A stretch of 64,000 nt of DNA from Pseudomonadales bacterium (lineage in GTDB: Bacteria; Pseudomonadota; Gammaproteobacteria; Pseudomonadales; Azotimanducaceae). The translations under genes and the position numbers were made by a program. Location of the stretch: positions 2,711,737 through 2,775,736 of the forward strand of contig OZ242340.1 of assembly GCA_965208525.1 (NCBI GenBank), written 5' to 3'. Each line of letters opens with the position of its first letter. Positions within the stretch are counted from its first letter, which is position 1. This document shows positions 1 through 64,000 of the stretch, piece after piece. The notes below the pieces were generated by a model that saw only the letters and a list, made by a program, of their open reading frames with translations, was not told the DNA's origin and made no database searches.

Positions 1-239
1 GCGCGTCCGACAGCTTCGATGCTGCCTTCCCGCACCTCGGCGCGATCTGGCTGGACTTGCCCCACGCCGAGCAACAGGCAGACGGCACCTACGGCGTCTT
101 CGTCGCAAACCTCGATGACTCGCTAGGAGGCTGCGCCGTACAGTCAGTTGCAGACTCCCAGCAAGGCGTCAGGGCGATCCGCAAGGTGGCGCGCAGTAGG
201 GTTATTCCGTTGATAAACAATGCATTGAGTCCACACTGA
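1..239 (+). CDS. 3' end of an unidentified gene running in from the window edge (C-terminal fragment)
   Basis: Frame is open from position 3 to a stop at 237-239 (ORF track 57..239 is its tail). No recognisable family from the ~79 aa visible. Confidence 0.3.
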   Translation, partial: ASDSFDAAFPHLGAIWLDLPHAEQQADGTYGVFVANLDDSLGGCAVQSVADSQQGVRAIRKVARSRVIPLINNALSPH

Positions 240-363
240 GCGTGTCGCTGACGCTCCCGGCGTCTCGCCGGAATGCGGCAGGCAGCACAAGGTTTTGTGG
301 GGCATGTTGGATTCCCGTTCGACGTGGGCGTAGACTTCGGCAACCGTTCGCCGGAGTCCGACC

Positions 364-1515
364 ATGCCCCGACTGTGCCGCAACGCCCTCTCCGCCGCAA
401 GGGTCCGAACCGCGCCCCCCGGCAGCCACACCGACGGCAACGGGCTCATGCTGCGCGTCCGCAAGAGCGGATCGAGGCAGTGGATCCAGCGCATCACCAT
501 CCACGGAAGGCGCGTCGACCTCGGACTCGGCGGCGCGGAGCTCGTGAGCCTCGCCGACGCCCGGCGGACGGCGGCGGAGAACCGGGCCATCGCCCGCACC
601 GGCGGGGACCCTCGGCGCAGCCGGGTGCCGACCTTCGCGGCGGCGGAGGCGGCCTGCTTCGAGCAGAGGCGGGAGTGCTGGCGCACCGAGAGTCCGGCGA
701 AGACCTGGCGCATCGCGATGGACCGGCACGTGCTGCCGCGGCTCGGCGGGGTTCCGGTGGACCGGGTGGGCAGCGCGGCGGTGCACGAGGTGCTGCGGCC
801 ACTGGCGGTGTCCGGGAGGCACGCGACGGTGAAGGCGGCGGGGTCGGCGATCACGGCGGTGCTGGAGTGGGCGCGGATCGAGGAGTTCCGGGCGGAGGGC
901 TCGCCGGTGGAGACGGTGCGGCGTGCGCTGCCGCGGCGGGAGTCGGGGCCCAGGCACCACGCGGCGCTGCACTGGTCGGAGGTGGGCGCGGCGCTGGACC
1001 GGATCGACGCGACGCGGTGCGCGGCGTCGACGAAGCGGGCGGTCCGGTTCACGGCGCTGACGGCGGCGCGGCAGGTGGAGGTTCGGCGGGCGACGTGGGA
1101 CCAGCTGGACCTGGACGCGGCGGTGTGGGTGCGGCCGGCGGAGTCGATGAAGGCGGGGCGCGCGCACCGGGTTCCGCTGTCGCGGCAGGCGCTGGCGGTG
1201 CTGGCGGAGGCGCGCGAGGGCGCCCGGGGCGGGGGGCTGGTGTTCCCCGGCTCGCGTCCGGGTTCGATGCTGGGGGACCGGGTGATGACGCAGGCGCTGC
1301 GGAACGCGGGGATCGCGGCGACGGGTCACGGGTTCCGCTCGAGCTTCAAGGACTGGGCGCGGGGTCACGAGGTGGACGAGCTGCTGTCGGAGTTCGCGCT
1401 GGCGCACGTGGAGGGCTCGGCGACGGTGGCGGCGTACGCGCGCGACGACCTGCTGGAGCGGCGGCGGCCCATGATGCAGCGCTGGGCGGACGCGGTCGCT
1501 GTCAATGGCAACTGA
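364..1515 (+). CDS. int: P4-type tyrosine recombinase / phage integrase (Arm DNA-binding N-domain plus catalytic domain)
   Basis: N-terminus '...DGNGLMLRVRKSGSRQWIQRITIHGRRVDLGLG' is the P4-integrase arm-binding signature. C-terminal catalytic residues are present: R (TALTAAR), 'HGFRSSF' (H-x-x-R), 'LAH', and Y in 'AAYARDD'. ATG at 364. Confidence 0.85.
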   Translation: MPRLCRNALSAARVRTAPPGSHTDGNGLMLRVRKSGSRQWIQRITIHGRRVDLGLGGAELVSLADARRTAAENRAIARTGGDPRRSRVPTFAAAEAACFEQRRECWRTESPAKTWRIAMDRHVLPRLGGVPVDRVGSAAVHEVLRPLAVSGRHATVKAAGSAITAVLEWARIEEFRAEGSPVETVRRALPRRESGPRHHAALHWSEVGAALDRIDATRCAASTKRAVRFTALTAARQVEVRRATWDQLDLDAAVWVRPAESMKAGRAHRVPLSRQALAVLAEAREGARGGGLVFPGSRPGSMLGDRVMTQALRNAGIAATGHGFRSSFKDWARGHEVDELLSEFALAHVEGSATVAAYARDDLLERRRPMMQRWADAVAVNGN

Positions 1516-4045
1516 AAACTGCGCGCTTTCGGGGACGTCGTCCGAGCGGTCTTGACCTTCGGACGGTCGGCACGGCGCTGGCGCGCCCTGCCCGAACGTG
1601 TCCCGGCGAACGTTGGCGAACGGGGCGCCGGTCCGTCGAGGACGGCGGCATGGCCAGCGGCGCGACCCGGCGAGTCGGGTCCCAATGGGGCACCGTGCTA
1701 CGCTTCCGAGCGGCCCCCGCCCGATGTCTCAGGCCTCCCGGCTTCCGTGTTTTGAGGCCCGGACAGCCGAAGGGGCCGAGGGCGGGGGCACCGCCCCTGG
1801 TCGGGGCTTCCGCCGGCGCACCCGCAGCCGCAGGAAGGTCGCAATCCCCGGCTGGGGGCACCTCTGCATCCGCTACCATGCGCGCGCCGGCCCGGTCGGG
1901 GAAGGCGGCCTTTCATTTCAGTCGATGGTGTGGCCGGCCGCCCGTCGCGTCCCTTTGGGGGCTTGCGGCGCCCCGCGCCGGGCCTGCTTCCCCTGGTTGC
2001 GGCAAGGAGTGCATCGTGGGCCGGCGAACGTTGCCGAACGGGCGTCGGCGGGGCGGGGTTCGTCGATCCCCTGCGGCGTTGCGGCTTCCCGAGCGGAGCG
2101 GGACGGCGTGGCCGGGAGGGGCCACGGCGGGCCGCGGGACCGGGCAGGATGCGGCGCGGCGTGTGTGCCGCGCCGCGACCGTACCCGGCGCGGGGCGGTG
2201 GCATCCACCGGCCTGCGCCATGCGGCGATGCGGCGCTGGCGCGTGGGGCGCGATCTCGGCGAGACGCCGTGCGACGCCGGAGGCTCGACGCCCTTCCCTC
2301 CGTCACTACCGGACGGCAGCCGGGGCGGATGCCTGCCGCGCGCGGCGGCCGGTAGTGACGGAGGGAAAACGCGGCATTCGGGCCAGTGGCGGCCAGCGAT
2401 TCGGTAAGAAAAAAGCTGATGATGGCGTGGTGAAGCGCCGCTATGATGCGTCCCATCACCCTGTCGCCCTTTGGCGACGTGGCTGGGCAGAGGCCCGGCG
2501 TGATGGCGTCACCGGAATTGAGGTGACGACCCAGTGCCTAGCTGCAACTGCTGCAGCGCAGGCGGTCGACGCATCGCAAGGCACGGCTCGCCACATCCGC
2601 AGTAGCGCGCGGATGGGGGCGATGCCACCGAGACCTGGGGACTGCCGTGGAAGCGCGGAGTCGATCGCGCTGCCGGAGAGTTTGTCCGGCGTTTGGCGGG
2701 AACCCAGGTCACGGCGCGAGGCTTCGCGCGGACGGGGAGCGATCCCTGTCGTTGCAGCCGAAAGGGCGCAGCGTGCGGAGTCTCGGGTGCCGAAAAGGCT
2801 GGCGGGCCTGATGTCGCAAGACACGCCGCGGCTGCCGCAGGAGACGGCAAGGGAAGACGCGTCGACGGACAGTTCCGCACTTCGGTGCGGGGTCTGCATG
2901 CCCTGGCGGGCAGCGGGCCGTCCATCAGAACTAAGCGAAACGACCCGCTCCCGGCCGCGCCCTGCGGCCGCGGGGTGCGGCCAGAGGCGGCAATGCCGCA
3001 CCCATCCCGATCCCCGACGACGAACGGCGCGGCGCCTCGGCGGCCACTGGCGTGTGCCGGCTGCGGCGCACCTCGCCCGGAGCGCCTGTCGCGTGCACGA
3101 GCGCGGCCTGCTTCGGCTCGTTGCCCGCAAGCGCGCGAAGAACGCCACGCTCGTGCGCGTTCTGCGTGGCGGGATGGCCGAAGGACGCGCTCCTGGCGCG
3201 GTTTTCCGGCAGTGGGCGGACTGCCGCCCCTGCGCCACGGCCCCGAAGAGTCGGATCCGCTCGCCGCGGGGGCAGGGAAGGTGGCCGGGGGAGCGGTCGG
3301 CGGGGTGGCGGAGTTCCCGGCGGAAGCACTGCAGAGCGGAGGCGGCCACCTTCCCTGCGGACAGCGTTGGGTCGCGCCGGATCGCGTCAAGGGAGGCTTC
3401 GCCGGCGAGGACGCCGCCCTTGACACGCTGCGGCGCTCCGAACGTGACCCAGCGTCGCCCTGGCCCGCGACCTGCCCGGTCCGGACGCGCACGGGCGTTG
3501 TCTGGTTCGACTCCTCGCCCGCGCGATCCGAAAGGAGGCGTCCCTCGTTGCCTGCGTCGCGGCGGAATCGGCGACGAACGGGCGCGAATCCTCGAAGGCG
3601 GCGCTCCGGACCGCCACGGCGGCCTCGATCGATGCGATGATGTTCGGCGACGAACGGGCGGACCGGGGTCGTCGAACCGTGGGCCGATGCCCGGGGTGCT
3701 GGGTGCTGGGGCCCGAATCGAGAGGTCAGGTCGTGTCGCGCGACGGCGTGGGGAAGCCTGGGGTCGCGCCCGGGAAGGTGTCGTTTGGTGGGGCAGGCTT
3801 TCTGCGAGGACGTGAAAAATGTCGATATTGCGGTGGGTTGCGTGCACTTTGAATGGCTCCGCCGTAGAAAACGGCGCTGGCTCCTAGCCGTAGCTGCGAG
3901 CGTATGCGAACCCGTAGGCCAGCAGTTGCGAAGCAACTGCCGACGCGCTCGTAGAGCACGCTAGCCGAAGAGTGAGCGCAGGCGAGCTGCCCACCCGCCG
4001 TCGGACAGTAGAAGTGCAGAGACGCAGGACCGGAACCGGTAAGCT
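1516..4045. other. 2.5-kb GC-rich segment without a convincing ORF (possible decayed island remnant or non-coding element)
   Basis: All six frames carry long overlapping R/G/A/P-rich ORFs typical of non-coding high-GC DNA. None has a recognisable motif. The segment is dense in CpG and hairpins. Confidence 0.45.
2296..2365. repeat. Perfect 17-bp inverted repeat (ccctccgtcactaccgg / ccggtagtgacggaggg) with a 36-nt spacer that itself contains a 5-bp stem
   Basis: Read directly from sequence. The two arms are exact reverse complements. Confidence 0.8.
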
Positions 4046-4051
4046 TTGCAG

Positions 4052-5128
4052 ATGGCTGGCAACACGTTCGGACAGGCGTTCTCCGTCACCACCTTTGGCG
4101 AGAGCCACGGGCCGGCGCTTGGTGCGGTGGTTGATGGCTGTCCGCCTGGGCTCGCGCTTTGCGAGGCCGATCTGCAACGCGACTTGGATCGCCGCCGTCC
4201 CGGACAGTCGCGCTATACCACGCAGCGGCGGGAACCGGATCAGGTGCGCATCCTCTCTGGCGTCTTCGAGGGCGTCACTACAGGCACCGCGATTGGTCTT
4301 GCCATCGACAACGTGGACCAGCGTTCGCGGGACTACGGCGCCATCGCCGAGCAATTCCGTCCCGGCCACGCCGACTACACCTATCGCACCAAGTTTGGCC
4401 GCCGCGACTATCGCGGCGGTGGCCGTGCATCCGCACGGGAAACGGCGATGCGTGTCGCCGCCGGCGCCATAGCCCGCAAGTACCTTGCGGAACGGGCCGG
4501 AGTCACGGTGCGGGGCCATCTGTCGCAGATCGGCCGACTGCGGCTTGAGCCGGTGGACATGGACGCCGTGGATTCCAACCCCTTCTTCTGCCCCGACCCC
4601 GATGCCATAGACGCCATCGCCGGCATGATTGAGGCGCTGCGCCGAGACGGCGACTCGGTGGGAGCTCAAGTGACCGTGCGGGCGACCAACGTGCCGGTGG
4701 GACTAGGCGAGCCGGTGTTCGGCAAGCTCGATGCAGCACTCGCCGGGGCGCTGATGGGCATCAACGCTGCCAAGGGGGTGGAGATCGGTGCCGGCTTCGC
4801 CGCCGTGGAACAGCGCGGCAGCGAGCACCGGGACGAACGCGACCGAACGGGCTTCCGCAGCAACCACGCGGGCGGCGTGCTCGGTGGCATCTCGTCGGGC
4901 CAGGACATCGTCGCCCGCGTCGCCTTCAAGCCCACGTCGAGCATCACCAAGCCGGGTCGAAGCCTCGACATTCACGGCAACGAGGTGGAGGTGGTGACCA
5001 CGGGTCGTCACGACCCCTGTGTCGGCATCCGCGCCACCCCCATCGTCGAGGCCATGACGGCACTCGTCCTGATGGACCACCTGCTCCGAGATCGCGGCCA
5101 AAACCAGGACGTTGCGCGCGACGGCTAA
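4052..5128 (+). CDS. aroC: Chorismate synthase
   Basis: '[33 protein letters not shown]...RPGHADYTY...' is the canonical AroC N-terminus and motifs. The ORF track starts at TTG 4046; the ATG at 4052 is more likely. Confidence 0.95.
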
Positions 5129-5146
5129 GCGGCAGCACCGCGGCCT

Positions 5147-6952
5147 TTGCCTCTTCCCGCCTTGCCGAGGGACCGTTTGAACATCCGCAACATCGCCATC
5201 GTCGCGCACGTCGATCATGGCAAGACGACGCTCGTGGATCGCTTGCTGCAGCAGACCGACGCCGATCGTCGCCTCGTGGGCCTAGAACGCGCGCTCGACC
5301 AAGGCGAACTCGAACGCGAGCGCGGCATCACCATCCTGGCCAAGACCACCGCCATCGAGTACCAGGGCTGCCGCATCAACATCGTCGACACGCCGGGGCA
5401 TGCCGACTTCGGCGGCGAGGTGGAGCGCATCCTGTCGATGGTGGATTCGGTGCTGCTGCTGGTCGATGCGGTGGAGGGGCCGATGCCCCAGACCCGGTTC
5501 GTCACCGCCAAGGCGTTTGCCGCTGGCCTCAAGCCCATCCTCGTCGTCAACAAGGTTGATCGCGACGGCGCCCAACCTCATGCCGCAGTGGACAAGGTCT
5601 TTGATCTGTTCGACGCCCTCGGCGCCAGCGAAGAGCAGCTCGACTTCCCGGTGATGTTCGCATCGGCGCTGCAGGGTGTCGCCGGCCCCGACCCCGAGCA
5701 GCTCGAACCGGGCATGGCACCGCTGCTTGATTTGATCGTCGGGCGAGTGCCGCCGCCGACCGTGGATGGTGACGGACCGTTTCGGATGCAGGTGAGCACC
5801 CTCGACTACTCGAGCTACGTCGGCGTCATCGCCATCGGCCGCGTGTCCCGTGGCCGCGTGAAGCCCCGCGATCCGGTGAATGTCGTGAATGCCGAGGGAA
5901 ACGTGCGACGGGCGCGGGTGCTTGAGGTGCAGGCAAGCCAGGGGCTCGCTCGGGTGGATCTTCCCACCGCTGTGGCCGGAGACATCGTCGCCTTGAGCGG
6001 CATCGATGACATCGAGGTCTCTGACACCATCTGCGCCGCAGACTCGGTGGACCCGCTGCCGCGCCTGGCCGTGGACGAGCCGACCCTGACGATGACCTTC
6101 GTCGTCAATTCCGGTCCCTTCGCCGGCAAGGAAGGGCGGTTTCTTACGGCCCGTCACCTGCGCGAGCGATTGTTTCGGGAAGCGACACACAACGTCGCGC
6201 TGCGTGTGGCCGATACAGACCAGCCGGATCGATTCCAGGTCTCGGGGCGCGGCGAACTGCATCTGTCGGTGCTGATCGAGACGATGCGACGGGAGGGCTA
6301 CGAGATGGCGGTGACGCAGCCGTCCGTCATCACTCGCGAGGAGGAAGGTCGCACGCTCGAACCCTGGGAGGTAGTGGCCTTCGACATCGACCTCAGCCAT
6401 CAGGGCGCACTCATGGAGACCTTGGGGGAGCGGCGCGGCGAGCTGCTCGACATGGAAGCTGCTGGCGCTGGACGCGTGCGCCTGCGCTACCGCGTCGCCA
6501 GCCGCGCCTTGCTCGGCCTGCGGTCGGAGTTCGCCTCCTTCACCTCCGGCAGCGGCGCGATGACCTTCGCTCCGGACGGCTACCGCCCCAAGGCCATTGG
6601 CGTGCGCGGCGGTCGCAACACAGGCGTCCTCGTCTCCAATGCCACCGGCAAGGCCGTCGCGTATGCCCTGTTCAATCTGCAACGCCGAGGCGAACTCTTC
6701 ATCGGCCCTGGCGACGCGGTCTATGCCGGCATGGTCGTCGGCGCCCACTCCCGCAGCAACGACCTCGTGGTCAATCCGCTGAAGGAAAAGAAGCTCACCA
6801 ACATCCGCGCCGCCGCCAACGACGAGAACATCCTCCTGACGCCGCCGGCGCGGATGTCCCTCGAACAGGCTCTCAACTACATCGCCCGTGACGAACTCGT
6901 GGAGGTAACCCCGGCAGCCATCCGCATCCGCAAGGCAGATGCGGCGCGCTGA
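5147..6952 (+). CDS. typA: Translational GTPase TypA/BipA
   Basis: '[20 protein letters not shown]...[17 protein letters not shown]...' is the G-domain of the EF-G/BipA family at ~600 aa. The true start may be the TTG at ~5177 (MNIRNIAI...). Confidence 0.9.
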
Positions 6953-6976
6953 CTTTCGGTTGAGGTGGCGGGGTTT

Positions 6977-8086
6977 CTATTCGACGTCGAGCACCGCTCG
7001 CTGCACCCGGCTGAGGCGTTCGAACACCGCCCGATCGAGGAGTGCAGGCACGTCCGTTTGGGTGGGTCGTTCTGCGCGTGTGAAAAACGCGTGCTGTGCC
7101 CGGCGCAGGTCCGGCGAGCAGTTCTGGGTGCCGCTGTGCCACAGGTGGGCGTTGTAGGCGATGCAGCTTCCGGCGACGCCCGTCAGGTGTACTTCGCCGG
7201 GTATCGGCGCCACCAGGTCTCTGGGGCTGCCGTTGACCGCAGAGCCCATCGGGTGTTCGCGCCACCGATGGGAACCTGGCACGACGCGGGTGGGGCCATT
7301 GTCTGCCGTGAAATCGTCGAGCAGCCAGATGGCGTTCACCACTTCGGGGTCGCGCACGCCCCAGCCCCAGTCGGCGTGGATGGCTTGGTGGCCATAGCCG
7401 GGCAGCGGGCAGTGGAAGTTCGTGCTCGAGTAGCGGAAGCGCGGGCCAAGGACGTGCCGCACGGCGGCCAGCAGCTTGGGATGGAAGGAAAACGGATCGA
7501 GCAGCCCATCGTTGTTCAGCGCCTTGATGACCGTGCCGGAGACTCTTGCGATGCCGCGGGTCTGCGACACTTCGTGGCCGGCGACAGCGCCTTCGCCTTC
7601 CACCGCGTTGCCTAGGCGCTGACGCATCGCATCGAGTTGTGCAGTGGTCAGGAGCGGGCCGAGGTTGACGTAGCCGTCCTCGTCGAGCGCCTTGCGTTCG
7701 GCGGCGCTTAAGAGCGGGTTGTTCGCATCGTCGATGCCGAGCTCGCGGCAGGCGGCCTCGATCCGGTCCGGAGGCAGGCGGTTCGCCGCGCCGCCCAGGT
7801 GACGGTTCAACATCTTGCGAGCGGTTTCGAGGGTGGGGGTCTCTGCATTGCAATTGGCCAGCAACTCCCGCCGTTCTGCGTCGGTTGCGCCCGCGCACCA
7901 GATGCGTGTCGCGAGGGCTACCCGCGCTTGGCCCGCGGCACGCAAGGCAGGATCGATCGCTGGCAGACGTGGCGTTCGGAGATCGTTGGGTATACCGGCG
8001 AGGTGTGCGGCCGTTAGGTAGCGGGCGATTTCGACACCGTTCTTTGCCGCCGCGCGCATACCGTTAGCCGATGCCTGCAAGTCCAT
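6977..8086 (-). CDS. Phytanoyl-CoA dioxygenase (PhyH) family Fe(II)/2-oxoglutarate oxygenase with ~120-aa N-terminal extension
   Basis: The PhyH-type core begins at '...ERKALDEDGYVNLGPLLT', with 'HADWGW' and a later 'HLWHSG' His. The N-terminal 120 aa have no recognisable domain. Confidence 0.65.
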   Translation of the reverse strand: MDLQASANGMRAAAKNGVEIARYLTAAHLAGIPNDLRTPRLPAIDPALRAAGQARVALATRIWCAGATDAERRELLANCNAETPTLETARKMLNRHLGGAANRLPPDRIEAACRELGIDDANNPLLSAAERKALDEDGYVNLGPLLTTAQLDAMRQRLGNAVEGEGAVAGHEVSQTRGIARVSGTVIKALNNDGLLDPFSFHPKLLAAVRHVLGPRFRYSSTNFHCPLPGYGHQAIHADWGWGVRDPEVVNAIWLLDDFTADNGPTRVVPGSHRWREHPMGSAVNGSPRDLVAPIPGEVHLTGVAGSCIAYNAHLWHSGTQNCSPDLRRAQHAFFTRAERPTQTDVPALLDRAVFERLSRVQRAVLDVE

Positions 8087-8186
8087 GCCGGGTGCTGTTC
8101 CTAGCCTTCAGTGTGTGGAGCATTGTGCCCCAAGGAGCTTGCGCGCGTGTCCGCGTCGAGTCGAGGGCGCGTGGCAGAATGCCGGG

Positions 8187-9020
8187 ATGGTAGTTGGACC
8201 TCTTCGCAGCCTCGACGCGGCCCACGCGTCGCCCATAAGCTACTCATTGCACGTCGGCGACGAAATCGTGCGGCTGAGCGAGCGCATCGGTGGAGGGCTC
8301 AGGGTGGCGTTCGCTGGCAAGCACGAATGCAGGCATTGCGGGGAGCAAACGGATCGAGGTTTCGGGCGTGGCTTTTGCTATCGGTGCTTCAAGCGCCTCG
8401 CTCGTTGCGACCTGTGCATCGTCTCGCCAGCGCGGTGCCATCACCATCTCGGCACTTGTCGGGAGCCGGATTGGGGCGAGGCGAACTGCATGGTGCCGCA
8501 CACCGTGTATCTCGCGGATTCTGGGGGCCTCAAGGTCGGGCTGACGCGCCATGCGGACGGAATCCCGCGCTGGATCGAGCAGGGCGCTCGCGCCGGCATT
8601 GTCATTGCCCGCGCGCCGACGCGTCGCGTTGCGGGAGAGTTGGAGGCAGCCATCGCCGAGGTCGTGCCGGACAAGAGCGATTGGCGGCGGCAGGTGCTCG
8701 GACACAGCGTCGTCGAATCGCTTGCCGACGAGGCGCATCGCATCGGTCGCCTCGTCGGCGAGGATGCGGCGGGCGGGCTTGGCGCGACTTGGGAGGTCGG
8801 TGAGGCGGTGACGCTGCACTACCCGATCCAGCGTCCGCTGCGTCGCCCCGTGCGCCTGAAGCTCCGCCAGGACTCGCCGCTCGAGGGGCGCCTGATTGGC
8901 ATCGTCGGCAGCTTCGTGCTGTTCGACTACGGCGCGTGGAACGTCGCCGAAGACATCGGCACTCACATCACCATTGACGACGTCGCCAACGTGGCCGACA
9001 AACAAGGAGAGCTGTTTTGA
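8187..9020 (+). CDS. DUF2797-family Cys-rich protein (conserved upstream partner of pepN)
   Basis: Cys cluster 'CRHCG...CYRCFKRLARCDLC...C' followed by 'TVYLADSGGLKVGLTRH'. The ORF track starts at 8085; the internal ATG at 8187 (MVVGPLRS) avoids overlap with the divergent neighbour. Stop overlaps the pepN start (ATGA-type coupling). Confidence 0.6.
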   Translation: MVVGPLRSLDAAHASPISYSLHVGDEIVRLSERIGGGLRVAFAGKHECRHCGEQTDRGFGRGFCYRCFKRLARCDLCIVSPARCHHHLGTCREPDWGEANCMVPHTVYLADSGGLKVGLTRHADGIPRWIEQGARAGIVIARAPTRRVAGELEAAIAEVVPDKSDWRRQVLGHSVVESLADEAHRIGRLVGEDAAGGLGATWEVGEAVTLHYPIQRPLRRPVRLKLRQDSPLEGRLIGIVGSFVLFDYGAWNVAEDIGTHITIDDVANVADKQGELF

Positions 9021-11695
9021 GTGACTCGCAAAAAGGCGAGACGGCGCCAAAGGCGCAGCATCGGCTGGATTACGAACCCTTTCCCTTCGACGTGCCCGAG
9101 ACGCACCTCAAGTTCGACATCCATCCCGGCCAGACTACGGTCACCAGCGAACTCGCCATCGAGCGACTGAGCGATGGTGACCTTGTCCTCAACGGCGCCG
9201 ATCTCGAACTCCTTTCCCTTGGAATCGACGGCCGGGAACTCGGCGGCAACGAGTACCGCATCGACGGCGAGACACTGACCCTATTCGACGTGCCTGAGCG
9301 CTGCACGCTGTCGGTAGTCACCCGCATCCACCCGGAAGCCAACACCGCGCTCGAAGGGCTCTACCGCTCCCGCTCCATGTACTGCACCCAATGCGAGGCA
9401 GAGGGCTTCCGCAAGATCACTTGGTTCCCCGACCGCCCGGACGTGCTCTCCCGCTACACCACCACCATCGTGGCGGATGCCGAGACCTGCCCCGTGCTGC
9501 TCGCCGGCGGCAACCTGCTCGAAGAACGCGAGGAAGGCGGTCGGCGCACCGTCGCCTGGCAAGACCCATTCCCCAAGCCGAGCTACCTGTTCGCCCTGGT
9601 GGCCGGAGACCTTGCGCTGCTCGAGGACGAGTTCGTCACCATGTCCGGTCGCCAGGTGGCGCTCGGCATCTACTCTGAGCCCCACAACATCGGCCAGTGC
9701 GGCTATGCCATGGGCGCGCTCAAGCGAGCCATGCGCTGGGACGAGGAGCGCTTCGGGCGCGAGTACGACCTCGACAACTTCATGATCGTCGCGGTCGAGG
9801 ACTTCAACATGGGGGCAATGGAGAACAAGGGCCTCAACATCTTCAACACTTCCTGCGTGCTCGCATCACCCAACACGGCCACGGATGCCGCCCATCAGCG
9901 CGTCGAGGCGGTGGTGGCGCACGAGTATTTCCACAACTGGTCCGGCAATCGTGTCACCTGCCGCGACTGGTTCCAGCTCAGCCTCAAGGAAGGCTTCACG
10001 GTGTTCCGGGATCAGGAGTTCTCCTCCGACATGAACTCCCGCAGCGTCAAGCGGGTGGAGGACGTGAAGTTTCTGCGCGATGTGCAGTTCGCCGAGGATG
10101 CTGGCCCGCTCGCTCATGCGGTGCGACCGGACAGCTACGTCGAAATCTCCAACTTCTACACCACCACCGTGTACGAGAAGGGCGCGGAGGTGGTACGGAT
10201 GTTGGCGACGCTGCTTGGCAGGGCGAAGTTCCGCGCCGCCTGTGATCTCTATTTCGAGCGCCACGACGGCGAGGCCGTGACCATCGAGGACTTCGTGGCG
10301 GCGATGGAGCGGATCTCGGGCCACGATCTCAGCCAGTTCCGGCGATGGTATGCCCAGGCCGGCACGCCGGTGCTAAACGTCGAGGAAAGCCGCAGCGGCG
10401 ACCGCATCGAGCTCGCCATCGAGCAAACCTGCCCGCCAACGCCGGAGCAGGCGACGAAGGAGCCGTTCCACATCCCCTTGGCGCTGGGTCTCGTGGCCGA
10501 CGGTGGCGACCGGCTCGGTGCATCGGAGAAACCAGCGTCGATTCGCGCGGATGCAGATGTCGAGAAGGAGGGGCTCGGTGCGGTCGTACACATGCGCGGC
10601 AAGCGTCTCGCCCTTGCCTTCGAGAATGCCGGGGAGAATGCCCAGGTGAGTTTCCTGCGCGGCTTCTCGGCGCCGGTCAGGGTGCGGTACCCGCGTTCTT
10701 GGGACGTGCTCGCGGAGCTTGCCGCCACGGACAGCGATGGCTTTGCGCGTTGGGATGCGGCGCAGGACCTGTTGGTGGAGTGCATACTCGCCAGCGACGG
10801 CGAGGATTCGCTGGCGGGCGTGGAAGTGGTGACGGGCCTCTTCGAGCGGCTCTGGCAGCAGGCGATGGAGGCACCAGACGACGGCGAAGCCAAGGCACTC
10901 TTGGCAGCGACGATGACCCTGCCACAGGTGGGCTACCTGCTCGAGACTTCGCCCGGGCGCGACATCTTGGCACTCGCCGACGTGCGCGATGCGTTCCTGG
11001 ACTCGATTGCCGGTCACCTCGATTGGGAGACGCTCGCAGCGGCGCAGGACAGCGCAGAGGCGTACAGTCCGGATTCGGTTTCCATCGCCCGGCGGCAGCT
11101 AAAGGCCACAGCACTGGGCTTTACCGTGCGGGAGCTAGACCGAACGGGCTCCGCAAGGGCACAAGAGCCCCTCGGCAGCCTGCTCGACGGTGCCGACAAC
11201 CTCACGGACCGGCTGCTCGGCTTGCAGGGGCTCCTTGGCCTTGTGTCCATGCCGGAAGCCCGGAAGCAGGAGCGCATCGACGAATTCCACGAAGCGTGGT
11301 CGAGCGAAGCGCTCGTGCTGGACGCTTGGTTCTCCTCGCAAGCCGGCAGCAGCGAGTGGGGGACGTTGCCCCGCATCCGCGCCTTGGCGGAGCACCCATC
11401 GTTCGACATCGCCAACCCCAACAAGGTGCGCGCATTGCACCTGCGCTTCGCCATCGGCAACGTGAGGGGATTTCACGCCGCCGACGGCGCCTCATACCGC
11501 TGGCTGGCGGAAACGGTGGTGGAGATGGACCCATCCAACCCCCAAGTCGCCGCAAGAATGGCCCGCGCCCTGGCGCCTTGGCGACGCCACAGCCCGGCCC
11601 GGGGCCGACTGATGCAAGAAGCCCTGTCGTCAATCCGCCGCCCGGGGTTGTCCAAGGATGTGACCGAGGTGATCGAAAAGGCACTGTCGGGCTAG
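9017..11695 (+). CDS. pepN: Aminopeptidase N (M1 family)
   Basis: 'HEYFHNWSGNRVTCRDWFQLSLKEGFTVFRDQEF' is the HEXXH-(18)-E zinc motif region of PepN, at 892 aa. Confidence 0.95.
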   Translation: MSDSQKGETAPKAQHRLDYEPFPFDVPETHLKFDIHPGQTTVTSELAIERLSDGDLVLNGADLELLSLGIDGRELGGNEYRIDGETLTLFDVPERCTLSVVTRIHPEANTALEGLYRSRSMYCTQCEAEGFRKITWFPDRPDVLSRYTTTIVADAETCPVLLAGGNLLEEREEGGRRTVAWQDPFPKPSYLFALVAGDLALLEDEFVTMSGRQVALGIYSEPHNIGQCGYAMGALKRAMRWDEERFGREYDLDNFMIVAVEDFNMGAMENKGLNIFNTSCVLASPNTATDAAHQRVEAVVAHEYFHNWSGNRVTCRDWFQLSLKEGFTVFRDQEFSSDMNSRSVKRVEDVKFLRDVQFAEDAGPLAHAVRPDSYVEISNFYTTTVYEKGAEVVRMLATLLGRAKFRAACDLYFERHDGEAVTIEDFVAAMERISGHDLSQFRRWYAQAGTPVLNVEESRSGDRIELAIEQTCPPTPEQATKEPFHIPLALGLVADGGDRLGASEKPASIRADADVEKEGLGAVVHMRGKRLALAFENAGENAQVSFLRGFSAPVRVRYPRSWDVLAELAATDSDGFARWDAAQDLLVECILASDGEDSLAGVEVVTGLFERLWQQAMEAPDDGEAKALLAATMTLPQVGYLLETSPGRDILALADVRDAFLDSIAGHLDWETLAAAQDSAEAYSPDSVSIARRQLKATALGFTVRELDRTGSARAQEPLGSLLDGADNLTDRLLGLQGLLGLVSMPEARKQERIDEFHEAWSSEALVLDAWFSSQAGSSEWGTLPRIRALAEHPSFDIANPNKVRALHLRFAIGNVRGFHAADGASYRWLAETVVEMDPSNPQVAARMARALAPWRRHSPARGRLMQEALSSIRRPGLSKDVTEVIEKALSG

Positions 11696-11716
11696 CAGTT
11701 CGCGCGCGCGAACTGC
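11695..11716. terminator. 22-bp perfect GC-rich palindrome (gcagttcgcgcgcgcgaactgc) starting at the pepN stop codon
   Basis: The sequence is self-complementary. It sits between convergent pepN (+) and batD (-). Confidence 0.55.
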
Positions 11717-11777
11717 CGACGAGCCCCTCAGGGCGCGTTTAGCAGCCTGTCGGACTTGTGGACGTGCGGGCCTCGGA

Positions 11778-11876
11778 GGGAAGGCATTCTGCCTTCCCTA
11801 GCGCCGACAGGCGCTTTCTTGCCGCAAGTCGGTCAGCGCGCCCAGAGGGCGCGCAGGGAAGGCAGGATGCCTTCCC
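11778..11876. terminator. Cluster of four hairpins in a convergent intergenic region
   Basis: Two copies of gggaaggcaNNNtgccttccc (9-bp stems), agcgcc-gaca-ggcgct, and gcgcgccc-aga-gggcgcgc. Outer arms cggaggg/ccctccg give a nested, REP-like structure. Confidence 0.5.
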
Positions 11877-11915
11877 TCCGAAGGCCCACCTCGTTCACGC
11901 ACTGGCCCGGATGAT

Positions 11916-13350
11916 TCATGAATGCACCGGTTTTGCGCGCGGCGCACTAGGAGCCGAAGGGTATAGCGAGGGCAGTGGATCATTGGCCGTTGCGGCGTCC
12001 TCGTCCTGGGCGACGATGGCTCTTAGTAGGGGTTCGAGGTCTCTCGGCTTGTCGGGCCGTTGCGCGTAGATGGGATCGTTCAAGGCGTTGAGGAGGTCTT
12101 GGCCCGTTGCCGTGGACTGCAAGCGTTGCAGTGCTTGGATACCGCCTTGGTGCCAATGTTCGCTGAGCCAATCGAGGATCATTGCCTTGGCTTCGGTGGG
12201 CGAGCGTTTGGGCAGGCGGCGCAGCAGTGCTTGCAGGCTTGGGGCGGTGCGGTTTGGCGGCTTGGCGTTTTGGGCGCGGCGCTGGTTGCCTCGATTCCGA
12301 ACGGCAAGGTAGAGGGCGAGGAACCAGCCGATGGCGGCAAGGGTGGCGAGGACGGGCGTTTGCCACGGCATGTTGGGTGAGGTTTCGGGCTCCGGAGTGG
12401 GGCTTGGTGCGACGAAATCTTCGCTGGGCGTCGACTTGGCAGGCCTTTCGGGATTGGCGGTCGGCGTCGACCCCATCACGGTCAAGCGTTTGACCGGCGC
12501 GATCGTGGTGGCAAGTGTGTCCGTGCGGGTGTTCCACCACACCACTTCGACGCTCGGCACCACGAATGCTCCGGCGCTGGTGGGGATCAGCGTGCGCCGC
12601 TCCACGCGTTCGCCGATGACCGCGCCGTCGGCGCGTTCGTTGAGCTCGGCCGGTGCCGGGTAGCTGCGGAACGCGTCCGGCGAACGGGCGACGAGCGGCG
12701 GGATGGCGGATGCTGGGGCACCGCGGGCGGTCACTTTCAGCACGCGGTCGATGGGCTTGCCGACGGCGAGATCGGTTGCCTCGGGCCATTCGTCGCGTAG
12801 CGTCACGTCTTCTGCCGGAAACCAAGCGCTGTTGGTTGGATAGGAGCCGGGCATTGGCGCGACGTCGATGGTCACCGGCGATGAGAGGATCCGCAACACA
12901 TGGCCGCGGTCACCGGGCGCATGGCCCCTGACGCTAACCCGCACGCTGGCTTCAGGAATCACCAGTGGGCCGCTGCGTTCCGGGAATACGGAAAAGCGCT
13001 GCCGGACGCCCTCAAGCGCAATGCCACCGCGTTCAAGCTCCACAGGCCCAGGCGGCCCATGCGCTACTACCATCGCGCCGTCCATGTCCTCGAGCACCGG
13101 CAGCGCCTCGAGCAACCGCACCGGCGTCGAATGCAGCAGCCGACGAGTGACCACGAGTTCCGCATGAACGTACGCCCGCTCGCGGCTGGTCGTCGTTTCC
13201 AGGATGGGCTGCGCCGTTGCCAGCGAGGCTGAGGCAGCGGCGGCCACCGCCGCGGCAGCGAAGAGGTGGCGGCCTCGCGACGGGTGGGCCCGGGCAAGAA
13301 TGCCCCCGAGGGCCCTTGCATGGCCGAAATCAAGCCCCGTAATGCGTTGA
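11916..13350 (-). CDS. batD: BatD (aerotolerance operon protein; secreted/membrane-anchored)
   Basis: The frame has signal-peptide-like 'RHLFAAAAVAAAASASLATAQP', a long beta-rich body, a C-terminal TM helix 'VLATLAAIGWFLALYLAV' and a 'DWLSEHW' tail, as in BatD. The ORF track extends to 13817 but that would overlap batB. The likely non-ATG start (TTG near 13350) is uncertain. Confidence 0.6.
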
Positions 13351-13661
13351 TAAACCGTCAATATGCCTCGAAGCGGAGTCAACACCAATGTGCCGGCCAA
13401 GAGGTTTGCGTCGTTCTGCGACGGAAACCTCTTGGCTAGGTGGGGGCTGGGGCCAGACCCCGAGCGCCAGCGAGGGGTTTGGCGGCGTCGATGGCGCGGT
13501 CCCACACGTCCTTCGGAGCGTGGACCCATCACGTTCCTCCCGCCGAAGGCCAAGAAACCAAGGGCCCGAAGCTGCAACCAGCCCTCCCCCCGCGAGACGG
13601 GCCCGTCGGTGGCGGGAAGGGCCCCTGTTCCCTGCCCTCTGCGGCCCGCCGCTCCCGCCGG
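13345..13661 (+). repeat. Non-coding repeat element, copy 1 (long form), starting 'cgttgataaacc'
   Basis: About 80% identical at nucleotide level to 43563-43791. The shared sequence sits in different reading frames in the two copies, so it is not protein-coding. It lies antisense between batB and batD. Confidence 0.7.
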
Positions 13662-13696
13662 AATGGAGACTTCCTCTTCCACGTAGAGCCCCGCAT

Positions 13697-15415
13697 TCAC
13701 CAAACTCGCTCGGTTTGTCGGTAGCGGTAGTCGCCGGAGCGCAGCCGCCGGCGGGTTTCGTGTTGGAACTTGCGGGCGAGCAGGCCCGTGGGGTCGTCCG
13801 GAATCCGGCGCAGCCATTGCTCGGTGGCGGCGCGGGCTTCCTGGCTGCGGCGGTGCTCGGGATTGCCGGAGTCGTCGGCGACCTGCTGCGCTGACGGATT
13901 GTCCTCGCCGGAGGCAGGCTGGTCACTGGCGGCATCGCCGGCGTTGCCGGTGCTGGAAGGGTCGGGGCGCGCCGCGGATGTCTCCGATGGCATGCCCTCG
14001 CCGGTGCGTCGGTCGCTCGCTGCATTGGGCTCGCCTTCGCTGGCCTCCTGCTGACTCAGCATCTCCTCCACCAGCGCCTTGTTGTGGGCGGCATCCTCGT
14101 GCCCGGGAGCCGCCCGCAGCACTGCGTCGAAGGCCATCACGGCTTCTTCCAGGCGGCCCGCCCGCGCCAGCGCATTGCCGAGATTGAAGCGCCCCGTGGG
14201 CGTGGAATCGACTGCGAAGTCCTGAATCGCGCCGGTGTAGTCGGCGCTGCGGTAGCGCGCCACGGCACGCCAACTGCGGTCCTCGAAGACTCCCGCGGCG
14301 CGTTCGGCGTCACCACCCCTAAGCAATCTGTGTGCGCGCTGGTCGGGCCTTTCCCAGAAATCTGCGCCGGCAGGTTGCGAAACCAGCAATCCACAGACGG
14401 TCACGAGAGCGGGAACCGCCGCCAGCGCGCCGCGTCGAAAGCCGCTCAAAACCAGCAAGCCGAGTGGCAGCAGCAGCCAATAGCCGGCGTCACGCCAGAT
14501 GTCGAACTGGCGCTCCGCCTGGCGCGACTCGGCACGAGTCGGCAGAGGAGTTTCGAGCAATTCTGCGAGATCGGCACCGTCGATGGCGAGGCTGCGGTAG
14601 CGGCCGTGACTGGCTTCGGCCACCTCCTTCAGGTGCTCGGCGTCGAGCCGCACTTGCACCACCGAACCGTCGTCGGCGCGCAGGAGCTGCGGTGGGCGTC
14701 CCGGCACGTGAACCGGAATCGGTGCTCCGGTCGCGGTGCCGACCCCCAGGATCGACACCGGGAAGGATGGCGTCGCGTGTTCGGCAATGTCGCGGGCCCG
14801 CTCCACGGCATCGGTGATAAGCAGAATCCGACCTTGCTCGATGCCGGCGTTGCGATAGAGCTGCCGGGCGAGTTCAAGAGCGGCGGCCGGCCGACTGCCC
14901 TGAACCGGCATCATGGTTGGATGCAGGGCACCGACGAGGTTGGCGATGGTGCGGGTGTCATCCGTTAGCGGCGTGACCACATGGGCATCGCCAGCGTAGG
15001 CGACGAGGGCGGTCAGTCCTTCCTGCCGCTCGCCGAGCAAGTCCGCGAGCTTGTGGCGTGCTCGCGCCATGCGGGAGGGTTCGACATCCTCTGCCAGCAT
15101 GGACATGGACACATCGAGCACCACCACTAGGCCATCCGTGCGTTGCCCCACGGGTTCAGGCAGTCGCTCCCAAGTGGGGCCGGCGAGGGCAAGAATCGTA
15201 AGCAAGGCCGCTGCGACAAGGAGCTTGGTGCGCAAACCGCGGTCTTGGTCGCGCTCCTCGAGGAGCACGCGCAAAAGCTCCGGCGCCACCGCTTCGCGCC
15301 AGCCGCCGGCACCGGCCAGGGCCAGCCGCCCGAGCCACCACAGGAGCGGCGCGACGGGCAGCGCGAACAGCCACAGCGGACGCAAGAAGTGGAAGTCCGC
15401 AAGCGCCTCCATCAT
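13697..15415 (-). CDS. batB: BatB-like vWA plus TPR protein with extended acidic/Pro-rich tail (possible BatB-BatC fusion)
   Basis: N-terminal TM segments, a vWA domain, a TPR-like stretch ('FNLGNALARAGRLEEAVMAFDAVL') and the tail '...EQWLRRIPDDPTGLLARKFQHE'. Start overlaps the batA stop. Confidence 0.75.
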   Translation of the reverse strand: MMEALADFHFLRPLWLFALPVAPLLWWLGRLALAGAGGWREAVAPELLRVLLEERDQDRGLRTKLLVAAALLTILALAGPTWERLPEPVGQRTDGLVVVLDVSMSMLAEDVEPSRMARARHKLADLLGERQEGLTALVAYAGDAHVVTPLTDDTRTIANLVGALHPTMMPVQGSRPAAALELARQLYRNAGIEQGRILLITDAVERARDIAEHATPSFPVSILGVGTATGAPIPVHVPGRPPQLLRADDGSVVQVRLDAEHLKEVAEASHGRYRSLAIDGADLAELLETPLPTRAESRQAERQFDIWRDAGYWLLLPLGLLVLSGFRRGALAAVPALVTVCGLLVSQPAGADFWERPDQRAHRLLRGGDAERAAGVFEDRSWRAVARYRSADYTGAIQDFAVDSTPTGRFNLGNALARAGRLEEAVMAFDAVLRAAPGHEDAAHNKALVEEMLSQQEASEGEPNAASDRRTGEGMPSETSAARPDPSSTGNAGDAASDQPASGEDNPSAQQVADDSGNPEHRRSQEARAATEQWLRRIPDDPTGLLARKFQHETRRRLRSGDYRYRQTERVW

Positions 15416-16473
15416 CGTGCAGCCGCCGCTGGGGGCGGCTGAGGCGTAGCGCCTGCCGCCTGCGCTTCCCCGCTCGGCCTCGGGCCTCGGAGACTTCCGA
15501 TGGGAAACATGGACATCGCCGCGGCCAGCAGCAGGAGCGCGGCGACGGTCAACGGAAGGTGATATAGCTCGCTGACCGGGCGGTACGGCTCGGCATCCTG
15601 CGCCACCGGTTCGAGCTCGTCGATGCGACGATAGACGGCGCGCAGGCTTTCGGTGTCGGCGGCGCGGAACGTGTCGCCGCCGGTGATGCGGGCCACATCG
15701 GCAAGCGTCGCCTCGTCGAGGCCGGAACCCGGGCTGATGGTGCGACCGCCGCCGGCGGCAAGTTGCCGCGCTGGTTCCCGGCCTACCCCGATGGTGTGGA
15801 TACGAATGCCGATGACCGCTGCCAATTGCGCGGCCCGCCTAGGCGATACCGCCCCGGCGTTGTTGGCGCCGTCGGTGAGCAGGACCAGCACGCGGCCTTC
15901 GCTCGGACGGTGGCGCAGGCGCTTGACGGCGAGGCCGATGGCGTCGCCGATCGCGGTCTTGCCGCCGGCGATGCCCACGGGCGCCTCCGTCAGCAATGTC
16001 TCCACGGTGTTGAGATCGAACGTCAGAGGCGATTGCAGGTACGCGCGGGAGCCGAACAGCACCAGCCCCACCCGGTCGCCACGGCGTCGCTGGACGAACT
16101 CCCGCACGACGGTCTTCACGACGGTCAGACGATCGGCCCTACTGCGGCCAAGGGTCAGGTCCTCCGTGCTCATGCTGCCGGATATGTCCACGGCCAGCAT
16201 CAGGTCTCGGCCCTTGGTGGGCAGCAGCACTGGTTCGCCGGTGACCTGGGGCCGAGCCAAGGCGACGATGAGCGCCGCCCATCCCAGCCATAGAAGGGCC
16301 TCACGCCACCGGGCGCGTGTCGCGGCCGCGGCGTGTACATCGGACACGGCGAAGGCGTTGGCGTCGGGCACCAGCAGGGCGCTTTCCGTCGTTTGTGCAG
16401 GACGCGACAGCCAGCGCACAAGCAGAGGCAGCGGCAGTGCCGCGAAGGCGAGGGGCCAGGCGAACTCGATCAT
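15412..16473 (-). CDS. batA: BatA (vWA domain membrane protein)
   Basis: 'MIEFAWPLAFAALPLPLLV...' followed by a vWA MIDAS region 'LMLAVDISGSMSTEDL', then 'LLTDGANNAG'. Confidence 0.8.
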   Translation of the reverse strand: MIEFAWPLAFAALPLPLLVRWLSRPAQTTESALLVPDANAFAVSDVHAAAATRARWREALLWLGWAALIVALARPQVTGEPVLLPTKGRDLMLAVDISGSMSTEDLTLGRSRADRLTVVKTVVREFVQRRRGDRVGLVLFGSRAYLQSPLTFDLNTVETLLTEAPVGIAGGKTAIGDAIGLAVKRLRHRPSEGRVLVLLTDGANNAGAVSPRRAAQLAAVIGIRIHTIGVGREPARQLAAGGGRTISPGSGLDEATLADVARITGGDTFRAADTESLRAVYRRIDELEPVAQDAEPYRPVSELYHLPLTVAALLLLAAAMSMFPIGSLRGPRPSGEAQAAGATPQPPPAAAAR

Positions 16474-17045
16474 GTGCGGCGAAGGCGTTGGAGCTTGGCG
16501 GACTGTGCAGCCAGCGTCGCGCTCGCCTCGCTCAGAAACCGGCGGAGCAGCGCCGTACGCTCGCGCGCCGCGTTTTGCAGCGCGTCGATTGCCGCGGTTG
16601 CAAGGCCCGTCGCGTCGGCGTCGAAGCGTGGCCGAAAGCGTGCCTCGCCGAGTGCCTTGCGCAGCGCAGCCAACTCCGGCTGCGGGAACCGTTCCGTCAG
16701 TGCTTGCGTCCAGGCGTCCCCAGCGGCTGTGGTCGCCCCTTGGCGCCGCTCCACGCGCACCAGCACGCGCTTCAGCACGTCGCTGATCCGGTCTGCCAAG
16801 GCACGGGCGTCGATCTCGCCAGCCGCATGTTGACGCGCAGCAAGGCGGACGTGGCGTTCAGCGGCGACATAGGGCTCGCGCAGTGCGGCCCGCTGCCGCA
16901 GCCAGTGCCTCGCAAGCAATGTCGCGAGCACGATCGCCAACACCCCCAACCCGAACACCAACCACCACCCCGGTGCCGGCGGCCAAAAACCGGGCGCAAC
17001 GGGCTCGTGAATGTCCCTTAGATCACTCAAGAGATCGGGCGGCAC
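16470..17045 (-). CDS. DUF4381-family membrane protein of the Bat/MoxR operon
   Basis: 'LRDIHEPVAPGFWPPAPGWWLVFGLGVLAIVLATLLA' matches the DUF4381 start signature. Probable GTG start at ~17045; the longer ORF-track N-terminus overlaps the DUF58 gene and is rejected. Confidence 0.55.
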   Translation of the reverse strand: MPPDLLSDLRDIHEPVAPGFWPPAPGWWLVFGLGVLAIVLATLLARHWLRQRAALREPYVAAERHVRLAARQHAAGEIDARALADRISDVLKRVLVRVERRQGATTAAGDAWTQALTERFPQPELAALRKALGEARFRPRFDADATGLATAAIDALQNAARERTALLRRFLSEASATLAAQSAKLQRLRRT

Positions 17046-17122
17046 TCGGCGCTCCCCTACACCCCTCAACAACGCCGTCAACTTCCCATACGCAACGCGC
17101 CCTCGCAAGCCGTAGCTGCGGG

Positions 17123-18046
17123 CTAGGAAGTCGGGTCGTTGGTCGCGACGGTTGTGAGGTCGATGCCGGCGTCGCGGCAGCGGGCGGCGAGGAGGTCCAG
17201 GCGGTGAACGAAGCGGCGTTCGTAGTCGTCGGCGCCGAGGCTCGCGTCGAAGCGAACGCGGCGCAGGCCGTCGCTGACGTTGAAGGCACGGCGTACCCTG
17301 GGCAGGCGGCGTTCGAGTGGATCGAAGATGGCGACGAAAGAGGTCGCATTGCGGCTGGCGAGGGCCGTGACCGCATCTAGCCAGTCTTCCCGAGCTGCGA
17401 AGTCGCTGATGACGACGATGCGTTGATTGGCTGGTGCAAGTCGGGCAAGGGTCTCGGGCAGTCGTCCAAGGGAGTTGGCCGTGGCCCGTGCGGGGGAGAG
17501 CGCTTGATTGGCTTTCGCGACCGCCGCGAGGAACCGTCCCACCGCGACGCTGGAGCGATGCGGTCGAAACGCCACAAGCTCGGACTCGCCCATCACCACG
17601 CCGCCTACCCGGTCCCCGGCCTGAAGCGCTCGCCATGCGGTTCGTGCAGCCACTTCCGCTGCCGCAACGGACTTCAACCGCGCCACGCTGCCGAAGAACA
17701 TCGAGCGGGTTTGGTCCACGACGATCAGCGTCGGCAGTTCGCGTTCCTCGCGGAAGACGCGAATGTGGGCGTGAGCCTTGCGCGCCGTGACCCGCCAGTC
17801 GATGTAGCGTGCGTCATCGCCGGGTTGGTATTCCCGCACCTCGTCGAGGTCGATACCGCGTCCCTTGCGGCGGGACTCGTGCATGCCGACGCGCCGGCCC
17901 TTCGCGCGACGGGGAAGGGCTTGAGCGCGTAGGTGGCGCAGCGCAAGGAGTTCCTCAAGGCTCGCATATGCGCCTTTCAGAGCCAGCCCGTCGGCAAACG
18001 CCGGCCCCGACTTGGTCGCCTCAGCGTCAGGCGATGCGCCCCTCAC
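17123..18046 (-). CDS. DUF58 protein (MoxR-associated, vWA-like)
   Basis: '...VGMHESRRKGRGIDLDEVREYQPGDDARYIDW' is the DUF58 core. GTG start at 18046 overlaps the moxR stop by 4 bp (GTGA). Confidence 0.7.
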   Translation of the reverse strand: MRGASPDAEATKSGPAFADGLALKGAYASLEELLALRHLRAQALPRRAKGRRVGMHESRRKGRGIDLDEVREYQPGDDARYIDWRVTARKAHAHIRVFREERELPTLIVVDQTRSMFFGSVARLKSVAAAEVAARTAWRALQAGDRVGGVVMGESELVAFRPHRSSVAVGRFLAAVAKANQALSPARATANSLGRLPETLARLAPANQRIVVISDFAAREDWLDAVTALASRNATSFVAIFDPLERRLPRVRRAFNVSDGLRRVRFDASLGADDYERRFVHRLDLLAARCRDAGIDLTTVATNDPTS

Positions 18047-19035
18047 GGCACCGGCACGTCGCCGAGCAGATCGTCGATCAGGACATCCATCTCGACGCCG
18101 TGCGCTTGCGCCTCGAAGGTGGGAATGAGTCGGTGGCGCATAACGTCGTGCGCCACCGACTGCACATCCTCGGGTGAGGTGTAGTCGCGTCCTTCGAGCC
18201 ATGCCGTGATGCGGGCGCATTGGTCGAGCGCAATGGTGGCGCGGGGGCTGGCGCCGTAGTCGAGGTCCTCCCGCGACCGCGTTGCGGCCACCAGCTCGAC
18301 GATGTAGCGCTCCACCGCCGGCGCCATGAACACCTCGCTCGCTTCCCGCCGCGCCCGAAACACGTCCTCCTGCGACAGTCGGCCTTCCGGCTCCTCGCTA
18401 ACAAGGCCAGCATGCTCTTCCCGGGCCAGCCGCAGAATCTCGTGTTCTACGGCCGGCGGCGGATAGTCCACGCGCACCAGCATGAGAAAGCGGTCGAGCT
18501 GCGCTTCGGGCAGCGGGTAGGCGCCTTCGTGCTCGATGGGGTTTTGCGTCGCCATCACGAGAAACAGGGGCGGCAGGGCAAGGGTGCGCCGTCCCACCGT
18601 CACCTGATGCTCGGCCATGGCTTCGAGCAACGCCGACTGCACCTTGGCAGGGGCCCGGTTGACTTCGTCCGCGAGCACCATGTTGTGAAACACGGGCCCG
18701 GGCTGGAACTCGAAGCTCGCGGTTTCGTTGCGGTAGATCTCGGAGCCCGTGATGTCGCCGGGCAGCAGGTCGGGGGTGAACTGGATGCGGTGGAAGTCCC
18801 CTTCCACGACGCGCGCGAGTTCCTTGATGGCCCGCGTCTTGGCGAGGCCGGGGGCGCCTTCGACCAGCAGGTGCCCGCCGCAAACCAACGCCACCACCAG
18901 GCGTTGCATCAGGCGGTCTTGGCCCACCACCCGCTGTTCGAGCCAACGCCGGGCGGCGCGAACGCGGGGAAGCACCGTGCTGTCGGTCACGGCAGGTCTG
19001 GCTGAATGGCTGGTAGATGGCCGAGCACTTTGCAT
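18043..19035 (-). CDS. moxR: MoxR-family AAA+ ATPase
   Basis: 'VVGQDRLMQRLVVALVCGGHLLVEGAPGLAKTRAIKELARVV...' carries Walker A and the MoxR signature. ATG at 19035 (MQSARPS); the longer upstream ORF is low-complexity. Confidence 0.85.
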   Translation of the reverse strand: MQSARPSTSHSARPAVTDSTVLPRVRAARRWLEQRVVGQDRLMQRLVVALVCGGHLLVEGAPGLAKTRAIKELARVVEGDFHRIQFTPDLLPGDITGSEIYRNETASFEFQPGPVFHNMVLADEVNRAPAKVQSALLEAMAEHQVTVGRRTLALPPLFLVMATQNPIEHEGAYPLPEAQLDRFLMLVRVDYPPPAVEHEILRLAREEHAGLVSEEPEGRLSQEDVFRARREASEVFMAPAVERYIVELVAATRSREDLDYGASPRATIALDQCARITAWLEGRDYTSPEDVQSVAHDVMRHRLIPTFEAQAHGVEMDVLIDDLLGDVPVP

Positions 19036-19156
19036 CCCCTGTCGATGGAACCGCACGGTAGCCGGCACGTGGGCGATGTTCAAACGGGTGGGCCGGAGAC
19101 TTGGCGCGTGGGCTGTTGGCGGTGGGATATGGTGGCGCGTTGTTAGGGGGCAACGT

Positions 19157-20689
19157 ATGTGGCCCCCGTGTCGGTTCGAGGAGGAATGGCCGGTGGAAAT
19201 CGAGAGGCAAATGCGTGAGCGCTGGCTCGGGTTTCCGGGCGTGGTGGTGGCCGAGAAGGGGAATGCCGGAAGTCGGGTGATCGAAGGCCCCGAGGGCGAG
19301 TATGAAGCCGTGCTCGTGTTCGAGGATGGCTTGGACGGAGAGGTGGCGGCGCTGCTCACCGAGCATTTCGTTTCCGGCAAGGCGAGCTGGGTTCGCCGCG
19401 CCGGACCCGTAAGGCGAGAAGCGGTGGCTTCCGATGGCGGTCCTGCGTCCGTGTGCCTGATCGCCGGGGAGGCGCCGATGCGGATGCTGGTGCGCAACTT
19501 CGGCTATGCCTCTGCGCGGATGCATGCGCCCCAGGGTGGCGATACGGCGGACGCAGGACCAGCCGAGTTCAACGCATCGGGCACATTGCCAGCCTTGCTG
19601 AGCCACGCGCTGGTGGCGTTCACCCGGGAATATGGCGAAGCGCCGGCGATGGGGGTCCCCTCGCTCCCCGTGTGGGCGAACGTGCTGCGAGCGGTGGGGC
19701 AGGGTGGCACCGAGGCCGAGGTGCGGGAGCGGGCCATCGTCTCCCGGCGCGTGTTGCGGGTTGTGCTGAGGGAACTGACCGAGACGGGTTGGCTGGCCGT
19801 GGAGGACCCGACGCCAGGGAAACGAGGCAAGGCTCGCGTTCCGAAGCGGATTCATCTGACCGGGCAGGGCCTCGCCATGGAGCGGGCGGGGCGTGAGCGA
19901 GTGGCAGCGGTGGAGTCTCGTTGGCGGCAATGCTTCGGCGATGACGCGGTGGAGCGCCTGCGCGCCGCCCTTGACGAGATCGCGGCCGGCCAAGACTTGG
20001 AGTTGCCTCACTATCTCGTGGGCTATGGCATCGCGGACGCGTCGCTGACAGGCGGTAGCTATGTTCCAGCGGAACCGGGGCCGCCGCGCAAACCGGCGAG
20101 GGGGGAGGAGTGGCCCGTGGTGCCACGTGAAGCGAACGAAGCGCCCTCGTTGACGTTGCCAGCCCTGTTGTCCTGGGCATTGACGGCCTTCACCCTCGAC
20201 TACGAAGCCCACGAGCTCGGCTCCCTCGCGTGGGCATCGGTCTTCCTCAAGCATGTGCCGGACGAGGGAATGTCCCTCGGCGAAGCGCGCAAGCTCTGCG
20301 ACGTGGTGGGCAATGGCCGCTCTGGGCCGGAACGCCATCTATGCGTGGTGGTGACGCCGGGCAAGCCTTCGGACACCTCTCGCATGGTGTATCTGACGCC
20401 GAAGTCGAAGCGTGTGCGCGACGCTTGGCCTTGGCTGGTGCGCGAAGTGGAACGCGAGTGGCAGGAGCGCTTTGGCAGCGCCGTTGCCGACCTGCGACAG
20501 GCCCTGGAAGGGTTCGACGCCCAAGCATGGGCCGGCCTGCCCGACTATCCGGACAGCACCTCGTGGGCATCAACCCTGCACCTGCGCAGCCAAGGCCAAG
20601 CCGACGCCCTGCTCGACCAGCGCGACACCGGGAGCGGGATCAACTTGGCATGGCACGCCGGCCAACGGCCGGTCTCCACCCGGGATTAG
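19157..20689 (+). CDS. Hypothetical protein with an internally duplicated ~135-aa module (winged-helix-like)
   Basis: Two homologous halves: 'LPALLSHALVAFTREYGE...VESRWRQCFGDDAVERLRAAL' and 'LPALLSWALTAFTLDYEA...VEREWQERFGSAVADLRQAL'. Divergent from moxR. Confidence 0.5.
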   Translation: MWPPCRFEEEWPVEIERQMRERWLGFPGVVVAEKGNAGSRVIEGPEGEYEAVLVFEDGLDGEVAALLTEHFVSGKASWVRRAGPVRREAVASDGGPASVCLIAGEAPMRMLVRNFGYASARMHAPQGGDTADAGPAEFNASGTLPALLSHALVAFTREYGEAPAMGVPSLPVWANVLRAVGQGGTEAEVRERAIVSRRVLRVVLRELTETGWLAVEDPTPGKRGKARVPKRIHLTGQGLAMERAGRERVAAVESRWRQCFGDDAVERLRAALDEIAAGQDLELPHYLVGYGIADASLTGGSYVPAEPGPPRKPARGEEWPVVPREANEAPSLTLPALLSWALTAFTLDYEAHELGSLAWASVFLKHVPDEGMSLGEARKLCDVVGNGRSGPERHLCVVVTPGKPSDTSRMVYLTPKSKRVRDAWPWLVREVEREWQERFGSAVADLRQALEGFDAQAWAGLPDYPDSTSWASTLHLRSQGQADALLDQRDTGSGINLAWHAGQRPVSTRD

Positions 20690-20820
20690 CGTGCCTGAGA
20701 GGGACCTCGGGCAGGGATTGTCAAAAGGTCCGAAGCAAGCTGACAGTGGCTCAGAGGCATGTTCGGTCCGCGGCGGGGATTTCCAGCCAAGCTGGTGAAT
20801 GCCTGGTCGCTTGCCTCAGC

Positions 20821-21750
20821 TCACCGGGTGAGCGTCCGAGCCACTCGAAAACCGACGTGAATCAGACGCATGTGCGGTGCGAGCCGGAGGCGGTTGGCGG
20901 CACGCATGGTTCTCGTGTTGTTGAACCAGGAGCCTCCACGCACCATCCGCCTCATGCAGTCGCCCGTGACCCATGCAGACCCGTCAAACGGTGCCCCCGT
21001 GTAGCTACCGTTCAGACAGTCCTCTACCCACTCCCAAACGTTACCGTGCATGTCGTGGAGCCCGAAACCATTCGTCGGAAACGAACCTACAGGCACCGTT
21101 TGCCCAAGGTCCTGCGGACTCCCGCAGCCATCGCAATTCGCCCGGTTCATCCCCACCTCGTCACCCCAGTGATACTTCGTCACCGTTCCCGCCCGCGCCG
21201 CGTACTCCCACTCCGCCTCGGTCGGCAGCCGATAATGTGCCCCTGTCTGCATTGACAACCACTCGGCGTAATCTTGGGCGTCGTCCCACGACACGTTGAT
21301 CATCGGCAGGCGCCCCCGCCCCCAGGCCGCGTCGTCCACCTGCACTGGGAGCGAGAAGCGGTCGTAATCCTCGAACGTCACCTCGTACACGGACAGCGCG
21401 AACGGCGCCGCTATCACCACTTCGTGGACGGGCGCCTCGTCCGCCACGCACGCCGCGTCCGACAGGCAACCCATGTGAAAGCGTCCGGCGGGGACCACCA
21501 CCATCGCCGGTCCTTCCCCGCCCCCGCTCAGGCGGTCCTGGAACACGCAGCCAGGAACAACTGGTCCGGATCGCGACCCTCGACAGCGCGCTTCGCCAGT
21601 CTCGAGCGGCCCGGCCTGCACTCCCTTTCCAGCGCCGTCGCGCTGCTCCCACGTAGAATCTTCGTATTCTCCGCCCGCTCCGTCCGCACTTGCCACCAGC
21701 GGCAGAGCCGCTGCAAACGCAGCTACGCACCACGCCACCTGACCCCTCAT
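20821..21750 (-). CDS. Secreted formylglycine-generating-enzyme (SUMF1/FGE) domain protein
   Basis: Signal peptide 'MRGQVAWCVAAFAAALPLVASA'. The FGE-sulfatase domain motifs 'RGGSWF', 'GFRVAR' and 'HDMHGNVWEWV' are present. Confidence 0.8.
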   Translation of the reverse strand: MRGQVAWCVAAFAAALPLVASADGAGGEYEDSTWEQRDGAGKGVQAGPLETGEARCRGSRSGPVVPGCVFQDRLSGGGEGPAMVVVPAGRFHMGCLSDAACVADEAPVHEVVIAAPFALSVYEVTFEDYDRFSLPVQVDDAAWGRGRLPMINVSWDDAQDYAEWLSMQTGAHYRLPTEAEWEYAARAGTVTKYHWGDEVGMNRANCDGCGSPQDLGQTVPVGSFPTNGFGLHDMHGNVWEWVEDCLNGSYTGAPFDGSAWVTGDCMRRMVRGGSWFNNTRTMRAANRLRLAPHMRLIHVGFRVARTLTR

Positions 21751-22085
21751 GCCTTCGTGCCTCCCCACCTCCATGCAAGACGAGCCGCCCAACGCCTCGA
21801 GGTGCATGACTTCGTCCCTTCACCACGACTGCGACGGCCGGCCGCCGGAGTCAACACGCCGCTGACAGACACGCGTATCTCGGACATCAGGCAGCCTCCT
21901 GAAGCGTAGCGAAGTGGCCGCGGGGCCTGTGCGTACGTTCCACATCGTGCGAGGTTAGCGTAGCGCCTAGTTTTTCTGGGCGATGTGAGTATGTCGTCCA
22001 GGGCGGCGTCGCACTCGACAGCGCCCGGCACTACGTTCGTGGCGCGATATGCTCAAGGGGTCAGGTTGAGGACGTCGAGGGGAGC

Positions 22086-23285
22086 ATGGACATCGAGCGG
22101 CGGTTTCGTCATGCGTTCGGCACCCGCATCGAGGTCGAGGCGCTATTGGCCGAGAGTGGGGCCGGCGTGCGCGTGACGGGCATCGACTTGGGTGAGCCCC
22201 TGCTTCCCGTGCAGGTGGAGTGCCTGCTCGACGCGCTCGCGCATCGGCGCATCCTCTGCCTTGCCGGACAGAATCTCGCCACCTTTTCGCTCCAGCACTT
22301 CGAGCGCTTCGCCAACCATTGGGGGGCGCCGGTGCCGCATCCGAGCAACTTCCTGCGTGGAGGCAAGCCGGCGCAGATGGATGGCGACAGCCTTGGTGCC
22401 ATCGAGTGGCGGCCGCTGGAGCAACGCATGGTATCGGCGGTGAACGGAGCGTTCCCTGATCAGTTGCAGTGCCTGCCGCACGAGTCGCCGGCGGTCTTGG
22501 TGGTTTCCAACTTCCGCAAACCGCGCGCAGGGGGAGGTAGCGAAGGCAACTCGCTGCGCATCGGTGGCGGTGGCTCGTGGCACACCGACATCGAATACGA
22601 GCCGCTGCCCATCTATGTCTCCATGTTCCTGGTGCATCGGATGCCGACAGCCTGCACCCGCCAAGACGATTGGATCGACGCGGATGCGGTCGGTCACGGA
22701 CCGTACTTCGAGGGTGCCGATGCGACGCTGACTCGACGGCGCGAGGCCCTGCCCCGCAACGCCGAAACCTGCTATGCAGACACCGCAGCCGCCTTCGCCG
22801 CGTTGCCCAAGCCGCAGCAAGAACAGTTGCTTGGCGTGCGCGTGCGCCGTCGCCTCAACGAAGGCGACCCCGGCTGGCTCGCGCCCCTCGTGCGCACCAA
22901 TCCGCGCTCCGGCCTGCGCTCCCTGCACAGCCCCGTGTGGGCATCGCGGCCCAGGGTGCGTCCGCCCATCGAGGTTGAGGGCATGTTGGCGGAGGAGTCC
23001 TGCGCATTCCTGGACGAGCTCGAAGCGCACGTGTTGAAGCCGGAGTTCCGCTACGACCACCCGCATGTTTCGGGCGACGTGACCATCTGGGACAACTACA
23101 TGACGCTGCACAACTCGCCGCCCATGAAGGTTGGCATCGACGATGTGGCAGACGCGCGGCTGCTCTATCGGCTGAGTTGCAAGGGCTCGCCGGCGCTGCG
23201 GCTGCCTCGCCGCGACCTGCCTGAGTGGCTGGCGACGCACATTCCCGGCGGCTATGCGACGCCGGACCGGTTGCTGGCGAGCTGA
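22086..23285 (+). CDS. TauD/TfdA-family Fe(II)/2-oxoglutarate dioxygenase
   Basis: 'WHTDIEYEPLP' (H-x-D) and 'IWDNYMTLH' are the 2-His-1-carboxylate facial triad pattern of TauD-like enzymes. Confidence 0.75.
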   Translation: MDIERRFRHAFGTRIEVEALLAESGAGVRVTGIDLGEPLLPVQVECLLDALAHRRILCLAGQNLATFSLQHFERFANHWGAPVPHPSNFLRGGKPAQMDGDSLGAIEWRPLEQRMVSAVNGAFPDQLQCLPHESPAVLVVSNFRKPRAGGGSEGNSLRIGGGGSWHTDIEYEPLPIYVSMFLVHRMPTACTRQDDWIDADAVGHGPYFEGADATLTRRREALPRNAETCYADTAAAFAALPKPQQEQLLGVRVRRRLNEGDPGWLAPLVRTNPRSGLRSLHSPVWASRPRVRPPIEVEGMLAEESCAFLDELEAHVLKPEFRYDHPHVSGDVTIWDNYMTLHNSPPMKVGIDDVADARLLYRLSCKGSPALRLPRRDLPEWLATHIPGGYATPDRLLAS

Positions 23286-23307
23286 TCGCAGACCAAGCGG
23301 GAAACCC

Positions 23308-24210
23308 ATGGACGACGAAGAGAAGTACCTGTTCGACCTGCGCGGCTACATCGTCGTGCGCAACGTCTTGTCGGCCGAACAAGTGGACGATCTGTCTAGC
23401 CGCCTCGAGGCTCATCGGGAAACGCATGGCCGGCGTCGGCTGGGGTCGGACCGCACGATCTTTGCCGACGAAAACGATCCCGCATGGGCTGCCCCATCCC
23501 TGCTCGAATGGGGCGGAACCTACATCGATCTCATCGATCTGCCGGTGATCGTGCCCTACCTTGAGGCGTTGCTTGGCACCGGCTATCGACTCGACCACGA
23601 CTACATCAACGTGGTCAACGCCGAGCATCCGAGCCAGCTTTACCTGCACGGTGGCGGCCAAGGCGCGGGAGGGCCCCAGGATGTCGTCGGGCCGACGGAC
23701 GGCGGCCAGTGCTACTACCACTACAACAACGGCCGCTTCTTCAATGGCTTGGTCACGGTTGCCTTCGAGCTCAACGATGTGCCGCCGGGGGCCGGCGGCT
23801 TCGCCTGCGTCGCCGGCAGCCACAAGGGCAACTTCCCGCTGCCGCCCGTCTGGCGCGTGAGCAAGAAACAGGCTGAGATTCCCGACTGCGTGGACCGGGT
23901 GGCTGCCGACGCCGGCGACGCCATTGTCTTCACCGAAGCCTGCGCCCACGGCACGGTGCCGTGGGAAGGCCACGGCGAACGCCGCACGATTTTCTACAAG
24001 TACTGCCCCCACGCGGTGGCATGGGGCCCGTGCTACTACAACGCCGACCACTACGACGACCTCACCGAACGCCAACGGGCGATCCTGATGCCTCCAAGCG
24101 CCTTCGGCCCCCACAGCCGAACGGCGGTGATCTGGAGGAAGGCACAGGAGGAACAGGTAGAACTGGCGCGCTTGCGGGAGGAAGTGGCAACGCTGCGCGC
24201 AAGGACTTGA
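23308..24210 (+). CDS. PhyH-family Fe(II)/2-oxoglutarate dioxygenase
   Basis: 'KYLFDLRGYIVVRNVLSAEQVD' is a PhyH N-terminus, with 'HLDHDYINV' and a later 'FTEACAHGTVPW'. Confidence 0.7.
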   Translation: MDDEEKYLFDLRGYIVVRNVLSAEQVDDLSSRLEAHRETHGRRRLGSDRTIFADENDPAWAAPSLLEWGGTYIDLIDLPVIVPYLEALLGTGYRLDHDYINVVNAEHPSQLYLHGGGQGAGGPQDVVGPTDGGQCYYHYNNGRFFNGLVTVAFELNDVPPGAGGFACVAGSHKGNFPLPPVWRVSKKQAEIPDCVDRVAADAGDAIVFTEACAHGTVPWEGHGERRTIFYKYCPHAVAWGPCYYNADHYDDLTERQRAILMPPSAFGPHSRTAVIWRKAQEEQVELARLREEVATLRART

Positions 24211-24255
24211 GCGTCGCTGGGCGCCTAGGTTGAAGGTGCTCGCTCTCCGCCGGGA

Positions 24256-27200
24256 TTACGGCGTGCCGCAGCTTGCGCCCTCGTAAACACCCACGTCGTC
24301 GATGTCCACGTCGGCGGAGCTTTGCGCGAAGTCGAAGGCGACGCGGCCGGTTAGGTCGGTTTCCTCCACCGTGAAGGTGTGGCGGAAGCGTGCGTAGGAG
24401 GTGGTGAGTTCGGCGCGGAACTGGCCGCCGGAAATGTTGCTCCAGTTGTCGAGGTTGGTGTCCATGTAGGCGGTGATGTGGCGGCTCGAGGTGGCCTTGG
24501 CGCGGTAGCAGAGGGTGTACTCCTGGCCGCCGATGACCATCACCGAATGGCTGATCTGGGCGTGCCAGGGCTGCTCGGAAGACTCGCGCAGATTCACTCG
24601 CACCGCGCCATTTCGCACTTCGATGGAGTCTGTCGCGATCTCCACCGTGTTCCAGTTGTCGCGAAACTGGCCCTGGTTGTTGAACGTGCCGCCGCTGGTG
24701 ATGAGGTTGCCGCGCCGTGGTCTGAGCGCCGTCTGTTCCGAGAAGAACAGCATGTCGTTGCTGAAGAGCCCTTGCCGGTTCTGCAACTGCAGGAAGTGCA
24801 GGCCGCCATGCGTCGGCGCCCGGGCGAGGGTGACGAGGAACACTTCGTCGTCACAGGCCGGCAGGTCGCCGGATTCGCAAGCGAGGGTGGCGCTCGCCTT
24901 GCGTCCGTCCACGAAAACGGTTGCGCCGGACTCGATGTGGCGGGCATTGAAGCGCAGTGTGAGTTCGCCCGCAAGGAAGGGGATGTCCACGCCTCGGGTC
25001 TGCGCCTCGATCTCGCCAACGGGCCACAGCGCCGGCTGGGCGTGGTCGGAGGTGGTGTTGACGCCGGCACGGGCCGTGATGGTGAGGAGCAGACTGCCGG
25101 CGGCGGCGTCGCGGACGATGCGCGCGCGGCTTAGGGCCAGGCGAGGATCGCCCGGCCGGTTGCGGTAGCGCGACTTGCGGTATTCGAGCGCAACCGGTGT
25201 CGCCGCGCCGTCCTCGTCGAACCGCAGTCCTTCCGCCTGGAGCATCACCGCGCCCTGATTGGCGGAGCGTTCGAGCGCCCCGAGCATGTGCGCCGTCTGC
25301 GCAAGTTCTGCGGTGTCTTCGTTCAGCGTCACCTGGCGGGCGAAGCTGCCGGAGAAGCCGGTGCTGCCTTCGAGCACCATGTCCCAGATTTCGTCGGACG
25401 CGCCGGCCAGGATCCACATGTCCCGCTCCGGGAAGCTCGTGTCCATGTTCACGAGCTGCAACAGGTCAATGATGTTGAGCCGGGCTTGGGGCGTGATCAT
25501 CCAGCGTTCGTAGGCGCCGCGCCAAGTCGGTGCCTCCATGCCGGTTCCGGGCGTGTTGGTGCTGACCAGGAACGGCATGCGATGGCAGGCGCCGCAGGTC
25601 TGCGTGCCGGTGTTGGGCTCGGACGTGTCGTTGATGAAGTTGAACTCGAAGAAGCCGTCCTGGGCGCTTTGGCTGAGCACGTTGTGGTAGGCGCGACTCG
25701 GTGCCGGTGCGAACGGCACGCTCAAGAGGTACTCGGCGAGGGCGTCTCGGGCCGCGGCATCGAGCAGCCCCAGCTTGCCCTCGTCGTTTGCGGGGCAGTT
25801 GCCCACATCGCACATGGTGGTCGCCATGCTTCCGTCCACGAGCACGCGGGTGCAGCTTGCCGGGTCTTCGATGGAGCAGTTGGGCTCTACCGGCGCGTTG
25901 ATGGACTGGGTGTTGTTGCCGCCGTAAGGGTCGCCGGGAATGCCGTCCCAATGGTAGGGCTGGGTATCCCGCAAGCCTTTGGCCGGCATGGTCAGGCGGG
26001 GCGGAATCTGGGTGCAGCCGTCCACGTCGCAAACCGGCGTTTCCAACACCCAGATGAGTTGGTCGGTGTGGTTGTCCGGGTGGCAGCTCTCGCAGGAAAA
26101 GGTGCCGGTGGAGGAAGCGTCGGCATCGTTGAAGGCCATGCGGCCTTGCTTGACGATTTCCGGCGTCGGGTCGGCGAGCGTGACGGTGCGCAGCAGTGCC
26201 GGGTTGGCAGTGTCGGCAAGGTTGACCTGCGAGACGGTGTTGGCGACGGCGTTCAACACCCATGCGTGTCTCAGGGCCCCCGTTCGGTCGGACACCAGCG
26301 CGACGCCGCGCGGCGTGGACTCGACCGAGACTCGACCGAGCACTTCGCCGGTGTCGGCGTCCATCGTGAAAAGCTTGTCGGAGCCGGCTGCGGTGACCAC
26401 GAGGGTCGAGTCGTCGGGACTGACCTGGATACCGAAGGGGGTTGCCAGTGCCTGTCCCGTCTCAGGGTGCGAAGGCGGCAGCGGTTCGAGATCGAAAAAG
26501 GTGGGTACGCCGCAGCGCACCGAGCAGTCCACCCGAGTGATCTGGTTCAGGAAGGCGCGGTTCTCCATCTCCGCGAGGCCATGGCCTTCGGTGCCGGCAC
26601 GTCCATTCTCGACGTTGCGGGCGTCGGTCTGGGCGATGAAAACGCGCCCTTGGCTGTCGATGGCGAGGCCGTAGAGCAGGGTGCCCAAGGATTCGACGAT
26701 CTGCTGCGGACGATCCGTGCGGGTGTTGAAGACAAACATGTCCCGATCCGGCAGTTCCGGGTTCTTCACGATGTCGGCGTCGTAGTGGGTAGAGAGCACG
26801 TTGTTGTTGGTGAATACGTGCTCGACGGCATCGAACGTGCACGTGTCGCCGTCGATGTCGTCCTCCAGGCAGCCGGAAAGCTGGCTCTGGTTGTTGGACT
26901 CGAATGGAAGCACGAACAGCCGGTCGCCGTGAACGGCCAGCGCCCGCGGCTCCTGGGCGCGAATGGGTAGGTGTCCGGCAACCGAACGCGTCGCCACATC
27001 GATGATGGCGACGCGGTTGGCGGGCGATAGCGCGACGTAGGCTTTCCTGCTGTTGCTGGCGAAGGCGATGCCCACCGGCTCGTCGAAGTTGGTGGCGTAG
27101 GTGCCGGCGTCGAGGTCCTGAACCGTATGCACCACCTGATGGAACGTGCTGCTCGTTGGACGGGCGTCGATCACGCTCACAGAATCCGAGACGTGGTTGA

Positions 27201-27582
27201 CGACCCACACTTCCCGCCGATCGGGGCGCACAGCAACGCTCACCGGATCGACTCCGACATTGATGCGAATCACGACCGCGCCAGTTCTGGCGCGGATTAC
27301 ATCGAGCGTGTCCGCCGGCGTGTTGACCACATAGACATAGCCACGGCTGTAGGCGATGGGGTTCGCGTGGGGACTCGCGAAGGTGGGGTGCCCCACATTG
27401 TCGCTGATGGCAAGCTGGACGCCGGCATTGGCGTACGCCGGGCCGGCCGACATAAGCGCCGTGATGAGCCACAGCAAACCGCCACGGACGGGCGCAAGAA
27501 GCCGTCCGCCTATGGGCTCGTCGCTGGCGATCCGCACCACGAAGCCAAGGCCTTGGAGAAGACGACGTCCGAAACGTAGCAC
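24256..27582 (-). CDS. Large secreted multidomain protein: YVTN-type beta-propeller, then a di-haem cytochrome-c-peroxidase-like region (two CxxCH), then a C-terminal CBM4/9-like carbohydrate-binding module
   Basis: Signal-like 'LLWLITALMSAGPAYA'. Repeats of the 'YVYVVN...VSVIDA' beta-propeller type. 'FSCESCH' and 'TCGACH' are ~130 aa apart. The C-terminal ~150 aa resemble a beta-sandwich CBM. Confidence 0.65.
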   Translation of the reverse strand: MLRFGRRLLQGLGFVVRIASDEPIGGRLLAPVRGGLLWLITALMSAGPAYANAGVQLAISDNVGHPTFASPHANPIAYSRGYVYVVNTPADTLDVIRARTGAVVIRINVGVDPVSVAVRPDRREVWVVNHVSDSVSVIDARPTSSTFHQVVHTVQDLDAGTYATNFDEPVGIAFASNSRKAYVALSPANRVAIIDVATRSVAGHLPIRAQEPRALAVHGDRLFVLPFESNNQSQLSGCLEDDIDGDTCTFDAVEHVFTNNNVLSTHYDADIVKNPELPDRDMFVFNTRTDRPQQIVESLGTLLYGLAIDSQGRVFIAQTDARNVENGRAGTEGHGLAEMENRAFLNQITRVDCSVRCGVPTFFDLEPLPPSHPETGQALATPFGIQVSPDDSTLVVTAAGSDKLFTMDADTGEVLGRVSVESTPRGVALVSDRTGALRHAWVLNAVANTVSQVNLADTANPALLRTVTLADPTPEIVKQGRMAFNDADASSTGTFSCESCHPDNHTDQLIWVLETPVCDVDGCTQIPPRLTMPAKGLRDTQPYHWDGIPGDPYGGNNTQSINAPVEPNCSIEDPASCTRVLVDGSMATTMCDVGNCPANDEGKLGLLDAAARDALAEYLLSVPFAPAPSRAYHNVLSQSAQDGFFEFNFINDTSEPNTGTQTCGACHRMPFLVSTNTPGTGMEAPTWRGAYERWMITPQARLNIIDLLQLVNMDTSFPERDMWILAGASDEIWDMVLEGSTGFSGSFARQVTLNEDTAELAQTAHMLGALERSANQGAVMLQAEGLRFDEDGAATPVALEYRKSRYRNRPGDPRLALSRARIVRDAAAGSLLLTITARAGVNTTSDHAQPALWPVGEIEAQTRGVDIPFLAGELTLRFNARHIESGATVFVDGRKASATLACESGDLPACDDEVFLVTLARAPTHGGLHFLQLQNRQGLFSNDMLFFSEQTALRPRRGNLITSGGTFNNQGQFRDNWNTVEIATDSIEVRNGAVRVNLRESSEQPWHAQISHSVMVIGGQEYTLCYRAKATSSRHITAYMDTNLDNWSNISGGQFRAELTTSYARFRHTFTVEETDLTGRVAFDFAQSSADVDIDDVGVYEGASCGTP

Positions 27583-27722
27583 AGTTGGTTTCGAGCGGGC
27601 AAACGGTTGACTGCGATGCGCCTCTGCACCTCGCGCCCAGAAACGGCCACCATGAAACTCGTTCGCATTGCCTCCGTGGGCGCAAGGTATAGTCTGGCCA
27701 CGCTCCCGGATGAGGTGCGGCG

Positions 27723-28751
27723 TTGCGAATCGGCTTGATGGGGCTTGGACATGTGGGGCGCCAGATCTACGGCTTGGCCCTGGGCCAGCCCGACTGCGAG
27801 GTGGTGGCGGTTTCGGACATCGGCCAGCCGGGAATCCTCCACCACCTGCTGGCGAAGACGCTGCCGAAGGGCACGTCGGTACGTCTTGTCGGGAACTACC
27901 TCGAAGGCAAGGTCGATGGCAATGCGGACCCGGTTGCCCAGACCCGCCTGATGGCGGCAGAACGGCCGGAGGAGATCCCCTGGGACCTGCTTGGTGTCGA
28001 CCTCGTGATCGACGCCACGGGCCGCTTCCGCTCCGCCGAGGAACTCGCGCCCCATCTAGACAACGGCGCTCGCCGGGTTTTGGTCTCCAGCCTCCCGGAG
28101 GGCGACGTGGATCGGGTGGTGCTGAGTGGCGTGAACGATGGCGACGCGAAGAGTGCGGATCGCATCGTCTCTGCCGGCTCCGCGTCCACCACTGCGCTCG
28201 CGCTTGCTCTCAAGGTACTGGTGGACGAGCGCCCCATCGTCCATGCCACGATGACATCGGTGCATGCCTACACCGGCGACATGAGCCTGCAGGACCATGC
28301 GGCGAGCGACTACCGACGCAGTCGCTCCGGAGCGCGCAACATCATCCCCAACGACACGCTTGCCCCGGCTTGGGTGGAGCGCGCCCTACCCGCCGTGCGC
28401 GGCAGGTTAAGCGGATTCGCGCTGAACGTGCCGGTGGGCGAGGGCTCCCTGATGGATCTCACGGTGGCCTATCGGGAGCCCGCGCCGGAGCGGGATGTCG
28501 TCAACGGCCTCTTTGCCGCCGCGGCCCAGAGAGACCCGCGCCGCCTCGCCGTCACGGACGATCCCGTCGTCTCGTCGGATGTTCTCGGCAGCGCTGAGTC
28601 GATCTTGGTGGACCTGCAAGGCACGCTCCGTTCGGGCGGCCGGCTGGTGAAGGTGCTCGGCTGGCACGAGAGCCTGGGCCATGCCCGCAGCATCCTGGAC
28701 TTGGCTCGCCTTTACGCCGGGCTCGACTCGGCTGCGGCGGCTTCGGGGTAG
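27723..28751 (+). CDS. GAPDH-like paralogue lacking the catalytic cysteine (SNASCTTN is replaced by SAGSASTT)
   Basis: Rossmann motif 'MRIGLMGLGHVGRQIY' and 'TSVHAYTGDMSLQD' are conserved. The active-site segment reads 'IVSAGSASTTALAL'. TTG start. Confidence 0.75.
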   Translation: MRIGLMGLGHVGRQIYGLALGQPDCEVVAVSDIGQPGILHHLLAKTLPKGTSVRLVGNYLEGKVDGNADPVAQTRLMAAERPEEIPWDLLGVDLVIDATGRFRSAEELAPHLDNGARRVLVSSLPEGDVDRVVLSGVNDGDAKSADRIVSAGSASTTALALALKVLVDERPIVHATMTSVHAYTGDMSLQDHAASDYRRSRSGARNIIPNDTLAPAWVERALPAVRGRLSGFALNVPVGEGSLMDLTVAYREPAPERDVVNGLFAAAAQRDPRRLAVTDDPVVSSDVLGSAESILVDLQGTLRSGGRLVKVLGWHESLGHARSILDLARLYAGLDSAAAASG

Positions 28752-28763
28752 GGGAGGGCAGTC

Positions 28764-29765
28764 GTGCGAGTGGCCATCAACGGTTTTGGGCGCATCGGTC
28801 GGGCCGTGTTCCGCATCGCCGAGCGGCAAAGCGATGTCGAGGTGGTAGCGATCAACGATCTCTTCGACCACGACATGCTGGCTTACTTGCTGACCTACGA
28901 CACCGTGATGGGGCGCTTCGACGGCGGCGTGGAAATCACGGACGGCGAACTGGTGACGCCGCACGGCCGCGCCCGCATGGTGAGCGAAGCCGATCCGTTG
29001 CGCCTGCCTTGGGGCGAGTTGGAGGTGGATGCGGTGGTGGAATCCACCGGCGTCTTCCGCAAGCGCGAGCAGATCGCAAGGCATCTCGATGCGGGTGCCC
29101 GCCGCGTCCTGCTTACCGTGCCGGCAGGCGACCCCATCGACTACACGGTGGTGCTTGGCGTCAACGACGAAGGCTTGCTGCCCGAACATCGTCTGGTCTC
29201 CAACGCGAGCTGCACCACGAACTGTCTCGCCCCCGTGGCGCGGGTGCTCCACGACGCCTTCGGCATTCGCGAAGGCGTCATCAACACGGTGCACGCCTAC
29301 ACCAACGACCAGAGCCTCGCCGACGTGCCGCATTCGGACTGGCGACGCAGCCGAGCGGCGGCGGAGAACATCATCCCCACCTCCACGGGCGCGGCGCGTG
29401 CCGTGGGCGAAGTGCTGCCGGAACTCAAGGGCAAGCTCGACGGCATCGCCTCCCGCGTGCCGGTGCCGGACGGCTCGGTGGTGGACCTGTTCGCCGAACT
29501 CGAAACGGAAACCAGCATGGACGAGATCCACGACGCCGTGCGAGCCGCAGCCGATTCACCCCGAATGCAAGGCGTGCTGTCGTTCACGGACGAACCCGTG
29601 GTGTCCTCCGACGTCATCGGCAATCCCCACTCCTCCATCTACGACGCCTCCTTCACCCAGGTGAGCGAAGGCCGCTTCCTCAAGGCGCTTGCCTGGTACG
29701 ACAACGAATGGGGCTACTCCAACCGCGTCTGCGACGTGCTGCGCCTGATGGCGAATTTCGACTAA
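28764..29765 (+). CDS. gapA: Glyceraldehyde-3-phosphate dehydrogenase (type I)
   Basis: 'MRVAINGFGRIGRAVF', 'SNASCTTNCLAP', 'TVHAYTNDQ' and 'WYDNEWGYS' are all canonical. Confidence 0.93.
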   Translation: MRVAINGFGRIGRAVFRIAERQSDVEVVAINDLFDHDMLAYLLTYDTVMGRFDGGVEITDGELVTPHGRARMVSEADPLRLPWGELEVDAVVESTGVFRKREQIARHLDAGARRVLLTVPAGDPIDYTVVLGVNDEGLLPEHRLVSNASCTTNCLAPVARVLHDAFGIREGVINTVHAYTNDQSLADVPHSDWRRSRAAAENIIPTSTGAARAVGEVLPELKGKLDGIASRVPVPDGSVVDLFAELETETSMDEIHDAVRAAADSPRMQGVLSFTDEPVVSSDVIGNPHSSIYDASFTQVSEGRFLKALAWYDNEWGYSNRVCDVLRLMANFD

Positions 29766-29928
29766 AGCCGGCCCTGCGCCGCTCGGGGAAGGCAAAATGC
29801 CGCCCGTGGAGGGCATTCGCAGGTCGATTGCGTACGTCGAAGGGGCCCCTTCTTGGAAGAGCATCTCGCGCTCGATGCGAGCGGCGGTGCCGGCCAATGG
29901 TGGGTTGGGTGTTAAGGGCAACGTAGCT

Positions 29929-30537
29929 GTGCCAGGAAACGTGATCGTGCTCGACGCGATGGGGGTGATATATCGCGCCCGGGATGATGTGGCGGAGCTC
30001 CTCGTCCCGTTCGTGCAGCGGCATCGCCCGTCCGTTCCCGCCAGTGAAGTGACGGCGCGTTATACGGAGGCGAGCCTCGGCCGGATCGACGCAGACGCGT
30101 TCTGGAGGTCGCTCGGCTTGCCCCCTGGCGTCGAGGACGACTACCTGTCTGCCCACCGTCTCACCGACGGCGTGCTCGACTTCCTTGCGCTGACACGAGA
30201 CTCGGACATCGACGTGTGGTGCCTGTCGAACGACGTGTCGCGGTGGTCGATCAAGCTCCGCGAGCGCTTCGGACTAGACGGTATCTTCTCGGGCTTTGTC
30301 ATCAGCGGCGACATCGGCCACCGCAAGCCATCCACCGCAGCATACCGCTTCCTCCTGGACCGCCTCGGTACGACACCGCAGCTATTCGTCGACGACCGGC
30401 CCCGCAACGTCGCCGCCGCCCGCAACTTGGACATTCCCTCGGTGTGCTTTGGCCCGGGCTGCGGCGAAACCGACTGCGTGGCAGACTTCGCGGAACTGGC
30501 ACGGTCACGGAGGAGCATGTGGCGTCGTCGCGCTTGA
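29929..30537 (+). CDS. HAD-superfamily hydrolase
   Basis: 'VIVLDAMGVIY' (motif I) and 'FVISGDIGHRKP ... LFVDD' (motifs III/IV). The ORF track starts at 29797, but that gives 50 aa before motif I; the GTG at ~29929 is more typical. Confidence 0.6.
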   Translation: MPGNVIVLDAMGVIYRARDDVAELLVPFVQRHRPSVPASEVTARYTEASLGRIDADAFWRSLGLPPGVEDDYLSAHRLTDGVLDFLALTRDSDIDVWCLSNDVSRWSIKLRERFGLDGIFSGFVISGDIGHRKPSTAAYRFLLDRLGTTPQLFVDDRPRNVAAARNLDIPSVCFGPGCGETDCVADFAELARSRRSMWRRRA

Positions 30538-30660
30538 CCGGCATTCCGCAGTTGCCCTTCTGCGGCCCATCGGCGCAGGTGGGCGACGGACGCTTCCTCA
30601 AGGCTCCCTTGGCAGAATGCATGTCAAAGCTTGGTTTGCAGCCTGCGGAGGCGTCAAGGC

Positions 30661-31296
30661 ATGGGTGAGTGGCTTGAAGGATTGAGCGCCTTGCAGCAGA
30701 CGCTTCTGGGCGTTGCTGGCTTCTCGACGGGGGTCTATGCGATCCAGACCCTCCTGACGCTTACGGGCGTGCTTGGCGATGCCGATGGCGGCGATGCAGG
30801 AGCAGATGGTGACGGCATCTCCTTCGGCGACCTGTTCACGGTCCGCAATGGCGTCTCCTTTCTCATGGGCTTCTCCTGGGGCGCGCTCATGGCCACCGGC
30901 TGGGGCGTTGCCAATGCGTTTCTGCTGGTCGTGGTGGGGCTGTTCGGCGGCTCGGCCTTCGTCGGGCTCAACCTCGGGTTGCTCGCATTGATGGCGATGC
31001 TCGAGAGTCGCGGCAACGTGGACACGGCGTCAGCGTCCGGTGCTGACGCCACCGTGACCCTGACTGTGCCGGCGTCGCGTCGCGGGGTCGGCAAGGTGAC
31101 CGTAGCGGTGTCGGGTAGGTTGATGGAGTACCACGCCGTCACGGACGACGGCGCGCCGCTTGATCGGGGCTCATCGGTTGTTGTGCGCGAGGTTTCCGGC
31201 AACCAGTTGGTGGTGGGGAGCCGCGTCCCCGGGCAGGAACTCCCGGCAGGGGAAAGCGGCCAGAAGCCGGCAATCGAAACTGGAACGGAGCGTTAG
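30661..31296 (+). CDS. nfeD: NfeD-family membrane protein (short form, OB-fold C-terminus)
   Basis: N-terminal TM helices plus C-terminal 'GKVTVAVSGRLMEYHAVTDDGAPLDRGSSVVVREVSGNQLVV'. Immediately upstream of the flotillin gene. Confidence 0.7.
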   Translation: MGEWLEGLSALQQTLLGVAGFSTGVYAIQTLLTLTGVLGDADGGDAGADGDGISFGDLFTVRNGVSFLMGFSWGALMATGWGVANAFLLVVVGLFGGSAFVGLNLGLLALMAMLESRGNVDTASASGADATVTLTVPASRRGVGKVTVAVSGRLMEYHAVTDDGAPLDRGSSVVVREVSGNQLVVGSRVPGQELPAGESGQKPAIETGTER

Positions 31297-31300
31297 CGTC

Positions 31301-32701
31301 ATGGACTTCACCGTCATATTCGTCGCCGTGCTGGCGATCGTCCTGGTCGTTGCGATCATCGCTGCGGCATCGCGCATCAAGACCTGTCCGTCCGACCAGG
31401 TCCTCGTCAAGTACGGGCAAGTAGGCGGGGACCGCATGGCCAAGGCCATCCACGGCGGCACGACCTTCGTCTGGCCGGTGGTACAAGGCTTCCGCTTCCT
31501 GGACCTCACGCCCATGACCGTGGACATTGACCTGCGCGGTGCCCTCTCGAAGCAGAACATCCGCGTCAACGTCCCGTCGCGCTTCACCTTCGGCATCGGC
31601 ACCGTCGAAGAGCTCATGAACAACGCCGCCGAACGGCTGCTCTCCCTCGACAATCCGCAGATCGAGGACACCGCGAAGGACATCATCTACGGCCAGTTGC
31701 GCGCCACCATTGCCATGATGGACATCGAGGAGATTAACGGCGATCGCGAGAAGTTCGAGTCTCGGGTGCTCGAGAACATCGAGTCGGAGCTGATGAAGAT
31801 TGGCCTCCGGCTCATCAACGTCAACATCTCGGACATCACCGACGAGTCGGGCTACATCGAGGCGCTCGGTCAGCGAGCCGCGGCCGAGGCCATCAACAAG
31901 GCCAAGGTGGACGTGGCGCAGCAGGAGCGCGACGGTGCCGTGGGGTCTGCGGAAGCGGAGCAAGAGCAACGCGTGCGGGTTGCGGAAGCGAACGCCCGAG
32001 CGGTGGCCGGCGAGAATGATGCCAAGGCGGTGGAGGCGTCGTCGCAAGCCGATCTGCGGGAAGCCGAGGCGGAAGCGCGCCGGCGAGGCGATGCCGCCGA
32101 GGCAGTCAAGCACGCCGCCGCCGAGCAGGAGGGCTACAGCGCCGAGCGCGAGGCGGAAGTCGCCCGCGCCGAACGCGATCGAGCGCGGGAGTTTGCCAAC
32201 ATCGTCGTACCGGCGGAGATCGAGCGGGACCGGATCCGCACGGAGGCGGAAGGCGAGAAGCAGCGCGAAGTGCTCGCCGGCGAAGCGGAAGGCGAGGCCG
32301 TCCGTGCCAAGCTTGCCGGCGAGGCCGAGGGCCGCATGGAAGTCCTGACCAAGATGGCCGAGGGCTTCCGCGAGATCGTCGAAGCAGCCGGTGCCGACCC
32401 GGACAAGGCCGCGCGACTCATGATTGTCGACAAGATCGAGGACATCGCAGCCGCTCAAGCGAGCGCCATCAGCAACATCGCGTTCGACAAGGTGGTGGTG
32501 TACGACAGCGGCAAAGGCAACGCGGTCGGCAACTTCCTCGGCGGCCTGACCCAGGCCCTGCCGCCGTTCCACGAGGTTGCCAAGATGGCCGGTGTGGAAC
32601 TGCCGGAGTACTTGGGGCGGATGGCGCAGGTGGCGAACGTGGGCCAGGATGCGGCAGCGTCGCCGCCTGCGGATGCGGACGCGGAGACAGAGAACGAGTA
32701 G
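31301..32701 (+). CDS. floT: Flotillin-like SPFH/band-7 protein
   Basis: N-terminal TM helix, SPFH domain and a long coiled-coil E/A/R-rich region. Confidence 0.8.
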   Translation: MDFTVIFVAVLAIVLVVAIIAAASRIKTCPSDQVLVKYGQVGGDRMAKAIHGGTTFVWPVVQGFRFLDLTPMTVDIDLRGALSKQNIRVNVPSRFTFGIGTVEELMNNAAERLLSLDNPQIEDTAKDIIYGQLRATIAMMDIEEINGDREKFESRVLENIESELMKIGLRLINVNISDITDESGYIEALGQRAAAEAINKAKVDVAQQERDGAVGSAEAEQEQRVRVAEANARAVAGENDAKAVEASSQADLREAEAEARRRGDAAEAVKHAAAEQEGYSAEREAEVARAERDRAREFANIVVPAEIERDRIRTEAEGEKQREVLAGEAEGEAVRAKLAGEAEGRMEVLTKMAEGFREIVEAAGADPDKAARLMIVDKIEDIAAAQASAISNIAFDKVVVYDSGKGNAVGNFLGGLTQALPPFHEVAKMAGVELPEYLGRMAQVANVGQDAAASPPADADAETENE

Positions 32702-32806
32702 GCGACCGCTCCCGCGATCAGCCGCATGTTCGAAGCCGTAGCGCGGGAAAGGACCTCCGTCCCACGGCGTTACCATGCCGCCATTCGAGGTGGAAAGGCA
32801 GCGCGG

Positions 32807-33598
32807 ATGTCGGACTCGTTCTACGAGGAGCTCTTTGGCGTGCGGGGAAAGGTGGCGTTGGTCACTGGGGGCACGCGGGGCATTGGACTCATGATTGCGG
32901 AGGGGCTGGTGCGGGCCGGGGCGCGGGTCTATGTCGCGTCGCGGAAGGTGGATGCCTGCGTCGAGACCGAGCGTGCCTTGGGACAGTTTGGCCACTGCAC
33001 GGCGATTCCGAGCGACATCGGCAATGTGGCCGGTTGCGAGTTGCTGGCAGGTGAAATCGGTTCGCGAGAGGAGCGATTGCACATCCTGGTCAACAACGCC
33101 GGGTTGACTTGGAGCCTGCCGATTGACGACTTCACCGAGAAGGCTTGGGATCGGGTTGTGGACCTGGATGTCAAAAGCCCGTTCTTCCTCACGCAGAAGC
33201 TCTTGCCGCTGCTTCGGGCTGCGGCAACGCCGGACGAGCGGGCTTCCGTCGTCAACATCACGTCCGTGAACGGCATCAAGCCGAGTGGGCTCATGAACTA
33301 CTCGTACGTCGCCGCCAAGGCGGGGCTAGGGCAGCTTTCGGCGCAGATGGCGCGGGACTTGATGGACGATCACATCAACGTCAACGTCATTGCGCCCGGT
33401 CCGTTCAAGTCGAAGATGACTGCGCCACTTTTCGCCACCGACGAGATGGATCGGCAGATGATCGAGAGTTTTGCGATGAAGCGCTGGGGACGGATGGAGG
33501 ACGCTGCGGGGTTGACGATCTTCCTTTCGTCGCGGGCTGGCTCCTATCTCACAGGCGTCACGCTGCCTTGTGACGGGGGCGCCACGACCATTGGCTGA
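32807..33598 (+). CDS. Short-chain dehydrogenase/reductase (SDR)
   Basis: 'ALVTGGTRGIG' (TGxxxGxG), 'NNAG' and the 'YVAAK' catalytic Y-x-x-x-K. Confidence 0.85.
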   Translation: MSDSFYEELFGVRGKVALVTGGTRGIGLMIAEGLVRAGARVYVASRKVDACVETERALGQFGHCTAIPSDIGNVAGCELLAGEIGSREERLHILVNNAGLTWSLPIDDFTEKAWDRVVDLDVKSPFFLTQKLLPLLRAAATPDERASVVNITSVNGIKPSGLMNYSYVAAKAGLGQLSAQMARDLMDDHINVNVIAPGPFKSKMTAPLFATDEMDRQMIESFAMKRWGRMEDAAGLTIFLSSRAGSYLTGVTLPCDGGATTIG

Positions 33599-34763
33599 CG
33601 ATATCCGTCCTGAAGTTCCGCGTAAGCGGAACCTCCAACCTGCCCGAGGGGCACGCCACGACAGCGCCATTCCGCTGTGGTCGGATGGCGCACCGGGGGC
33701 GCTCGGTGATGGCGACTTGGATCGTCCGCAGATCACGGTGCACCTGCCGGATCGGCATGCCACAGGGGTTGGCGTCATCGTCAACCCTGGCGGCGGCTAT
33801 CGCATCCTTGCCTCGGATTGGGAGGGCTTGCAGGTCGCACGCTGGTTGAACCGGGCCGGCATTGCGGCGTTTGTGCTGCGCTATCGCGTCGGCGAGCGCT
33901 ATCACTCGGACGTTTCCCTGCTCGACGGGCTGCGCGCCGTTCGGCTGGTGCGGGCGCAGGCGGAGGATTTTGGCATCGCCCCCAACCGCATCGGGATGCT
34001 CGGTTTCTCCGCCGGCGGGCACCTGACGGTGGCCGTCGGAACGGCGTGGGACGATGGCGATCCAAGTGCCGAGGATGCGGTGGAGCGTGAATCGAGCAGG
34101 CCGGACTTCCTCGCGCCGGTCTATGCGGTGACCGACGGCATCCAGCGCGGCCGCAAGGCGAACGAGTACACGCCGACGCCCGACCGGGTAAACGCCCACA
34201 CGCCTCCGACCTTCCTCGTGCACACCCACGAAGACGCGATCGTGCCAGGCACGCAGTCCACGCTGTTCTACGACGCCTTGCTGCGGGCCGGTGTGGCGGC
34301 CGAGATGCACATCTACGGCTTTGGCGAGCACGGCACCGGGCTTGGCGTTGGCGATCCGGATTTCCGCGCCTGGCCGCGCCTGTTCACAAACTGGCTCCGA
34401 CGAGGCGGTTTCCTTACCGCTGCAGAGCGGGTCGGCGTGCGCGGCCGAGTCACTTTGGACGGCAAGGCGATGGGCATGGCGTGGATCACCCTCACGCCGG
34501 AAGACCCGCACTCGCCTCCGGCACGAGTGCGAACGTCCCGAGGCGAGGACGGCGCGTTCGAGATTCCGGCGAGCCACGGCATCGTGCCGGGGCCGCATCG
34601 CGTAGAGGTGTTCCACGTCAGCGAGCAGCACCCCCACGTGGCCACAGGCATCTACACGCTGGCCGACGCCAGCCGCTTCGATCTTGGCGTGCGGCGGATT
34701 GGTGCCGATCCGGTGCAAATCGACGTTGCGGGGGCGGACGCGCTGCCCGTCCTCGACGCCTGA
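33570..34763 (+). CDS. Alpha/beta-hydrolase (esterase) with C-terminal carboxypeptidase-regulatory-like beta-sandwich domain
   Basis: 'GFSAGGH' nucleophile elbow and 'HTHEDAIVP'. The tail is 'GRVTLDGKAMGMAWITL...'. Start uncertain because it overlaps the SDR gene's end. Confidence 0.6.
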   Translation: MTGAPRPLADDIRPEVPRKRNLQPARGARHDSAIPLWSDGAPGALGDGDLDRPQITVHLPDRHATGVGVIVNPGGGYRILASDWEGLQVARWLNRAGIAAFVLRYRVGERYHSDVSLLDGLRAVRLVRAQAEDFGIAPNRIGMLGFSAGGHLTVAVGTAWDDGDPSAEDAVERESSRPDFLAPVYAVTDGIQRGRKANEYTPTPDRVNAHTPPTFLVHTHEDAIVPGTQSTLFYDALLRAGVAAEMHIYGFGEHGTGLGVGDPDFRAWPRLFTNWLRRGGFLTAAERVGVRGRVTLDGKAMGMAWITLTPEDPHSPPARVRTSRGEDGAFEIPASHGIVPGPHRVEVFHVSEQHPHVATGIYTLADASRFDLGVRRIGADPVQIDVAGADALPVLDA

Positions 34764-34768
34764 CCAAC

Positions 34769-35821
34769 GTGGATCCGATCAGTCAAGGTGCAGTTGGCGC
34801 GGCGACGGCAAAGGGGCTTTTGCCACGCTCGCTGCTGCAGCCGGCGAACCTGCGCGTAGCGGCGTTGCTCGGCTGTCTCGCCGGCATGGCGCCGGACCTC
34901 GATGTCTTCATCTCATCGCCTACGGATTCGCTGCTGTTCCTGGAGTATCACCGGCAGTTCACCCATGCGCTGGTGTTTGTCCCCGTTGGGGCGGCGATCG
35001 TGGCTGCCGCCGCCTATCCGTTCGTGCGGCGGCGGCTGTCGTTTGGGGTGGCCTGGCTTGTTTGCTTGGTGGGCTATGGTTCCCACGGGCTGCTTGACGC
35101 CTGCACTTCCTATGGAACGCAGCTCTTCTGGCCCTTCTCCAACCACCGGGTGGCGTGGAACAACGTGGCCGTGGTGGATCCGTTCTTCACCGTGCCGCTG
35201 CTGGTAATGCTGGGCATCGGGGTGGTGCGGCGCAACCGGCGCTTTACGGTGGCTGGCTTGGTATGGGGGCTCGCGTATCTCGGCGCCGGCGTGGTGCAGA
35301 ACCAGCGCGCGGAAGCGACCGGTCGCGAACTGGCCGCCATGCGTGGCCACGAACCGCAGCGTCTTGGCGCGAAGCCTGGTTTCGCCAACCTTCTGGTGTG
35401 GAAGGTGGTGTACGAGCACGATGGACGCTACTACATCGACGCGGTGCGGACGGGATGGAAGAGCACCGTCTGTCCCGGTTCGAGCGTGCCGGTGCTGGAC
35501 ATCGCGGAACACCTGCCGTGGGTCGATCGAGCCAGCCAGCAGGCGCGGGACATCGAGCGCTTTCGGTGGTTCTCGTCGGATTATCTGACGCCAGACCCCA
35601 TGCATCCCAACCGCGTGATTGACGCCCGCTACTCCCTCGTGCCGAACCGCATCGATCCGCTGTGGGGGATTGAGCTCTCGCCCGATGCGCCGGCGAATCG
35701 GCATGTCCTCTTCGTGGCGGACCGTGCCGCAGATGCAGAGGAGTTCGCAGCTCTCGGCGCGCTCTTCTCCGGCGAGGGATGCCACGGCGTAGAATCCGCC
35801 GCTTTCGCCCAGGGCCGGTGA
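34769..35821 (+). CDS. Membrane-bound metal-dependent hydrolase (YdjM/DUF457-like)
   Basis: Multiple TM segments plus 'YHRQFTHALVF' and 'GYGSHGLLDACTSYGTQLFWPFS'. GTG start just after the upstream stop. Confidence 0.55.
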   Translation: MDPISQGAVGAATAKGLLPRSLLQPANLRVAALLGCLAGMAPDLDVFISSPTDSLLFLEYHRQFTHALVFVPVGAAIVAAAAYPFVRRRLSFGVAWLVCLVGYGSHGLLDACTSYGTQLFWPFSNHRVAWNNVAVVDPFFTVPLLVMLGIGVVRRNRRFTVAGLVWGLAYLGAGVVQNQRAEATGRELAAMRGHEPQRLGAKPGFANLLVWKVVYEHDGRYYIDAVRTGWKSTVCPGSSVPVLDIAEHLPWVDRASQQARDIERFRWFSSDYLTPDPMHPNRVIDARYSLVPNRIDPLWGIELSPDAPANRHVLFVADRAADAEEFAALGALFSGEGCHGVESAAFAQGR

Positions 35822-35848
35822 GGACACTGTGGGCGCAGGAGGACAGGC

Positions 35849-36676
35849 ATGAAGATAGGCGTCTCGCTCCCCATTCGAGAACTCAAGGACGACATCGGCG
35901 CGTTGGTGGCATTCGCGCAAGCGGCTGACGAGCTTGGCTATTCCCACCTACGGGTGCCGGATCAGGTGCTGCGCCCGAACAGCGGGCATCTGCACGAGCC
36001 GCTGATCGCCTTGGCCTATATCGCTGCGGCAACGAAGAACATTGAGCTCTGCCCTTCGGTGATCGTGGCGCCGGCGCGGCAGACGGTGCTGCTAGCCAAA
36101 CAGCTCGCAACGCTGGATGCCATGAGCGGCGGGCGGGTGCGGCTTGGCATTGGCGTCGGCGGAAGCGCGCCGGAGTACGAGGCTCTCGGCGAGGATTTCC
36201 ACACGCGCGGCCGGCGCTGTGAAGAGCAGATCGACCTCCTGCGCCGTCTGTGGACGGAAGAGACGGTGGATTTCGAGGGACGCTGGGACGCGGTGCATGG
36301 CGCGGGCCTCGATCCGCTCCCCGTCCAGAGGCCCATTCCCATCTGGATCGGTGCCGCCGGCGTGCCTGTGCCACGCATCCTGCGCCGCATGGGCCGGCAA
36401 GCGGACGGTTGGTTCGTGCTTTGTTCGCCGGAACAGTTTGATGACGTGAAGGCGGGGATCGACGCCGCTGCGGTGGATGCGGGCCGAGACCCAAGCGAAG
36501 TCGGCACGGAAGCTGGCGTCGCGGTGGTGGGTGCGCGCGAGGCGGAGTGGAAGGACCGCGTTCAGGGTTGGCAAGCGAAAGGCGTGGGCCGCATCTGCCT
36601 AAGGACGCTAGGCGGTGGCCTGGACGCCGACGGCCACATCGCCAAGCTGAAAGAGGCCTGGCAAGAAAAGCCATAG
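35849..36676 (+). CDS. LLM-class (luciferase-like) flavin/F420-dependent oxidoreductase
   Basis: 'MKIGVSLPIRELKDDIGALVAFAQAADELGYSHLRVPDQ' is the typical LLM N-terminus; also 'RVRLGIGVGGSAPEYEALG'. Confidence 0.75.
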   Translation: MKIGVSLPIRELKDDIGALVAFAQAADELGYSHLRVPDQVLRPNSGHLHEPLIALAYIAAATKNIELCPSVIVAPARQTVLLAKQLATLDAMSGGRVRLGIGVGGSAPEYEALGEDFHTRGRRCEEQIDLLRRLWTEETVDFEGRWDAVHGAGLDPLPVQRPIPIWIGAAGVPVPRILRRMGRQADGWFVLCSPEQFDDVKAGIDAAAVDAGRDPSEVGTEAGVAVVGAREAEWKDRVQGWQAKGVGRICLRTLGGGLDADGHIAKLKEAWQEKP

Positions 36677-36805
36677 CCCCGGCGACCATGGCTGGCGCCT
36701 AGACGCTGCCTGCCGAGGATGTTGAGGACGCCTGTTCGGTGCGGGTGATGGCGTGAAGGGCCGGCGCGCTGAAGCGGTGCGGATTGAGGGAAGGGAAGGG
36801 GCAAG

Positions 36806-38236
36806 ATGAAGCTGTTGGTTGCGAACCGTGGGGAGATAGCGATCCGCGTGATGCGTGCGGCGGCGGAGCTGGGGATTTCTACGGTTGCGATTGCGCCGAG
36901 GGACGACGCCGGGTCGCTGCACACGGGCAAGGCGGACGAGTTCGTGACGCTTGAGGGGGCGGGCGCGTCGGCCTACCTCGACATCGGGCAGGTGGTGGGG
37001 GCGGCGCGGGAGACGGGCTGCGACGCGGTGCATCCGGGCTACGGCTTCCTGTCGGAGAACGCGGAGCTGGCGCGGGCGTGCTCCGAGGCGGGGCTGACGT
37101 TCGTGGGGCCGCGGGAGGAGACGCTGCGGCTGTTCGGCGACAAGGCGCGCGCCCGGTCGGCGGCGTCGGCGGCGGGGGTGCCGGTGATCCGTGGCATCGA
37201 CCACGCGGTGTCGCTGGACGAGGCGGAGGCGTTCTTCGCGAGCCTGGGCGCTGGCAGCGCGATGATGCTGAAGGCGGTGGGCGGCGGCGGCGGTCGGGGC
37301 TCGCGCATGGTGGAGCGTGCGGAGGAGGTTGCGGAGGCGTTCGAGCGCTGCCGCGCGGAGGCGGAGGCGAGCTTCGGCAACGGCGAGCTGTACGTGGAGG
37401 AGTTCATGCGCCGGGCGCGGCACGTGGAGGTGCAGGTGCTGGGCGACGGCAGCGGCGCGGCCCAGCATCTCGGCGAGCGGGAGTGCAGCGTGCAGCGGCG
37501 TTTCCAGAAGATCGTCGAGGTGGCGCCGGCGCCGGGTCTTGCCGAGGGGGTGCGGGAGGCGGTGATCGAGGCGGCGGTTCGGTTCGCCTCGGGCGTGGAC
37601 TACCTGAGCGCCGGCACGTTCGAGTTTCTGGTGGACGTTTCGGCGGACGCCTCGGGGGGCGGGTTCGCGTTCATCGAGACGAACGCGCGGCTGCAGGTGG
37701 AGCACACGGTGACGGAGGAGGTCACCGGGGTCGACGTCGTGGCCTCGCAGCTCCGGCTGGCGCAGGGCGCGACGATTTCCGACCTGGGGCTGGACGCGCC
37801 GCCTGCCCTGCGGGGCTACGCGATCCAGTCGCGGGTGTGCATGGAGTCGGTTCGCGAAGACGGTTCCATCGTTCCGACCGGCGGGGTGCTGACGGCGTAC
37901 GAGGCGCCGAGCGGCCCGGGTGTGCGCACGGACGGCTTCGGCTACGGCGGCTACGAGACGAGCCTGAACTACGACCCGCTGCTGGCGAAGGTGATCGCGC
38001 ACTCGCCGTCGCCGGACTTCGGCGACGCCGTCGCCCGCTCGCTGCGGGCGCTGGCGGAGTTCCGGGTCGAGGGGGTGGAGACGAACATCGCCTTCCTCGA
38101 GAGCATCCTGCGCCACCCGGACTTCGCCGCCGCCGAGGTGCACACCCGCTTCGTCGACGAGAACATGGCCAGCCTCGCCGCCGCCGAGCAAGGCGCACGC
38201 TTCGTCACCCCGCCCGGATTCGAGCCGCAGGCGGCA
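36806..38236 (+). repeat. Direct repeat unit A (1.43 kb; identical bar 1 mismatch seen to 40296-41726)
   Basis: Compared by eye across the region. Overlapping spurious ORFs 37078..38340 vs 40568..41830 and 37722..38198 vs 41212..41688 are identical or differ by 1 aa. One substitution was seen (NYDP/NYDS). Confidence 0.9.
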
Positions 38237-40273
38237 GACGGATTCGCCGGTGCCAGAGTCGAGGATGCCCGCGACCCCCTTGCACTTTTCCTGCACGACA
38301 CCCGCGTCAAGTCCGAACAGGACGACGAGGACGAAGCTGAAAGCGGCCCGGTCGTCGTGCCGGCCCCGGTTCCCGGCGAGGTGCGCGCCGTGCATGTCCT
38401 CGCCGGAGACGAGGTGCTGACGGGCCAACCGCTCGCAACCATTCACTCGCTGGAGATCGACCACATCGTTCGCGCTGACGAGGGCGGTGCCGTGGAAACC
38501 GTCGCCGTGGACGCCGGCAATGTCGTCCGCGCCGGCGACTCCTTGCTGCAAATCGTCAAGTCCGACATGGCCGGCCGTTGGGCCGAACCTGCTGCGGAGG
38601 CAGACTTCGACACCCGCCGCTCCGACCTGGCCCTCGTGGACCAGCGCCGCACCTACATCGAAGACGACTTCCGCGCCGAACGCATCGGTCGACGCCACGC
38701 CAAGGAGCAGCGCAGCCCGCGCGAGAACATCGAACACCTCATGGACGGCACCTTCCGCGAGTACGGTCCCCTCGTCACCGCGGCAAGCTGGCAGAAGCAG
38801 GAATGGCTGCGGGAGACGACCCAGGCGGATGGCCTCGTCATGGGCATCGGCAGCATCAACGGCGATCTCTTCGATGCCGACGCCTCCCGCGCGGTGGTGG
38901 TTCACTACGACTACATGGTGGTGGCGGGCACCCAGGGCGGGCGCGGCCACTACAAGCAGGATCGCATCTACGAACTGGCCGGACGCTTCCGGTTGCCCCT
39001 GATCCTCTTTGCCGAGGGCGGCGGCGGTCGACCCGGCATCAGCGGCGGCGAACGGGCAGAAGCCGTGGACATCGCCATCGAGGCGGGGCTGCGCAAGCTT
39101 GGCGAGAAGGCGCCGCCCGGTTCCCGCGCCAGCGCCGTGGACGTGGCCGGTCGCGGCGGCGGGGGCGTGCCGGTGGACTCCTACACCTTCACCAAGCTCT
39201 GCGAGCTGAGCGGCCTGGTGCCCTTGGTGGGCGTCAACTCCGGGCGCTGCTTCGCCGGCAACACGGTGATGCTGGCGTCCTGCGATGTCATCATCGCGGC
39301 GGAGAACTCCACCATTGGCCTTGGTGGCCCTGCCATGATCGAAGGCGGGGGCCTCGGCATCTACACGCCGGAAGAAGTGGGTCCCATGTCCTTCCAGGTG
39401 CCAAACGGTGTCGTGGACATCCTCGTCAAGGACGACGAGGCGGCCATCGAGACGGCGAAAAAATACCTTTCCTACTTCCAGGGCGCGGTGGATAGCTGGG
39501 AGACGCCGGACCAGCGCCGCCTCCGCGCGATCATTCCGGAAGACCGCAGCGCGCTCTACGACATGCGCGAGCTCATCGCCACTTTGGCGGACGAAGACTC
39601 CATCCTCGAAATCCGCGAAGCCTTCGGCGTCGGGATCATCACCGCCTTCATCCGCATCGAAGGCGAGCCGATGGGCCTCATCGCCAATAACCCCGCGCAC
39701 CTATCTGGCGCCATCGACAGCGATGCCGCCGACAAGGCGGCGCGCTTCCTGCAACTCTGCGACACCTTCGACATCCCGGTGCTGTCGCTGATGGACTGTC
39801 CCGGCCTCATGCCGGGGCCGGAGTACGAGCAGGCAGCACTGCTTCGCCACTCAGGCCGCATGTTCGTCACCGGCGCCAACATGACCACGCCCATGTTCGG
39901 CGTCGTGGTGCGCAAGGCCTATGGAATGGGCGTGCGAGCGATGTGCGGCGGCAGCTCGCTGGAACCGTTCTTCACCGTCGCCTGGCCCACGGCAGAGTTC
40001 GCCGACATGACCATCGACGGCAGAGTCAATCTCATGTACGGCGAGGAACTGGCCGCGATTGAGGATGCAGCGGAACGAGAAGCGGTGCACCAACGCCTGA
40101 TGGATGCCCACGTCGATCGAGTGCGCGCGGTGAACGCGGGCGGCACCAACTACGGCATCGACGACGTCATCGACCCGGCCGACACCCGAGCGTGGATCGC
40201 GCAGGGGCTTAGGAGCGTGCCGAAACCCCCGCCGCGGGAGGAAAAGAAGCGACCCAATGTGGACACGTGGTAG
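36806..40273 (+). CDS. Single-chain biotin-dependent acyl-CoA carboxylase paralogue 1 (BC - degenerate BCCP - carboxyltransferase); BCCP lacks the biotin-acceptor lysine
   Basis: ATP-grasp biotin carboxylase (aa 1-450), a biotinyl-like domain with 'ATIHSLEIDHIV' instead of AMKM, and a PccB/AccD-like CT domain ('VVVHYDYMVVAGTQGG', '...RKAYGMGVRAM'). 1155 aa. Confidence 0.85.
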   Translation: MKLLVANRGEIAIRVMRAAAELGISTVAIAPRDDAGSLHTGKADEFVTLEGAGASAYLDIGQVVGAARETGCDAVHPGYGFLSENAELARACSEAGLTFVGPREETLRLFGDKARARSAASAAGVPVIRGIDHAVSLDEAEAFFASLGAGSAMMLKAVGGGGGRGSRMVERAEEVAEAFERCRAEAEASFGNGELYVEEFMRRARHVEVQVLGDGSGAAQHLGERECSVQRRFQKIVEVAPAPGLAEGVREAVIEAAVRFASGVDYLSAGTFEFLVDVSADASGGGFAFIETNARLQVEHTVTEEVTGVDVVASQLRLAQGATISDLGLDAPPALRGYAIQSRVCMESVREDGSIVPTGGVLTAYEAPSGPGVRTDGFGYGGYETSLNYDPLLAKVIAHSPSPDFGDAVARSLRALAEFRVEGVETNIAFLESILRHPDFAAAEVHTRFVDENMASLAAAEQGARFVTPPGFEPQAADGFAGARVEDARDPLALFLHDTRVKSEQDDEDEAESGPVVVPAPVPGEVRAVHVLAGDEVLTGQPLATIHSLEIDHIVRADEGGAVETVAVDAGNVVRAGDSLLQIVKSDMAGRWAEPAAEADFDTRRSDLALVDQRRTYIEDDFRAERIGRRHAKEQRSPRENIEHLMDGTFREYGPLVTAASWQKQEWLRETTQADGLVMGIGSINGDLFDADASRAVVVHYDYMVVAGTQGGRGHYKQDRIYELAGRFRLPLILFAEGGGGRPGISGGERAEAVDIAIEAGLRKLGEKAPPGSRASAVDVAGRGGGGVPVDSYTFTKLCELSGLVPLVGVNSGRCFAGNTVMLASCDVIIAAENSTIGLGGPAMIEGGGLGIYTPEEVGPMSFQVPNGVVDILVKDDEAAIETAKKYLSYFQGAVDSWETPDQRRLRAIIPEDRSALYDMRELIATLADEDSILEIREAFGVGIITAFIRIEGEPMGLIANNPAHLSGAIDSDAADKAARFLQLCDTFDIPVLSLMDCPGLMPGPEYEQAALLRHSGRMFVTGANMTTPMFGVVVRKAYGMGVRAMCGGSSLEPFFTVAWPTAEFADMTIDGRVNLMYGEELAAIEDAAEREAVHQRLMDAHVDRVRAVNAGGTNYGIDDVIDPADTRAWIAQGLRSVPKPPPREEKKRPNVDTW

Positions 40274-40295
40274 GGAAGCAGGGGGAGAGGCAAAG

Positions 40296-41726
40296 ATGAA
40301 GCTGTTGGTTGCGAACCGTGGGGAGATAGCGATCCGCGTGATGCGTGCGGCGGCGGAGCTGGGGATTTCTACGGTTGCGATTGCGCCGAGGGACGACGCC
40401 GGGTCGCTGCACACGGGCAAGGCGGACGAGTTCGTGACGCTTGAGGGGGCGGGCGCGTCGGCCTACCTCGACATCGGGCAGGTGGTGGGGGCGGCGCGGG
40501 AGACGGGCTGCGACGCGGTGCATCCGGGCTACGGCTTCCTGTCGGAGAACGCGGAGCTGGCGCGGGCGTGCTCCGAGGCGGGGCTGACGTTCGTGGGGCC
40601 GCGGGAGGAGACGCTGCGGCTGTTCGGCGACAAGGCGCGCGCCCGGTCGGCGGCGTCGGCGGCGGGGGTGCCGGTGATCCGTGGCATCGACCACGCGGTG
40701 TCGCTGGACGAGGCGGAGGCGTTCTTCGCGAGCCTGGGCGCTGGCAGCGCGATGATGCTGAAGGCGGTGGGCGGCGGCGGCGGTCGGGGCTCGCGCATGG
40801 TGGAGCGTGCGGAGGAGGTTGCGGAGGCGTTCGAGCGCTGCCGCGCGGAGGCGGAGGCGAGCTTCGGCAACGGCGAGCTGTACGTGGAGGAGTTCATGCG
40901 CCGGGCGCGGCACGTGGAGGTGCAGGTGCTGGGCGACGGCAGCGGCGCGGCCCAGCATCTCGGCGAGCGGGAGTGCAGCGTGCAGCGGCGTTTCCAGAAG
41001 ATCGTCGAGGTGGCGCCGGCGCCGGGTCTTGCCGAGGGGGTGCGGGAGGCGGTGATCGAGGCGGCGGTTCGGTTCGCCTCGGGCGTGGACTACCTGAGCG
41101 CCGGCACGTTCGAGTTTCTGGTGGACGTTTCGGCGGACGCCTCGGGGGGCGGGTTCGCGTTCATCGAGACGAACGCGCGGCTGCAGGTGGAGCACACGGT
41201 GACGGAGGAGGTCACCGGGGTCGACGTCGTGGCCTCGCAGCTCCGGCTGGCGCAGGGCGCGACGATTTCCGACCTGGGGCTGGACGCGCCGCCTGCCCTG
41301 CGGGGCTACGCGATCCAGTCGCGGGTGTGCATGGAGTCGGTTCGCGAAGACGGTTCCATCGTTCCGACCGGCGGGGTGCTGACGGCGTACGAGGCGCCGA
41401 GCGGCCCGGGTGTGCGCACGGACGGCTTCGGCTACGGCGGCTACGAGACGAGCCTGAACTACGACTCGCTGCTGGCGAAGGTGATCGCGCACTCGCCGTC
41501 GCCGGACTTCGGCGACGCCGTCGCCCGCTCGCTGCGGGCGCTGGCGGAGTTCCGGGTCGAGGGGGTGGAGACGAACATCGCCTTCCTCGAGAGCATCCTG
41601 CGCCACCCGGACTTCGCCGCCGCCGAGGTGCACACCCGCTTCGTCGACGAGAACATGGCCAGCCTCGCCGCCGCCGAGCAAGGCGCACGCTTCGTCACCC
41701 CGCCCGGATTCGAGCCGCAGGCGGCG
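40296..41726 (+). repeat. Direct repeat unit B of the 1.43-kb BC-domain repeat
   Basis: See unit A. Confidence 0.9.
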
Positions 41727-43517
41727 GCAGCGCAGCAGGCCGAGCAGGCGGTGGGGCCAGAGGGGTCCGTGGGCCTGGTTGCCCCCATGCAAGGAACCAT
41801 CGTCGAGATTGGCGTTGCCATTGGCGATGAGGTGCGCGTTGGTCAAGCCGTGGCCGTCGTTGAGGCAATGAAGCTGCAGCACGACATCCGGGCGGACCGC
41901 AACGGTGTTGTCTGCGCCGTCTCCATGGCGGAAGGCGACGTGGTGCGCGAGGGCTTTCCCATCGTCTTCCTGCACGAGTCCGATGTGGAAGGCGGCGCCC
42001 TCGAGGGCGATGCAGGAATGGACCTCGATCTCCTCCGGGGCGACATGCAGGAGGTCAACGAACTCATCGACCAAACCCTCGATGCCGCCAAGGCAGAAGC
42101 GGTGGCTGGGCTGCGCGAGAGCAACCGGCGCACTCCTAGGGAGAATCTCGACGATTTCCTGGACGAAGGCTCCTTCCGCGAGTTCGGTCCCCCAGCGGCC
42201 GGCTCCGCCGCCGGCGGCACCATCATGGGCTTCGGCAGCGTCAATGCCGACCTCGTCGGAGACGAGCGCAGCCGCGTGGCGGTGGTACACAGCAACTACC
42301 CAACCGCCGCCTACACCCACGGTCACTATCGTCAGGAGCAGATTCACGAGATGGCCAGGGACTGGCGCGTCCCTGTGGTGCTCTTCTCCGAAGGGGAGGG
42401 TGGCCCGCACGGCAACGTCGGCGGCGTCGGCATGGACGCCAGCGTCTTCACCGATTTCGCGAGGCTGTCGGGGCTGGTGCCGCTCATCGGCGTCAACACC
42501 GGCGACTGCTTCGCCGGCAATGCCGCCCTCCTCGCCTGCTGCGACGTCATCATCGCCACGGAGGACTCCACCATCGGCATGAACGGCCCGGCCGTCGTCG
42601 AGTCGAGCGGATTGGGCACGCACAGTGCCGCGGAACTCGGCGGCATGTCGTTCCAGGCAGCCAACGGCAGCGTCGACATCGTGGTTGAGGACGACGCGGC
42701 CGCGGTGGCCACCGCCAAGCAATATCTCTCTTACTTTCAGGGGCCTGTGTCGGACTGGGAAGCGCCAGACCAGCGCCGGATGCGGCATGTCATCCCGGAA
42801 GACCGCGTGCGCGCCTACGACATGCGCGAAATCATCGAGACCTTGGCCGACGAGGGCTCGGTGCTGGAGATCCGCAAAGACTTCGGCATCGGCGTCATCA
42901 CCTCCTTCATCCGCGTGGAAGGTCAGCCGATGGGCGTCGTGGCCAACAACCCGGCGCACCTCGCCGGCGCCGTGGACAGCCCAGGGGCAGACAACGGCGC
43001 CCGCTTCTTCCAGCTCTGCGACGCCTTCGACATCCCGGTGGTGGTGTTCATGGACTGTCCGGGGATCATGGTGGGCCCAGACCACGAGCGCACGGCCCTG
43101 GTCCGCCACGCCGTGCGCCTGTTCAACATTGGCGCCAACTGCACGGCGCCCATGTTCGGCATCATGGTGCGCAAGGCATACGGGCTCGGCGTGCAAGCCA
43201 TGATCGGCGGCGCCTCCTCGGTACCGTTCCTGACGGTGGCATGGCCCACGGCAGAATTCGCTGGCATGAACATCGACGGTGCCGTCAAGCTCTCCGCCCG
43301 CCGCGAACTGGCCGCCATCGAAGATGCCGAAGAGCGCAAGGACGCCTACGAACGACGCGTCGCCCAAGGCTATGAGTCGGCAAGAGCCGTCAACTCCGGC
43401 GCAAGATACGTGATCGACCCAGCCGACACCCGCGCCTTCATCGCTCGAGGCATGAAGAGCCTCCCACCAACCCCACCCCGCACGAAGAAGAAGCGCCCCT
43501 ATGTTGACACGTGGTAA
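40296..43517 (+). CDS. Single-chain biotin-dependent acyl-CoA carboxylase paralogue 2 (BC-BCCP-CT) with intact biotinylation motif
   Basis: Same BC domain as paralogue 1. BCCP has 'VVEAMKLQHDI'. The CT domain is ~55-60% identical to paralogue 1 and lacks its ~40-aa insertion. Start taken at the MKLLVAN ATG with a purine-rich RBS, not the upstream 40257 ATG that overlaps paralogue 1. Confidence 0.85.
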   Translation: MKLLVANRGEIAIRVMRAAAELGISTVAIAPRDDAGSLHTGKADEFVTLEGAGASAYLDIGQVVGAARETGCDAVHPGYGFLSENAELARACSEAGLTFVGPREETLRLFGDKARARSAASAAGVPVIRGIDHAVSLDEAEAFFASLGAGSAMMLKAVGGGGGRGSRMVERAEEVAEAFERCRAEAEASFGNGELYVEEFMRRARHVEVQVLGDGSGAAQHLGERECSVQRRFQKIVEVAPAPGLAEGVREAVIEAAVRFASGVDYLSAGTFEFLVDVSADASGGGFAFIETNARLQVEHTVTEEVTGVDVVASQLRLAQGATISDLGLDAPPALRGYAIQSRVCMESVREDGSIVPTGGVLTAYEAPSGPGVRTDGFGYGGYETSLNYDSLLAKVIAHSPSPDFGDAVARSLRALAEFRVEGVETNIAFLESILRHPDFAAAEVHTRFVDENMASLAAAEQGARFVTPPGFEPQAAAAQQAEQAVGPEGSVGLVAPMQGTIVEIGVAIGDEVRVGQAVAVVEAMKLQHDIRADRNGVVCAVSMAEGDVVREGFPIVFLHESDVEGGALEGDAGMDLDLLRGDMQEVNELIDQTLDAAKAEAVAGLRESNRRTPRENLDDFLDEGSFREFGPPAAGSAAGGTIMGFGSVNADLVGDERSRVAVVHSNYPTAAYTHGHYRQEQIHEMARDWRVPVVLFSEGEGGPHGNVGGVGMDASVFTDFARLSGLVPLIGVNTGDCFAGNAALLACCDVIIATEDSTIGMNGPAVVESSGLGTHSAAELGGMSFQAANGSVDIVVEDDAAAVATAKQYLSYFQGPVSDWEAPDQRRMRHVIPEDRVRAYDMREIIETLADEGSVLEIRKDFGIGVITSFIRVEGQPMGVVANNPAHLAGAVDSPGADNGARFFQLCDAFDIPVVVFMDCPGIMVGPDHERTALVRHAVRLFNIGANCTAPMFGIMVRKAYGLGVQAMIGGASSVPFLTVAWPTAEFAGMNIDGAVKLSARRELAAIEDAEERKDAYERRVAQGYESARAVNSGARYVIDPADTRAFIARGMKSLPPTPPRTKKKRPYVDTW

Positions 43518-43562
43518 GCCTCGGAACGCTTCAAGGCCACCCTGACGCCTTCCAACGCAACA

Positions 43563-43791
43563 CGTTGATAAACCAACAATGTGGCTCGAAGCCGAGCCAA
43601 CACCAACGTGCGGGCCGGATGGCGCGGTCCCACACGCCTTTCGGAGCGAGGGCCTTTTCACGCTCCTCCCGCCGAAGGCGAAGCAACCAAGGGCCGGAAG
43701 CTACAACCAGCCGTCTCCCCGCGAGACAGGCCTGGCAGACGGCGTGGATGGCTGTCTGTTTCCTGCCGTCCCTAGCCCTGCGTCCCTCCTG
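43563..43791 (+). repeat. Non-coding repeat element, copy 2 (short form), starting 'cgttgataaacc'
   Basis: Aligns with 13345-13661 except for a ~90-bp deletion. Lies in the 340-bp gap between carboxylase-2 and the first CoA-transferase gene. Confidence 0.7.
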
Positions 43792-43856
43792 GAGTAAGAA
43801 CTCGCTCCCGCTCGCAGTCCGCTATTCTTGCCTGCCGTGCAGGGAAGGGTTAGGGG

Positions 43857-44996
43857 ATGAGTGAGGAAGCCGCGCTGGCGGGCATTCGGGTGGTGGATGC
43901 CGCCGGGAGCATCGCCACGGCCTATTGCGGCAAGCTGTTTGCGGATCATGGCGCGGCTGTGGTCAATGCCGAGCCCCCCGAAGGCTTCGCCACGCGGCGG
44001 GAAGAACCGTTTCTGCCCGGCGCCCTGGCTCCGGAAAACAGCGCCCTCCACGCTTGGCTCTCCACCAACAAGGCGAGCGCAGTGGTCGAGTCGGTCGGCG
44101 ACATCCGCGACTTGGCGCGGGGGGCGCAGGTGGTGCTTGACGACGGGCGTTTCGATTGCGAGCACTTCTCGGCGCTCGCGCCCAACGTCGTGGTTTCTAC
44201 GGTGACCTGGTTCGGACGCACCGGGCCATATGCGGATTATCAAGGCACGGATGGCGTGGTGCAGTCGCTCATCGGCATGGTGCGCGGCATCGGTCTCGAG
44301 GAGGGCCCGCCCATTCTTCCCGCTGGCTGTCAGGCGCAGATCGTCGGCGGTCTCGCCGCCTACATCGGCACCCTCGGCCAGGTGATCGCCCGCGAGATCG
44401 GCAATGCCCGAGGCCCAGTCCGGCTCGACACGAGCATCTTCGAGGCCAATCTCTGCTTCACGGAGGTCGGTGGCGTGGGCGGCCACCGCAGCGGTCGCCG
44501 CGTCCGACGCATGGGCGTGAACCGCTACCCGCCCACCTATCCGCTCGGCATCTATCCCTGCCGTGATGGCTGGCTCGGCGTCACCGCGCTGACGCCATCG
44601 CAGTGGAAGAGCTTCTGTGCCTTGCTCGACATGCAGGAGTTTGCCGACGTGCCGCAATACCAGAGCGCGATCGGCCGCTTGCAGGATGCGGAGATGCTCG
44701 ACCCGCTCATCCACGAGCGGGTGCGGGAGCAGAGCGCGACGGAGCTCTTCAACCGCGGGCAGGGCGCGCGCATCCCGCTGGCGTTGGTGCCGACGATGGA
44801 GCAACTGTTCACGGTGGACCAGTATGTCGCCCGACGGGCGTTCGATGAGGTGCGGCCGCCGGGGCAGGAGGGCTTCGTGGCTCCGGTAACGCCGTTCCGC
44901 CTGTTCCGTACCCCTGCCACTCGCGGCGGCGACGTGGCCCCCCTCGGGTCGATGCCTCCGACGCCTGTCGAACCACCTCGGAGCGTGCGCGCATGA
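43857..44996 (+). CDS. Family III CoA-transferase (CaiB/BaiF family)
   Basis: 'GIRVVDAAGSIATAYCGKLFADHGAAVV' is a family-III N-terminus, at ~380 aa. Confidence 0.8.
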   Translation: MSEEAALAGIRVVDAAGSIATAYCGKLFADHGAAVVNAEPPEGFATRREEPFLPGALAPENSALHAWLSTNKASAVVESVGDIRDLARGAQVVLDDGRFDCEHFSALAPNVVVSTVTWFGRTGPYADYQGTDGVVQSLIGMVRGIGLEEGPPILPAGCQAQIVGGLAAYIGTLGQVIAREIGNARGPVRLDTSIFEANLCFTEVGGVGGHRSGRRVRRMGVNRYPPTYPLGIYPCRDGWLGVTALTPSQWKSFCALLDMQEFADVPQYQSAIGRLQDAEMLDPLIHERVREQSATELFNRGQGARIPLALVPTMEQLFTVDQYVARRAFDEVRPPGQEGFVAPVTPFRLFRTPATRGGDVAPLGSMPPTPVEPPRSVRA

Positions 44997-46216
44997 GCCG
45001 CCCCGGCCTGCTCGAAGGCGTGCGCGTCGTGGATCTCTCGATGGGCTGGGCCGGCCCCTTGGCGGCGCGGCATCTCGCCGACATGGGCGCTGATGTCATC
45101 AAGGTGGAAGGTTGCGTCCGCTTCGACTGGTGGCGTGGCTGGGAGGCCACCCAGGAGTGGATCGATGAGGGTGGCGCCGAGATGTCGCCGGCGTTCAACA
45201 TGGTGAACCGCAACAAGCGCGACCTGACGCTGGACCTCTCAACTTCGGAAGGGGCGGACCTGCTGTTGCGCTTGGTGGCCATCTCCGACGTCGTGGTGGA
45301 GAACTACTCCGCCGGCGTGCTGCCGAAGCTTGGCCTCGACTACCCCGTGCTGGCGAAGGCCAACCCCGAAGTCGTGATGATCTCGATGCCCGCTTTCGGC
45401 AGCAACGGCCCATGGCAAGGCTATCGAGCCTACGGTTCAACGGTCGAGCAGGCATCCGGCTTGCCGCATCAGTCCGGCGAGGAGTCCATGCCGCCCACCA
45501 TGACTCACGTCGCGCTTGGCGATTCGGTGGGTGGCCTCAACGGCGCGGCGGCGCTGCTCACGGCACTCCGGGCCCGGCGCAGAACCGGCAAGGGCCAGCA
45601 CCTCGACCTGTCGCAGTCGGAATGCCTGTTTCCGCTCGGCATCAAAGGCATCCTGACGCAGTCTGTCACCGGCTCGCCGCCGCAGCGACTCGGAAATCGC
45701 TCCCTCGAACACGCGCCGCACGGGGTCTATCCCTGCGCCGGCGACGACGAGTGGATCGTCATCCAGGTTCGCTCGGAAGCGGAGTGGAAGGCGTTCGAGG
45801 CGGCGAGTGGCATTGGCGGATTTGGCGATGCTGCGGATCGGCTGGCACGGCGGGAGGAACTCGACGACGCCGTGCGAGCTTTCACCTCGACGCAGGTTGT
45901 CGAGCTCTTGATGCCAGAGTTGCAGGAAGCGGGCGTCCCGGCGGCACGCTTGGCCGGGGGGCTGGAACTCACCACGGACCCGCACCTGGCGGCGCGGGGC
46001 TTTTGGAAGATGATGCAGCGCGACTATGTCGGCGAGCTGCCGCACCCGGCGCCGCCCTATCGCGTTGGCGAAGCGCCGTTCGACATCGACCGTCCGGCGC
46101 CGACCCTCGGCCAACACAACGTTGAGGTGCTGTCGGAAGTGCTGGGCCTCGCGCCCGACGAGATCGCGGCGTTGGCGGAGAAGGGCGTCATCGGCACCAA
46201 GCCGCGACTGCCATGA
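44993..46216 (+). CDS. Family III CoA-transferase (CaiB/BaiF family)
   Basis: 'GVRVVDLSMGWAGPLAARHLADMGADVIKVE'. 4-bp overlap with the upstream gene (translational coupling). Confidence 0.85.
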   Translation: MSRPGLLEGVRVVDLSMGWAGPLAARHLADMGADVIKVEGCVRFDWWRGWEATQEWIDEGGAEMSPAFNMVNRNKRDLTLDLSTSEGADLLLRLVAISDVVVENYSAGVLPKLGLDYPVLAKANPEVVMISMPAFGSNGPWQGYRAYGSTVEQASGLPHQSGEESMPPTMTHVALGDSVGGLNGAAALLTALRARRRTGKGQHLDLSQSECLFPLGIKGILTQSVTGSPPQRLGNRSLEHAPHGVYPCAGDDEWIVIQVRSEAEWKAFEAASGIGGFGDAADRLARREELDDAVRAFTSTQVVELLMPELQEAGVPAARLAGGLELTTDPHLAARGFWKMMQRDYVGELPHPAPPYRVGEAPFDIDRPAPTLGQHNVEVLSEVLGLAPDEIAALAEKGVIGTKPRLP

Positions 46217-48597
46217 CGGCGCCGCCGCTCACCGGCACACGCGTCGTCGATGCCACCACACGCTGGGGCGAAATGGCGGGACGCATCCTCGCGGAGCTTG
46301 GTGCCGACGTCATCAAGATCGAGCCGGCCGCTGGGTGTGATTCCCGCCGCGTGGGGCCATTCCACGAGGGAGAGTCGCTGTACTGGGCGGCGATGGGCGC
46401 CGGCAAGCACAGCGTGGTTGCGGACGACCCGGAGCCGTATCTCTCGGACGCGGATGTATTCATCGAGTCGGGCTTCCGCGGGGCGCTGAATGAGCGCTTT
46501 CCGCGCTTGATCCATGCCTGCGTGACGCCGTTTGGCCTCGGTGGCCCGTTGGCGGATGCGCCAGCCGCCGAGGTCACCGTCGAAGCCGCGGGGGGCCTCG
46601 TCAACCTGCAAGGCAACGGCGACCGACCGCCGCTGCCCATGGGCGCAATGCCGCAGGCTGCGTTCCATGCCGGCGCGCAGGCGGCGGCGGACATCGTGGT
46701 GGCGCTCAACGCGCGGGAAGGCTCGGGGCTGGGGCAACGGCTGGATGTTTCCGCGCAGGCATGCATCGTCTGGACTCTGATGAATGCCACCGGCTTTCCG
46801 CCGAACACCGGGCGCAACCCACCGGGCACCAGCGAGTTTCGTGGCCAGTTGCCGCCCTTGGTCGCACCGGGTCTCAAGCTGCCGAACATCGTGCGCTGCC
46901 GCGACGGCCATGCCCAGCTTCGCTTGCAGATGCCGGTGATCGGCGAGCGCACCTTCCATGCGCTACTGCGTTGGGCGGAGGAAAGCGGGCTCGACGTGCC
47001 CGACGCGTTGCGCGGACGAGACATGACCGGCTGGCTGGCGGCGCTGGCAGCCGGCGAGGTGAAAGCGGAAGACGTGGGCATCGCGGCGGAACGTGTCGTG
47101 GATGTCTTGGCGCTGCACACGAAGCGCGAGATCCAGTCGTTCTCGGCGAAGCACGGTCTCACCCTTGCCGCCATCTACACGGTCGCCGATCTCGCCACCG
47201 ATCCGCAGCTCGAAGACCGTGACTACTGGGTGCATTGTGACGGGCGGCGCTACGCAGGTCCGTTCGCCCGGCTGTCCCGAACGCCGCTGTCGCGTGCCCG
47301 CCACGCCCCGGCGATCGGCGAGTCCATGGCGAGCACGCGAACTGCGACCGATGTGCAGGACAAGACGCCCGCCGATCAGGCCAACCTGGACGCGCGCCGG
47401 CAGGCACCTTCTTCGTCGCGGCGTGTTTCGTCGGCTTTCGAGGGGCTGCGCGTGGCCGACTTCAGTTGGGTGGGTGTCGGTCCCATGATCGGCAAGGCGC
47501 TGGCGGATCATGGCGCGACGGTGGTGCGCATCGAGTCCTCGAGCCGGCTCGACCTCCTGCGCACGTCGGCACCCTTCAAGGACGGCAAGCGCCACCCCGA
47601 CCGGGCGCAGTTCATGGCCAACTTCAACACCTCCAAGCGCGGCATCACGCTGGACCTCAAGAATCCGGAGGGCCAACGGGTCGCCCGGCGCATGGCGGAT
47701 TGGGCAGACGTGGTGCTCGAGAGCTTCTCGCCGGGCACGATGGCTCGCTTTGGCCTCGACTGGGACGCGCTCTCGAGCGAGCGCGACGACCTCATCATGC
47801 TGTCCACCTGCATGCGAGGCCAGACGGGGAGGGAGCGAACCTACTCCGGTTTCGGCGGCCAGGGCGCAGCCATTGCGGGGCTCTTTGGGCTGGTCGGCTG
47901 GCAAGACCGTCCGCCTTCCGGGCCGTGGGGCGCCTACACGGACTTCATCACCCCTCGCTTCGCCACCGCTACCCTCGGCGCCGCGCTCCTGCACAGGCAG
48001 CGCACGGGCAAGGGGCAGTACATCGATGTCTCGCAGATCGAGTGCGGCATTCGCTTCCTCGAACCGTTGGTGCTCGAACACGCGGCCAACGGCAACGTCG
48101 CCACCCGATTGGGACAGGGCTCGCCACAGCTCGATCCACACGGCGTCTTCGCCTGTCGTGGCACCCATCGCTATGTCGCCGTGGGCGTGGAGACAGACGC
48201 CGAGCGCGAGGCGCTGGCGAGTGCCATCGGGCATGCTTGCGCAGATGCCAGCGCCGGTCTCGATGGGGCGTTAACGTCGTGGTGCGCGTCGCGCGATGCC
48301 TTCGCCGCCGCAGCCTGCTTGCGCGATCACGGCGTGCCGGCGCATGTCGTCGCTCGCCCTGCGGACCTCTACCACGACGAGCAGCTGGCGCACCGTCACT
48401 TCTTCGTGACGCTGAACCATCCTGTCATGGGTCCCACGCCCTACGACGGCCCGGCCACCATCTACTCCCGTACGCCGCCGCGCCTGCGGACGCCAGCGCC
48501 ATGTCTCGGCCAGCACAATCGCGAGGTGATGGGTGGGATGCTGGGCATCGACGGCGCCGAATACGAACGCCTGCGCGCGGCCGGCGCCTTCGGCTAG
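46213..48597 (+). CDS. Double-domain family III CoA-transferase (two CaiB-like modules fused)
   Basis: First module 'GTRVVDATTRWGEMAGRILAELGADVIKIE'. Second module begins 'FEGLRVADFSWVGVGPMIGKALADHGATVVRIE'. 794 aa. 4-bp overlap with the upstream gene. Confidence 0.8.
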   Translation: MTAPPLTGTRVVDATTRWGEMAGRILAELGADVIKIEPAAGCDSRRVGPFHEGESLYWAAMGAGKHSVVADDPEPYLSDADVFIESGFRGALNERFPRLIHACVTPFGLGGPLADAPAAEVTVEAAGGLVNLQGNGDRPPLPMGAMPQAAFHAGAQAAADIVVALNAREGSGLGQRLDVSAQACIVWTLMNATGFPPNTGRNPPGTSEFRGQLPPLVAPGLKLPNIVRCRDGHAQLRLQMPVIGERTFHALLRWAEESGLDVPDALRGRDMTGWLAALAAGEVKAEDVGIAAERVVDVLALHTKREIQSFSAKHGLTLAAIYTVADLATDPQLEDRDYWVHCDGRRYAGPFARLSRTPLSRARHAPAIGESMASTRTATDVQDKTPADQANLDARRQAPSSSRRVSSAFEGLRVADFSWVGVGPMIGKALADHGATVVRIESSSRLDLLRTSAPFKDGKRHPDRAQFMANFNTSKRGITLDLKNPEGQRVARRMADWADVVLESFSPGTMARFGLDWDALSSERDDLIMLSTCMRGQTGRERTYSGFGGQGAAIAGLFGLVGWQDRPPSGPWGAYTDFITPRFATATLGAALLHRQRTGKGQYIDVSQIECGIRFLEPLVLEHAANGNVATRLGQGSPQLDPHGVFACRGTHRYVAVGVETDAEREALASAIGHACADASAGLDGALTSWCASRDAFAAAACLRDHGVPAHVVARPADLYHDEQLAHRHFFVTLNHPVMGPTPYDGPATIYSRTPPRLRTPAPCLGQHNREVMGGMLGIDGAEYERLRAAGAFG

Positions 48598-48718
48598 GGG
48601 GCCTGCGAAGTTTCCGCGACGCAGTCCCCACAAAGCGACGTTTTCTGTCGCACCGCTTTTTCGCCGTGCGCCTGGTGTCGTACAATCGCGCAGATCGCAG
48701 TTATGTGACAGGTGGCCC

Positions 48719-49735
48719 ATGCGCAAGGCAGGCGACACGATCATGCGCTCGCTGACGATGCTGCAGGTGATTCCGGTGCAGCCCCGTTCCAAGACCACGC
48801 GGGAAATCGGCGAGGAACTGCTCGCGGTGGACCCCGACTACGAGGTGGACATCCGCTCGATCCAGCGCAGCCTCGAGAAACTCTCTGCCATCTTCCCAAT
48901 CAGCAGCGAGCGGGACGGTCGTGCCAACCGCTGGTTCTGGACTCAAAAGGACGCCATCACCCAAATCCCGGCGATGAGCCGGGAGACGGCCTTCGCGCTG
49001 AAGCTCGCGGGCGAGTACCTCAAGCCCATCATGCCGCCCTCCACCCTGCGTCTGATCGCCGGTCACCTGCGCGCCGCCGACGAGATGCTCAAGGGCGAGT
49101 CGAAGCTCGGCGCATGGGCGCGCAAGGCGCGCATCGTCGAACGGGGCATTGCCATGACACCGCCGAGCGTGCGTCAGGACGTGATCGAGGAGGTGTATCG
49201 GGCACTGCTCGACGACCAGCGCATCGAGGTCACATGCAGCGCCCCCGGGGAGCGGGCCACGCGACGGGTGTTGAATCCCCTTGGGGTCGTCTTCCGGGGC
49301 GGCATCATCCATCTGGTGGCCACAGAGGAAGGCGAGGAGGGCGAGGGCGAAGTGCAGCATTTCGTGCTGCATCGGCTGTCGAATCCCACCGTGCTGGCGG
49401 AGGCAGTGCAACGTCCGCGCGGGTTCAGCCTGTCGCGCCACCTCGACGAGACGGAGGAGTTCTCGTCTGAGGTGGGCGCCGGCAAGCTCAAGCTGCGAGC
49501 GGCGTTTCAGCCCGAGGCGTTCGGTCAGCTAGGCGACGCCAAGCTCGCGTCCGATCACCGCACAACCATGCGACGCGACGGCCGCATCCTCGTCGAGGCC
49601 ACGGTTGCCGACTCGGATGAGCTCCGCACTTGGCTCATGGGCTTCGGCGCAATGGTGGAAGTGCTGTCGCCAAAGCGCCTGCGCAACGAATTCACGGCGC
49701 ACGCCGAAGCCCTGCACGCGGCCTACGTCGGATAG
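48719..49735 (+). CDS. WYL-domain transcriptional regulator (HTH-WYL-WCX; YafY/PafBC/BrxR-type architecture)
   Basis: N-terminal wHTH '...TREIGEELLAVDPDYEVDIRSIQRSLEKLSAIFPI', a central WYL-like beta-region 'RRVLNPLGVVFRGGIIHLVA' and a C-terminal WCX-like '...ELRTWLMGFGAMVEVLSPKRLRNEF'. Alternative start at 48743. Confidence 0.7.
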   Translation: MRKAGDTIMRSLTMLQVIPVQPRSKTTREIGEELLAVDPDYEVDIRSIQRSLEKLSAIFPISSERDGRANRWFWTQKDAITQIPAMSRETAFALKLAGEYLKPIMPPSTLRLIAGHLRAADEMLKGESKLGAWARKARIVERGIAMTPPSVRQDVIEEVYRALLDDQRIEVTCSAPGERATRRVLNPLGVVFRGGIIHLVATEEGEEGEGEVQHFVLHRLSNPTVLAEAVQRPRGFSLSRHLDETEEFSSEVGAGKLKLRAAFQPEAFGQLGDAKLASDHRTTMRRDGRILVEATVADSDELRTWLMGFGAMVEVLSPKRLRNEFTAHAEALHAAYVG

Positions 49736-49811
49736 TTCCTGTAGCGCTTGCCTGGGGAAGCCGACTCGCTTGGTTGGGTGCTGCACCGTGTCCGGTGCCT
49801 TGACCGGAGCC

Positions 49812-50786
49812 CTAAACGTAAGGAACCCCCTGCGTCTCCACATACAGCGAGTACAGCGACTGCGAGCCGGTCATGAACAGCCGGTTGCGCTTCACGCCGC
49901 CGAAGCAGACGTTGGACACGCCCTCCGGCAGGTGGATTTCACCGATCTTGTCCCCGTCGGGCGCGAACACGTGGACGCCGTCGTAGCCATCGCCGCCCCA
50001 GCCGGCGGCTGACCAGACGTTGCCGTCCACATCCACGCGAATGCCGTCCGAACTGCCGGCACCCATGTCGCAGAATACGCGGGGGCTCGCAAGCGTTGCA
50101 TTGTCCACGACGTCGAACGCCGTGATGTGGTGCGGATGCCCGGGCACGTGCGAGGCGCCGGTGTCCACAAGGTAGAGCGTCTTGTAGTCGGGCGAGAAGG
50201 CGAGCCCGTTCGGCTTTTCCAGGCTCTCGTCCACCACCGCGGCTTCGAGCGTTTCCGGCGCCAGCCGATAGACGCGCGTTGGCAGCTCGAACGGCGCCTT
50301 GTGGCCTTCGTAGTTGACGTGAATGCCATAGCCGGGGTCCGTGAACCAGATGCCGCCGTCCGCGTGCACCACGACGTCGTTTGGCGCGTTCAGGCGCTTG
50401 CCCTCGAAGCGATCCATGAGCACGGTGACGGTGCCGTCGTGCTCGGTGCGCGTGACCCGACGGGACCCGTGCTCGCAGGTGACGAGTCGGCCTTGCCGGT
50501 CTCTGGTGTTGCCGTTGGCGTTGTCGGCCGGAGAACGCCAGACGGTTACCTCGCCGGTGATCTCGTCGAAGCGCAGGATGCGGTCGTTCGGGATGTCGCT
50601 CCACAAGAGGTAGCGCCCGTCGCCGAACCACACCGGCCCTTCCGCCCAGCGACAGCCGACATAAAGCCGCTCCACGGCGGCGCTGCCCAGCACATAGCGG
50701 CGAAAGCGCCGATCCAGAACCTGCACGGCGGGGTCTGGGTAGCGCACCGGCTCGTTCCAGTCGCGCGATGGGGTGGCACCGTCCAT
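49812..50786 (-). CDS. SMP-30/gluconolactonase/LRE-family lactonase
   Basis: 'GPVWFGDGRYLLWSDIPNDRILRFD', 'NAPNDVVVHADGGIWFTDPGYG' and 'SSDGIRVDVDGNVWSA' are typical six-bladed propeller lactonase motifs. ATG at 50786 (MDGATPS). Confidence 0.75.
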   Translation of the reverse strand: MDGATPSRDWNEPVRYPDPAVQVLDRRFRRYVLGSAAVERLYVGCRWAEGPVWFGDGRYLLWSDIPNDRILRFDEITGEVTVWRSPADNANGNTRDRQGRLVTCEHGSRRVTRTEHDGTVTVLMDRFEGKRLNAPNDVVVHADGGIWFTDPGYGIHVNYEGHKAPFELPTRVYRLAPETLEAAVVDESLEKPNGLAFSPDYKTLYLVDTGASHVPGHPHHITAFDVVDNATLASPRVFCDMGAGSSDGIRVDVDGNVWSAAGWGGDGYDGVHVFAPDGDKIGEIHLPEGVSNVCFGGVKRNRLFMTGSQSLYSLYVETQGVPYV

Positions 50787-51124
50787 TTTTTTGCCTCTTG
50801 CATTGAAATCCCTTGCAACCTGAGCCCTCCGCCCCTCGGAATGGCTCGTCGCCTTGGCTCCGTGGCCGCCGACGATAGGCCCTCGATTGTATGTGCCGGA
50901 GACCGAAACGGGCGGTCCTCGAGGGACGTGTGCTCGTTCGAGCGACCGCACCGCCCCGTCGCGGCGTCACGAGTCGGACTGATATCTTACTGATACCAAA
51001 AATGGGCGTTTGCGCTATTTCGCCTCTGCACCCCTCGCTTGGTGGCGCCAGTGGCGCTGCTGGGGCTTCTGATATCTGTTGCCCGAAGAGGCAACCGTGA
51101 GAAGGAAAAGAGAGGAGAAACGAA

Positions 51125-51865
51125 ATGATCAGAGTTGTAATCGCGGATCACCACCGGCTGTTTCGGTCGGGACTGAGGAGATTGTTGAACGACACGCGCA
51201 CGATCGACATCGTTGCGGAAGCCGGTTCCGGCGATGCGCTGGTGGACATCGCAAGAGACCTTCGGCCGCATGTAGTGCTGGTGGAGATCGCCATGCCGGG
51301 CATTGGCGGGCTGGAGGCGGCTCGGCGTGTCATCAGGCTCGGCAAGGACATCCGGGTGGTCGTCGTCACCGGCGCATACGACGAACCGTATGCGGCGCAG
51401 GCACTGCGGGTGGGTGTGAGCGGCTTCGTCACGAAGAGTTCGTCAAGTGAAGACGTGGTGACGGCCATCAAGTGCGCGCACGCGGGTCAGCGGTTCGTCA
51501 GCAGCGACGTGGCGCAGCGGCTGGCCTTTCGCTCGTTTGAGGAGGACGTGGGATCGCCGTTCGACCAGCTCTCGTCGAGAGAGATGCAGATCACGCTCAT
51601 GGTGATCAACTGCCACCGCGTGCAGGACATTTCCGACAACCTGCACCTGTCGCCAAAGACGGTGAACAGCTGCCGCTACCGCATCTTCAACAAGCTGAGT
51701 GTGTCGAGCGATGTGGAACTGGCTCTCCTCGCAGTCAAGCACGGAATGATCAACCCGAAGTTCGGCAACGTCGGCGCGACCCGCATCGGCGAATCGTGGG
51801 GCGAACGGTTGCTGCCAGCGCACAGTGAGGGGCTGCCGTCCCGACGCACCGCGTCGCTGCCCTGA
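51125..51865 (+). CDS. gacA: Two-component response regulator, GacA/UvrY (NarL/FixJ family), with ~25-aa C-terminal extension
   Basis: Near-colinear with E. coli UvrY: 'VVLVEIAMPGIGGLEA', 'DVAQRLAF', 'SPFDQLSSREMQITLMVI' and 'LSPKTVNSCRYRIFNKL'. Sits immediately upstream of uvrC. Confidence 0.9.
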   Translation: MIRVVIADHHRLFRSGLRRLLNDTRTIDIVAEAGSGDALVDIARDLRPHVVLVEIAMPGIGGLEAARRVIRLGKDIRVVVVTGAYDEPYAAQALRVGVSGFVTKSSSSEDVVTAIKCAHAGQRFVSSDVAQRLAFRSFEEDVGSPFDQLSSREMQITLMVINCHRVQDISDNLHLSPKTVNSCRYRIFNKLSVSSDVELALLAVKHGMINPKFGNVGATRIGESWGERLLPAHSEGLPSRRTASLP

Positions 51866-51985
51866 GGGCGGCCTCGCGACTCTCGGGGGGCCCCGCGGGC
51901 GGACGCTGGCATTTGCCGAAACCGCCGAGCGTGTTGACAATGCACGGGCATGGCAGATTACCGTTCGGACACGGGTGCCCCTCGG

Positions 51986-53875
51986 ATGGGCAAGCACCGC
52001 CGGGGGCGTGAGCAACCGGCGGAGGGGGCCTCCCTTGAACTGCCGGCGGCAACCGAGGCCGTTTCAGTGGATTTCGAGGCCTTGCTCAAGAACCTGACCA
52101 CGAAGCCTGGCGTGTATCGCATGGTGGGGGCAGGTGGTGAGGTGCTCTATGTCGGCAAGGCGCGCAACCTCAAGGCGCGGGTGACCAGCTACTTCCGGGC
52201 ATCCGGCCTCACCACCAAGACGATGGCCATGGTGGCCCGGCTCGAAGGCGTGGAAGTGACGGTCACGTCCAGCGAGACCGAGGCGCTGCTGCTCGAACAG
52301 AGCCTCATCAAGGAACATCGACCGACGTACAACGTCGTGTTGCGGGACGACAAGTCCTACCCCTACATCCACCTCACCGACCACGCCTTTCCGCGGCTGA
52401 CGCTGTATCGCGGCTCGCGCAAGGCGCCGGGGCGCTACTTCGGCCCGTATCCGAGCGCCGGCGCGGTGCGCGACAGCATCAACGTGCTGCAGAAGCTGTT
52501 CGGCATTCGCCCGTGCGAGGACGGCTTCTACAAGAATCGCTCGCGTCCGTGCCTGCAACACCAGATCGGCCGTTGCAGCGCACCGTGCGTGGGGCTCGTC
52601 ACCCGCGAGCGCTACGCCGAAGACCTGCGCCTCGCGCAGATGTTCCTCGAAGGGCGCAGCCAAGCCATCCTGGAAGAGTTCAAGGGGCGCATGGAGGAAG
52701 CGTCGTCGAAGCTGGAGTTCGAGCGGGCGGCGCGATTTCGCGACCAGATCCAGCACTTGCGGCGGGTGCAGGAGAACCAGTATGTGCATGGCGATGGCGG
52801 CGACGTGGACGTATTTGGCGTGGCCCTCGCCTCGGGGCAAGCCTGCGTGCAGGGGCTCTTCGTGCGTGGCGGTCGTCTCCTTGGCAACCGCAACTGGTAT
52901 CCGCGGAACGAGTTGGGCCTCGGCGAGCAGGACCTCTTGTTCGCGTTTCTGTCGCAGTATTACCTCGGCGGTGCGGAGCGCGAACTGCCGAAGTCGGTGG
53001 TGGCGCCCCTTGCCGCCGCGGACGCGGAGCTGCTTGCGCGAGCGTTGGCGGAGAAGGCCGGGCGGGCGGTGGCCGTGGCGAGCGTGGTGCGGTCGCAGCG
53101 GGCGCGCTGGGCGAGCATGGCGCGGGACAATGCGGAGCTTTCGCTGCAAACGCTGCTGGCGGACCGCAAGAACGTGCTTGGCCGCTTCGTGGCGTTGCAG
53201 GAGGCGCTCGAATGGGAAGACACGCCGCAGCGGCTCGAATGCTTCGACATCAGCCACTCGGCTGGCGAGGCGACGGTGGCATCCTGTGTCGTGTTCGACA
53301 CCGAGGGGCCGTTGAAGTCCGACTATCGTCGCTTCAACATTGAGGGCGTGCCTCGGGGCGACGACTACGGTGCCATGGAGCAAGCGCTTCGGCGACGTTA
53401 CACGCGCCTCAAGCAAGGCGAGGGCGCGCTGCCGGACGCCCTCGTGATCGATGGCGGCAAGGGCCAGGTGGGACGGGCCGTGGAAGTGCTGGAAAACCTG
53501 CAAATCGACGACGTGGCGGTGCTGGGCGTCGCCAAGGGGCCTTCACGCAAGGCCGGTCTCGAATCGGTGCTGCTTGCCGGGCGGGGGGAGCTTGCGCTGC
53601 CACCGAACGGTCCCGCCATGCATCTGTTGCAGCACATCCGCGACGAGGCGCATCGCTTCGCCATCACTGGGCATCGCGGCCGCCGGCAGAAGAAGCGGCG
53701 CCAGTCGGTGCTGGACGGCATACCCGGCGTGGGCGCGAAGCGAAAGCGACAACTGCTGACGCATTTCGGTTCGGTGGCGTCGGTGCAGGGGGCCAGCATC
53801 GAGGAGATCGCCAAGGTGCCGGGCATCAGCACCAAGCTCGCGGACGAGATTCATGGAACGCTCCATGCGACTTGA
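51986..53875 (+). CDS. uvrC: Excinuclease ABC subunit C
   Basis: 'KPGVYRMVGAGGEVLYVGKARNLKARVTSYF' (GIY-YIG), a UvrBC-interaction region and C-terminal RNaseH-like/HhH domains. Start uncertain (alternative GTG at ~52067). Confidence 0.9.
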   Translation: MGKHRRGREQPAEGASLELPAATEAVSVDFEALLKNLTTKPGVYRMVGAGGEVLYVGKARNLKARVTSYFRASGLTTKTMAMVARLEGVEVTVTSSETEALLLEQSLIKEHRPTYNVVLRDDKSYPYIHLTDHAFPRLTLYRGSRKAPGRYFGPYPSAGAVRDSINVLQKLFGIRPCEDGFYKNRSRPCLQHQIGRCSAPCVGLVTRERYAEDLRLAQMFLEGRSQAILEEFKGRMEEASSKLEFERAARFRDQIQHLRRVQENQYVHGDGGDVDVFGVALASGQACVQGLFVRGGRLLGNRNWYPRNELGLGEQDLLFAFLSQYYLGGAERELPKSVVAPLAAADAELLARALAEKAGRAVAVASVVRSQRARWASMARDNAELSLQTLLADRKNVLGRFVALQEALEWEDTPQRLECFDISHSAGEATVASCVVFDTEGPLKSDYRRFNIEGVPRGDDYGAMEQALRRRYTRLKQGEGALPDALVIDGGKGQVGRAVEVLENLQIDDVAVLGVAKGPSRKAGLESVLLAGRGELALPPNGPAMHLLQHIRDEAHRFAITGHRGRRQKKRRQSVLDGIPGVGAKRKRQLLTHFGSVASVQGASIEEIAKVPGISTKLADEIHGTLHAT

Positions 53876-54455
53876 ACTGACATCGCTCAACCTGCCGAAC
53901 GTCCTCACCATCGCGCGCATCGCGCTGATCCCGGTGTTCGCGCTCATCTATTTCTTCGCCGACGAACACTACTGGGTGGCGTCGCTGTTCTTCGGTGCCG
54001 CCGCCTTCACCGACTGGCTGGACGGCTATCTGGCGCGGCGCCTGAACCAGACCACGCGCTTTGGCGCCTTCCTGGATCCGGTCGCGGACAAGCTGATCGT
54101 GGTCACGGCGCTGGTGCTCTTGATCGGCAACCACGCCAACCTGCTGCTGACGATTCCGGGCGTGGTCATCATCGGACGCGAAATCGTCATCTCGGCCTTG
54201 AGAGAGTGGATGGCGGAGATGGACCGGCGCGGCGTGGTGGCCGTGTCCTGGATCGGGCGGGCCAAAACGACGATGCAAATGGTCGCGATCTTCATGCTGC
54301 TGGCGAATCCACCCGTGCTCGGACGCCCGTGGGTGATCGTTGGCCTCGTGCTGCTCTACGCCGCCGCGCTGCTGACGCTGTGGTCCATGGCAACGTACCT
54401 TCGCGCGGCCTGGCCCTCGCTGGTCGAGGGATTGAACTCAGACGACGAGGCGTAG
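53865..54455 (+). CDS. pgsA: CDP-diacylglycerol--glycerol-3-phosphate 3-phosphatidyltransferase
   Basis: 'NLPNVLTIARIALIPVF' and 'DWLDGYLARRLNQTTRFGAFLDPVADKL' (CDP-alcohol phosphatidyltransferase motif). Overlaps the uvrC stop. Confidence 0.9.
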   Translation: MRLELTSLNLPNVLTIARIALIPVFALIYFFADEHYWVASLFFGAAAFTDWLDGYLARRLNQTTRFGAFLDPVADKLIVVTALVLLIGNHANLLLTIPGVVIIGREIVISALREWMAEMDRRGVVAVSWIGRAKTTMQMVAIFMLLANPPVLGRPWVIVGLVLLYAAALLTLWSMATYLRAAWPSLVEGLNSDDEA

Positions 54456-54590
54456 GAGTTCGGACCCGTTGTTCACGTCGGCGCATGAACAGCGTCACCC
54501 GCAGAAGGGCCACGCATGCGTCGCCCTTGCGGTGCTAAGCACGGGGGACAAGCCTTGCCCCTACGCAGGTGATATGCTCGCGCGCCGTTC

Positions 54591-54664
54591 GGCTGGATGG
54601 CAGAGTGGTTATGCAGCGGACTGCAACTCCGTGTACGCCGGTTCGATTCCGACTCCAGCCTCCA
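54591..54664 (+). tRNA. tRNA-Cys (anticodon GCA), 74 nt including encoded CCA, discriminator U
   Basis: Position-by-position similar to E. coli tRNA-Cys. Perfect 7-bp acceptor (GGCTGGA/TCCAGCC), anticodon arm CGGA-CTGCAAC-TCCG and T-loop TTCGATT. One C48.A62 mismatch in the T-stem. Confidence 0.8.
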
Positions 54665-54722
54665 ACAACCTAAGGTTAGGTTGCTCGACGACCTGCCCCA
54701 CCCAAAATGGAATGGCCGTGAC

Positions 54723-55799
54723 TCAGGCGGGCAACGCCACCGTGATGGTGCTTTCCGCCGTCGCGAGCCCTGCCTGATTCTCGTTCCACACCGAAAGATC
54801 GACCAGGTTCTCGCCGTTTTCCACGTACTTGCGCGCCACCTTGCCGAATACGGTGTTGGTGTCGCCGACGACGTTGGGGTGGCGCACGCGAGTCTGCATT
54901 CGCTTCAAGGTGCCGTCGTCGCCCATCCAGTCGGTGGCCATTTGCGCTAGCCAGCAGACGCGCTGCGGGCCCCAGTCGAACTGGCCCGGCATGTTGCGGC
55001 GGTCGCGGGCGTGCTTTTCGTCGTAGCGGCCGCCGCCACCAAGGTCTTTCGAGTCCTCCGCTTCCAAGGCTCTGCGCGGGCTGCGTCCGGTGCCCACCAC
55101 GCCGTGGGTGAACAGGAACAGTTCCGTCACCGTGTAGGTGCCCTTGTAGAGCGTCGGCATGTCATCGCCTTCCTTCACCGCCGCCCAGCTTTGCGGCGTG
55201 GCGCCCTGCCGTTCGCGCTCGTAGACCAAGGGATCGGGCGACTCCTCGATCACCTGCGTCTTCTTCTCGCGGTCGTAGCGGATGGTCTTGCCGCCGCCCA
55301 AGTTGCGGTAGCGAGCCATGAGGGTGGTTTTCTCCGCCACCAGCTCCTGGCGCTGGTTGTGGTAGGTGATGCGCGCTTCGCAGATGCAGAAGTCGCCGAT
55401 GCGCTCGCTGTGCTTGCGCGTGATGCCGGTGACTTCCTCGCGGGCGCTGATGCGGTCGCCGGGCCAGATGGTGCGGTGGAAGTCGATGGTGCCGCCGGCG
55501 TAGTTCATCGGGAAGTAGCTCGACGACAGGCGGCGGCCGTCGATGCCGCCGTTGATGGCAAGCGCAATGCCCAGGCTCGCGCCATAGACGAAGATGGGCG
55601 GTGCGGTGACCATGCCGAAGCGGCTCTTGGCGGCGTGCTCCTCGTCGCGGTAGAGCGGGTTGTAGTCGCCGACGCCATCGCCAAAGCGGCGAATGTTGTC
55701 GAGGCTCGCTTCCCGCGCGCCCCGTGGCGCCAGCGCGTGGCCGATGGTCTTGCGGTATTCGTCCTCGAACTCGTCGAGGGTGGTGATGAGATCCGCCAC
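54723..55799 (-). CDS. MaoC-like (R)-specific enoyl-CoA hydratase/dehydratase, double hot-dog
   Basis: Two hot-dog halves with a long linker. GTG start at ~55799 is preceded by 'gggaggag' (MADLITTLDEFE...). Confidence 0.65.
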   Translation of the reverse strand: MADLITTLDEFEDEYRKTIGHALAPRGAREASLDNIRRFGDGVGDYNPLYRDEEHAAKSRFGMVTAPPIFVYGASLGIALAINGGIDGRRLSSSYFPMNYAGGTIDFHRTIWPGDRISAREEVTGITRKHSERIGDFCICEARITYHNQRQELVAEKTTLMARYRNLGGGKTIRYDREKKTQVIEESPDPLVYERERQGATPQSWAAVKEGDDMPTLYKGTYTVTELFLFTHGVVGTGRSPRRALEAEDSKDLGGGGRYDEKHARDRRNMPGQFDWGPQRVCWLAQMATDWMGDDGTLKRMQTRVRHPNVVGDTNTVFGKVARKYVENGENLVDLSVWNENQAGLATAESTITVALPA

Positions 55800-55929
55800 G
55801 TTCGCTCCTCCCGAAAAACTGGCCGCAACCGGCCAAAGGCGACTTCGCAACCTACCTTGCCGCCGCGCACGCTGTCAAAACGTCGCCGATTGGTGAACAA
55901 TGCAGAGGTGATGCAAGGGGAGGAGATCC

Positions 55930-56439
55930 ATGCTGAGTCTCAAGATCAACGGCGAGGAGCGGAAGGTGGACGACGCCGATCCGTCCACGCCCCTGTTGTG
56001 GGTGCTGCGGGACGAACTCGGCCTTGTGGGGGCCAAGTTTGGCTGCGGCATCGCGCGCTGCGGTGCGTGCACGGTGCTGCTCGACGGCGCTCCGGTGCGG
56101 TCCTGTTCGGTGCCGGTGGCCGCCGCCGCGGAAGGCGAAGTAACCACCATCGAGGGCCTTGCCGACGAAAGCGACGAACTGACGCCCGTGCAGCAGGCGT
56201 GGGTCGATCTCGATGTCGCCCAGTGCGGCTATTGCCAGGCGGGGCAGATCATGGCCGCCACCGCGCTCCTGGCGCGCGATCCAGACCCTGACGATGCCGC
56301 CATCGATCAAGCCATGGCCGGCAACCTGTGCCGCTGTGGCACCTACACGCGCATTCGCGAGGCGGTCAAGGTCGCCGCTGGACGCGCTTGGGAGGCGCGC
56401 AAGGTCTCGCCGGCGGGTGACGGAGGAGACGCCGCATGA
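55930..56439 (+). CDS. iorA: [2Fe-2S]-binding small subunit of a molybdenum hydroxylase (IorA-like)
   Basis: '[16 protein letters not shown]' and '[11 protein letters not shown] ... CRCGTY' are the two [2Fe-2S] motifs. Confidence 0.9.
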
Positions 56440-58667
56440 ACGCATACGACGATCTGCAGAGCCTCGCCGAGCGCATGGACGCCCTACCCATAGACATCGC
56501 CCCGCGCAAGCTCTCGCGGCGGCGCTTCATGCAGCTCACCGGCGTCGTTGGCGGTGGTTTGATGCTGGGCTTCACGCTTAAGGGACGGGAGGCGGAGGCT
56601 GCCTCCACCTTCGAACCCAACGCCTTCATCCGCATCGATGCCGACGGCATCCTGATCCACGCCAAGAACCCGGAGGTGGGGCAGGGCGTGAAGACCTCGC
56701 TGCCGATGATCGTTGCCGAGGAACTCGATGCCGCCTGGGACGATGTGACGGTGGCGCAGTCGTCGGTGGACGAGGAAGCGTTCGGCTTCCAGATGGCCGG
56801 TGGTTCGATGTCCGTGCCGATGAACTGGGACGTGCTGCGGCAAAGTGGTGCTGCGGCGCGGGCCATGTTGGTTGGTGCGGCGGCGGACAAGCTCGGTGTT
56901 GCCGCATCGGAACTCAGCACCCGCGACAGCAAGGTCATCCACGAGGCCAGTGGCCGCAGCCTGCGCTACACGGAACTGGCGGATGCTGCCGCAGCCTTGC
57001 CGGTGCCAGAGGTGGACTCGCTGCGACTCAAGAGCACCGACGAATACCGCCTCCTGGGGCGCCGCATCACAGGCGTCGACAACGAGGCGCTGGTGCGGGG
57101 CGAGGCCCTCTTCGGCATCGACCAGACGCTGCCGGGCATGAAGTTCGCCACGTACAGCAAATGTCCGGCAGTGGGCGGGACGGTGGTTTCGGCCAATCTC
57201 GATGCGGTGAAGGCGCTGCCCGGCGTGGTGGATGCCTTCGCCATTGACGGCAACGAGGCGGTCGGCTTGCTGTCCGGGGTGGCGATCGTTGCCGACTCCA
57301 CTTGGGCCGCCATCCGTGCGCGGCGAGAGCTCAAGGTGGAGTGGGATGAATCGAATGCCGCCTCTGACAGCTGGAGTGCTGCCAGCGCCAAGGCGGAGGA
57401 ACTGCGCAGCAAGCCCGGCGCGACCCGTCCGGTGGACGATGGCGACGCCGATGCGGCGCTCGAAGCCGCCGACAAGCGCCTGAGTGCCTACTACACCTAT
57501 CACTTCGCCTCCCACGCCCAGCTCGAACCGCAGAACTGCACCGCGTGGAGCCACGACGGCATCATGGAGCTTTGGGCGCCGACGCAGCTTCCCGGTCGCG
57601 GCCGGCAGGCGGTGGCGGATTTGCTTGGCCTCGAGAAGGCGCAAGTGACGGTGAACCAATTGCGCGGCGGTGGCGGCTTCGGCCGGCGTCTGCACAACGA
57701 CTTCATGGTGGAAGTGGCGGCCATTGCCAATCGCCTGGACGTGCCCGTGAAGTTGCAGTGGACCCGTGAAGACGACATGTCGCACGACACGTTCCGCGCC
57801 GGCGGCTTCCACCAAGTGGATGCCGGCCTCGATGCCGAAGGCCGCATCACGGCGTGGCGCGACCGCTTCATCACTTTCAGCCGCGACGGGCAGCGCCCGG
57901 TGAGCGGTGGTTCGCTGCGCCCCGGCGTGTTCCCGGCTGGTGTGCTGGAGAACTGCCGCTACGAACAGACGGCGCTGGAGTGGAAGACGCCCTGTGGCCC
58001 TTGGCGCGCGCCGGGTTCGAACGTGTTCGGCTTCGTCGAGCAGAGCTTCATCCATGAACTCGCCGTTGCTGCCGGCCGGGATCACTTGGAAGTGCTCTTG
58101 GAGATGTTCGGCGAGCCGCGCTGGCTGGCGGAAGGCAACCCGCGTGCGCTGCACACCGGTCGTGCCGCCGGAGTCGTGAAGCTGGCGGCACAGAAGGCGG
58201 GCTGGGGCCGCGAGATGCCGGAAGGCAGGGCACTCGGCCTCGCGTTCTACTTCAGCCACGCCGGCCACATCGCCGAAGTGGCGGACGTGAGCGTCGACGC
58301 GGGCCGCAAGATCACGGTGCACGGAGTGACGGCGGCAGCGGACGTGGGCCCGATCATCAACCTGAGCGGCGCCGAGAACCAAGTGCAGGGCTCCATCGTC
58401 GATGGCCTTTCGACCATGCTCGGGCAGTCGGTGACGTTCGAGAAGGGCCGGGTGGAACAGTCGAACTTCGACGCCTACCCGATGCTGCGCATGGCCAACA
58501 CCCCGGCGATAGACGTGCATTTCATCGAAAGCGACTACCCGCCCACCGGCCTCGGCGAACCGGCCTTGCCGCCGCTGGCGCCAGCGGTGTGCAACGCGAT
58601 CTTCACCGCCACCGGGCACCGCATCCGCATCATGCCCATTGCGAACGAGGGGTACTCAATCGCGTAG
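56436..58667 (+). CDS. iorB: Molybdopterin-dependent aldehyde oxidoreductase large subunit (IorB-like), Tat-exported
   Basis: Tat signal '[19 protein letters not shown]'. About 740 aa of the xanthine dehydrogenase/aldehyde oxidase Mo-binding family. 4-bp overlap with iorA. Confidence 0.85.
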
Positions 58668-58719
58668 CGGGAACCTCTGAGCCAGCAGGTCCTTCTGACG
58701 AAGGGCGACGGCCCGTCCC

Positions 58720-59136
58720 TTACGGAACGCGGGCCGACGCCTCCCTGGCCCGGAGGAACAGCATCCGCGCCAACATGGCCAAGAGGGCAATGCAACCGGT
58801 GGCGGCGGTGGCGATCACCCACGGCAGCGGCTTCATGCCGAGGCGGCGCGCTTCCGGGACCAGGAATGCGAGGGCGATGCCGGCGGCGATCAAGAGGTCG
58901 ATGAAGATCTGATTCGACCAGAGACTGCGGCTGATCTCCTGCCAGATGGCGACCAGTCCATCGCTGGCGAGGGCATACAGGGTCCATGCGAGAAACGCGA
59001 CGCAAATCGTCGCGGGGAGCATCCATGCGCTGGCGCGAGGTGCGGATTCCGAGCGCAGAGGGACGACTGCCACCGTAAGTACGAAGGCGACGAAGCCCAG
59101 GGCGGCGAGGATTGGTGCGGCTGTGGTGAGGGTCAT
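58720..59136 (-). CDS. Small integral membrane protein (4 predicted TM helices), function unknown
   Basis: Hydrophobic segments 'AAPILAALGFVAFVLTVAVV', 'MLPATICVAFLAWTLYAL', 'IFIDLLIAAGIALAFLV' and 'WVIATAATGCIALLAML'. Confidence 0.5.
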   Translation of the reverse strand: MTLTTAAPILAALGFVAFVLTVAVVPLRSESAPRASAWMLPATICVAFLAWTLYALASDGLVAIWQEISRSLWSNQIFIDLLIAAGIALAFLVPEARRLGMKPLPWVIATAATGCIALLAMLARMLFLRAREASARVP

Positions 59137-59307
59137 GGCAACCTCCCATGGATTGTGGATGGCGTCTCACTTCGACTTGCGCCTGATGCCGCTGTCCTCT
59201 GGACGGAGGGGCGTTCGGCCCTTCAAAGCGCCCGCAAGGGCGCGCATCCTTCATATGCAGCGAGTGTTCTGCGCGCCTTGCAGCGCGATGGAGGGCAAGA
59301 GCGTGCA

Positions 59308-60252
59308 CTAGACAAACAGCCGTGAGACGCTCTCGCCCGAGTGGATGGCGTAGATGGCGTCGGCGAAGAGCTTAGCGACGGAGACTGTCGCGACCTTCTC
59401 CATACTCTGGCCGCTTGGCGTGGGGATCGTGTTGGTGACCACGAGTCGTTCGATGGGGGAGTCGGCGAGGCGTTCGTAGGCGTGGCCGCTCAGCACCGGG
59501 TGGACGGCGGCGGCCGCGATGCGCTGGGCGCCGTTTTCGAGCAGGAACTGGGCGGCGGCGATCATGGTGCCGCCACTGGTGATCTCGTCGTCGATGAGCA
59601 GGGCATTGCGACCGGCAACGTCGCCGATCAGCCCCACCGCCTTGGCGTTTTCCGAGTCATCGGGGCGGCGCTTGTCGATGATCGCGATCGGGGCGCCCAG
59701 GCGATTGGCGTAGTCCTCGAGGTCCTTCGCCTCACCCACGTCACTTGCCACCAGCACGCTGTCGCCGAGTTCGCTGGTGCTGCGCAGTTCGTTGCAGACG
59801 ATGGGCGTTGCGTTCAGTTGGTCCACAGGGATGCGGAAGAACCCCGCGACCTGCGGCGAGTGCAGGTTCATGGTCAGCACCCGGTCGGCGCCGGCGGTTT
59901 CGAGGAGGTCAGCCATCAGCCGCGCCGTGATGGAAATGCGCGGGCGATCCTTCTTGTCGGAGCGCGCATAGGGGAAGTACGGCAGCACGGCGGTGATGCG
60001 TCGCGCCGATGCGTGCTTGAGCGCGTCGATAGCGATCAGGAGTTCCATGATGTGGTCGGAAAGCGGCGGGCAGGAGGTCTGGATGACGAAGACATCCGAC
60101 TCGCGCACGTTTTCCTGACACTGGAACAGGATGTTCTCGTTGCCGAAGCGGATGATCTCGGTGGCGGTGGGGCGCACGCCGAGATGCGCGCAGATCTCCT
60201 CGGCGAGCTCAGGATGCGAGGAGAGGGCGATCACACTAATATCGTTGGCCAT
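59308..60252 (-). CDS. prs: Ribose-phosphate pyrophosphokinase
   Basis: 'MANDISVIALSSHPELAEEIC...' with the PRPP-binding loop 'LIDDEITSGGT'. ATG at 60252. Confidence 0.92.
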   Translation of the reverse strand: MANDISVIALSSHPELAEEICAHLGVRPTATEIIRFGNENILFQCQENVRESDVFVIQTSCPPLSDHIMELLIAIDALKHASARRITAVLPYFPYARSDKKDRPRISITARLMADLLETAGADRVLTMNLHSPQVAGFFRIPVDQLNATPIVCNELRSTSELGDSVLVASDVGEAKDLEDYANRLGAPIAIIDKRRPDDSENAKAVGLIGDVAGRNALLIDDEITSGGTMIAAAQFLLENGAQRIAAAAVHPVLSGHAYERLADSPIERLVVTNTIPTPSGQSMEKVATVSVAKLFADAIYAIHSGESVSRLFV

Positions 60253-60427
60253 GGCGTGCGAGGTGGTTCCCGTTCGGCGGTTTCGGCAATTTTGGTGGCG
60301 ATGCTTGGCCGTTCGCAACCAGCACGTGTGTGTCCGCGTAGGGGCGGGGCTTGTCCGCGCCCGTGTCCAGGGCACCAGACGGCGTTGGTTCGGTCTAGCG
60401 GTGGGCGAGGCGGCGACAATCAGGCGC

Positions 60428-60757
60428 ATGGTCCACGGCACCGAAGTGGTCGGCGTCGATGTGGACGAATGCACCCGCTGCGGCCACTACCACGGCCCCC
60501 TCGACATCATCGCCTTGCGCTTTCGCTGCTGCGACGAATGGTATCCCTGTATCGACTGCCACCGCGAACTCGCCGGACACGCGGCTGAGGTGTGGCCCAT
60601 GAGTGAGCACGACGAATACGCCGTGCTGTGCGGCGCGTGCGGACATCGAATGACTGTGCGCGAATACCTTGGCTGCGATTCGACCTGCCCGTCATGCTCC
60701 GCCGCCTTCAATCCTGGCTGCGCGCTGCACTACCACCTCTACTTCGAACTGGAGTAG
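60428..60757 (+). CDS. CHY-type zinc-finger protein
   Basis: 'CTRCGHYHGPLDIIALRFRCCDEWYPCIDCH...CGACGHRMTVREYLGCDSTCPSCSAAFNPGC' is the Cys/His-rich CHY pattern. Confidence 0.6.
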   Translation: MVHGTEVVGVDVDECTRCGHYHGPLDIIALRFRCCDEWYPCIDCHRELAGHAAEVWPMSEHDEYAVLCGACGHRMTVREYLGCDSTCPSCSAAFNPGCALHYHLYFELE

Positions 60758-60763
60758 GCCGCC

Positions 60764-62851
60764 GTGGCCGAAGGAGTGAACGCAGTAGGGCGCTTGGCCG
60801 TGGACATCGGCGGAACCTTCACGGATGTCGTGTTCGACTTTCGCGGCCGGCGCACCTCTACCAAGGTGCTCACCACGCCCAACGCGCCAGCTGACGGCGT
60901 GCTGACGGGCCTCGAGCGCGTGCTGGGCCTGGCCGGCGCTACGTCGGCCGACGTCGGGGTGGTGCTCCATGGCACGACCCTGGCGACCAATGCCCTGATT
61001 GAGCGGCGCGGTGCGAAGACCGCGCTAGTCACCACCGAAGGCCACCGCGACGTGTTGGAGATGGCGTTCGAGAACCGCTTCGAGCAATACGACATCAACA
61101 TCGGCCGGCCGGCGCCGCTGGTGCCGCGTGGGCTGCGTCTGACGGTGCCCGAGCGCATGAATGCGGCGGGAGAGGCATTGATGCCGCTCGACCTGGCCGC
61201 GGTGCGGGAAGTTGCGCGGACGCTAGAGCAAGAACAGGTGGAAAGCGTCGCGGTGGGGTACCTGCACGGCTACGCCAATCCGGAGCACGAACTACGGACC
61301 CGGGACGAACTCGCACGAACTCTGCCGGGCCTCTCGATCACGCTCGCGTCCGGCGTATGCCCGGAAATCCGCGAGTTCGAGCGCTTCTCCACGGCCTGCG
61401 CCAATGCCTACGTGCGGCCGCTGATGTCCCGCTACCTCGAAGACATGGCGAGTCGGCTTGCCGCGCTGGGCGTGAACAGCCCGTTTCTGATGATGACCTC
61501 CGGCGGTGGCCTGACTTCGGTGGCATCCGCGCGCGAGTACCCCATTCGCCTGGTGGAATCCGGCCCCGCTGGCGGTGCCATTCTCGCGGCGCACATGGCG
61601 AGGGAACTCTGCATCGACCGCGCCGTGTCCTTCGATATGGGCGGCACCACGGCCAAGATTTGCCTGATCGACGACGGCGAACCTTTGCTCTCGCGCTCGT
61701 TCGAGGTGGATCGCAGCTATCGCTTCAAGCGTGGCAGTGGCTTGCCGGTGCGCATTCCGGTGATTGAGATGGTGGAGATCGGCGCCGGTGGCGGCTCCAT
61801 CGCCTCGGTGGACGGACTTGGGCGCATTCATGTGGGGCCGGAGAGCGCGGGCTCCATGCCGGGGCCCGCGAGCTATGGCCGGGGTGGCGAGCACCCCACG
61901 GTGACCGATGCCGACCTTCTTCTCGGTCGCCTCGACGCCAAGGGATTCGCGGGCGGGCGCTTGCCGCTCGACGAAGGCGCCGCCCGCAAGGCTTTGGCAG
62001 ACGAGATCGGCAGCAACATCCCCGAGCTCGCCGATCCGCGCCAAGGTGCCCACGCCGTGTCGGAAGTGGTGGACGAAAACATGGCGGCGGCGGCTCGTGC
62101 CCACGCCAGCGAATGGGGCAAGGACCTTGCGGGGCGCACGCTAATCGTCATGGGCGGGGCGGCGCCGCTCCACGCCGCCCGCCTGATGCAGAAGCTCGAC
62201 GTCGACGCGGTGGTCGTGCCCCGTGACGCTGGTGTGGGATCGGCGGTGGGCTTCCTCGTCGCGCCCATCTCCTACGAAGTCGTTCGCAGTCGCTACATGC
62301 GCCTGTCCGAGTTCCGTGCCGGCCTCGTGGACGAGGTCATGGCGGATATGCGGGCGGAGGCGCTCGGCGTTGTCGGCGAGGTAGCTACCGGCGAGTTGCG
62401 GGAACGGCGCCGTGCGTACATGCGCTATGTGGGGCAAGGTTACGAGATTGCCGTGGCATTGACCCAGGGCATGGACCAGGAGTCGTTGCGAGAGGCCTTC
62501 GAGGCGGCCTACAGAGAGCTGTATGGGCGCATCATCCCGGGCCTCGATGCCGAGGTACTGAGTTGGACCCTGACGGTCGAAACGCCTCCGAATCAGGTTG
62601 CATTGGCGCCGCCGGAGCTCGGAGGCGGCCGCAAGGCGCTCGCCGATGCACCATTGTTCGACGGTGAGCGCGAGATTCGGGCCGCGCGGCGTGAGCGTGA
62701 CTCGCTTGGCGTGGGAGCATCGCTCGCCGGGCCGGCGGCCATCGTCGAGGAGCAGACGACGCTGGTCGTGCCGGAAGGGTTCGTTGCACATGTTTCCGAT
62801 CGCGGTGACTTGGTGATGCGGCGCAACGCTCGCGCCAACGCAGGGCCTTAA
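60764..62851 (+). CDS. hyuA: Hydantoinase/oxoprolinase family subunit A (HyuA-like; family includes acetone/acetophenone carboxylases)
   Basis: 'LAVDIGGTFTDVVF' (ASKHA fold N-terminus), at 695 aa. Confidence 0.85.
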   Translation: MAEGVNAVGRLAVDIGGTFTDVVFDFRGRRTSTKVLTTPNAPADGVLTGLERVLGLAGATSADVGVVLHGTTLATNALIERRGAKTALVTTEGHRDVLEMAFENRFEQYDINIGRPAPLVPRGLRLTVPERMNAAGEALMPLDLAAVREVARTLEQEQVESVAVGYLHGYANPEHELRTRDELARTLPGLSITLASGVCPEIREFERFSTACANAYVRPLMSRYLEDMASRLAALGVNSPFLMMTSGGGLTSVASAREYPIRLVESGPAGGAILAAHMARELCIDRAVSFDMGGTTAKICLIDDGEPLLSRSFEVDRSYRFKRGSGLPVRIPVIEMVEIGAGGGSIASVDGLGRIHVGPESAGSMPGPASYGRGGEHPTVTDADLLLGRLDAKGFAGGRLPLDEGAARKALADEIGSNIPELADPRQGAHAVSEVVDENMAAAARAHASEWGKDLAGRTLIVMGGAAPLHAARLMQKLDVDAVVVPRDAGVGSAVGFLVAPISYEVVRSRYMRLSEFRAGLVDEVMADMRAEALGVVGEVATGELRERRRAYMRYVGQGYEIAVALTQGMDQESLREAFEAAYRELYGRIIPGLDAEVLSWTLTVETPPNQVALAPPELGGGRKALADAPLFDGEREIRAARRERDSLGVGASLAGPAAIVEEQTTLVVPEGFVAHVSDRGDLVMRRNARANAGP

Positions 62852-62863
62852 GGAGGCTCGTCC

Positions 62864-64000
62864 ATGAACCCCATCCGCGACCAACTGGTGTGGAACCGCC
62901 TGCTCGCCATCGTCGAGGAGCAAGCGCAAACGCTCATGCGAACAGCGTTCTCCACCGTGGTGCGGGAGGCCGGCGACCTTTCGGCGGGCGTCTTCAACAC
63001 CCAAGGCGCGATGCTCGCGCAGGCGGTGACCGGCACGCCGGGGCACGTCAACGCGATGGCTCGGAGCGTCGGCAAATTCCTCGCGCATCACCCGGTGGCA
63101 ACGCTGCACCCGGGCGATGTGTTGGTGACAAACAACCCGTGGGACGGGACCGGTCACCTCAACGACTTCACGGTGGTGACGCCGATCTTCGCGCCGGAGC
63201 ACGAAGCTCGGCCTGTGGCACTCTTTGCCGCCACCAGCCACATCGCCGATGTCGGCGGTCTTGGTTTTGGCCCGGACGGTCGCGAGATCTACGAGGAGGG
63301 GCTGCACGTTCCCATCATGCCGCTGTTCGAGCGCGGCGAGATCAACGCGACGCTGATGCGGCTGATTGCCGCCAACGTGCGCGATCCGATGGTGGCAGAG
63401 GGTGATCTGTATTCCCTTGCCACCTGCAACCGCACCGGGGGCCAACAGCTCCTGAAGGCGCTGGCCGAGTTCGAGCTCGAGGAACTCGACACCGTGGGGC
63501 AGCGAATCATCGACACCTCGCGCCGTGCCATGGCGGCCGAAATCTCGCGGGTGCCGGACGGCCGCTACCGGCACACCATGACGGTGGACGGGTACGACTC
63601 CCCCATCACGGTCGCCTGCTGCCTGACGGTCGACGGCGATGCCATCGACATCGACTTCGACGGCACCTCGCCAACATCGCCCCGCGGCATCAACGTGCCA
63701 CTTAACTACACCGAGGCCTATGCCTCCTTCGGCGTACGCTGTGTGGTTGGCAACGATATTCCCAACAATGCCGGCTCGCTCGAAGCCATCACGGTGCGTG
63801 CGCCCGCCGGCTGCATCCTGAACGCGGAGTTTCCGGCGGCGGTCTCCGCCCGGCACGCCCTGGGACAAATGCTCCCGGACGTGATCCTGGGCTGCCTAGA
63901 GCAAGCGTTGCCCGGCAGCGCCCCGGCCGAGGGCGCATCGTGCATCTGGAATCCGGTGCTGCGCTCGGCCTCCGGAGCGCAAGGCAACTTCGCAAGCCGT
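62864..64000 (+). CDS. hyuB: Hydantoinase B/oxoprolinase family subunit (HyuB-like), 5' part; continues beyond window
   Basis: 'MNPIRDQLVWNRLLAIVEEQAQTLMRTAFSTVVREAGDLSAGVF' is the typical HyuB start, preceded by 'aaggagg'. No stop before the window end. Confidence 0.8.
   Translation, partial: MNPIRDQLVWNRLLAIVEEQAQTLMRTAFSTVVREAGDLSAGVFNTQGAMLAQAVTGTPGHVNAMARSVGKFLAHHPVATLHPGDVLVTNNPWDGTGHLNDFTVVTPIFAPEHEARPVALFAATSHIADVGGLGFGPDGREIYEEGLHVPIMPLFERGEINATLMRLIAANVRDPMVAEGDLYSLATCNRTGGQQLLKALAEFELEELDTVGQRIIDTSRRAMAAEISRVPDGRYRHTMTVDGYDSPITVACCLTVDGDAIDIDFDGTSPTSPRGINVPLNYTEAYASFGVRCVVGNDIPNNAGSLEAITVRAPAGCILNAEFPAAVSARHALGQMLPDVILGCLEQALPGSAPAEGASCIWNPVLRSASGAQGNFASR

What the first reader, a model, noticed from the sequence alone, without database searches (positions are those of the whole stretch)
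36806..41726. 1.43-kb near-perfect direct repeat homogenises the BC domains of two otherwise diverged paralogues
Nucleotides ~36806-38236 and ~40296-41726 (offset ~3490 bp) are identical except for one substitution I could find (aac tac gac CCG vs TCG). The shared overlapping spurious ORFs are 420/420 and 157/158 aa identical. Downstream of the repeat the two genes drop to roughly 45-70% aa identity. Paralogue 1 also has a ~40-aa insertion in its CT domain. The ~20 bp upstream including the purine-rich RBS is also similar. Such a sharp identity boundary inside a gene pair indicates recent gene conversion, or replacement of both 5' modules by one acquired cassette, rather than a recent whole-gene duplication.
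Basis: seen in the sequence. Interest (0 to 1): 0.75.

Follow-up and report, generated by a model that had tools for sequence, protein, structure and literature searches.

The report
Gene conversion homogenises two carboxylase genes
Two neighbouring, anciently duplicated carboxylase genes keep the first 1.43 kb (their biotin carboxylase, BC, module) almost identical by repeatedly copying it between each other, while the rest of each gene has lost complementary parts, so the two proteins probably work only together.

Summary
Window 36803-38235 and 40293-41725 are identical at 1432 of 1433 positions, and this is the only long repeat in the 64-kb window.

The same pair occurs in more than 16 other genomes, mostly sponge-associated Pseudomonadales MAGs and some Dehalococcoidia.
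- The CT halves form two deep orthologous clades (about 50% aa identity in every genome).
- The BC halves cluster by genome, at 78-100% nt identity, with the same sharp boundary everywhere.
- This is recurrent BC-limited gene conversion, not a recent duplication or a foreign cassette.
- Chromosome-level MAGs show both BC copies at 79-98.7% identity, so the second copy is real. Every case at or above 99.7% is a SPAdes contig, so the exact identity here may be slightly inflated.

New here:
- g1 lacks the biotinyl-lysine (K to E) and has a relaxed CT C-subdomain.
- g2 keeps the lysine but has a degenerate CT N-subdomain.
- This predicts an obligate g1:g2 hetero-oligomer.
- In the one lineage where conversion lapsed, g2's BC has lost catalytic residues.

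The parts
36803..38235 (+). Repeat copy 1. It covers the BC module of gene 1 (aa 1-477) plus 3 nt upstream of the ATG.
   Evidence: 1432/1433 identical to copy 2 at offset 3490. It is the only long repeat in the window. Pfam Biotin_carb_N, CPSase_L_D2 and Biotin_carb_C cover aa 2-451.
40293..41725 (+). Repeat copy 2. It covers the BC module of gene 2 (aa 1-477).
37976..37976 (+). The only difference between the copies: C here versus T at 41466 (Pro391 in g1, Ser391 in g2). Pro is the derived state.
   Evidence: Ser occurs in 29 of 31 relatives.
36806..40273 (+). Gene 1 (g1), 1155 aa. It is an LCC-like single-chain BC-BCCP-CT protein with no biotin attachment lysine.
   Evidence: Pfam domains. 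PDB 4rcn_A matches at E=3e-266. More than 100 database clusters of this type were found.
38348..38575 (+). g1 degenerate BCCP domain. Codon 550 (38453-38455, GAG = Glu) replaces the biotinyl-lysine of the EAMKM motif, giving 'HSLEIDH'.
   Evidence: K is replaced by E in 16 of 16 g1 orthologues, and by E, G or D across the wider g1 family. g1 lost 8 of 13 family-invariant BCCP columns. Omega is 0.30 versus 0.095 in g2.
39044..39157 (+). g1-specific ~38-aa insertion directly after the conserved 'AEGGGGRPG' motif of the CT N-subdomain.
   Evidence: It is absent from 4rcn and from g2. An insertion of variable sequence occupies this position in the 20 g1-type relatives aligned; the canonical-type P0238 lacks it.
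39695..40114 (+). g1 CT C-subdomain stretch where g1 has lost family-invariant residues.
   Evidence: 13 of 109 invariant columns are lost in g1 versus 4 in g2. Omega is 0.125 versus 0.053.
40274..40295 (+). 22-nt spacer between g1 and g2, carrying a purine-rich RBS similar to the one upstream of g1. The genes are probably co-transcribed.
   Evidence: Sequence shown. The promoter and terminator scan found nothing between the genes.
40296..43517 (+). Gene 2 (g2), 1073 aa. It is an LCC-like single-chain BC-BCCP-CT protein with an intact biotinylation motif.
   Evidence: Pfam domains. PDB 4rcn_A matches at E=1e-253 over the full length.
41766..41993 (+). g2 BCCP domain with the intact 'EAMKL' motif. 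The biotinyl-lysine is codon 526 (41871-41873, AAG).
   Evidence: Conserved in 15 of 15 g2 orthologues. Coordinates.
42063..42671 (+). g2 degenerate CT N-subdomain. 'GGGGRPG' has become 'GEGGPHG' (42393-42413), the 'AGTQG' segment is deleted, and many invariant Arg/Lys residues are lost.
   Evidence: 39 of 103 invariant columns are lost in g2 versus 10 in g1 (Fisher P=6e-5). Omega is 0.156 versus 0.06.
43857..48597 (+). Three family III CoA-transferase genes downstream (43857-44996, 44993-46216, and 46213-48597 with two domains). This is a possible functional context, not part of the repeat.
   Evidence: Pfam CoA_transf_3. They are conserved only in the closest relatives L001 and L003. A two-domain CoA-transferase also flanks the pair in the distant L028, but at only 27% identity.

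Best explanation
The 1.43-kb repeat is the product of recent intrachromosomal gene conversion. This is non-reciprocal homologous recombination between direct repeats 3.49 kb apart, and it overwrote the BC module of one tandem paralogue with that of the other.

The two genes are an ancient duplicate pair of LCC-type single-chain carboxylases. Throughout the family's history the BC module, and only that module, has been re-homogenised again and again (concerted evolution). Conversion tracts are confined to the BC module. Upstream of the start codon, and downstream of codon ~477, the sequences are unalignable: the linker contains a 24-aa indel and the BCCP regions are 40-60% nt identical. Heteroduplex therefore cannot extend there (inferred).

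Conversion is tolerated in BC because BC does the same substrate-independent job in both chains. The rest of each gene has specialised by complementary degeneration.
- g1 keeps an intact CT N-subdomain but has a dead BCCP (Lys to Glu) and a relaxed CT C-subdomain.
- g2 keeps BCCP-biotin and the CT C-subdomain but has a degenerate CT N-subdomain.

Carboxyltransferase active sites are built from the N-subdomain of one chain and the C-subdomain of its partner. The pair is therefore predicted to form an obligate g1:g2 hetero-oligomer, with active sites N(g1)+C(g2) served by g2's biotin (inferred).

Shown here: the repeat, the phylogenetic discordance, dS near 0, the shared boundary, the motif losses and the omega asymmetries. 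Inferred: the RecA-type mechanism, the heteromer, and which BC is used.
For: Repeat: 1432/1433 identical, and the only long repeat in the window.

Domains and family.

The pair is conserved in tandem in 16 further loci.

NJ trees: the CT halves split into g1 and g2 clades with congruent species order. The BC halves cluster by genome, except L014/L020, whose copies cluster by position.

Within-genome BC nt identity ranges from 78% to 100%, while CT stays at 60-71%.

An identity profile in 25-codon bins shows the drop at the same columns in every genome.

Within genomes, BC dS is 0-0.67 against CT dS of 0.58-3.9. Between genomes BC dS is about equal to CT dS, so BC is co-inherited and not foreign.

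Intermediate pairs have longer identical runs than permutations give, which indicates partial tracts: L013 P<0.0005, L016 0.0025, L010 0.005, L002 0.006.

Chromosome-level MAGs carry both copies at 98.7% (L011), 95.9% (L003), 95.0% (L016), 89% (L002), 81% (L014) and 79% (L005).

Seven further short-read contigs begin or end 54-177 nt inside the BC repeat edges. This is the signature of assembly breaks at a near-identical repeat.

A distant free-living lineage (L028-L030) has the same pair in reversed order. Its two BCs are 80% aa identical to each other, against 66-75% to any other BC.

Complementary degeneration: K to E in 16 of 16 g1 orthologues. Invariant-column losses are BCCP 8 versus 3, CT-N 10 versus 39, CT-C 13 versus 4, with Fisher P=6e-5. 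The omega asymmetry is reciprocal in 13 of 13 genome pairs.

BC catalytic motifs are intact in both copies here.
Against: All pairs at or above 99.7% identity (the window-like L012, L001, L007, L008 and L017) are SPAdes NODE contigs. The chromosome-level assemblies reach at most 98.7%. Consensus collapse of a near-identical repeat could therefore inflate the identity seen in the window, and reads are not available.

The heteromer is inferred from sequence only. Both CT subdomains keep their putative oxyanion-hole glycines ('FAGN', 'AYG[LM]G'), so the 'degenerate' half-sites may not be fully dead.

The BC module in this clade has an odd synonymous composition: GC3 0.93 versus 0.85, and G3-C3 skew +0.18 versus -0.3. 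Plain conversion does not explain this.

The BC omega of about 0.23 is higher than for the CT halves. That is unexpected for a normally very conserved domain.
Confidence: 0.8

Rival explanations
1. Assembly artefact. Either the second BC copy is an assembly duplication, or two moderately diverged copies were collapsed to one consensus that the assembler wrote twice.
For: Every pair at or above 99.7% identical comes from SPAdes NODE contigs. No short-read assembly shows 92-99.6%, whereas chromosome-level MAGs show 95.0, 95.9, 96.5 and 98.7%. Many short-read contigs break exactly at the repeat edges. The window's exact proteins are not in the public collection, so its source and read type are unknown.
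Against: Both genes need their own BC to be complete ORFs, and both BCs exist in every chromosome-level MAG. Duplication as an artefact is therefore excluded. Real identity of up to 98.7% is seen in a chromosome-level assembly (L011). The window does keep one difference between the copies. Even if the identity is inflated, the true value would still be far above the 70% of the CT halves.
Confidence: 0.12
2. Cassette replacement. A foreign BC module was acquired by horizontal transfer and now sits in both genes.
For: The BC module has a composition distinct from the rest of both genes. Here GC3 is 0.93 versus 0.85 and the G3 skew is reversed. In L008 the two BC modules are 66% GC islands (GC3 0.84) in a 51% GC genome (GC3 0.50).
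Against: Between-genome BC dS is similar to CT dS. BC protein identities follow the same clade structure as CT, and L008's BC is equidistant from all clades with no close donor. Transfer into one copy would still need conversion to reach the other.
Confidence: 0.06
3. Recent whole-gene duplication, followed by very fast divergence of the 3' two-thirds.
For: The genes are in tandem, in the same orientation and with the same domain order.
Against: The CT halves of g1 and g2 form two deep clades, each containing all genomes. CT dS is saturated. The g1-specific and g2-specific lesions are shared by lineages as distant as L028.
Confidence: 0.01
4. Identity is maintained by extreme purifying selection on the BC sequence, with no recombination.
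For: BC is normally the most conserved domain of biotin carboxylases (established knowledge).
Against: Synonymous sites are identical within genomes (dS 0-0.005) but diverged between close genomes (dS 0.23-0.29). BC has the highest omega of the catalytic modules.
Confidence: 0.01

Closest known systems
[quoted passage not shown]
   Same: Same BC-BCCP-CT order on one ~1100-aa chain. Both genes show full-length sequence homology to it (E=1e-253 for g2, 3e-266 for g1).
   Different: LCC is described as a homo-hexamer of one gene product (PMC6491548; the Tran 2015 abstract from my own knowledge). Here there are two co-linear paralogues. One lacks the biotinyl-lysine and carries a ~38-aa CT insertion, and the other has a degenerate CT N-subdomain. 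This implies a heteromer.
mtrA-1/mtrA-2 of methanogens: domain-limited, long-lasting gene conversion between operon paralogues (PMC4632066)
   Same: An ancient duplication within an operon. One shared domain is homogenised by recurrent gene conversion, while the remainder of the genes stays different.
   Different: A different protein family and a different domain of life. Here the unconverted parts show complementary loss of catalytic elements. One lineage shows decay of one copy where conversion lapsed.
[quoted passage not shown]
   Same: An intragenic repeat longer than 500 bp and more than 80% identical, undergoing gene conversion inside multidomain enzyme genes. GC skew is intense (mean |GC skew| 0.21).
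   Different: Mean |TA skew| is 0.115, below the 0.15 threshold, and the GC/TA skew correlation is weak (r=0.2). The GC skew also extends upstream of the repeat and fades in its last 400 nt. Other lineages with equally homogenised BC modules have no skew.
Mycobacterial LCC complex AccA3(8)AccD4(2)AccD5(4)AccE(2) (PMC13012033)
   Same: Two CT paralogues of about 49% identity form one hetero-hexameric CT core served by a single kind of BC-BCCP.
   Different: There the BC-BCCP is a separate shared polypeptide. Here each CT paralogue carries its own fused BC copy, and the two copies are kept alike by gene conversion. Both mycobacterial CTs are active, whereas here each chain seems to contribute half of a site.
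Plant BADC proteins, BCCP paralogues lacking the biotinyl-lysine (my own knowledge; Salie et al. 2016)
   Same: A biotin-carrier fold is retained but the biotinylation lysine is lost.
   Different: BADCs are free-standing negative regulators of heteromeric ACCase. Here the dead BCCP is one domain of a full-length carboxylase chain.

Membership tests
LCC-type single-chain acyl-CoA carboxylase | BC, BCCP and CT domains in that order on one ~1100-aa chain | tested here: met
   The Pfam domain order is met in both genes.
LCC-type single-chain acyl-CoA carboxylase | Full-length sequence homology to the solved LCC (4rcn) | tested here: met
   g2 matches at E=1e-253 over residues 2-1051. g1 matches at E=3e-266 in three stretches interrupted by its insertion.
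LCC-type single-chain acyl-CoA carboxylase | Biotinyl-lysine in the (E)AMK(M/L) motif of BCCP | tested here: not met
   g2 meets this feature (EAMKL, K526). g1 does not (HSLEIDH, E550), and the lysine is absent in 16 of 16 g1 orthologues. g1 is therefore a biotin-less paralogue, not a canonical member.
LCC-type single-chain acyl-CoA carboxylase | Homo-hexameric holoenzyme with a preference for long-chain acyl-CoA | not testable with these tools
   This needs biochemistry. The sequence evidence argues against a homo-oligomer.
Concerted evolution by gene conversion | Paralogues within a genome are more alike than orthologues between genomes, for the converted segment only | tested here: met
   BC clusters by genome and CT clusters by orthology.
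Concerted evolution by gene conversion | Synonymous divergence is near zero in the converted segment and saturated in the flank | tested here: met
   In the window, BC dS is 0.000 and CT dS is 0.92. The same pattern holds in 15 other genomes.
Concerted evolution by gene conversion | Independent events in several lineages, with a patchy tract structure | tested here: met
   Identities range from 78% to 100% across lineages. The run-length permutation test is significant in 5 of 6 intermediate pairs.
GRINS (PMC8256042) | Duplicated region longer than 500 bp with more than 80% identity within the locus | tested here: met
   1433 bp at 99.9% identity.
GRINS (PMC8256042) | Mean absolute GC skew above 0.15 (150-nt windows, 30-nt step) | tested here: met
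   0.21 in both copies, against 0.07 in the rest of the genes.
GRINS (PMC8256042) | Mean absolute TA skew above 0.15, correlated with the GC skew | tested here: not met
   0.115 with r=0.17-0.20, no higher than the window background of 0.13. None of the 16 loci meets this criterion.
GC-biased gene conversion | GC3 is raised in the converted segment relative to the rest of the same genes | tested here: inconclusive
   It is raised in the window clade (0.93 versus 0.85), in L007/L016 (0.97 versus 0.87), in L013 and in L008 (0.84 versus 0.50). It is not raised in L011 or L017, although those pairs are 98.7-100% homogenised.

The most novel reading that the evidence does not exclude
Gene conversion here may not be a neutral by-product. 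It may act as the maintenance mechanism of a two-gene enzyme. On this reading it keeps one BC 'allele' on both chains of an obligate g1:g2 hetero-oligomer, the genetic equivalent of a shared BC subunit, and it rescues a copy that would otherwise decay. The supporting hint is that in the only lineage where the copies have escaped conversion since before a speciation (L014/L020), g2's BC has lost the catalytic Q-V-E triad and carries three times more changes at near-invariant sites. In L002, an 89% pair, g2's BC carries R292W. The raised GC3 of the converted module, extreme in L008, would then be a visible footprint of GC-biased conversion in bacteria.
Probability: 0.3. Interest if true: 0.75.

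Novelty: new variant of a known kind. Interest (0 to 1): 0.6.

Why it matters
The locus is a clean, replicated natural experiment. More than 16 genomes show every stage from 78% to 100% identity, which shows how gene conversion and subfunctionalisation interact inside a multidomain enzyme.

One module stays interchangeable and is homogenised. The others degenerate in complementary ways, which locks the two paralogues into mutual dependence.

It also defines a large, unrecognised family of biotin-less LCC paralogues. More than 100 sequence clusters were found. Those that carry a source name are called 'carbamoyl-phosphate synthase large subunit', 'acetyl/propionyl-CoA carboxylase alpha subunit', 'carboxyl transferase domain-containing protein' or similar, and most carry no name at all. 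The family predicts a heteromeric version of the single-chain LCC architecture.

On the practical side, the repeat breaks or may collapse short-read assemblies of these symbiont genomes. Annotation and copy-level variation at this locus should therefore be treated with care.

Tried and rejected
1. GRINS membership. The formal definition fails on TA skew and on skew correlation.

2. 'Two-allele sorting' as the cause of the excess BC divergence between close genomes. Mismatch maps show blocks where three genomes all differ from each other. The excess lies in dN, not dS. The idea is not supported as the main cause.

3. Foreign BC cassette. BC distances parallel CT distances and no donor was found.

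4. Identifying the window's source. The exact-protein look-ups found nothing. A 30-mer scan of metagenome contigs across the variant site also found nothing. Read type and read-level checks were therefore impossible.

5. Functional inference from neighbours. The flanking genes are conserved only in the closest relatives. The recurring two-domain family III CoA-transferase is only 27% identical between the window and L028.

6. The promoter and terminator scan was uninformative.

7. The LCC structure paper (Tran 2015) is not held. Statements on its quaternary structure rest on PMC6491548 and on my own knowledge.

8. The tandem GAPDH paralogues in the same window (27723-29765) were checked as a control. 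They show no homogenisation.
Full report
**1. The observation**

At an offset of 3490 nt, window 36803-38235 and 40293-41725 match at 1432 of 1433 positions. The one difference is C at 37976 versus T at 41466. Ungapped identity drops to background immediately outside both ends. A megablast of the window against itself finds no other repeat of 60 nt or more, so this is not one of many repeats. Its '420/420' figure for an overlapping spurious ORF is wrong: the value is 388/420, because that ORF runs 105 nt beyond the repeat.

**2. What the repeat encodes**

Two co-oriented genes are separated by 22 nt. They are g1 (36806-40273, 1155 aa) and g2 (40296-43517, 1073 aa). Both have the domain order biotin carboxylase (BC), biotin carboxyl carrier (BCCP), carboxyltransferase (CT). 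Both are full-length homologues of the solved single-chain long-chain acyl-CoA carboxylase 4rcn, at E=1e-253 and 3e-266.

The repeat is exactly the BC module (aa 1-477) plus the last bases of the ribosome-binding region. Beyond residue 477 the proteins are about 50% identical. g1 has a ~38-aa insertion after the 'AEGGGGRPG' motif. The surrounding genes are ordinary chromosomal genes, including uvrC, aminopeptidase N, chorismate synthase and bipA.

**3. Related loci**

A scan of one genome per species returned 27 loci. Most are sponge-associated Gammaproteobacteria/Pseudomonadales MAGs, and a few are Dehalococcoidia/Chloroflexota MAGs. Sixteen of them carry the complete tandem pair.

In every one, the CT half of g1 is 75-98% identical to the window's g1 and about 50% identical to g2, and the reverse holds for g2. 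The duplication therefore predates all these lineages.
- NJ trees of the CT half give two deep clades, g1 and g2, with matching species order.
- The tree of the BC module groups the two copies of each genome together. The sole exception is L014/L020, where the copies group by position.
- Within-genome BC nucleotide identity takes every value from 78% to 100%, while the CT halves stay at 60-71%.
- The identity profile in 25-codon bins drops at the same alignment columns (aa ~470-477) in all genomes.
- Within-genome synonymous divergence of BC is 0-0.67, and 0.000 in the window. CT dS is 0.58 to more than 1.
- Between genomes BC dS is about the same as CT dS, so the BC module has been inherited together with the rest of the genes. 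BC protein distances follow the same clade structure.
- Pairs of intermediate identity have longer identical runs than permutations allow, which indicates partial tracts.
- A distant free-living lineage (L028-L030) has the pair in the reverse order, g2-like then g1-like. Its two BCs are 80% identical to each other but 66-75% identical to all other BCs, while its CT halves group by orthology.

Together this is the classical signature of concerted evolution by recurrent gene conversion, confined to one module.

**4. Artefact?**

The second BC copy is real. Chromosome-level MAGs are single 4-6 Mb records, so they are almost certainly long-read assemblies (inference). They carry both copies at 98.7% (L011), 95.9% (L003), 95.0% (L016), 89% (L002), 81% (L014) and 79% (L005).

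All pairs at or above 99.7% are SPAdes contigs. Seven further short-read contigs start or stop 54-177 nt inside the repeat edges, as expected when an assembly graph breaks at a near-identical repeat.

The window's source could not be found. I therefore cannot exclude that its 99.93% is somewhat inflated by consensus collapse. I put about 25% on the true value being noticeably lower, in the range 95-99%. That would not change the interpretation.

**5. What the two proteins are to each other**

In g1 the biotinyl-lysine of the EAMKM motif is replaced by Glu ('HSLEIDH'). This holds in all 16 orthologues, whereas g2 keeps 'EAMKL' in all 15.

I compared both clades with 77 canonical relatives, which give 227 columns that are at least 95% invariant.

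| Region | Invariant columns | Lost in g1 | Lost in g2 |
|---|---|---|---|
| BCCP | 13 | 8 | 3 |
| CT N-subdomain | 103 | 10 | 39 |
| CT C-subdomain | 109 | 13 | 4 |

- The N-versus-C asymmetry between g1 and g2 gives Fisher P=6e-5.
- The g2 losses include the 'GGGGRPG' motif, a deleted 'AGTQG' segment and many Arg/Lys residues.

Selective constraint mirrors this pattern in 13 of 13 genome pairs.

| Region | omega in g1 | omega in g2 |
|---|---|---|
| BCCP | 0.30 | 0.095 |
| CT N-subdomain | 0.06 | 0.156 |
| CT C-subdomain | 0.125 | 0.053 |

It is established for acyl-CoA carboxyltransferases that each active site is formed by the N-subdomain of one chain and the C-subdomain of its partner. 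On that basis the simplest reading is an obligate g1:g2 hetero-oligomer. Its productive sites would be N(g1)+C(g2), served by g2's biotin. This is inference. Both subdomains still keep the putative oxyanion-hole glycines, so the other half-site may be weakened rather than dead.

The g1 type is a large family. More than 100 clusters at 90% identity were found, including Tara Oceans sequences. In the 20 g1-type members aligned there is an insertion after GGGGRPG, and the lysine is replaced by E, G or D in nearly all members examined; P0222 keeps K.

A known parallel for a heteromeric CT core served by one kind of BC is the mycobacterial AccD4(2)AccD5(4)-AccA3 complex (PMC13012033).

**6. Why only BC is homogenised**

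Mechanistically, conversion needs homology. Upstream of the ATG the sequences are unalignable. Downstream of codon ~477 there is a 24-aa indel, and the linker/BCCP region is 40-60% nt identical. Tracts must therefore start and end inside BC (inference). Mismatches in intermediate pairs are enriched at the module's edges, which is consistent with this.

Functionally, BC does the same substrate-independent reaction in both chains, so overwriting one copy with the other is harmless. Conversion of the specialised BCCP/CT parts would destroy the complementarity.

BC catalytic motifs are intact in both copies in the window and in nearly all genomes. The exception is informative.
- In L014 and L020 the copies have not been homogenised since before those species split. 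There, g2's BC reads 'NARLDDSH' instead of 'NARLQVEH', which is loss of E. coli Q294/V295/E296.
- g2's BC in those genomes also carries 18 changes at 281 near-invariant columns, against 6 in g1's BC.
- In L002, an 89% pair, g2's BC has R292W.
- In L005, an 80% pair, both BCs remain intact.

So one BC may be dispensable, and conversion may delay its decay. This is suggestive, not shown. The BC module as a whole evolves with omega of about 0.23, against 0.05-0.06 for the constrained CT halves. That fits partial redundancy.

**7. Composition**

In the window's clade the BC module has GC3 of 0.93 against 0.85 in the rest of the genes. Its third-position G-C skew is +0.18 against about -0.3. Codon positions 1 and 2 do not differ. 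L008 is extreme: its two BC modules are 66% GC islands (GC3 0.84) in a 51% GC genome (GC3 0.50). L007/L016 and L013 also show raised GC3, but L011 and L017 do not. This is compatible with GC-biased gene conversion but inconclusive.

The locus fails the formal GRINS definition. Mean |GC skew| is 0.21, but mean |TA skew| is 0.115 and the correlation is r=0.2. The GC skew also does not coincide with the repeat limits.

**8. Comparison with what is known, and verdict**

Gene conversion between bacterial or archaeal paralogues, including domain-limited and long-lasting cases such as mtrA-1/mtrA-2 (PMC4632066) and PKS modules (PMC8256042), is a known kind of process. LCC is a known enzyme. Literature searches found no report of BC homogenisation, or of a biotin-less partner, in LCC-type carboxylases.

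I rate this a new variant of a known kind.
- The more interesting content is the conserved, complementarily degenerate gene pair whose single shared module is kept uniform by recurrent conversion.

Interest is 0.6.

Noticed in passing
L008:9801-11200 and 13301-14700: The two BC modules are ~66% GC islands (GC3 0.84) in a ~51% GC genome. The rest of the same genes has GC3 of 0.50. This could be GC-biased conversion or an old foreign module; it is unresolved.
   Followed up: partly
window:36400-37800 and 40200-41400: Strong positive GC skew (+0.25 to +0.32 in 200-nt windows), caused by third-codon-position G excess. It starts upstream of the repeat and fades in its last ~400 nt. These are the two most skewed 1.4-kb segments of the window.
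   Followed up: partly
L014:13505-16720 and L020:13530-16742: g2's BC has lost the catalytic Q-V-E triad ('NARLDDSHAVTE') in both genomes. One is a chromosome-level MAG and the other a SPAdes MAG from another study, so the change is inherited and not a sequencing error.
   Followed up: yes
L028:2647-9504 (also L029, L030): In a widespread free-living marine lineage the pair is in reversed order, with the g2-like gene first. The dead BCCP there has Gly ('EAMGLRH') instead of Glu at the lysine position. A two-domain family III CoA-transferase lies directly upstream.
   Followed up: partly
L010, L017, L025 (Dehalococcoidia/Chloroflexota MAGs): The same gene pair occurs in Chloroflexota bins, and in both the BC and CT trees it groups with some Pseudomonadales (L009, L011). 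This suggests cross-phylum transfer of the two-gene unit among sponge symbionts.
   Followed up: no
L015:10001-14931: Both BC modules of this long contig are interrupted by frameshifts, although the copies are 96.5% identical. They are either pseudogenes or uncorrected long-read indel errors.
   Followed up: no
window:43857-49735: Three consecutive family III CoA-transferase genes, the last a two-domain fusion of 794 aa, followed by a WYL/WCX regulator. The arrangement is conserved only in the closest relatives (L001, L003).
   Followed up: partly
window:364-1515: A phage-type tyrosine integrase (Arm-DNA-bind_3, Phage_int_M, Phage_integrase) lies in a 72-73% GC stretch at the left edge of the window (1-4000), against ~66% elsewhere. 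This may be the edge of an integrated element. A 1180-aa ORF (273-3815) overlapping it has no Pfam hit and may be spurious.
   Followed up: no
window:27723-29765: Two tandem GAPDH paralogues sit next to each other. Unlike the carboxylase pair they share only a 102-nt stretch at 71% identity, so there is no homogenisation.
   Followed up: yes
database proteins P0001-P0012, P0141, P0149, P0211: The g2-type relatives listed are nearly all N-terminally truncated. Those flagged 'partial' in NCBI begin ~100-165 nt before the BC/linker boundary. Several g1-type and g2-type proteins are named 'carbamoyl-phosphate synthase large subunit', which is a misannotation.
   Followed up: partly

What the first reader, a model, noticed from the sequence alone, without database searches (positions are those of the whole stretch)
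36806..38110. The duplicated BC segment uses a foreign-looking G-ending codon style, unlike the rest of the locus
Within the repeat Ala is almost always GCG, Thr ACG, Arg CGG, Ser TCG, Pro CCG, Gly often GGG and Glu always GAG, with essentially no A/T-ending codons. In the same genes downstream of the repeat, and in aroC, pepN and gapA, Ala is mostly GCC, Thr ACC and Arg CGC; GAA, GAT, GGT, ATT and TAT are common. The last ~120 bp of the repeat drift back to the host style. This compositional island coincides with the conversion tract. It suggests the BC module was horizontally acquired from a very high-GC3 donor and then copied into both paralogues.
Basis: seen in the sequence. Interest (0 to 1): 0.6.

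Follow-up and report, generated by a model that had tools for sequence, protein, structure and literature searches.

The report
Odd codon style marks a gene-conversion tract
The first 1.4 kb of two neighbouring carboxylase genes are kept identical by repeated copying between them, and this stretch has a G-ending codon style that most likely arose in place, since the segment's own family tree gives no sign of foreign origin.

Summary
Codons 1-380 of both tandem genes have G3 0.59, C3 0.33, A3 0.01. Host usage predicts 137±8 G-ending codons and 224 are seen (z=+10.8). The rest of both genes has G3 0.30 and C3 0.53.

The island lies inside an identical tract, 36803-38235 = 40293-41725, with one mismatch. 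The tract covers the biotin-carboxylase (BC) module of two long-chain acyl-CoA carboxylase (LCC)-type paralogues.

The foreign-donor reading is not supported.
- The tandem pair occurs throughout a clade of sponge-associated Pseudomonadales metagenome-assembled genomes (MAGs).
- In all 13 genomes where both copies are visible, the two BC modules resemble each other (77-100% nt) far more than the rest of the genes do (40-55%), with the same boundary. This is long-term gene conversion.
- The BC protein tree follows the species tree.
- GC1 and GC2 are unchanged.
- No closer homologue and no G-style host genome was found.

Composition shifts in the tract go with A/B identity. GC3 rises in three of the four lineages with homogenised copies, and not in those with diverged copies. 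AT-ward synonymous changes are depleted in the tract (p=0.0014).

Best reading: GC-biased gene conversion (gBGC)-like rewriting of synonymous sites in place, with an unexplained preference for G. Integrase and transposase-associated genes of the same genomes share that codon style (RSCU r 0.93-0.95).

The parts
36803..38235 (+). Copy 1 of the identical tract: the last 3 nt before the ATG plus codons 1-476 of gene A (the whole BC module)
   Evidence: Register comparison at offset 3490 finds one mismatch, at 37976, in 1433 nt. Pfam places Biotin_carb_N, CPSase_L_D2 and Biotin_carb_C at residues 2-451.
40293..41725 (+). Copy 2 of the identical tract (BC module of gene B)
36806..38083 (+). G-ending, A/T3-poor codon segment, copy 1 (codons 1-426 by maximum-likelihood change point; strongest in codons 1-350)
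   Evidence: G/(G+C) at third positions is 0.63 before the change point and 0.35 after it. Sliding windows are and codon tables.
40296..41573 (+). G-ending codon segment, copy 2
38084..38235 (+). Tail of the tract, copy 1 (its twin is 41574-41725): still almost free of A/T-ending codons (GC3 0.94-1.00) but C-ending like the host
   Evidence: The A3 change point is at codon 461 (38189).
36806..40273 (+). Gene A, 1155 aa, BC-BCCP-CT single-chain acyl-CoA carboxylase paralogue. Its carrier domain lacks the biotinyl lysine (SLEIDH in place of EAMKLQH).
   Evidence: Pfam and the alignment of the carrier motif.
40296..43517 (+). Gene B, 1073 aa, BC-BCCP-CT carboxylase with an intact EAMKLQH biotinylation motif. 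The mechanical ORF starts at 40257, but the ATG homologous to that of gene A is 40296.
   Evidence: Pfam. It matches PDB 4rcn, long-chain acyl-CoA carboxylase, end to end with E=1e-253..
364..1515 (+). Comparator, not part of the locus: a tyrosine integrase gene with the same codon style (G3 0.61, C3 0.33, A3 0.02), inside a 72-79% GC stretch at about 300-3900
   Evidence: RSCU correlation with the tract is r=0.93.

Best explanation
The G-ending island is the conversion tract of an old duplication. Two tandem LCC-type carboxylase genes, A and B, diverged long ago; their CT domains form separate deep clades. Their BC modules are repeatedly homogenised by intrachromosomal gene conversion. The tract runs from the start codon to the point, near residue 476, where A/B homology collapses in the linker.

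The BC module is native to this Pseudomonadales clade. Its unusual codon style was written in place at synonymous sites by a bias that accompanies homogenisation. AT-ward changes are filtered out, as under GC-biased gene conversion. In this lineage, and separately in L013, G is favoured over C on the coding strand.

**Shown:** the identity tract, concerted evolution across the clade with a fixed boundary, native phylogeny, a purely synonymous shift in the window lineage, the link between A/B identity and the composition shift, and the deficit of AT-ward changes.

**Inferred:** that conversion itself causes the bias. The reason for G over C is not known.
For: 1. **Concerted evolution.** In all 13 genomes with both copies visible, the A and B BC modules are 77-100% identical in nucleotides and the rest of the genes 40-55%. 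The break falls at about nt 1350-1430 in every case. In the BC tree A and B pair by genome. In the CT tree they form two deep clades.
2. **Native origin.** The tandem clade is monophyletic in 100% of bootstraps, window group + L008 in 74%, window group + L013 in 0%. BC identity between the window and its relatives (74-77%) is close to that among the relatives (76-80%). GC1/GC2 of the tract (0.742/0.511) equals that of relatives with ordinary style, for example L007 at 0.737-0.753/0.495-0.508. The best hits outside the window's own group are 77% or lower and lie in the same clade. For L013 the best is 73%. Plasmids give at most 69% nt. No genome that holds a homologue has a G-style background.
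3. **Link with homogenisation.** A/B identity correlates with the GC3 excess of the tract: rho 0.73 over 11 genomes, 0.77 over 6 lineages. For the GC2 excess rho is 0.84 and 0.94, and for the shift in G/C skew 0.75 and 0.83. L013 is the extreme case, with tract GC3 0.84 against 0.50 in the rest of the same genes. The L008, L040, L020 and L059 group has tract GC3 0.93-1.00 against about 0.87. Lineages with 77-85% A/B identity (L007, L009, L012, L010) show little or no shift.
4. **Substitution pattern.** Among polarised synonymous singletons in the window's own group of genomes, AT-ward versus GC-neutral changes number 15:23 in the tract and 100:46 in the rest (Fisher p=0.0014). G>C 11 against C>G 12 looks roughly stationary. 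In L005, whose copies have drifted to 89%, G is being lost: 28 losses against 6 gains.
5. **Long residence in these hosts.** The same style is held by integrase and transposase-associated genes in these C-style genomes. The integrase family has at least two members on each of the L003 and L005 chromosomes. This argues for maintenance in place rather than a fading donor signature.
Against: - GC-biased conversion as usually described does not distinguish G from C. The L008-type lineages raise GC3 without any G excess.
- L060 has 99.6% identical copies with no GC3 rise, and its tract is more C-skewed than the rest of the genes. The direction of the shift is therefore lineage-specific, and identity only dates the last conversion.
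- Changes specific to the window lineage at codon positions 1 and 2 are not GC-ward (W>S 8, S>W 14-20).
- Synonymous sites between lineages are nearly saturated, so the route to the present style cannot be traced.
- The stationarity test has little power. Host-like rates would predict about 11:7 for G>C against C>G, and 11:12 was seen.
- The correlations rest on few independent lineages.
- The 100% A/B identities come from short-read contigs, where repeat copies can be merged. Long-read chromosomes give 96%, 94.5% and 89%.
- An unsampled donor inside the clade cannot be excluded.
Confidence: 0.55

Rival explanations
1. Import from an unsampled relative inside the same clade whose genome, or a mobile element in it, uses G-ending codons. 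Homologous recombination replaced one BC module in the ancestor of the window's group of genomes, and gene conversion then spread it to the other paralogue.
For: - The tract's codon usage is nearly identical to that of mobile-element genes in these genomes (RSCU r 0.93-0.95).
- The window lineage has about twice as many lineage-specific amino-acid changes in BC as L008, L007 or L009 (31-36 against 12-37), whereas its CT count is no higher than theirs (11-13 against 14-17).
- At fourfold sites where L007, L008 and L009 all have C, the window has G at 41-44%.
- Bootstrap support for the exact position of the window's group is moderate (74%).
Against: - No such donor exists among the genomes found to carry homologues, and none of them has a G-style background.
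- GC1 and GC2 are unchanged.
- A separate donor would be needed for L013, whose best hit anywhere is 73%, and for the L008 and L060 types.
- GCG:GCC ratios of 5-7:1 are more extreme than any genome-wide codon usage I know of (my own knowledge, not tested here).
- Integrase genes keep this style although they appear long resident and diversified in C-style genomes.
Confidence: 0.2
2. Selection on synonymous sites of the BC segment, for example on mRNA structure, translation speed or expression balance between the two paralogues. Conversion would merely copy the selected sequence.
For: In the window lineage the shift is confined to third positions, and the G excess looks roughly stationary where the copies are identical.
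Against: - Close relatives encode the same domain in the same operon with ordinary codons (L007, L009, L012), or with C-ending GC3 of 0.98 (L008).
- GC1 and GC2 excesses also track homogenisation across lineages.
- Unrelated integrase and transposase-associated genes share the style.
- No Rfam family or other RNA signal lies in the region.
Confidence: 0.1
3. Acquisition of the BC module from a distant, very high-GC3 donor lineage, followed by copying into both paralogues.
For: The codon usage is atypical (z=+10.8) and resembles that of an integrase inside a 72-79% GC stretch of the same window.
Against: - The BC protein tree places the module inside its own clade with 100% support against all outside groups.
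- Its divergence equals that among the relatives.
- All relatives carry the module at the same place in the same genes.
- There are no mobility genes, tRNA gene or flanking repeats at the locus.
Confidence: 0.04
4. Assembly artefact: the two copies were merged or duplicated by the assembler, so the repeat and its properties are not real.
For: Exact A/B identity is seen only in short-read NODE contigs (L004, L006, L013) and in the window.
Against: - Long-read chromosomes show the same tandem pair with 89-96% A/B identity and the same codon style (L003 G3 0.55-0.56).
- The window's copies differ at one site and sit in different flanks.
- The codon style does not depend on how identical the copies are.
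Confidence: 0.02

Closest known systems
Concerted evolution of bacterial paralogues by intrachromosomal gene conversion (tufA/tufB, rRNA operons; my own knowledge of the literature)
   Same: Paralogues are more alike within a genome than orthologues are between genomes. The homogenised tract has sharp edges and diverged flanks, and the pattern recurs over long evolutionary time.
   Different: Here only one domain of a three-domain fused gene is homogenised. The boundary is the same across a whole clade. The tract also carries its own synonymous codon style.
GC-biased gene conversion: the bacterial hypothesis (Lassalle et al. 2015, PMC4450053) and GC3 enrichment of converting paralogues in eukaryotes (e.g. 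PMC2720389)
   Same: GC3, and more weakly GC1 and GC2, is raised in the converted stretch compared with the rest of the same gene. AT-ward substitutions are in deficit.
   Different: The window lineage and L013 favour G over C on the coding strand, which the standard model does not predict. L060 shows no GC3 rise.
Horizontally acquired compositional islands and their amelioration (Lawrence and Ochman model; my own knowledge)
   Same: A local departure from host codon usage that resembles the style of integrase genes in the same genome.
   Different: The phylogeny is native, the module is present in all relatives, there is no mobility context, GC1 and GC2 are unchanged, and there is no clear decay towards host style where the copies stay identical.
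Long-chain acyl-CoA carboxylase, single-chain BC-BCCP-CT enzyme (PDB 4rcn)
   Same: Gene B matches the solved chain end to end (residues 2-1051 against 4-1071, E=1e-253). Both genes have the same domain order.
   Different: Here there are two tandem paralogues, and one of them has lost the biotinyl lysine in every genome examined. The substrate is unknown.

Membership tests
Horizontally transferred compositional island | Codon usage or base composition departs significantly from the host genome | tested here: met
   G3 is 224 of 380 codons against 137±8 expected (z=+10.8). A3 is 2 against 38 expected.
Horizontally transferred compositional island | Phylogeny conflicts with the species tree, or the closest relatives lie in another lineage | tested here: not met
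   The BC tree follows the CT/species tree. Clade monophyly is 100% and window group + L008 is 74%. Identity to relatives is as expected. No closer outside hit was found.
Horizontally transferred compositional island | Patchy presence among close relatives, with mobility genes, a tRNA gene or flanking repeats at the borders | tested here: not met
   The segment is the N-terminal domain of genes present in all relatives. The only tRNA gene is at 54591. There are no other repeats, and the only integrase gene found in the window is at 364-1515, 35 kb away.
Horizontally transferred compositional island | Donor composition also visible at codon positions 1 and 2 | tested here: not met
   GC1/GC2 is 0.742/0.511 in the window against 0.737-0.753/0.495-0.508 in L007, which has ordinary style.
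Concerted evolution by gene conversion | Paralogues within a genome are more alike than orthologues between genomes, in several lineages | tested here: met
   A and B BC modules pair by genome in the BC tree and form two deep clades in the CT tree. A/B nucleotide identity is 77-100% in the tract against 40-55% beyond it.
Concerted evolution by gene conversion | A discrete tract with sharp boundaries | tested here: met
   36803-38235 is identical apart from one site, and the sequences differ at most positions from 38236 on. The same break at about nt 1350-1430 is seen in all genomes.
GC-biased gene conversion | GC content, especially GC3, is raised in the converted tract relative to flanking sequence under the same expression | tested here: met
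   GC3 in the tract against the rest of the gene is 0.94 vs 0.85 in the window, 0.98 vs 0.88 in L008 and 0.84 vs 0.50 in L013. There is no rise in L060.
GC-biased gene conversion | Deficit of GC-to-AT substitutions compared with GC-neutral ones | tested here: met
   15:23 in the tract against 100:46 in the rest, Fisher p=0.0014.
GC-biased gene conversion | The bias treats G and C alike | tested here: not met
   Third-position skew is +0.28 in the window tract and +0.25 in L013, against -0.27 and -0.08 in the rest of the genes.
GC-biased gene conversion | Direct transmission bias at heteroduplex mismatches | not testable with these tools
   This needs conversion assays or population frequency spectra.
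Long-chain acyl-CoA carboxylase (LCC) family | Single chain with BC, BCCP and CT domains, matching the solved LCC along its length | tested here: met
   Pfam domains. Gene B matches 4rcn_A with E=1e-253 over residues 2-1051.
Long-chain acyl-CoA carboxylase (LCC) family | Biotinyl-lysine motif (E)AMK(M/L) in the carrier domain | tested here: inconclusive
   The motif is present in gene B (EAMKLQH). In gene A it is replaced by SLE(I/L)xH in all 10 A orthologues aligned.

The most novel reading that the evidence does not exclude
In this clade of sponge-associated Pseudomonadales, a recombination-linked substitution bias favours G on the coding strand as well as removing A and T. It stamps one and the same codon style on gene-conversion tracts and on integrase and transposase-associated genes. 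This would be an asymmetric form of biased gene conversion, or of repeat-associated mutagenesis, that has not been described in bacteria. The LCC gene pair would be an internally controlled natural experiment for it, because the same ORF, strand and transcript carry two codon styles.
Probability: 0.2. Interest if true: 0.75.

Novelty: new variant of a known kind. Interest (0 to 1): 0.45.

Why it matters
Atypical codon usage is routinely read as a sign of horizontal transfer. Here a strong, sharply bounded codon island is most likely produced in place by gene conversion between paralogues, so it would be a false positive for composition-based detection of transfer.

Whether GC-biased gene conversion operates in bacteria is still debated. 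The usual confounders are expression level, strand and gene function. This locus removes them, because one reading frame carries two styles. In L013 GC3 steps from 0.50 to 0.84 exactly at the tract boundary.

The unexplained preference for G, shared with mobile-element genes, hints at a strand- or sense-specific component of recombination-associated bias. That could be tested in the complete chromosomes now available for this clade.

Tried and rejected
- **Overlapping genes.** The long antisense ORF (36608-39700, in register with gene A) and the alternative-frame ORFs (37078-38340, 40568-41830) follow from the scarcity of A- and T-ending codons. The antisense ORF also extends beyond the tract (frame arithmetic).
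- **G-quadruplex or R-loop motifs.** There are no G3+N1-7 motifs in the tract. G-runs are merely proportional to G content.
- **Restriction-site or palindrome avoidance.** GGCC is about halved. No other palindrome is clearly depleted, and the few zero counts are no more than the tract's short length would give.
- **Replication-strand orientation as the cause of G versus C.** Flanking-gene skews suggest the operon is on the leading strand in the window's group. They are ambiguous for L008, L013, L059 and L060. In L012 two neighbouring G-style mobile-element genes lie on opposite strands, so the bias follows the coding sense. Left unresolved.
- **Synonymous 'memory' test for vertical descent.** Fourfold sites are near saturation between lineages even in the CT domain (z 1.5-3), so the test has no power.
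- **Donor search.** Protein database, one genome per GTDB species (14), JGI metagenomes (28), plasmids (52) and three extra contigs of the best non-group hits (67-70). No donor was found. Caveat: the protein search returned neither the window's nor L013's own full-length proteins, so it is not exhaustive.
- **RNA families, promoters and terminators** in the region: nothing relevant.
- **First bootstrap attempt** timed out and was redone with my own neighbour-joining code.
Full report
**What is at the coordinates.** The window carries two adjacent genes on the + strand, A (36806-40273, 1155 aa) and B (40296-43517, 1073 aa). Each has biotin carboxylase (BC), biotinyl carrier (BCCP) and carboxyltransferase (CT) domains in one chain. 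Gene B matches the solved long-chain acyl-CoA carboxylase 4rcn end to end (E=1e-253). A register comparison at offset 3490 shows that 36803-38235 and 40293-41725 are identical apart from one base (37976, codon 391). Beyond 38235 the sequences differ at most positions. The tract therefore covers the last 3 nt before the ATG and codons 1-476, which is the whole BC module and a few linker residues.

In 50-codon windows the first ~350 codons of both genes have G3 0.54-0.72, C3 0.26-0.42 and A3 0.00-0.02. The rest of both genes has G3 0.14-0.42, C3 0.36-0.72 and A3 mostly 0.02-0.20. Over codons 1-380 the counts are Ala GCG 50 / GCC 10, Thr ACG 13 / ACC 2, Ser TCG 13, Pro CCG 10 / CCC 0, Val GTG 27 / GTC 4, Leu CTG 21 / CTC 3 and Glu GAG 36 / GAA 1. 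Drawing the same protein from the codon usage of the other genes of the window gives 137±8 G-ending codons against 224 observed (z=+10.8), and 38 A-ending codons against 2. Single change-point fits put the G-to-C switch at codon 426 (38084 / 41574). They put the return of A/T-ending codons at codon 461 (38189 / 41679), 15 codons before the end of the identical tract.

Gly is mostly GGC. The host background uses GCG and GCC about equally, and ACG and ACC about equally; the C-ending preference is strongest in the rest of A and B. The repeat ends at 38235, not 38110.

**Where the sequence comes from.** A scan of one genome per GTDB species with the BC segment found 38 loci. The closest are metagenome-assembled genomes labelled Pseudomonadales, Gammaproteobacteria or Candidatus Azotimanducaceae. 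Isolate names such as SB0662 and IRC4 suggest sponge microbiomes, which is my reading of the labels. L001 shares the upstream genes (BD-FAE hydrolase, luciferase-like monooxygenase) with the window. The window's own genome was not in any collection.

**The tandem pair and its homogenised BC module are old.** The A-B pair is present in L003-L010, L012, L013, L059 and L060, and in part in L015, L020, L042 and L043. In the CT tree A and B form two deep clades. In the BC tree A and B pair by genome. Within every genome the two BC modules are 77-100% identical in nucleotides, and the sequence after about nt 1350-1430 is only 40-55% identical. This is concerted evolution by recurrent gene conversion. 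It is confined to the BC module, and its boundary has stayed put across the clade.

**The foreign-donor idea fails the phylogenetic test.**
- With 300 bootstrap replicates of a neighbour-joining tree on BC residues 1-470, the clade that carries the tandem pair is monophyletic against all outside groups in 100% of replicates. The outside groups are Dehalococcoidia, Rhodobacteraceae, Bryobacterales, Burkholderiales and Caulobacter.
- The window's own group of genomes (window, L001, L003-L006) is sister to L008 in 74% of replicates, and never groups with L013, the other G-rich lineage.
- BC amino-acid identity between the window and L007, L008, L009 or L012 is 69-77%. Among those relatives it is 75-80%, or 85-87% for the close pair L009/L012. 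The CT values are 86-88% for both sets. So the BC module evolves faster than CT everywhere in the clade, not only in the window's lineage.
- GC1/GC2 of the tract (0.742/0.511) matches relatives with ordinary codon style, so the shift is synonymous.
- No closer homologue exists in the protein database (best outside the group 75% at 85% coverage), in GTDB representatives or JGI metagenomes (best 77%), or in plasmids (at most 69% nt).
- None of the genomes that carry a homologue has a high-GC3, G-skewed background.
- For L013 the best hit anywhere is 73%.
- One caveat applies. The protein search did not return the full-length proteins of the window or of L013, so it is not exhaustive.

**The composition shift goes with homogenisation.**
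- *Window group* (A/B identity 89-100%). The tract has GC3 0.88-0.94 against about 0.85 in the rest, and third-position skew +0.06 to +0.28 against about -0.27.
- *L013* (100%). Tract GC3 is 0.84 against 0.50, and skew +0.25 against -0.08.
- *L008, L040, L020 and L059* (94-97% where both copies are seen). Tract GC3 is 0.93-1.00 against about 0.87, with no change in skew.
- *L007, L009, L012 and L010* (77-85%). Little or no shift.

A/B identity correlates with the GC3 excess: Spearman rho 0.73 over 11 genomes and 0.77 over 6 lineages. For the GC2 excess rho is 0.84 and 0.94, and for the skew shift 0.75 and 0.83. GC1 and GC2 excesses of BC over CT are also largest in the homogenised lineages.

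Inside the window's group I polarised synonymous singletons with L005 as outgroup. AT-ward changes are depleted relative to GC-neutral ones, 15:23 in the tract against 100:46 in the rest (Fisher p=0.0014). G>C (11) and C>G (12) are balanced. In L005, whose copies have drifted to 89%, G is being lost, with 28 losses against 6 gains, and its G excess is confined to the first ~180 codons.

L060 is an exception. Its copies are 99.6% identical, yet GC3 is not raised and the tract is more C-skewed than the rest. Identity only dates the last conversion, and the direction of the shift differs between lineages.

**The same style marks mobile-element genes.** The only other ORF of the window with this style is a tyrosine integrase at 364-1515 (G3 0.61, C3 0.33, A3 0.02). 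It sits in a 72-79% GC stretch at about 300-3900. A search of about 300 kb of clade DNA for ORFs with GC3 of at least 0.88 and skew of at least +0.15 found only:
- that integrase;
- two integrases in L058;
- a DDE_Tnp_1-associated protein in L012;
- a further integrase fragment in L012, on the opposite strand from the previous gene.

RSCU vectors of the tract correlate at r=0.93-0.95 with these genes, 0.79 with host genes and 0.55 with the rest of A and B. The window's integrase belongs to a large family, 75-91% identical, with at least two members on each of the L003 and L005 chromosomes. These genes keep the style although they sit in C-style genomes. In L012 they do so on both strands, so the bias follows the coding sense rather than the replication strand.

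**Mechanism, with its status.** Four points are shown: the identity tract, clade-wide concerted evolution with a fixed boundary, native phylogeny, and a synonymous shift that tracks homogenisation and shows a deficit of AT-ward changes. One point is inferred: that conversion, through biased repair of heteroduplex mismatches, drives third positions to G or C, as proposed for bacteria by Lassalle et al. 2015 (PMC4450053, found but not read). Two questions remain open. Why is G favoured over C here and in L013 but not in the L008 type? And why do mobile-element genes share the style? At fourfold sites where L007, L008 and L009 all have C, the window has G at 41-44%, L013 at 47-54% and L008 at 10-13%. 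The replacement is therefore directional and arose twice. Synonymous sites between lineages are nearly saturated, however, so the route cannot be reconstructed.

**Rivals.**
- Import from an unsampled in-clade donor with G-ending usage, followed by conversion, cannot be excluded. It would fit the mobile-gene resemblance and the roughly twofold excess of lineage-specific amino-acid changes in the window's BC. It needs several unseen donors and leaves GC1/GC2 unexplained.
- Selection on synonymous sites is hard to square with close relatives that use ordinary or C-ending codons for the same domain.
- A distant donor is contradicted by the trees.
- Assembly artefacts could inflate the 100% identities of short-read contigs. 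They cannot create the style, which long-read chromosomes also show (L003: G3 0.55-0.56).

**Limits of the analysis.**
- Gene calls for background statistics came from a simple GC3/G1-based ORF filter of my own.
- The lineage counts are small, and genomes within the window's group are not independent.
- Polarisation is by parsimony.

**Verdict.** The finding is a clear example of domain-limited concerted evolution with a composition signature like that of GC-biased conversion, plus an unexplained G preference shared with mobile-element genes. Interest is moderate.

Noticed in passing
window 300-3900 (integrase 364-1515, +): A 3.6-kb stretch of 72-79% GC against about 66% elsewhere. It starts with a tyrosine integrase (Arm-DNA-bind_3, Phage_int_M, Phage_integrase). 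The rest (1515-3900) has only ORFs with no Pfam match. ARAGORN found no tRNA gene next to it. The integrase family is large (75-91% identical homologues), with at least two members on each of the L003 and L005 chromosomes.
   Followed up: partly
window 38330-38560 (gene A carrier domain) and 41780-41970 (gene B): Paralogue A has SLE(I/L)xH where paralogue B and all single-copy outgroups have the biotinylation motif EAMK(L/M)xH. The loss of the biotinyl lysine is conserved in all 10 A orthologues aligned. This suggests a heteromeric enzyme in which only B carries biotin.
   Followed up: partly
L013:10001-16721: In a lower-GC relative (rest-of-gene GC3 about 0.50) the two BC modules are identical and have GC3 0.84 with a G excess. 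GC3 steps by 0.35 exactly at the tract boundary. The best protein hit for this BC anywhere is 73%.
   Followed up: partly
all A/B loci (L003-L013): Across the clade the BC module is more diverged between species (about 70-80% aa) than the CT domain (81-89%). This reverses the usual order of conservation for biotin carboxylases.
   Followed up: no
L060:4514-11142: A relative with 99.6% identical BC copies in which GC3 is not raised, yet the tract is markedly more C-skewed (about -0.45) than the rest of the genes (about -0.2). It is a counter-example to a simple GC-ward rule.
   Followed up: no
L012:2771-5415: Two mobile-element genes with the G-ending style lie on opposite strands about 3-5 kb upstream of the carboxylase pair. 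One has DruA and DDE_Tnp_1_assoc matches, the other is a Phage_integrase fragment.
   Followed up: partly
window 40257-40296: The mechanical ORF for gene B starts at ATG 40257 and overlaps the end of gene A. The ATG homologous to gene A's start, preceded by a similar purine-rich stretch, is at 40296 and is the likelier start.
   Followed up: partly
window 36608-39700 (-) and 40209-43661 (-): Antisense ORFs of 1030 and 1150 codons run opposite genes A and B. The first is in exact codon register with gene A, so it is open simply because the sense codons TTA, CTA and TCA are absent. I read both as by-products of codon usage rather than genes.
   Followed up: partly
window 43857-46216: Two family III CoA-transferase genes follow the carboxylase pair. 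A luciferase-like monooxygenase (35849-36676) and a BD-FAE/alpha-beta hydrolase (33570-34763) precede it, and L001 has a matching hydrolase and monooxygenase upstream. The pathway and substrate are unknown.
   Followed up: no
window 18737-20689 (+): An ORF picked by my GC3 filter has positive third-position skew (+0.14 to +0.24) but ordinary GC3 (0.77) and no Pfam match. A competing ORF lies on the other strand (18043-19503), so the frame call here is doubtful.
   Followed up: no

What the first reader, a model, noticed from the sequence alone, without database searches (positions are those of the whole stretch)
38370..38570. Paralogue-1 biotinyl domain has lost the biotin-acceptor lysine
Aligning the two BCCP-like domains residue by residue, paralogue 2 has the canonical hairpin motif 'VVEAMKLQHDIRAD'. 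Paralogue 1 has 'ATIHSLEIDHIVRAD' at the same position: the Lys that BirA biotinylates is replaced by Glu, and no other Lys is nearby. Paralogue 1 therefore cannot carry its own biotin. It may be a pseudo-carboxylase or regulatory/scaffolding subunit. Alternatively it uses the BCCP of paralogue 2 in trans, which would be an unusual hetero-oligomeric arrangement of single-chain carboxylases.
Basis: partly seen in the sequence, partly recalled or inferred. Interest (0 to 1): 0.7.

Follow-up and report, generated by a model that had tools for sequence, protein, structure and literature searches.

The report
Two-chain carboxylase sharing one biotin carrier
One of two tandem giant carboxylase genes has lost its biotin-attachment lysine in every relative found and always sits beside a partner that keeps it, and each gene has decayed in different domains, so the two most likely work only together as one mixed enzyme.

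Summary
Paralogue 1 (P1, 36806-40273) has Glu550 (GAG, 38453-38455) where the biotinyl-Lys sits in paralogue 2 (P2, 40296-43517; Lys526), in the solved LCC enzyme 4RCN and in 55 canonical relatives. It is neither an error nor a decaying gene. Of 117 P1 homologues aligned at the site, 98 have Glu, 15 Gly, 1 Asp and 3 Lys. The domain still models as a biotinyl domain with Leu-Glu at the hairpin tip.

All 16 distinct Lys-less loci with readable flanks, this window included, have an adjacent Lys-bearing P2-type gene. About 145 Lys-bearing relatives do not.

The decay is reciprocal. P1 keeps an invariant biotin carboxylase (BC) site and the first carboxyltransferase (CT) oxyanion loop (EGGGGRPG). 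P2 keeps the carrier and a canonical CT C-half, but has lost that loop (EGEGGPHG) and 33 of 89 conserved CT N-half positions. Its BC carries catalytic lesions in nine lineages.

In this window P2's BC is a near-exact copy of P1's (1 internal mismatch in 1430 nt), which indicates gene conversion.

Best reading: an obligate hetero-oligomer in which P2's biotin serves P1's BC and a P1-N/P2-C transferase site. This is inferred, not shown biochemically. I found no description of it in the held literature.

The parts
36806..40273 (+). P1: single-chain BC / pseudo-BCCP / CT carboxylase, 1155 aa, with no biotin-acceptor Lys
   Evidence: ORF and translation. Pfam domains. Best solved relative is 4rcn LCC, E=3e-266. 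More than 100 full-length orthologues.
36806..38185 (+). P1 biotin carboxylase (BC) domain, residues 1-460, all catalytic motifs intact
   Evidence: The FIETNARLQVEHTVTE-type motif is invariant at N, R, Q, V, E and H in 106 P1 and 55 canonical sequences. See also the invariant columns in the 78-member alignment A3.
36802..38235 (+). Gene-conversion tract, copy 1 (P1 BC domain plus the start of the linker)
   Evidence: Ungapped comparison with 40292-41725. Identity starts 4 nt before the ATG and ends at codon 477. The one internal mismatch is at 37976/41466 (Pro391/Ser391).
38351..38557 (+). Pseudo-BCCP: biotinyl-domain fold without the acceptor Lys (P1 residues 516-584)
   Evidence: Pfam Biotin_lipoyl 31.9 bits. 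AF2 pLDDT 86.7 with an all-beta fold. Foldseek top hits are BCCP domains. dN/dS 0.38 against 0.03 for P2's BCCP.
38453..38455 (+). GAG codon for Glu550, at the hairpin-tip position of the biotinyl-Lys
   Evidence: Glu is 100% conserved in 84 distinct E-type pseudo-BCCP sequences.
39014..39037 (+). P1 CT N-half Gly loop EGGGGRPG (oxyanion hole 1), intact
   Evidence: Invariant E737-G744 in A3. Aligns to FYDSGGAR of the 12S transcarboxylase. Role of the glycine oxyanion holes: bioRxiv 10.64898/2026.02.06.704326.
39038..39154 (+). 39-aa insertion directly after the Gly loop (ISGGE...VDVAGR), typical of the P1 family
   Evidence: The loop-to-YTFT segment is 47-67 aa in P1-type proteins against 26-31 aa in nearly all canonical and P2-type proteins. 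Low AF2 confidence in the monomer model.
40296..43517 (+). P2: single-chain BC / BCCP / CT carboxylase, 1073 aa, carries the only biotin acceptor of the pair
   Evidence: A 22-nt spacer with a GGAGAGG ribosome-binding site lies after the P1 stop.
40292..41725 (+). Gene-conversion tract, copy 2 (P2 BC domain)
   Evidence: In other genomes the P2 BC is diverged and often catalytically damaged.
41769..41972 (+). P2 BCCP domain with the canonical EAMKLQHD hairpin
   Evidence: Pfam Biotin_lipoyl 51.8 bits. Mean column conservation 0.87 across P2-type proteins. dN/dS 0.03.
41871..41873 (+). AAG codon for Lys526, the predicted biotinylation site of P2
   Evidence: K in 22/22 P2-type sequences.
42390..42413 (+). 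P2 degenerate CT N-half loop EGEGGPHG (oxyanion-hole-1 Gly replaced by Glu, Arg by Pro)
   Evidence: EGEG.P.G or EGMG in all P2-type sequences, against EGGGGRPG in canonical and P1 sequences.
43857..48597 (+). Three same-strand family-III CoA-transferase genes (379, 407 and 794 aa; the last a fused double). Possible pathway context; membership of the system not established.
   Evidence: Pfam CoA_transf_3. NCBIfam hits are all below cut-off. A 760-aa double CoA-transferase also flanks the pair in L003-L005.

Best explanation
P1 and P2 are the two chains of one obligate hetero-oligomeric biotin-dependent acyl-CoA carboxylase of the single-chain LCC type. Each chain has kept only part of the catalytic equipment.

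Proposed cycle:
1. P2's BCCP is biotinylated on Lys526. It is the only carrier in the pair.
2. The carrier is carboxylated at a BC active site. P1's BC is the one maintained in all lineages. In this window P2's BC is also intact, because it was recently overwritten by P1's sequence.
3. The carboxyl group is transferred to an acyl-CoA at a CT site. That site is built from P1's N-half (oxyanion hole 1, intact) and P2's C-half (oxyanion hole 2, canonical).
4. The reciprocal site, P2 N-half plus P1 C-half, is predicted to be dead.

P1's Lys-less biotinyl domain is kept as a structural or docking module. Its hairpin tip (L-E-[LI]-x-H) is its most conserved feature.

What is shown: the sequence patterns, the gene adjacency, the selection pressures and the domain fold. 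What is inferred: physical association, stoichiometry (a P1(3)P2(3) hexamer is the natural guess), the active-site assignment and the substrate.
For: 1. The Lys loss is conserved, not accidental.
- E 98, G 15, D 1 and K 3 among 117 homologues.
- 0 of 106 P1-type sequences have K, against 55/55 canonical and 22/22 P2-type.
- Glu is 100% conserved in 84 distinct E-type domains whose mean column conservation is only 0.63.

2. Pairing.
- All 16 distinct P1-type loci with readable flanks have an adjacent P2-type gene with EAMKLQHD. They are the window, L001, L002, L003, L008, L010, L011, L092, L093, L095, L097, L099, L102, L107, L174 and L175.
- About 145 Lys-bearing relatives have no such partner, including the closest ones, P0118/L006 and P0102/L090. 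Fisher p = 2e-22.
- The pair recurs in different genomic neighbourhoods, in MAGs labelled Gammaproteobacteria and Chloroflexi, and in both gene orders.

3. Reciprocal decay. These counts are of columns at least 90% conserved in canonical enzymes.
- CT N-half: P2 has lost 33 of 89, P1 8 of 89. P2's losses include G740E in the oxyanion loop, the AGTQG motif and GPAMIEGGGLG.
- BCCP: P1 has lost 4 of 13, P2 1 of 13.
- CT C-half: P1-only losses are radical (R916E, V1003P, R1079G, Y1103V). P2 keeps RKAYGLGVQAM exactly.

4. BC domain.
- The catalytic motif is invariant in 106 P1 and 55 canonical sequences.
- It is damaged in nine P2 lineages: R to W, R to C, QVE to DDS, QVE to DAA plus K to E, Q to E, Gly-loop deletions, or complete loss. 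Fisher p = 6e-11.

5. dN/dS, window against L001.
- P1: CT-N 0.006, CT-C 0.064, pseudo-BCCP 0.38.
- P2: BCCP 0.03, CT-C 0.035, CT-N 0.085.

6. The parent family.
- The solved relative is a homo-hexamer (PMC6491548, PMC4347857).
- From my memory of the abstract of Tran et al. 2015, its domains are swapped so that one catalytic cycle uses four monomers. That architecture makes division of labour between chains easy.

7. The genes are 22 nt apart on one strand, with a ribosome-binding site in the spacer.
Against: - There is no biochemical or structural evidence of association, biotinylation state, stoichiometry or activity.
- Assigning the live CT site to P1-N/P2-C rests on sequence motifs mapped by alignment to 12S and PccB. 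The oxyanion holes use backbone amides, so a Gly-to-Glu change need not abolish function.
- Both chains keep the Gly of oxyanion hole 2. In L174 and L175 P1 even has the canonical RKAYGLGVQAM motif, so P1's C-half is not clearly dead.
- In this window and in L002, L008 and L092, P2's BC is intact, so here both BC domains may work.
- The four-monomer, domain-swapped architecture of LCC is cited from memory. The paper (PMC4319993) was not held.
- The substrate is unknown.
Confidence: 0.65

Rival explanations
1. P1 and P2 form separate homo-oligomers. P2's biotinylated BCCP, or the whole P2 complex, serves P1's BC and CT only transiently in trans, with no stable mixed complex.
For: It fits the same co-occurrence and the absence of Lys in P1. 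BCCP domains are known to travel long distances between active sites, about 80 A in GCC (PMC4673880).
Against: CT active sites form at the interface of two chains. A P2 homo-oligomer would have only degenerate N-halves, so it would lack any good CT site. A P1 homo-oligomer would need a foreign carrier for every turnover. The tight reciprocal pattern of constraint is easier to explain with mixed interfaces.
Confidence: 0.13
2. P1 is a non-catalytic regulatory or scaffolding paralogue, comparable to plant BADC proteins, which modulates a catalytically self-sufficient P2 enzyme.
For: Biotinyl-domain homologues without the Lys that regulate acetyl-CoA carboxylase are known in plants (bioRxiv 10.1101/634550; PMC12706156). 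P1's pseudo-BCCP is the fastest-evolving domain of the pair.
Against: P1's BC catalytic residues and CT N-half loops are invariant in 78-106 orthologues and under the strongest constraint in the pair. P2 is not self-sufficient. Its CT N-half has lost 33 of 89 conserved positions, and its BC is damaged in nine lineages.
Confidence: 0.08
3. P1 has a biotin-independent activity of its own, for example acyl-CoA decarboxylation by its CT domain or another ATP-grasp reaction. It is merely co-inherited with P2 as part of a pathway.
For: CT-family domains can act as decarboxylases: methylmalonyl-CoA and glutaconyl-CoA decarboxylase subunits are among the sequence relatives. Pathway neighbours (CoA-transferases, acyl-CoA dehydrogenases) recur near the pair.
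Against: P1 retains every BC residue used for biotin carboxylation and a conserved biotinyl-domain hairpin. P2's decay is complementary rather than independent. The two genes are always immediately adjacent while the wider context varies.
Confidence: 0.08
4. The Lys-to-Glu change is a sequencing or assembly error, or P1 is a decaying pseudogene.
For: The window looks metagenome-derived: its closest relatives are metagenome-assembled genomes. The 1.43-kb near-identical repeat shows that the locus is hard to assemble.
Against: The same substitution occurs in about 100 independent sequences from many assemblies. The reading frame is intact over 1155 codons. dN/dS is well below 1 in every domain.
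Confidence: 0.01

Closest known systems
[quoted passage not shown] 2015, Nature 518:120)
   Same: It has the same BC-BCCP-CT order in one chain of about 1100 aa and is the best solved match (E=3e-266). It shares the EGGGGRPG and RKxYGLG transferase motifs. The family is described as hexameric (PMC6491548, PMC4347857).
   Different: LCC is one gene forming a homo-hexamer, and every chain carries the biotinyl-Lys (LEAMKMQH). Here there are two diverged genes: one lacks the Lys, and the other has a degenerate CT N-half and a dispensable BC. P1 also has a 39-aa insertion after the Gly loop. The substrate here is untested.
Mycobacterial multi-subunit LCC complex with an AccD4(2)AccD5(4) hetero-hexameric carboxyltransferase core (PMC13012033; bioRxiv 10.64898/2026.02.06.704326)
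   Same: It is a precedent for two paralogous CT proteins sharing one hexameric core, with BCCP domains travelling between BC and CT sites. It has the same two glycine-based oxyanion holes.
   Different: BC-BCCP (AccA3) and CT (AccD4/AccD5) are separate polypeptides, tethered by AccE. Both CT paralogues keep both oxyanion holes and differ in substrate range. No carrier lacks its Lys.
Plant BADC proteins (biotin attachment domain-containing; bioRxiv 10.1101/634550, PMC12706156)
   Same: They are BCCP homologues that cannot be biotinylated and still join the carboxylase complex.
   Different: BADCs are small stand-alone proteins that act as negative regulators of heteromeric acetyl-CoA carboxylase. 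P1's Lys-less domain is embedded in a chain whose catalytic BC and CT N-half are strongly conserved.
Deinococcus radiodurans single-chain carboxylase (PDB 5fif CT domain, 5h80 BC domain)
   Same: It is the second- and third-best solved match (E=3e-139 and 3e-132) and has the same EGGGGRPGDT loop.
   Different: The solved chains carry the canonical loop. I did not examine this enzyme's gene context.
E. coli-type acetyl-CoA carboxylase carboxyltransferase AccD/AccA (from my own knowledge)
   Same: The N-half-like and C-half-like CT modules lie on two different chains, so each heterodimer interface gives one kind of active site. That is the arrangement proposed here for P1-N/P2-C.
   Different: In E. 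coli each chain is only one half. Here both chains keep both halves, and one half of each appears relaxed or degenerate.

Membership tests
Functional biotin carboxyl carrier (biotinyl) domain, Pfam PF00364 | Flattened beta-barrel / barrel-sandwich hybrid fold | tested here: met
   Pfam hit of 31.9 bits over residues 518-583. AF2 pLDDT 86.7. Foldseek hits to BCCP domains at rmsd 0.6-1.1 A.
Functional biotin carboxyl carrier (biotinyl) domain, Pfam PF00364 | Acceptor Lys in the (E/A)-M-K-(M/L) hairpin tip | tested here: not met
   P1 has H-S-L-E-I, with Glu550 at the tip. 0 of 106 P1-type sequences have Lys at this position. P1's domain is therefore a pseudo-BCCP. P2 meets the feature (EAMKL, Lys526).
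Single-chain LCC-type acyl-CoA carboxylase (4RCN family) | BC, BCCP and CT domains in one chain of about 1100 aa, with sequence similarity over the full length | tested here: met
   (three matched stretches covering BC, BCCP/linker and CT). It holds for both P1 and P2.
Single-chain LCC-type acyl-CoA carboxylase (4RCN family) | Each chain self-sufficient: intact BC site, biotinyl-Lys and both CT oxyanion loops | tested here: not met
   P1 lacks the Lys. P2 lacks the oxyanion-hole-1 motif and 33 of 89 conserved CT N-half positions, and in nine lineages its BC is damaged.
Single-chain LCC-type acyl-CoA carboxylase (4RCN family) | Homo-hexameric holoenzyme | not testable with these tools
   No complex prediction was available. 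Gene pairing and reciprocal decay argue for a mixed oligomer instead.
Single-chain LCC-type acyl-CoA carboxylase (4RCN family) | Preference for long-chain acyl-CoA substrates | not testable with these tools
   There is only weak context: family-III CoA-transferases, acyl-CoA dehydrogenases and a PhyH gene lie near some pairs.
BADC-like non-biotinylated regulatory BCCP paralogue | BCCP homologue that cannot be biotinylated | tested here: met
BADC-like non-biotinylated regulatory BCCP paralogue | Stand-alone protein without catalytic domains that acts as an inhibitor | tested here: not met
   P1 carries a fully conserved BC and CT N-half. Inhibition itself is not testable here.
Hetero-hexameric CT core (AccD4/AccD5 type) | Two paralogous CT modules co-assembled in one core | not testable with these tools
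   Inferred only from adjacency and complementary conservation.

The most novel reading that the evidence does not exclude
The pair is a previously undescribed class of biotin enzyme: a P1(3)P2(3) hetero-hexamer descended from a homo-hexameric single-chain carboxylase. After duplication the four functions needed for one turnover were partitioned between two chains. P1 supplies BC and the CT N-half. P2 supplies biotin-BCCP and the CT C-half. P1's invariant Glu-tipped pseudo-carrier docks as a dummy into the dead site or a BC site. P2's redundant BC domain decays and is periodically rebuilt by gene conversion from P1.
Probability: 0.35. Interest if true: 0.75.

Novelty: new variant of a known kind. 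Interest (0 to 1): 0.62.

Why it matters
Single-chain bacterial carboxylases of the LCC type are described as homo-oligomers in which every chain carries its own biotin. This pair would be a natural case where such an enzyme has become an obligate two-gene heteromer through reciprocal loss of domain functions.

It is a clean, sequence-documented example of duplication followed by complementary degeneration. The lost functions are a cofactor-carrier site, a catalytic loop and a whole domain's activity, and recurrent gene conversion resets one decaying domain.

There are three practical consequences:
- Automatic annotation calls both genes 'carbamoyl-phosphate synthase large subunit' or 'carboxyl transferase domain-containing protein' and misses the dependency.
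- Expressing either gene alone would probably give an inactive protein.
- The family offers a natural experiment on which inter-chain contacts an LCC-type catalytic cycle really uses.

The relatives found are nearly all from metagenomes and MAGs. They include one isolate whose name matches the naming of a published sponge-microbiome MAG series (my reading of the name), a lake Chloroflexi MAG and TARA ocean samples. The substrate and pathway are unknown.

Tried and rejected
- The primary LCC paper (Tran 2015; DOI and PMC4319993) is not held. Its architecture is therefore cited from memory and from secondary mentions.
- Five literature searches for a described Lys-less or heteromeric single-chain carboxylase found nothing relevant. 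One further search was rejected for syntax.
- NCBIfam has no model that names either protein. All hits are below cut-off.
It was repeated with A1.
- The genome-contig scan returned only two true P1-type loci among its 80. The other 78 served as canonical controls.
- The second protein search returned mostly partial P2 fragments, so full-length P2 sequences were taken from the loci instead.
- My first motif filter dropped four P2 genes. That failure is how the damaged BC motifs were found.
- The dN/dS rows involving L010_P1 used a wrong reading frame and are discarded.
- L042 holds two Lys-bearing single-chain carboxylases 3.4 kb apart. L012 and L116 hold ordinary separate BC or CT subunits. 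None is P1/P2-like.
- Pseudogene and sequencing-error readings were rejected.
- The full-length AF2 monomer model has low confidence exactly in the CT N-half loops that form inter-chain sites. It cannot settle the active-site question.
Full report
**What is at the locus**

Two large genes lie head to tail on the + strand. P1 runs 36806-40273 (1155 aa). P2 runs 40296-43517 (1073 aa from MKLLVAN; the mechanical ORF starts at 40257). They are separated by 22 nt containing a GGAGAGG ribosome-binding site.

Both have the Pfam architecture biotin carboxylase (three domains), Biotin_lipoyl, carboxyl transferase. The best solved relative of P1 is the single-chain long-chain acyl-CoA carboxylase of M. 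avium paratuberculosis, 4rcn (E=3e-266). The Deinococcus single-chain carboxylase fragments 5fif and 5h80 come next. NCBIfam has no model that reaches cut-off for either protein.

**Check of the observation**

The Lys-to-Glu change is real, and three alignments agree on it.
- BLASTP aligns P1 HSLEIDHIVRAD with P2 EAMKLQHDIRAD.
- phmmer aligns the same P1 stretch with LEAMKMQHVL of 4rcn.
- In a 183-sequence alignment the column is Lys in 55/55 canonical relatives and 22/22 P2-type proteins, and never Lys in 106 P1-type proteins.

The codon is GAG at 38453-38455. The nearest lysines are K502 and K585.

An AlphaFold2 model of residues 508-592, built on 34 family members, reaches pLDDT 86.7. It places Leu549-Glu550 in the two-residue turn between two strands.

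Mutating this Lys abolishes biotinylation in a related fused BC-BCCP protein (PMC11077971). P1 therefore cannot be biotinylated at the usual site.

**It is a family trait, not an accident**

A search with P1's BCCP+CT part returned 120 close relatives, mostly about 1150 aa. At the biotin position they have E 98, G 15, D 1 and K 3.

Within the Glu clade, 84 distinct pseudo-carrier sequences have a mean column conservation of only 0.63. Yet Glu550 is 100% conserved, Leu549 98% and His553 99%. The hairpin tip is the best-kept part of a fast-evolving domain.

Against the closest relative with DNA (L001), dN/dS of the pseudo-BCCP is 0.38. That is relaxed but still below 1. P2's BCCP gives 0.03.

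**Pairing**

I read the neighbourhood of every P1-type gene I could reach. All loci with enough flank have a P2-type gene immediately adjacent, each with EAMKLQHD:
- the window, L001, L002, L003, L008, L010, L011
- L092, L093, L095, L097, L099, L102, L107
- L174 and L175, which were reached from the P2 side

That makes 16 distinct loci. Near-duplicates (L004/5, L009, L100/101, L104) agree.

Glu-type pairs are ordered P1 then P2. Gly-type pairs are ordered P2 then P1. The wider neighbourhoods differ, and the pair occurs in MAGs labelled Gammaproteobacteria and Chloroflexi.

About 145 Lys-bearing relatives from genomes and metagenomes have no second such gene next to them. This includes the nearest Lys-bearing relatives, P0118 (L006) and P0102 (L090), which are solitary. 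Fisher p = 2e-22. Seven P1-type contigs end too early to tell, and none contradicts the pattern.

**Reciprocal decay**

I took columns at least 90% conserved in 55 canonical enzymes and counted those kept by fewer than half of each paralogue family.

| Domain | Conserved columns | Lost in P1 | Lost in P2 |
|---|---|---|---|
| BC | 128 | 4 | 3 |
| BCCP | 13 | 4 | 1 |
| CT N-half | 89 | 8 | 33 |
| CT C-half | 110 | 18 | 13 |

P2's CT N-half losses include three motifs:
- The Gly-rich loop EGGGGRPG becomes EGEGGPHG.
- VVAGTQGGRGHYKQDR becomes PTAAYTHGHYRQEQ.
- GPAMIEGGGLG becomes GPAVVESSGLG.

The loop aligns with FYDSGGAR of the 12S transcarboxylase. This is the N-half glycine pair that forms oxyanion hole 1, which stabilises the substrate enolate. 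Hole 2 lies in the C-half and serves carboxybiotin (bioRxiv 10.64898/2026.02.06.704326).

P1 keeps E737-G744 invariant in 78 orthologues.

In the C-half P2 keeps RKAYGLGVQAM exactly as in canonical enzymes. P1 usually has RKAYGMGVRAM plus radical changes elsewhere: R916E, V1003P, R1079G, Y1103V.

Selection pressures agree (window against L001).

| Domain | P1 dN/dS | P2 dN/dS |
|---|---|---|
| BC | 0.135 | 0.150 |
| BCCP / pseudo-BCCP | 0.38 | 0.030 |
| CT N-half | 0.006 | 0.085 |
| CT C-half | 0.064 | 0.035 |

CT active sites form between the N-half of one chain and the C-half of another (established for PccB-type enzymes; my own knowledge). The pattern therefore points to one live kind of site, P1-N with P2-C, and one dead kind.

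**The BC domains**

In the window the first 1430 nt of the two genes differ at a single position (37976/41466, Pro/Ser391). Identity begins 4 nt before the ATG and stops abruptly at codon 477. The rest of the proteins are only about 50-60% identical.

Neighbour-joining trees show BC domains clustering by genome, while CT halves cluster by paralogue with deep divergence. Within-pair BC nucleotide identity ranges from 0.53 to 1.00 across genomes. The CT C-half ranges from 0.55 to 0.72. This is the signature of repeated gene conversion confined to BC.

P1's BC catalytic motif (N-x-R-[LI]-Q-V-E-H) is invariant in 106 P1 and 55 canonical sequences. P2's is damaged in nine lineages (Fisher p = 6e-11):
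- R to W in L001
- R to C with an altered Gly loop in L003/L104
- QVE to DDS in L010
- E to G, K to E and QVE to DAA in L011/L101
- Q to E in L107
- a Gly-loop deletion in P0129
- gross loss in L093, L174 and L175

P2's BC is intact in all three pairs with within-pair identity of at least 0.95 (window, L002, L092), and also in some less similar pairs (L008, L095, L099). So P2's BC appears dispensable, decays, and is occasionally overwritten by P1's copy. The window shows a very recent overwrite.

One caveat applies. Short-read polishing of a long-read assembly can homogenise such repeats artificially, so the exact 99.9% figure needs read-level confirmation.

**Mechanism proposed**

The parent family is hexameric (PMC6491548, PMC4347857). 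As I recall from the abstract of Tran et al. 2015, the domains of each monomer do not touch each other, and one catalytic cycle uses four monomers. I could not re-read the paper.

In such an enzyme a duplicate can lose the carrier while its sister loses BC and the CT N-half without losing overall function, provided the two co-assemble. I therefore propose an obligate mixed oligomer, most simply P1(3)P2(3).
1. P2's Lys526-biotin is carboxylated at a BC site. P1's is always available. Here P2's may be too.
2. It delivers CO2 at a P1-N/P2-C transferase site.
3. P1's Glu-tipped pseudo-carrier is retained for docking or assembly. Its role is unknown.

Shown: the sequence, fold, adjacency and selection patterns. 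Inferred: association, stoichiometry, site assignment and substrate.

**Rivals**

- Separate homo-oligomers with trans use of P2's carrier (0.13). This is hard to square with P2 lacking any good CT N-half.
- A BADC-like regulatory role for P1 (0.08). It is contradicted by P1 being the catalytically best-conserved chain.
- An independent biotin-free function for P1 (0.08). It is contradicted by the complementary decay and the strict adjacency.
- Error or pseudogene (0.01). It is refuted.

**Comparison with known systems and novelty**

The closest family is the single-chain LCC (4RCN). Both genes belong by architecture and sequence but fail the feature of chain self-sufficiency.

Heteromeric CT cores are known in the multi-subunit mycobacterial LCC, AccD4(2)AccD5(4) (PMC13012033). 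Non-biotinylatable BCCP paralogues are known in plants as BADC. Neither combines the features seen here.

Five literature searches found no description of paired, reciprocally degenerate single-chain carboxylases. I rate this a new variant of a known kind, with interest 0.62.

**Context**

- Upstream of P1: a lactonase-like protein, two GAPDH paralogues, a Band-7 protein, an SDR, a hydrolase, YdjM and an F420-type LLM oxidoreductase. This block is syntenic with L001.
- Downstream of P2: three family-III CoA-transferase genes, one of them a fused double, then a WYL regulator.
- Near the pair elsewhere: acyl-CoA dehydrogenases, a double CoA-transferase and a PhyH gene.

This hints at acyl-CoA catabolism, but the substrate remains open.

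Noticed in passing
window 36802-38235 and 40292-41725: The two BC-domain regions are 1434-nt near-identical direct repeats with one internal mismatch (37976/41466). The rest of the two genes is only about 50-60% identical at the protein level. The likely cause is recent gene conversion; homogenisation by assembly polishing cannot be excluded.
   Followed up: yes
L001, L003/L104, L010, L011/L101, L093, L107, L174, L175; protein P0129: In other genomes the P2-type partner carries lesions at BC catalytic residues that are otherwise invariant (R to W, R to C, QVE to DDS or DAA, K to E, Gly-loop changes, complete loss). P2's BC is intact in every pair whose two BC domains are at least 95% identical in DNA, and in some less similar pairs too.
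   Followed up: yes
window 39038-39154: P1 has a 39-aa insertion immediately after the CT oxyanion loop. P1-family members have variable inserts at this point. An insert also occurs in the solitary Lys-bearing relative P0102 and in the Lys-bearing partial protein P0136, so it is not restricted to Lys-less proteins. It has low AF2 confidence and no known function.
   Followed up: partly
window 43857-48597: Three consecutive family-III CoA-transferase genes (379, 407 and 794 aa; the last is a tandem fusion of two such domains) lie directly downstream of P2. No NCBIfam equivalog is reached. A similar double CoA-transferase flanks the pair in L003-L005.
   Followed up: partly
window 35849-36676; L002 7342-9792; L008 4927-6273: An F420-dependent LLM-class oxidoreductase lies just upstream of P1 (TIGR03619, 219 bits against a cut-off of 167). 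In L002 a radical-SAM/CofH_C gene of 816 aa sits next to the pair; from its domains I read it as an FbiC-like F0 synthase. In L008 another luciferase-like gene is nearby. This could be an F420 link in organisms labelled Gammaproteobacteria.
   Followed up: no
window 27723-28751 and 28764-29765: Two tandem glyceraldehyde-3-phosphate dehydrogenase paralogues. The first is a much weaker Pfam match than the second. The same pair is present in L001.
   Followed up: no
window 48533-49735: A WYL/WCX-domain protein, by its domains a likely transcriptional regulator, is encoded right after the CoA-transferase genes on the same strand.
   Followed up: no
window 273-3815, 11916-13817, 18398-20338 / 18749-20689: Long ORFs of 633-1180 aa with no Pfam match. 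The last two are overlapping 646-aa ORFs on opposite strands, so at least one is probably a high-GC artefact (window GC is 67%).
   Followed up: no
L174 9066-9995 and 1-1537; L001 19928-22247; L003 14137-16555: Acyl-CoA dehydrogenase pairs recur near the carboxylase pair, and one locus also has a PhyH (phytanoyl-CoA dioxygenase family) gene. This is a weak hint at catabolism of branched or unusual acyl-CoAs.
   Followed up: no
L042 5480-8815 and 12276-14756: An uncultured alphaproteobacterial MAG carries two Lys-bearing single-chain carboxylases 3.4 kb apart, about 40-48% identical to P2. This arrangement is different and not reciprocally degenerate.
   Followed up: partly
window 60764-62851, 56436-58667, 22086-23285: Other catabolic genes in the window: a hydantoinase/oxoprolinase A subunit, a molybdopterin-binding oxidoreductase subunit and a TauD-family dioxygenase.
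   Followed up: no
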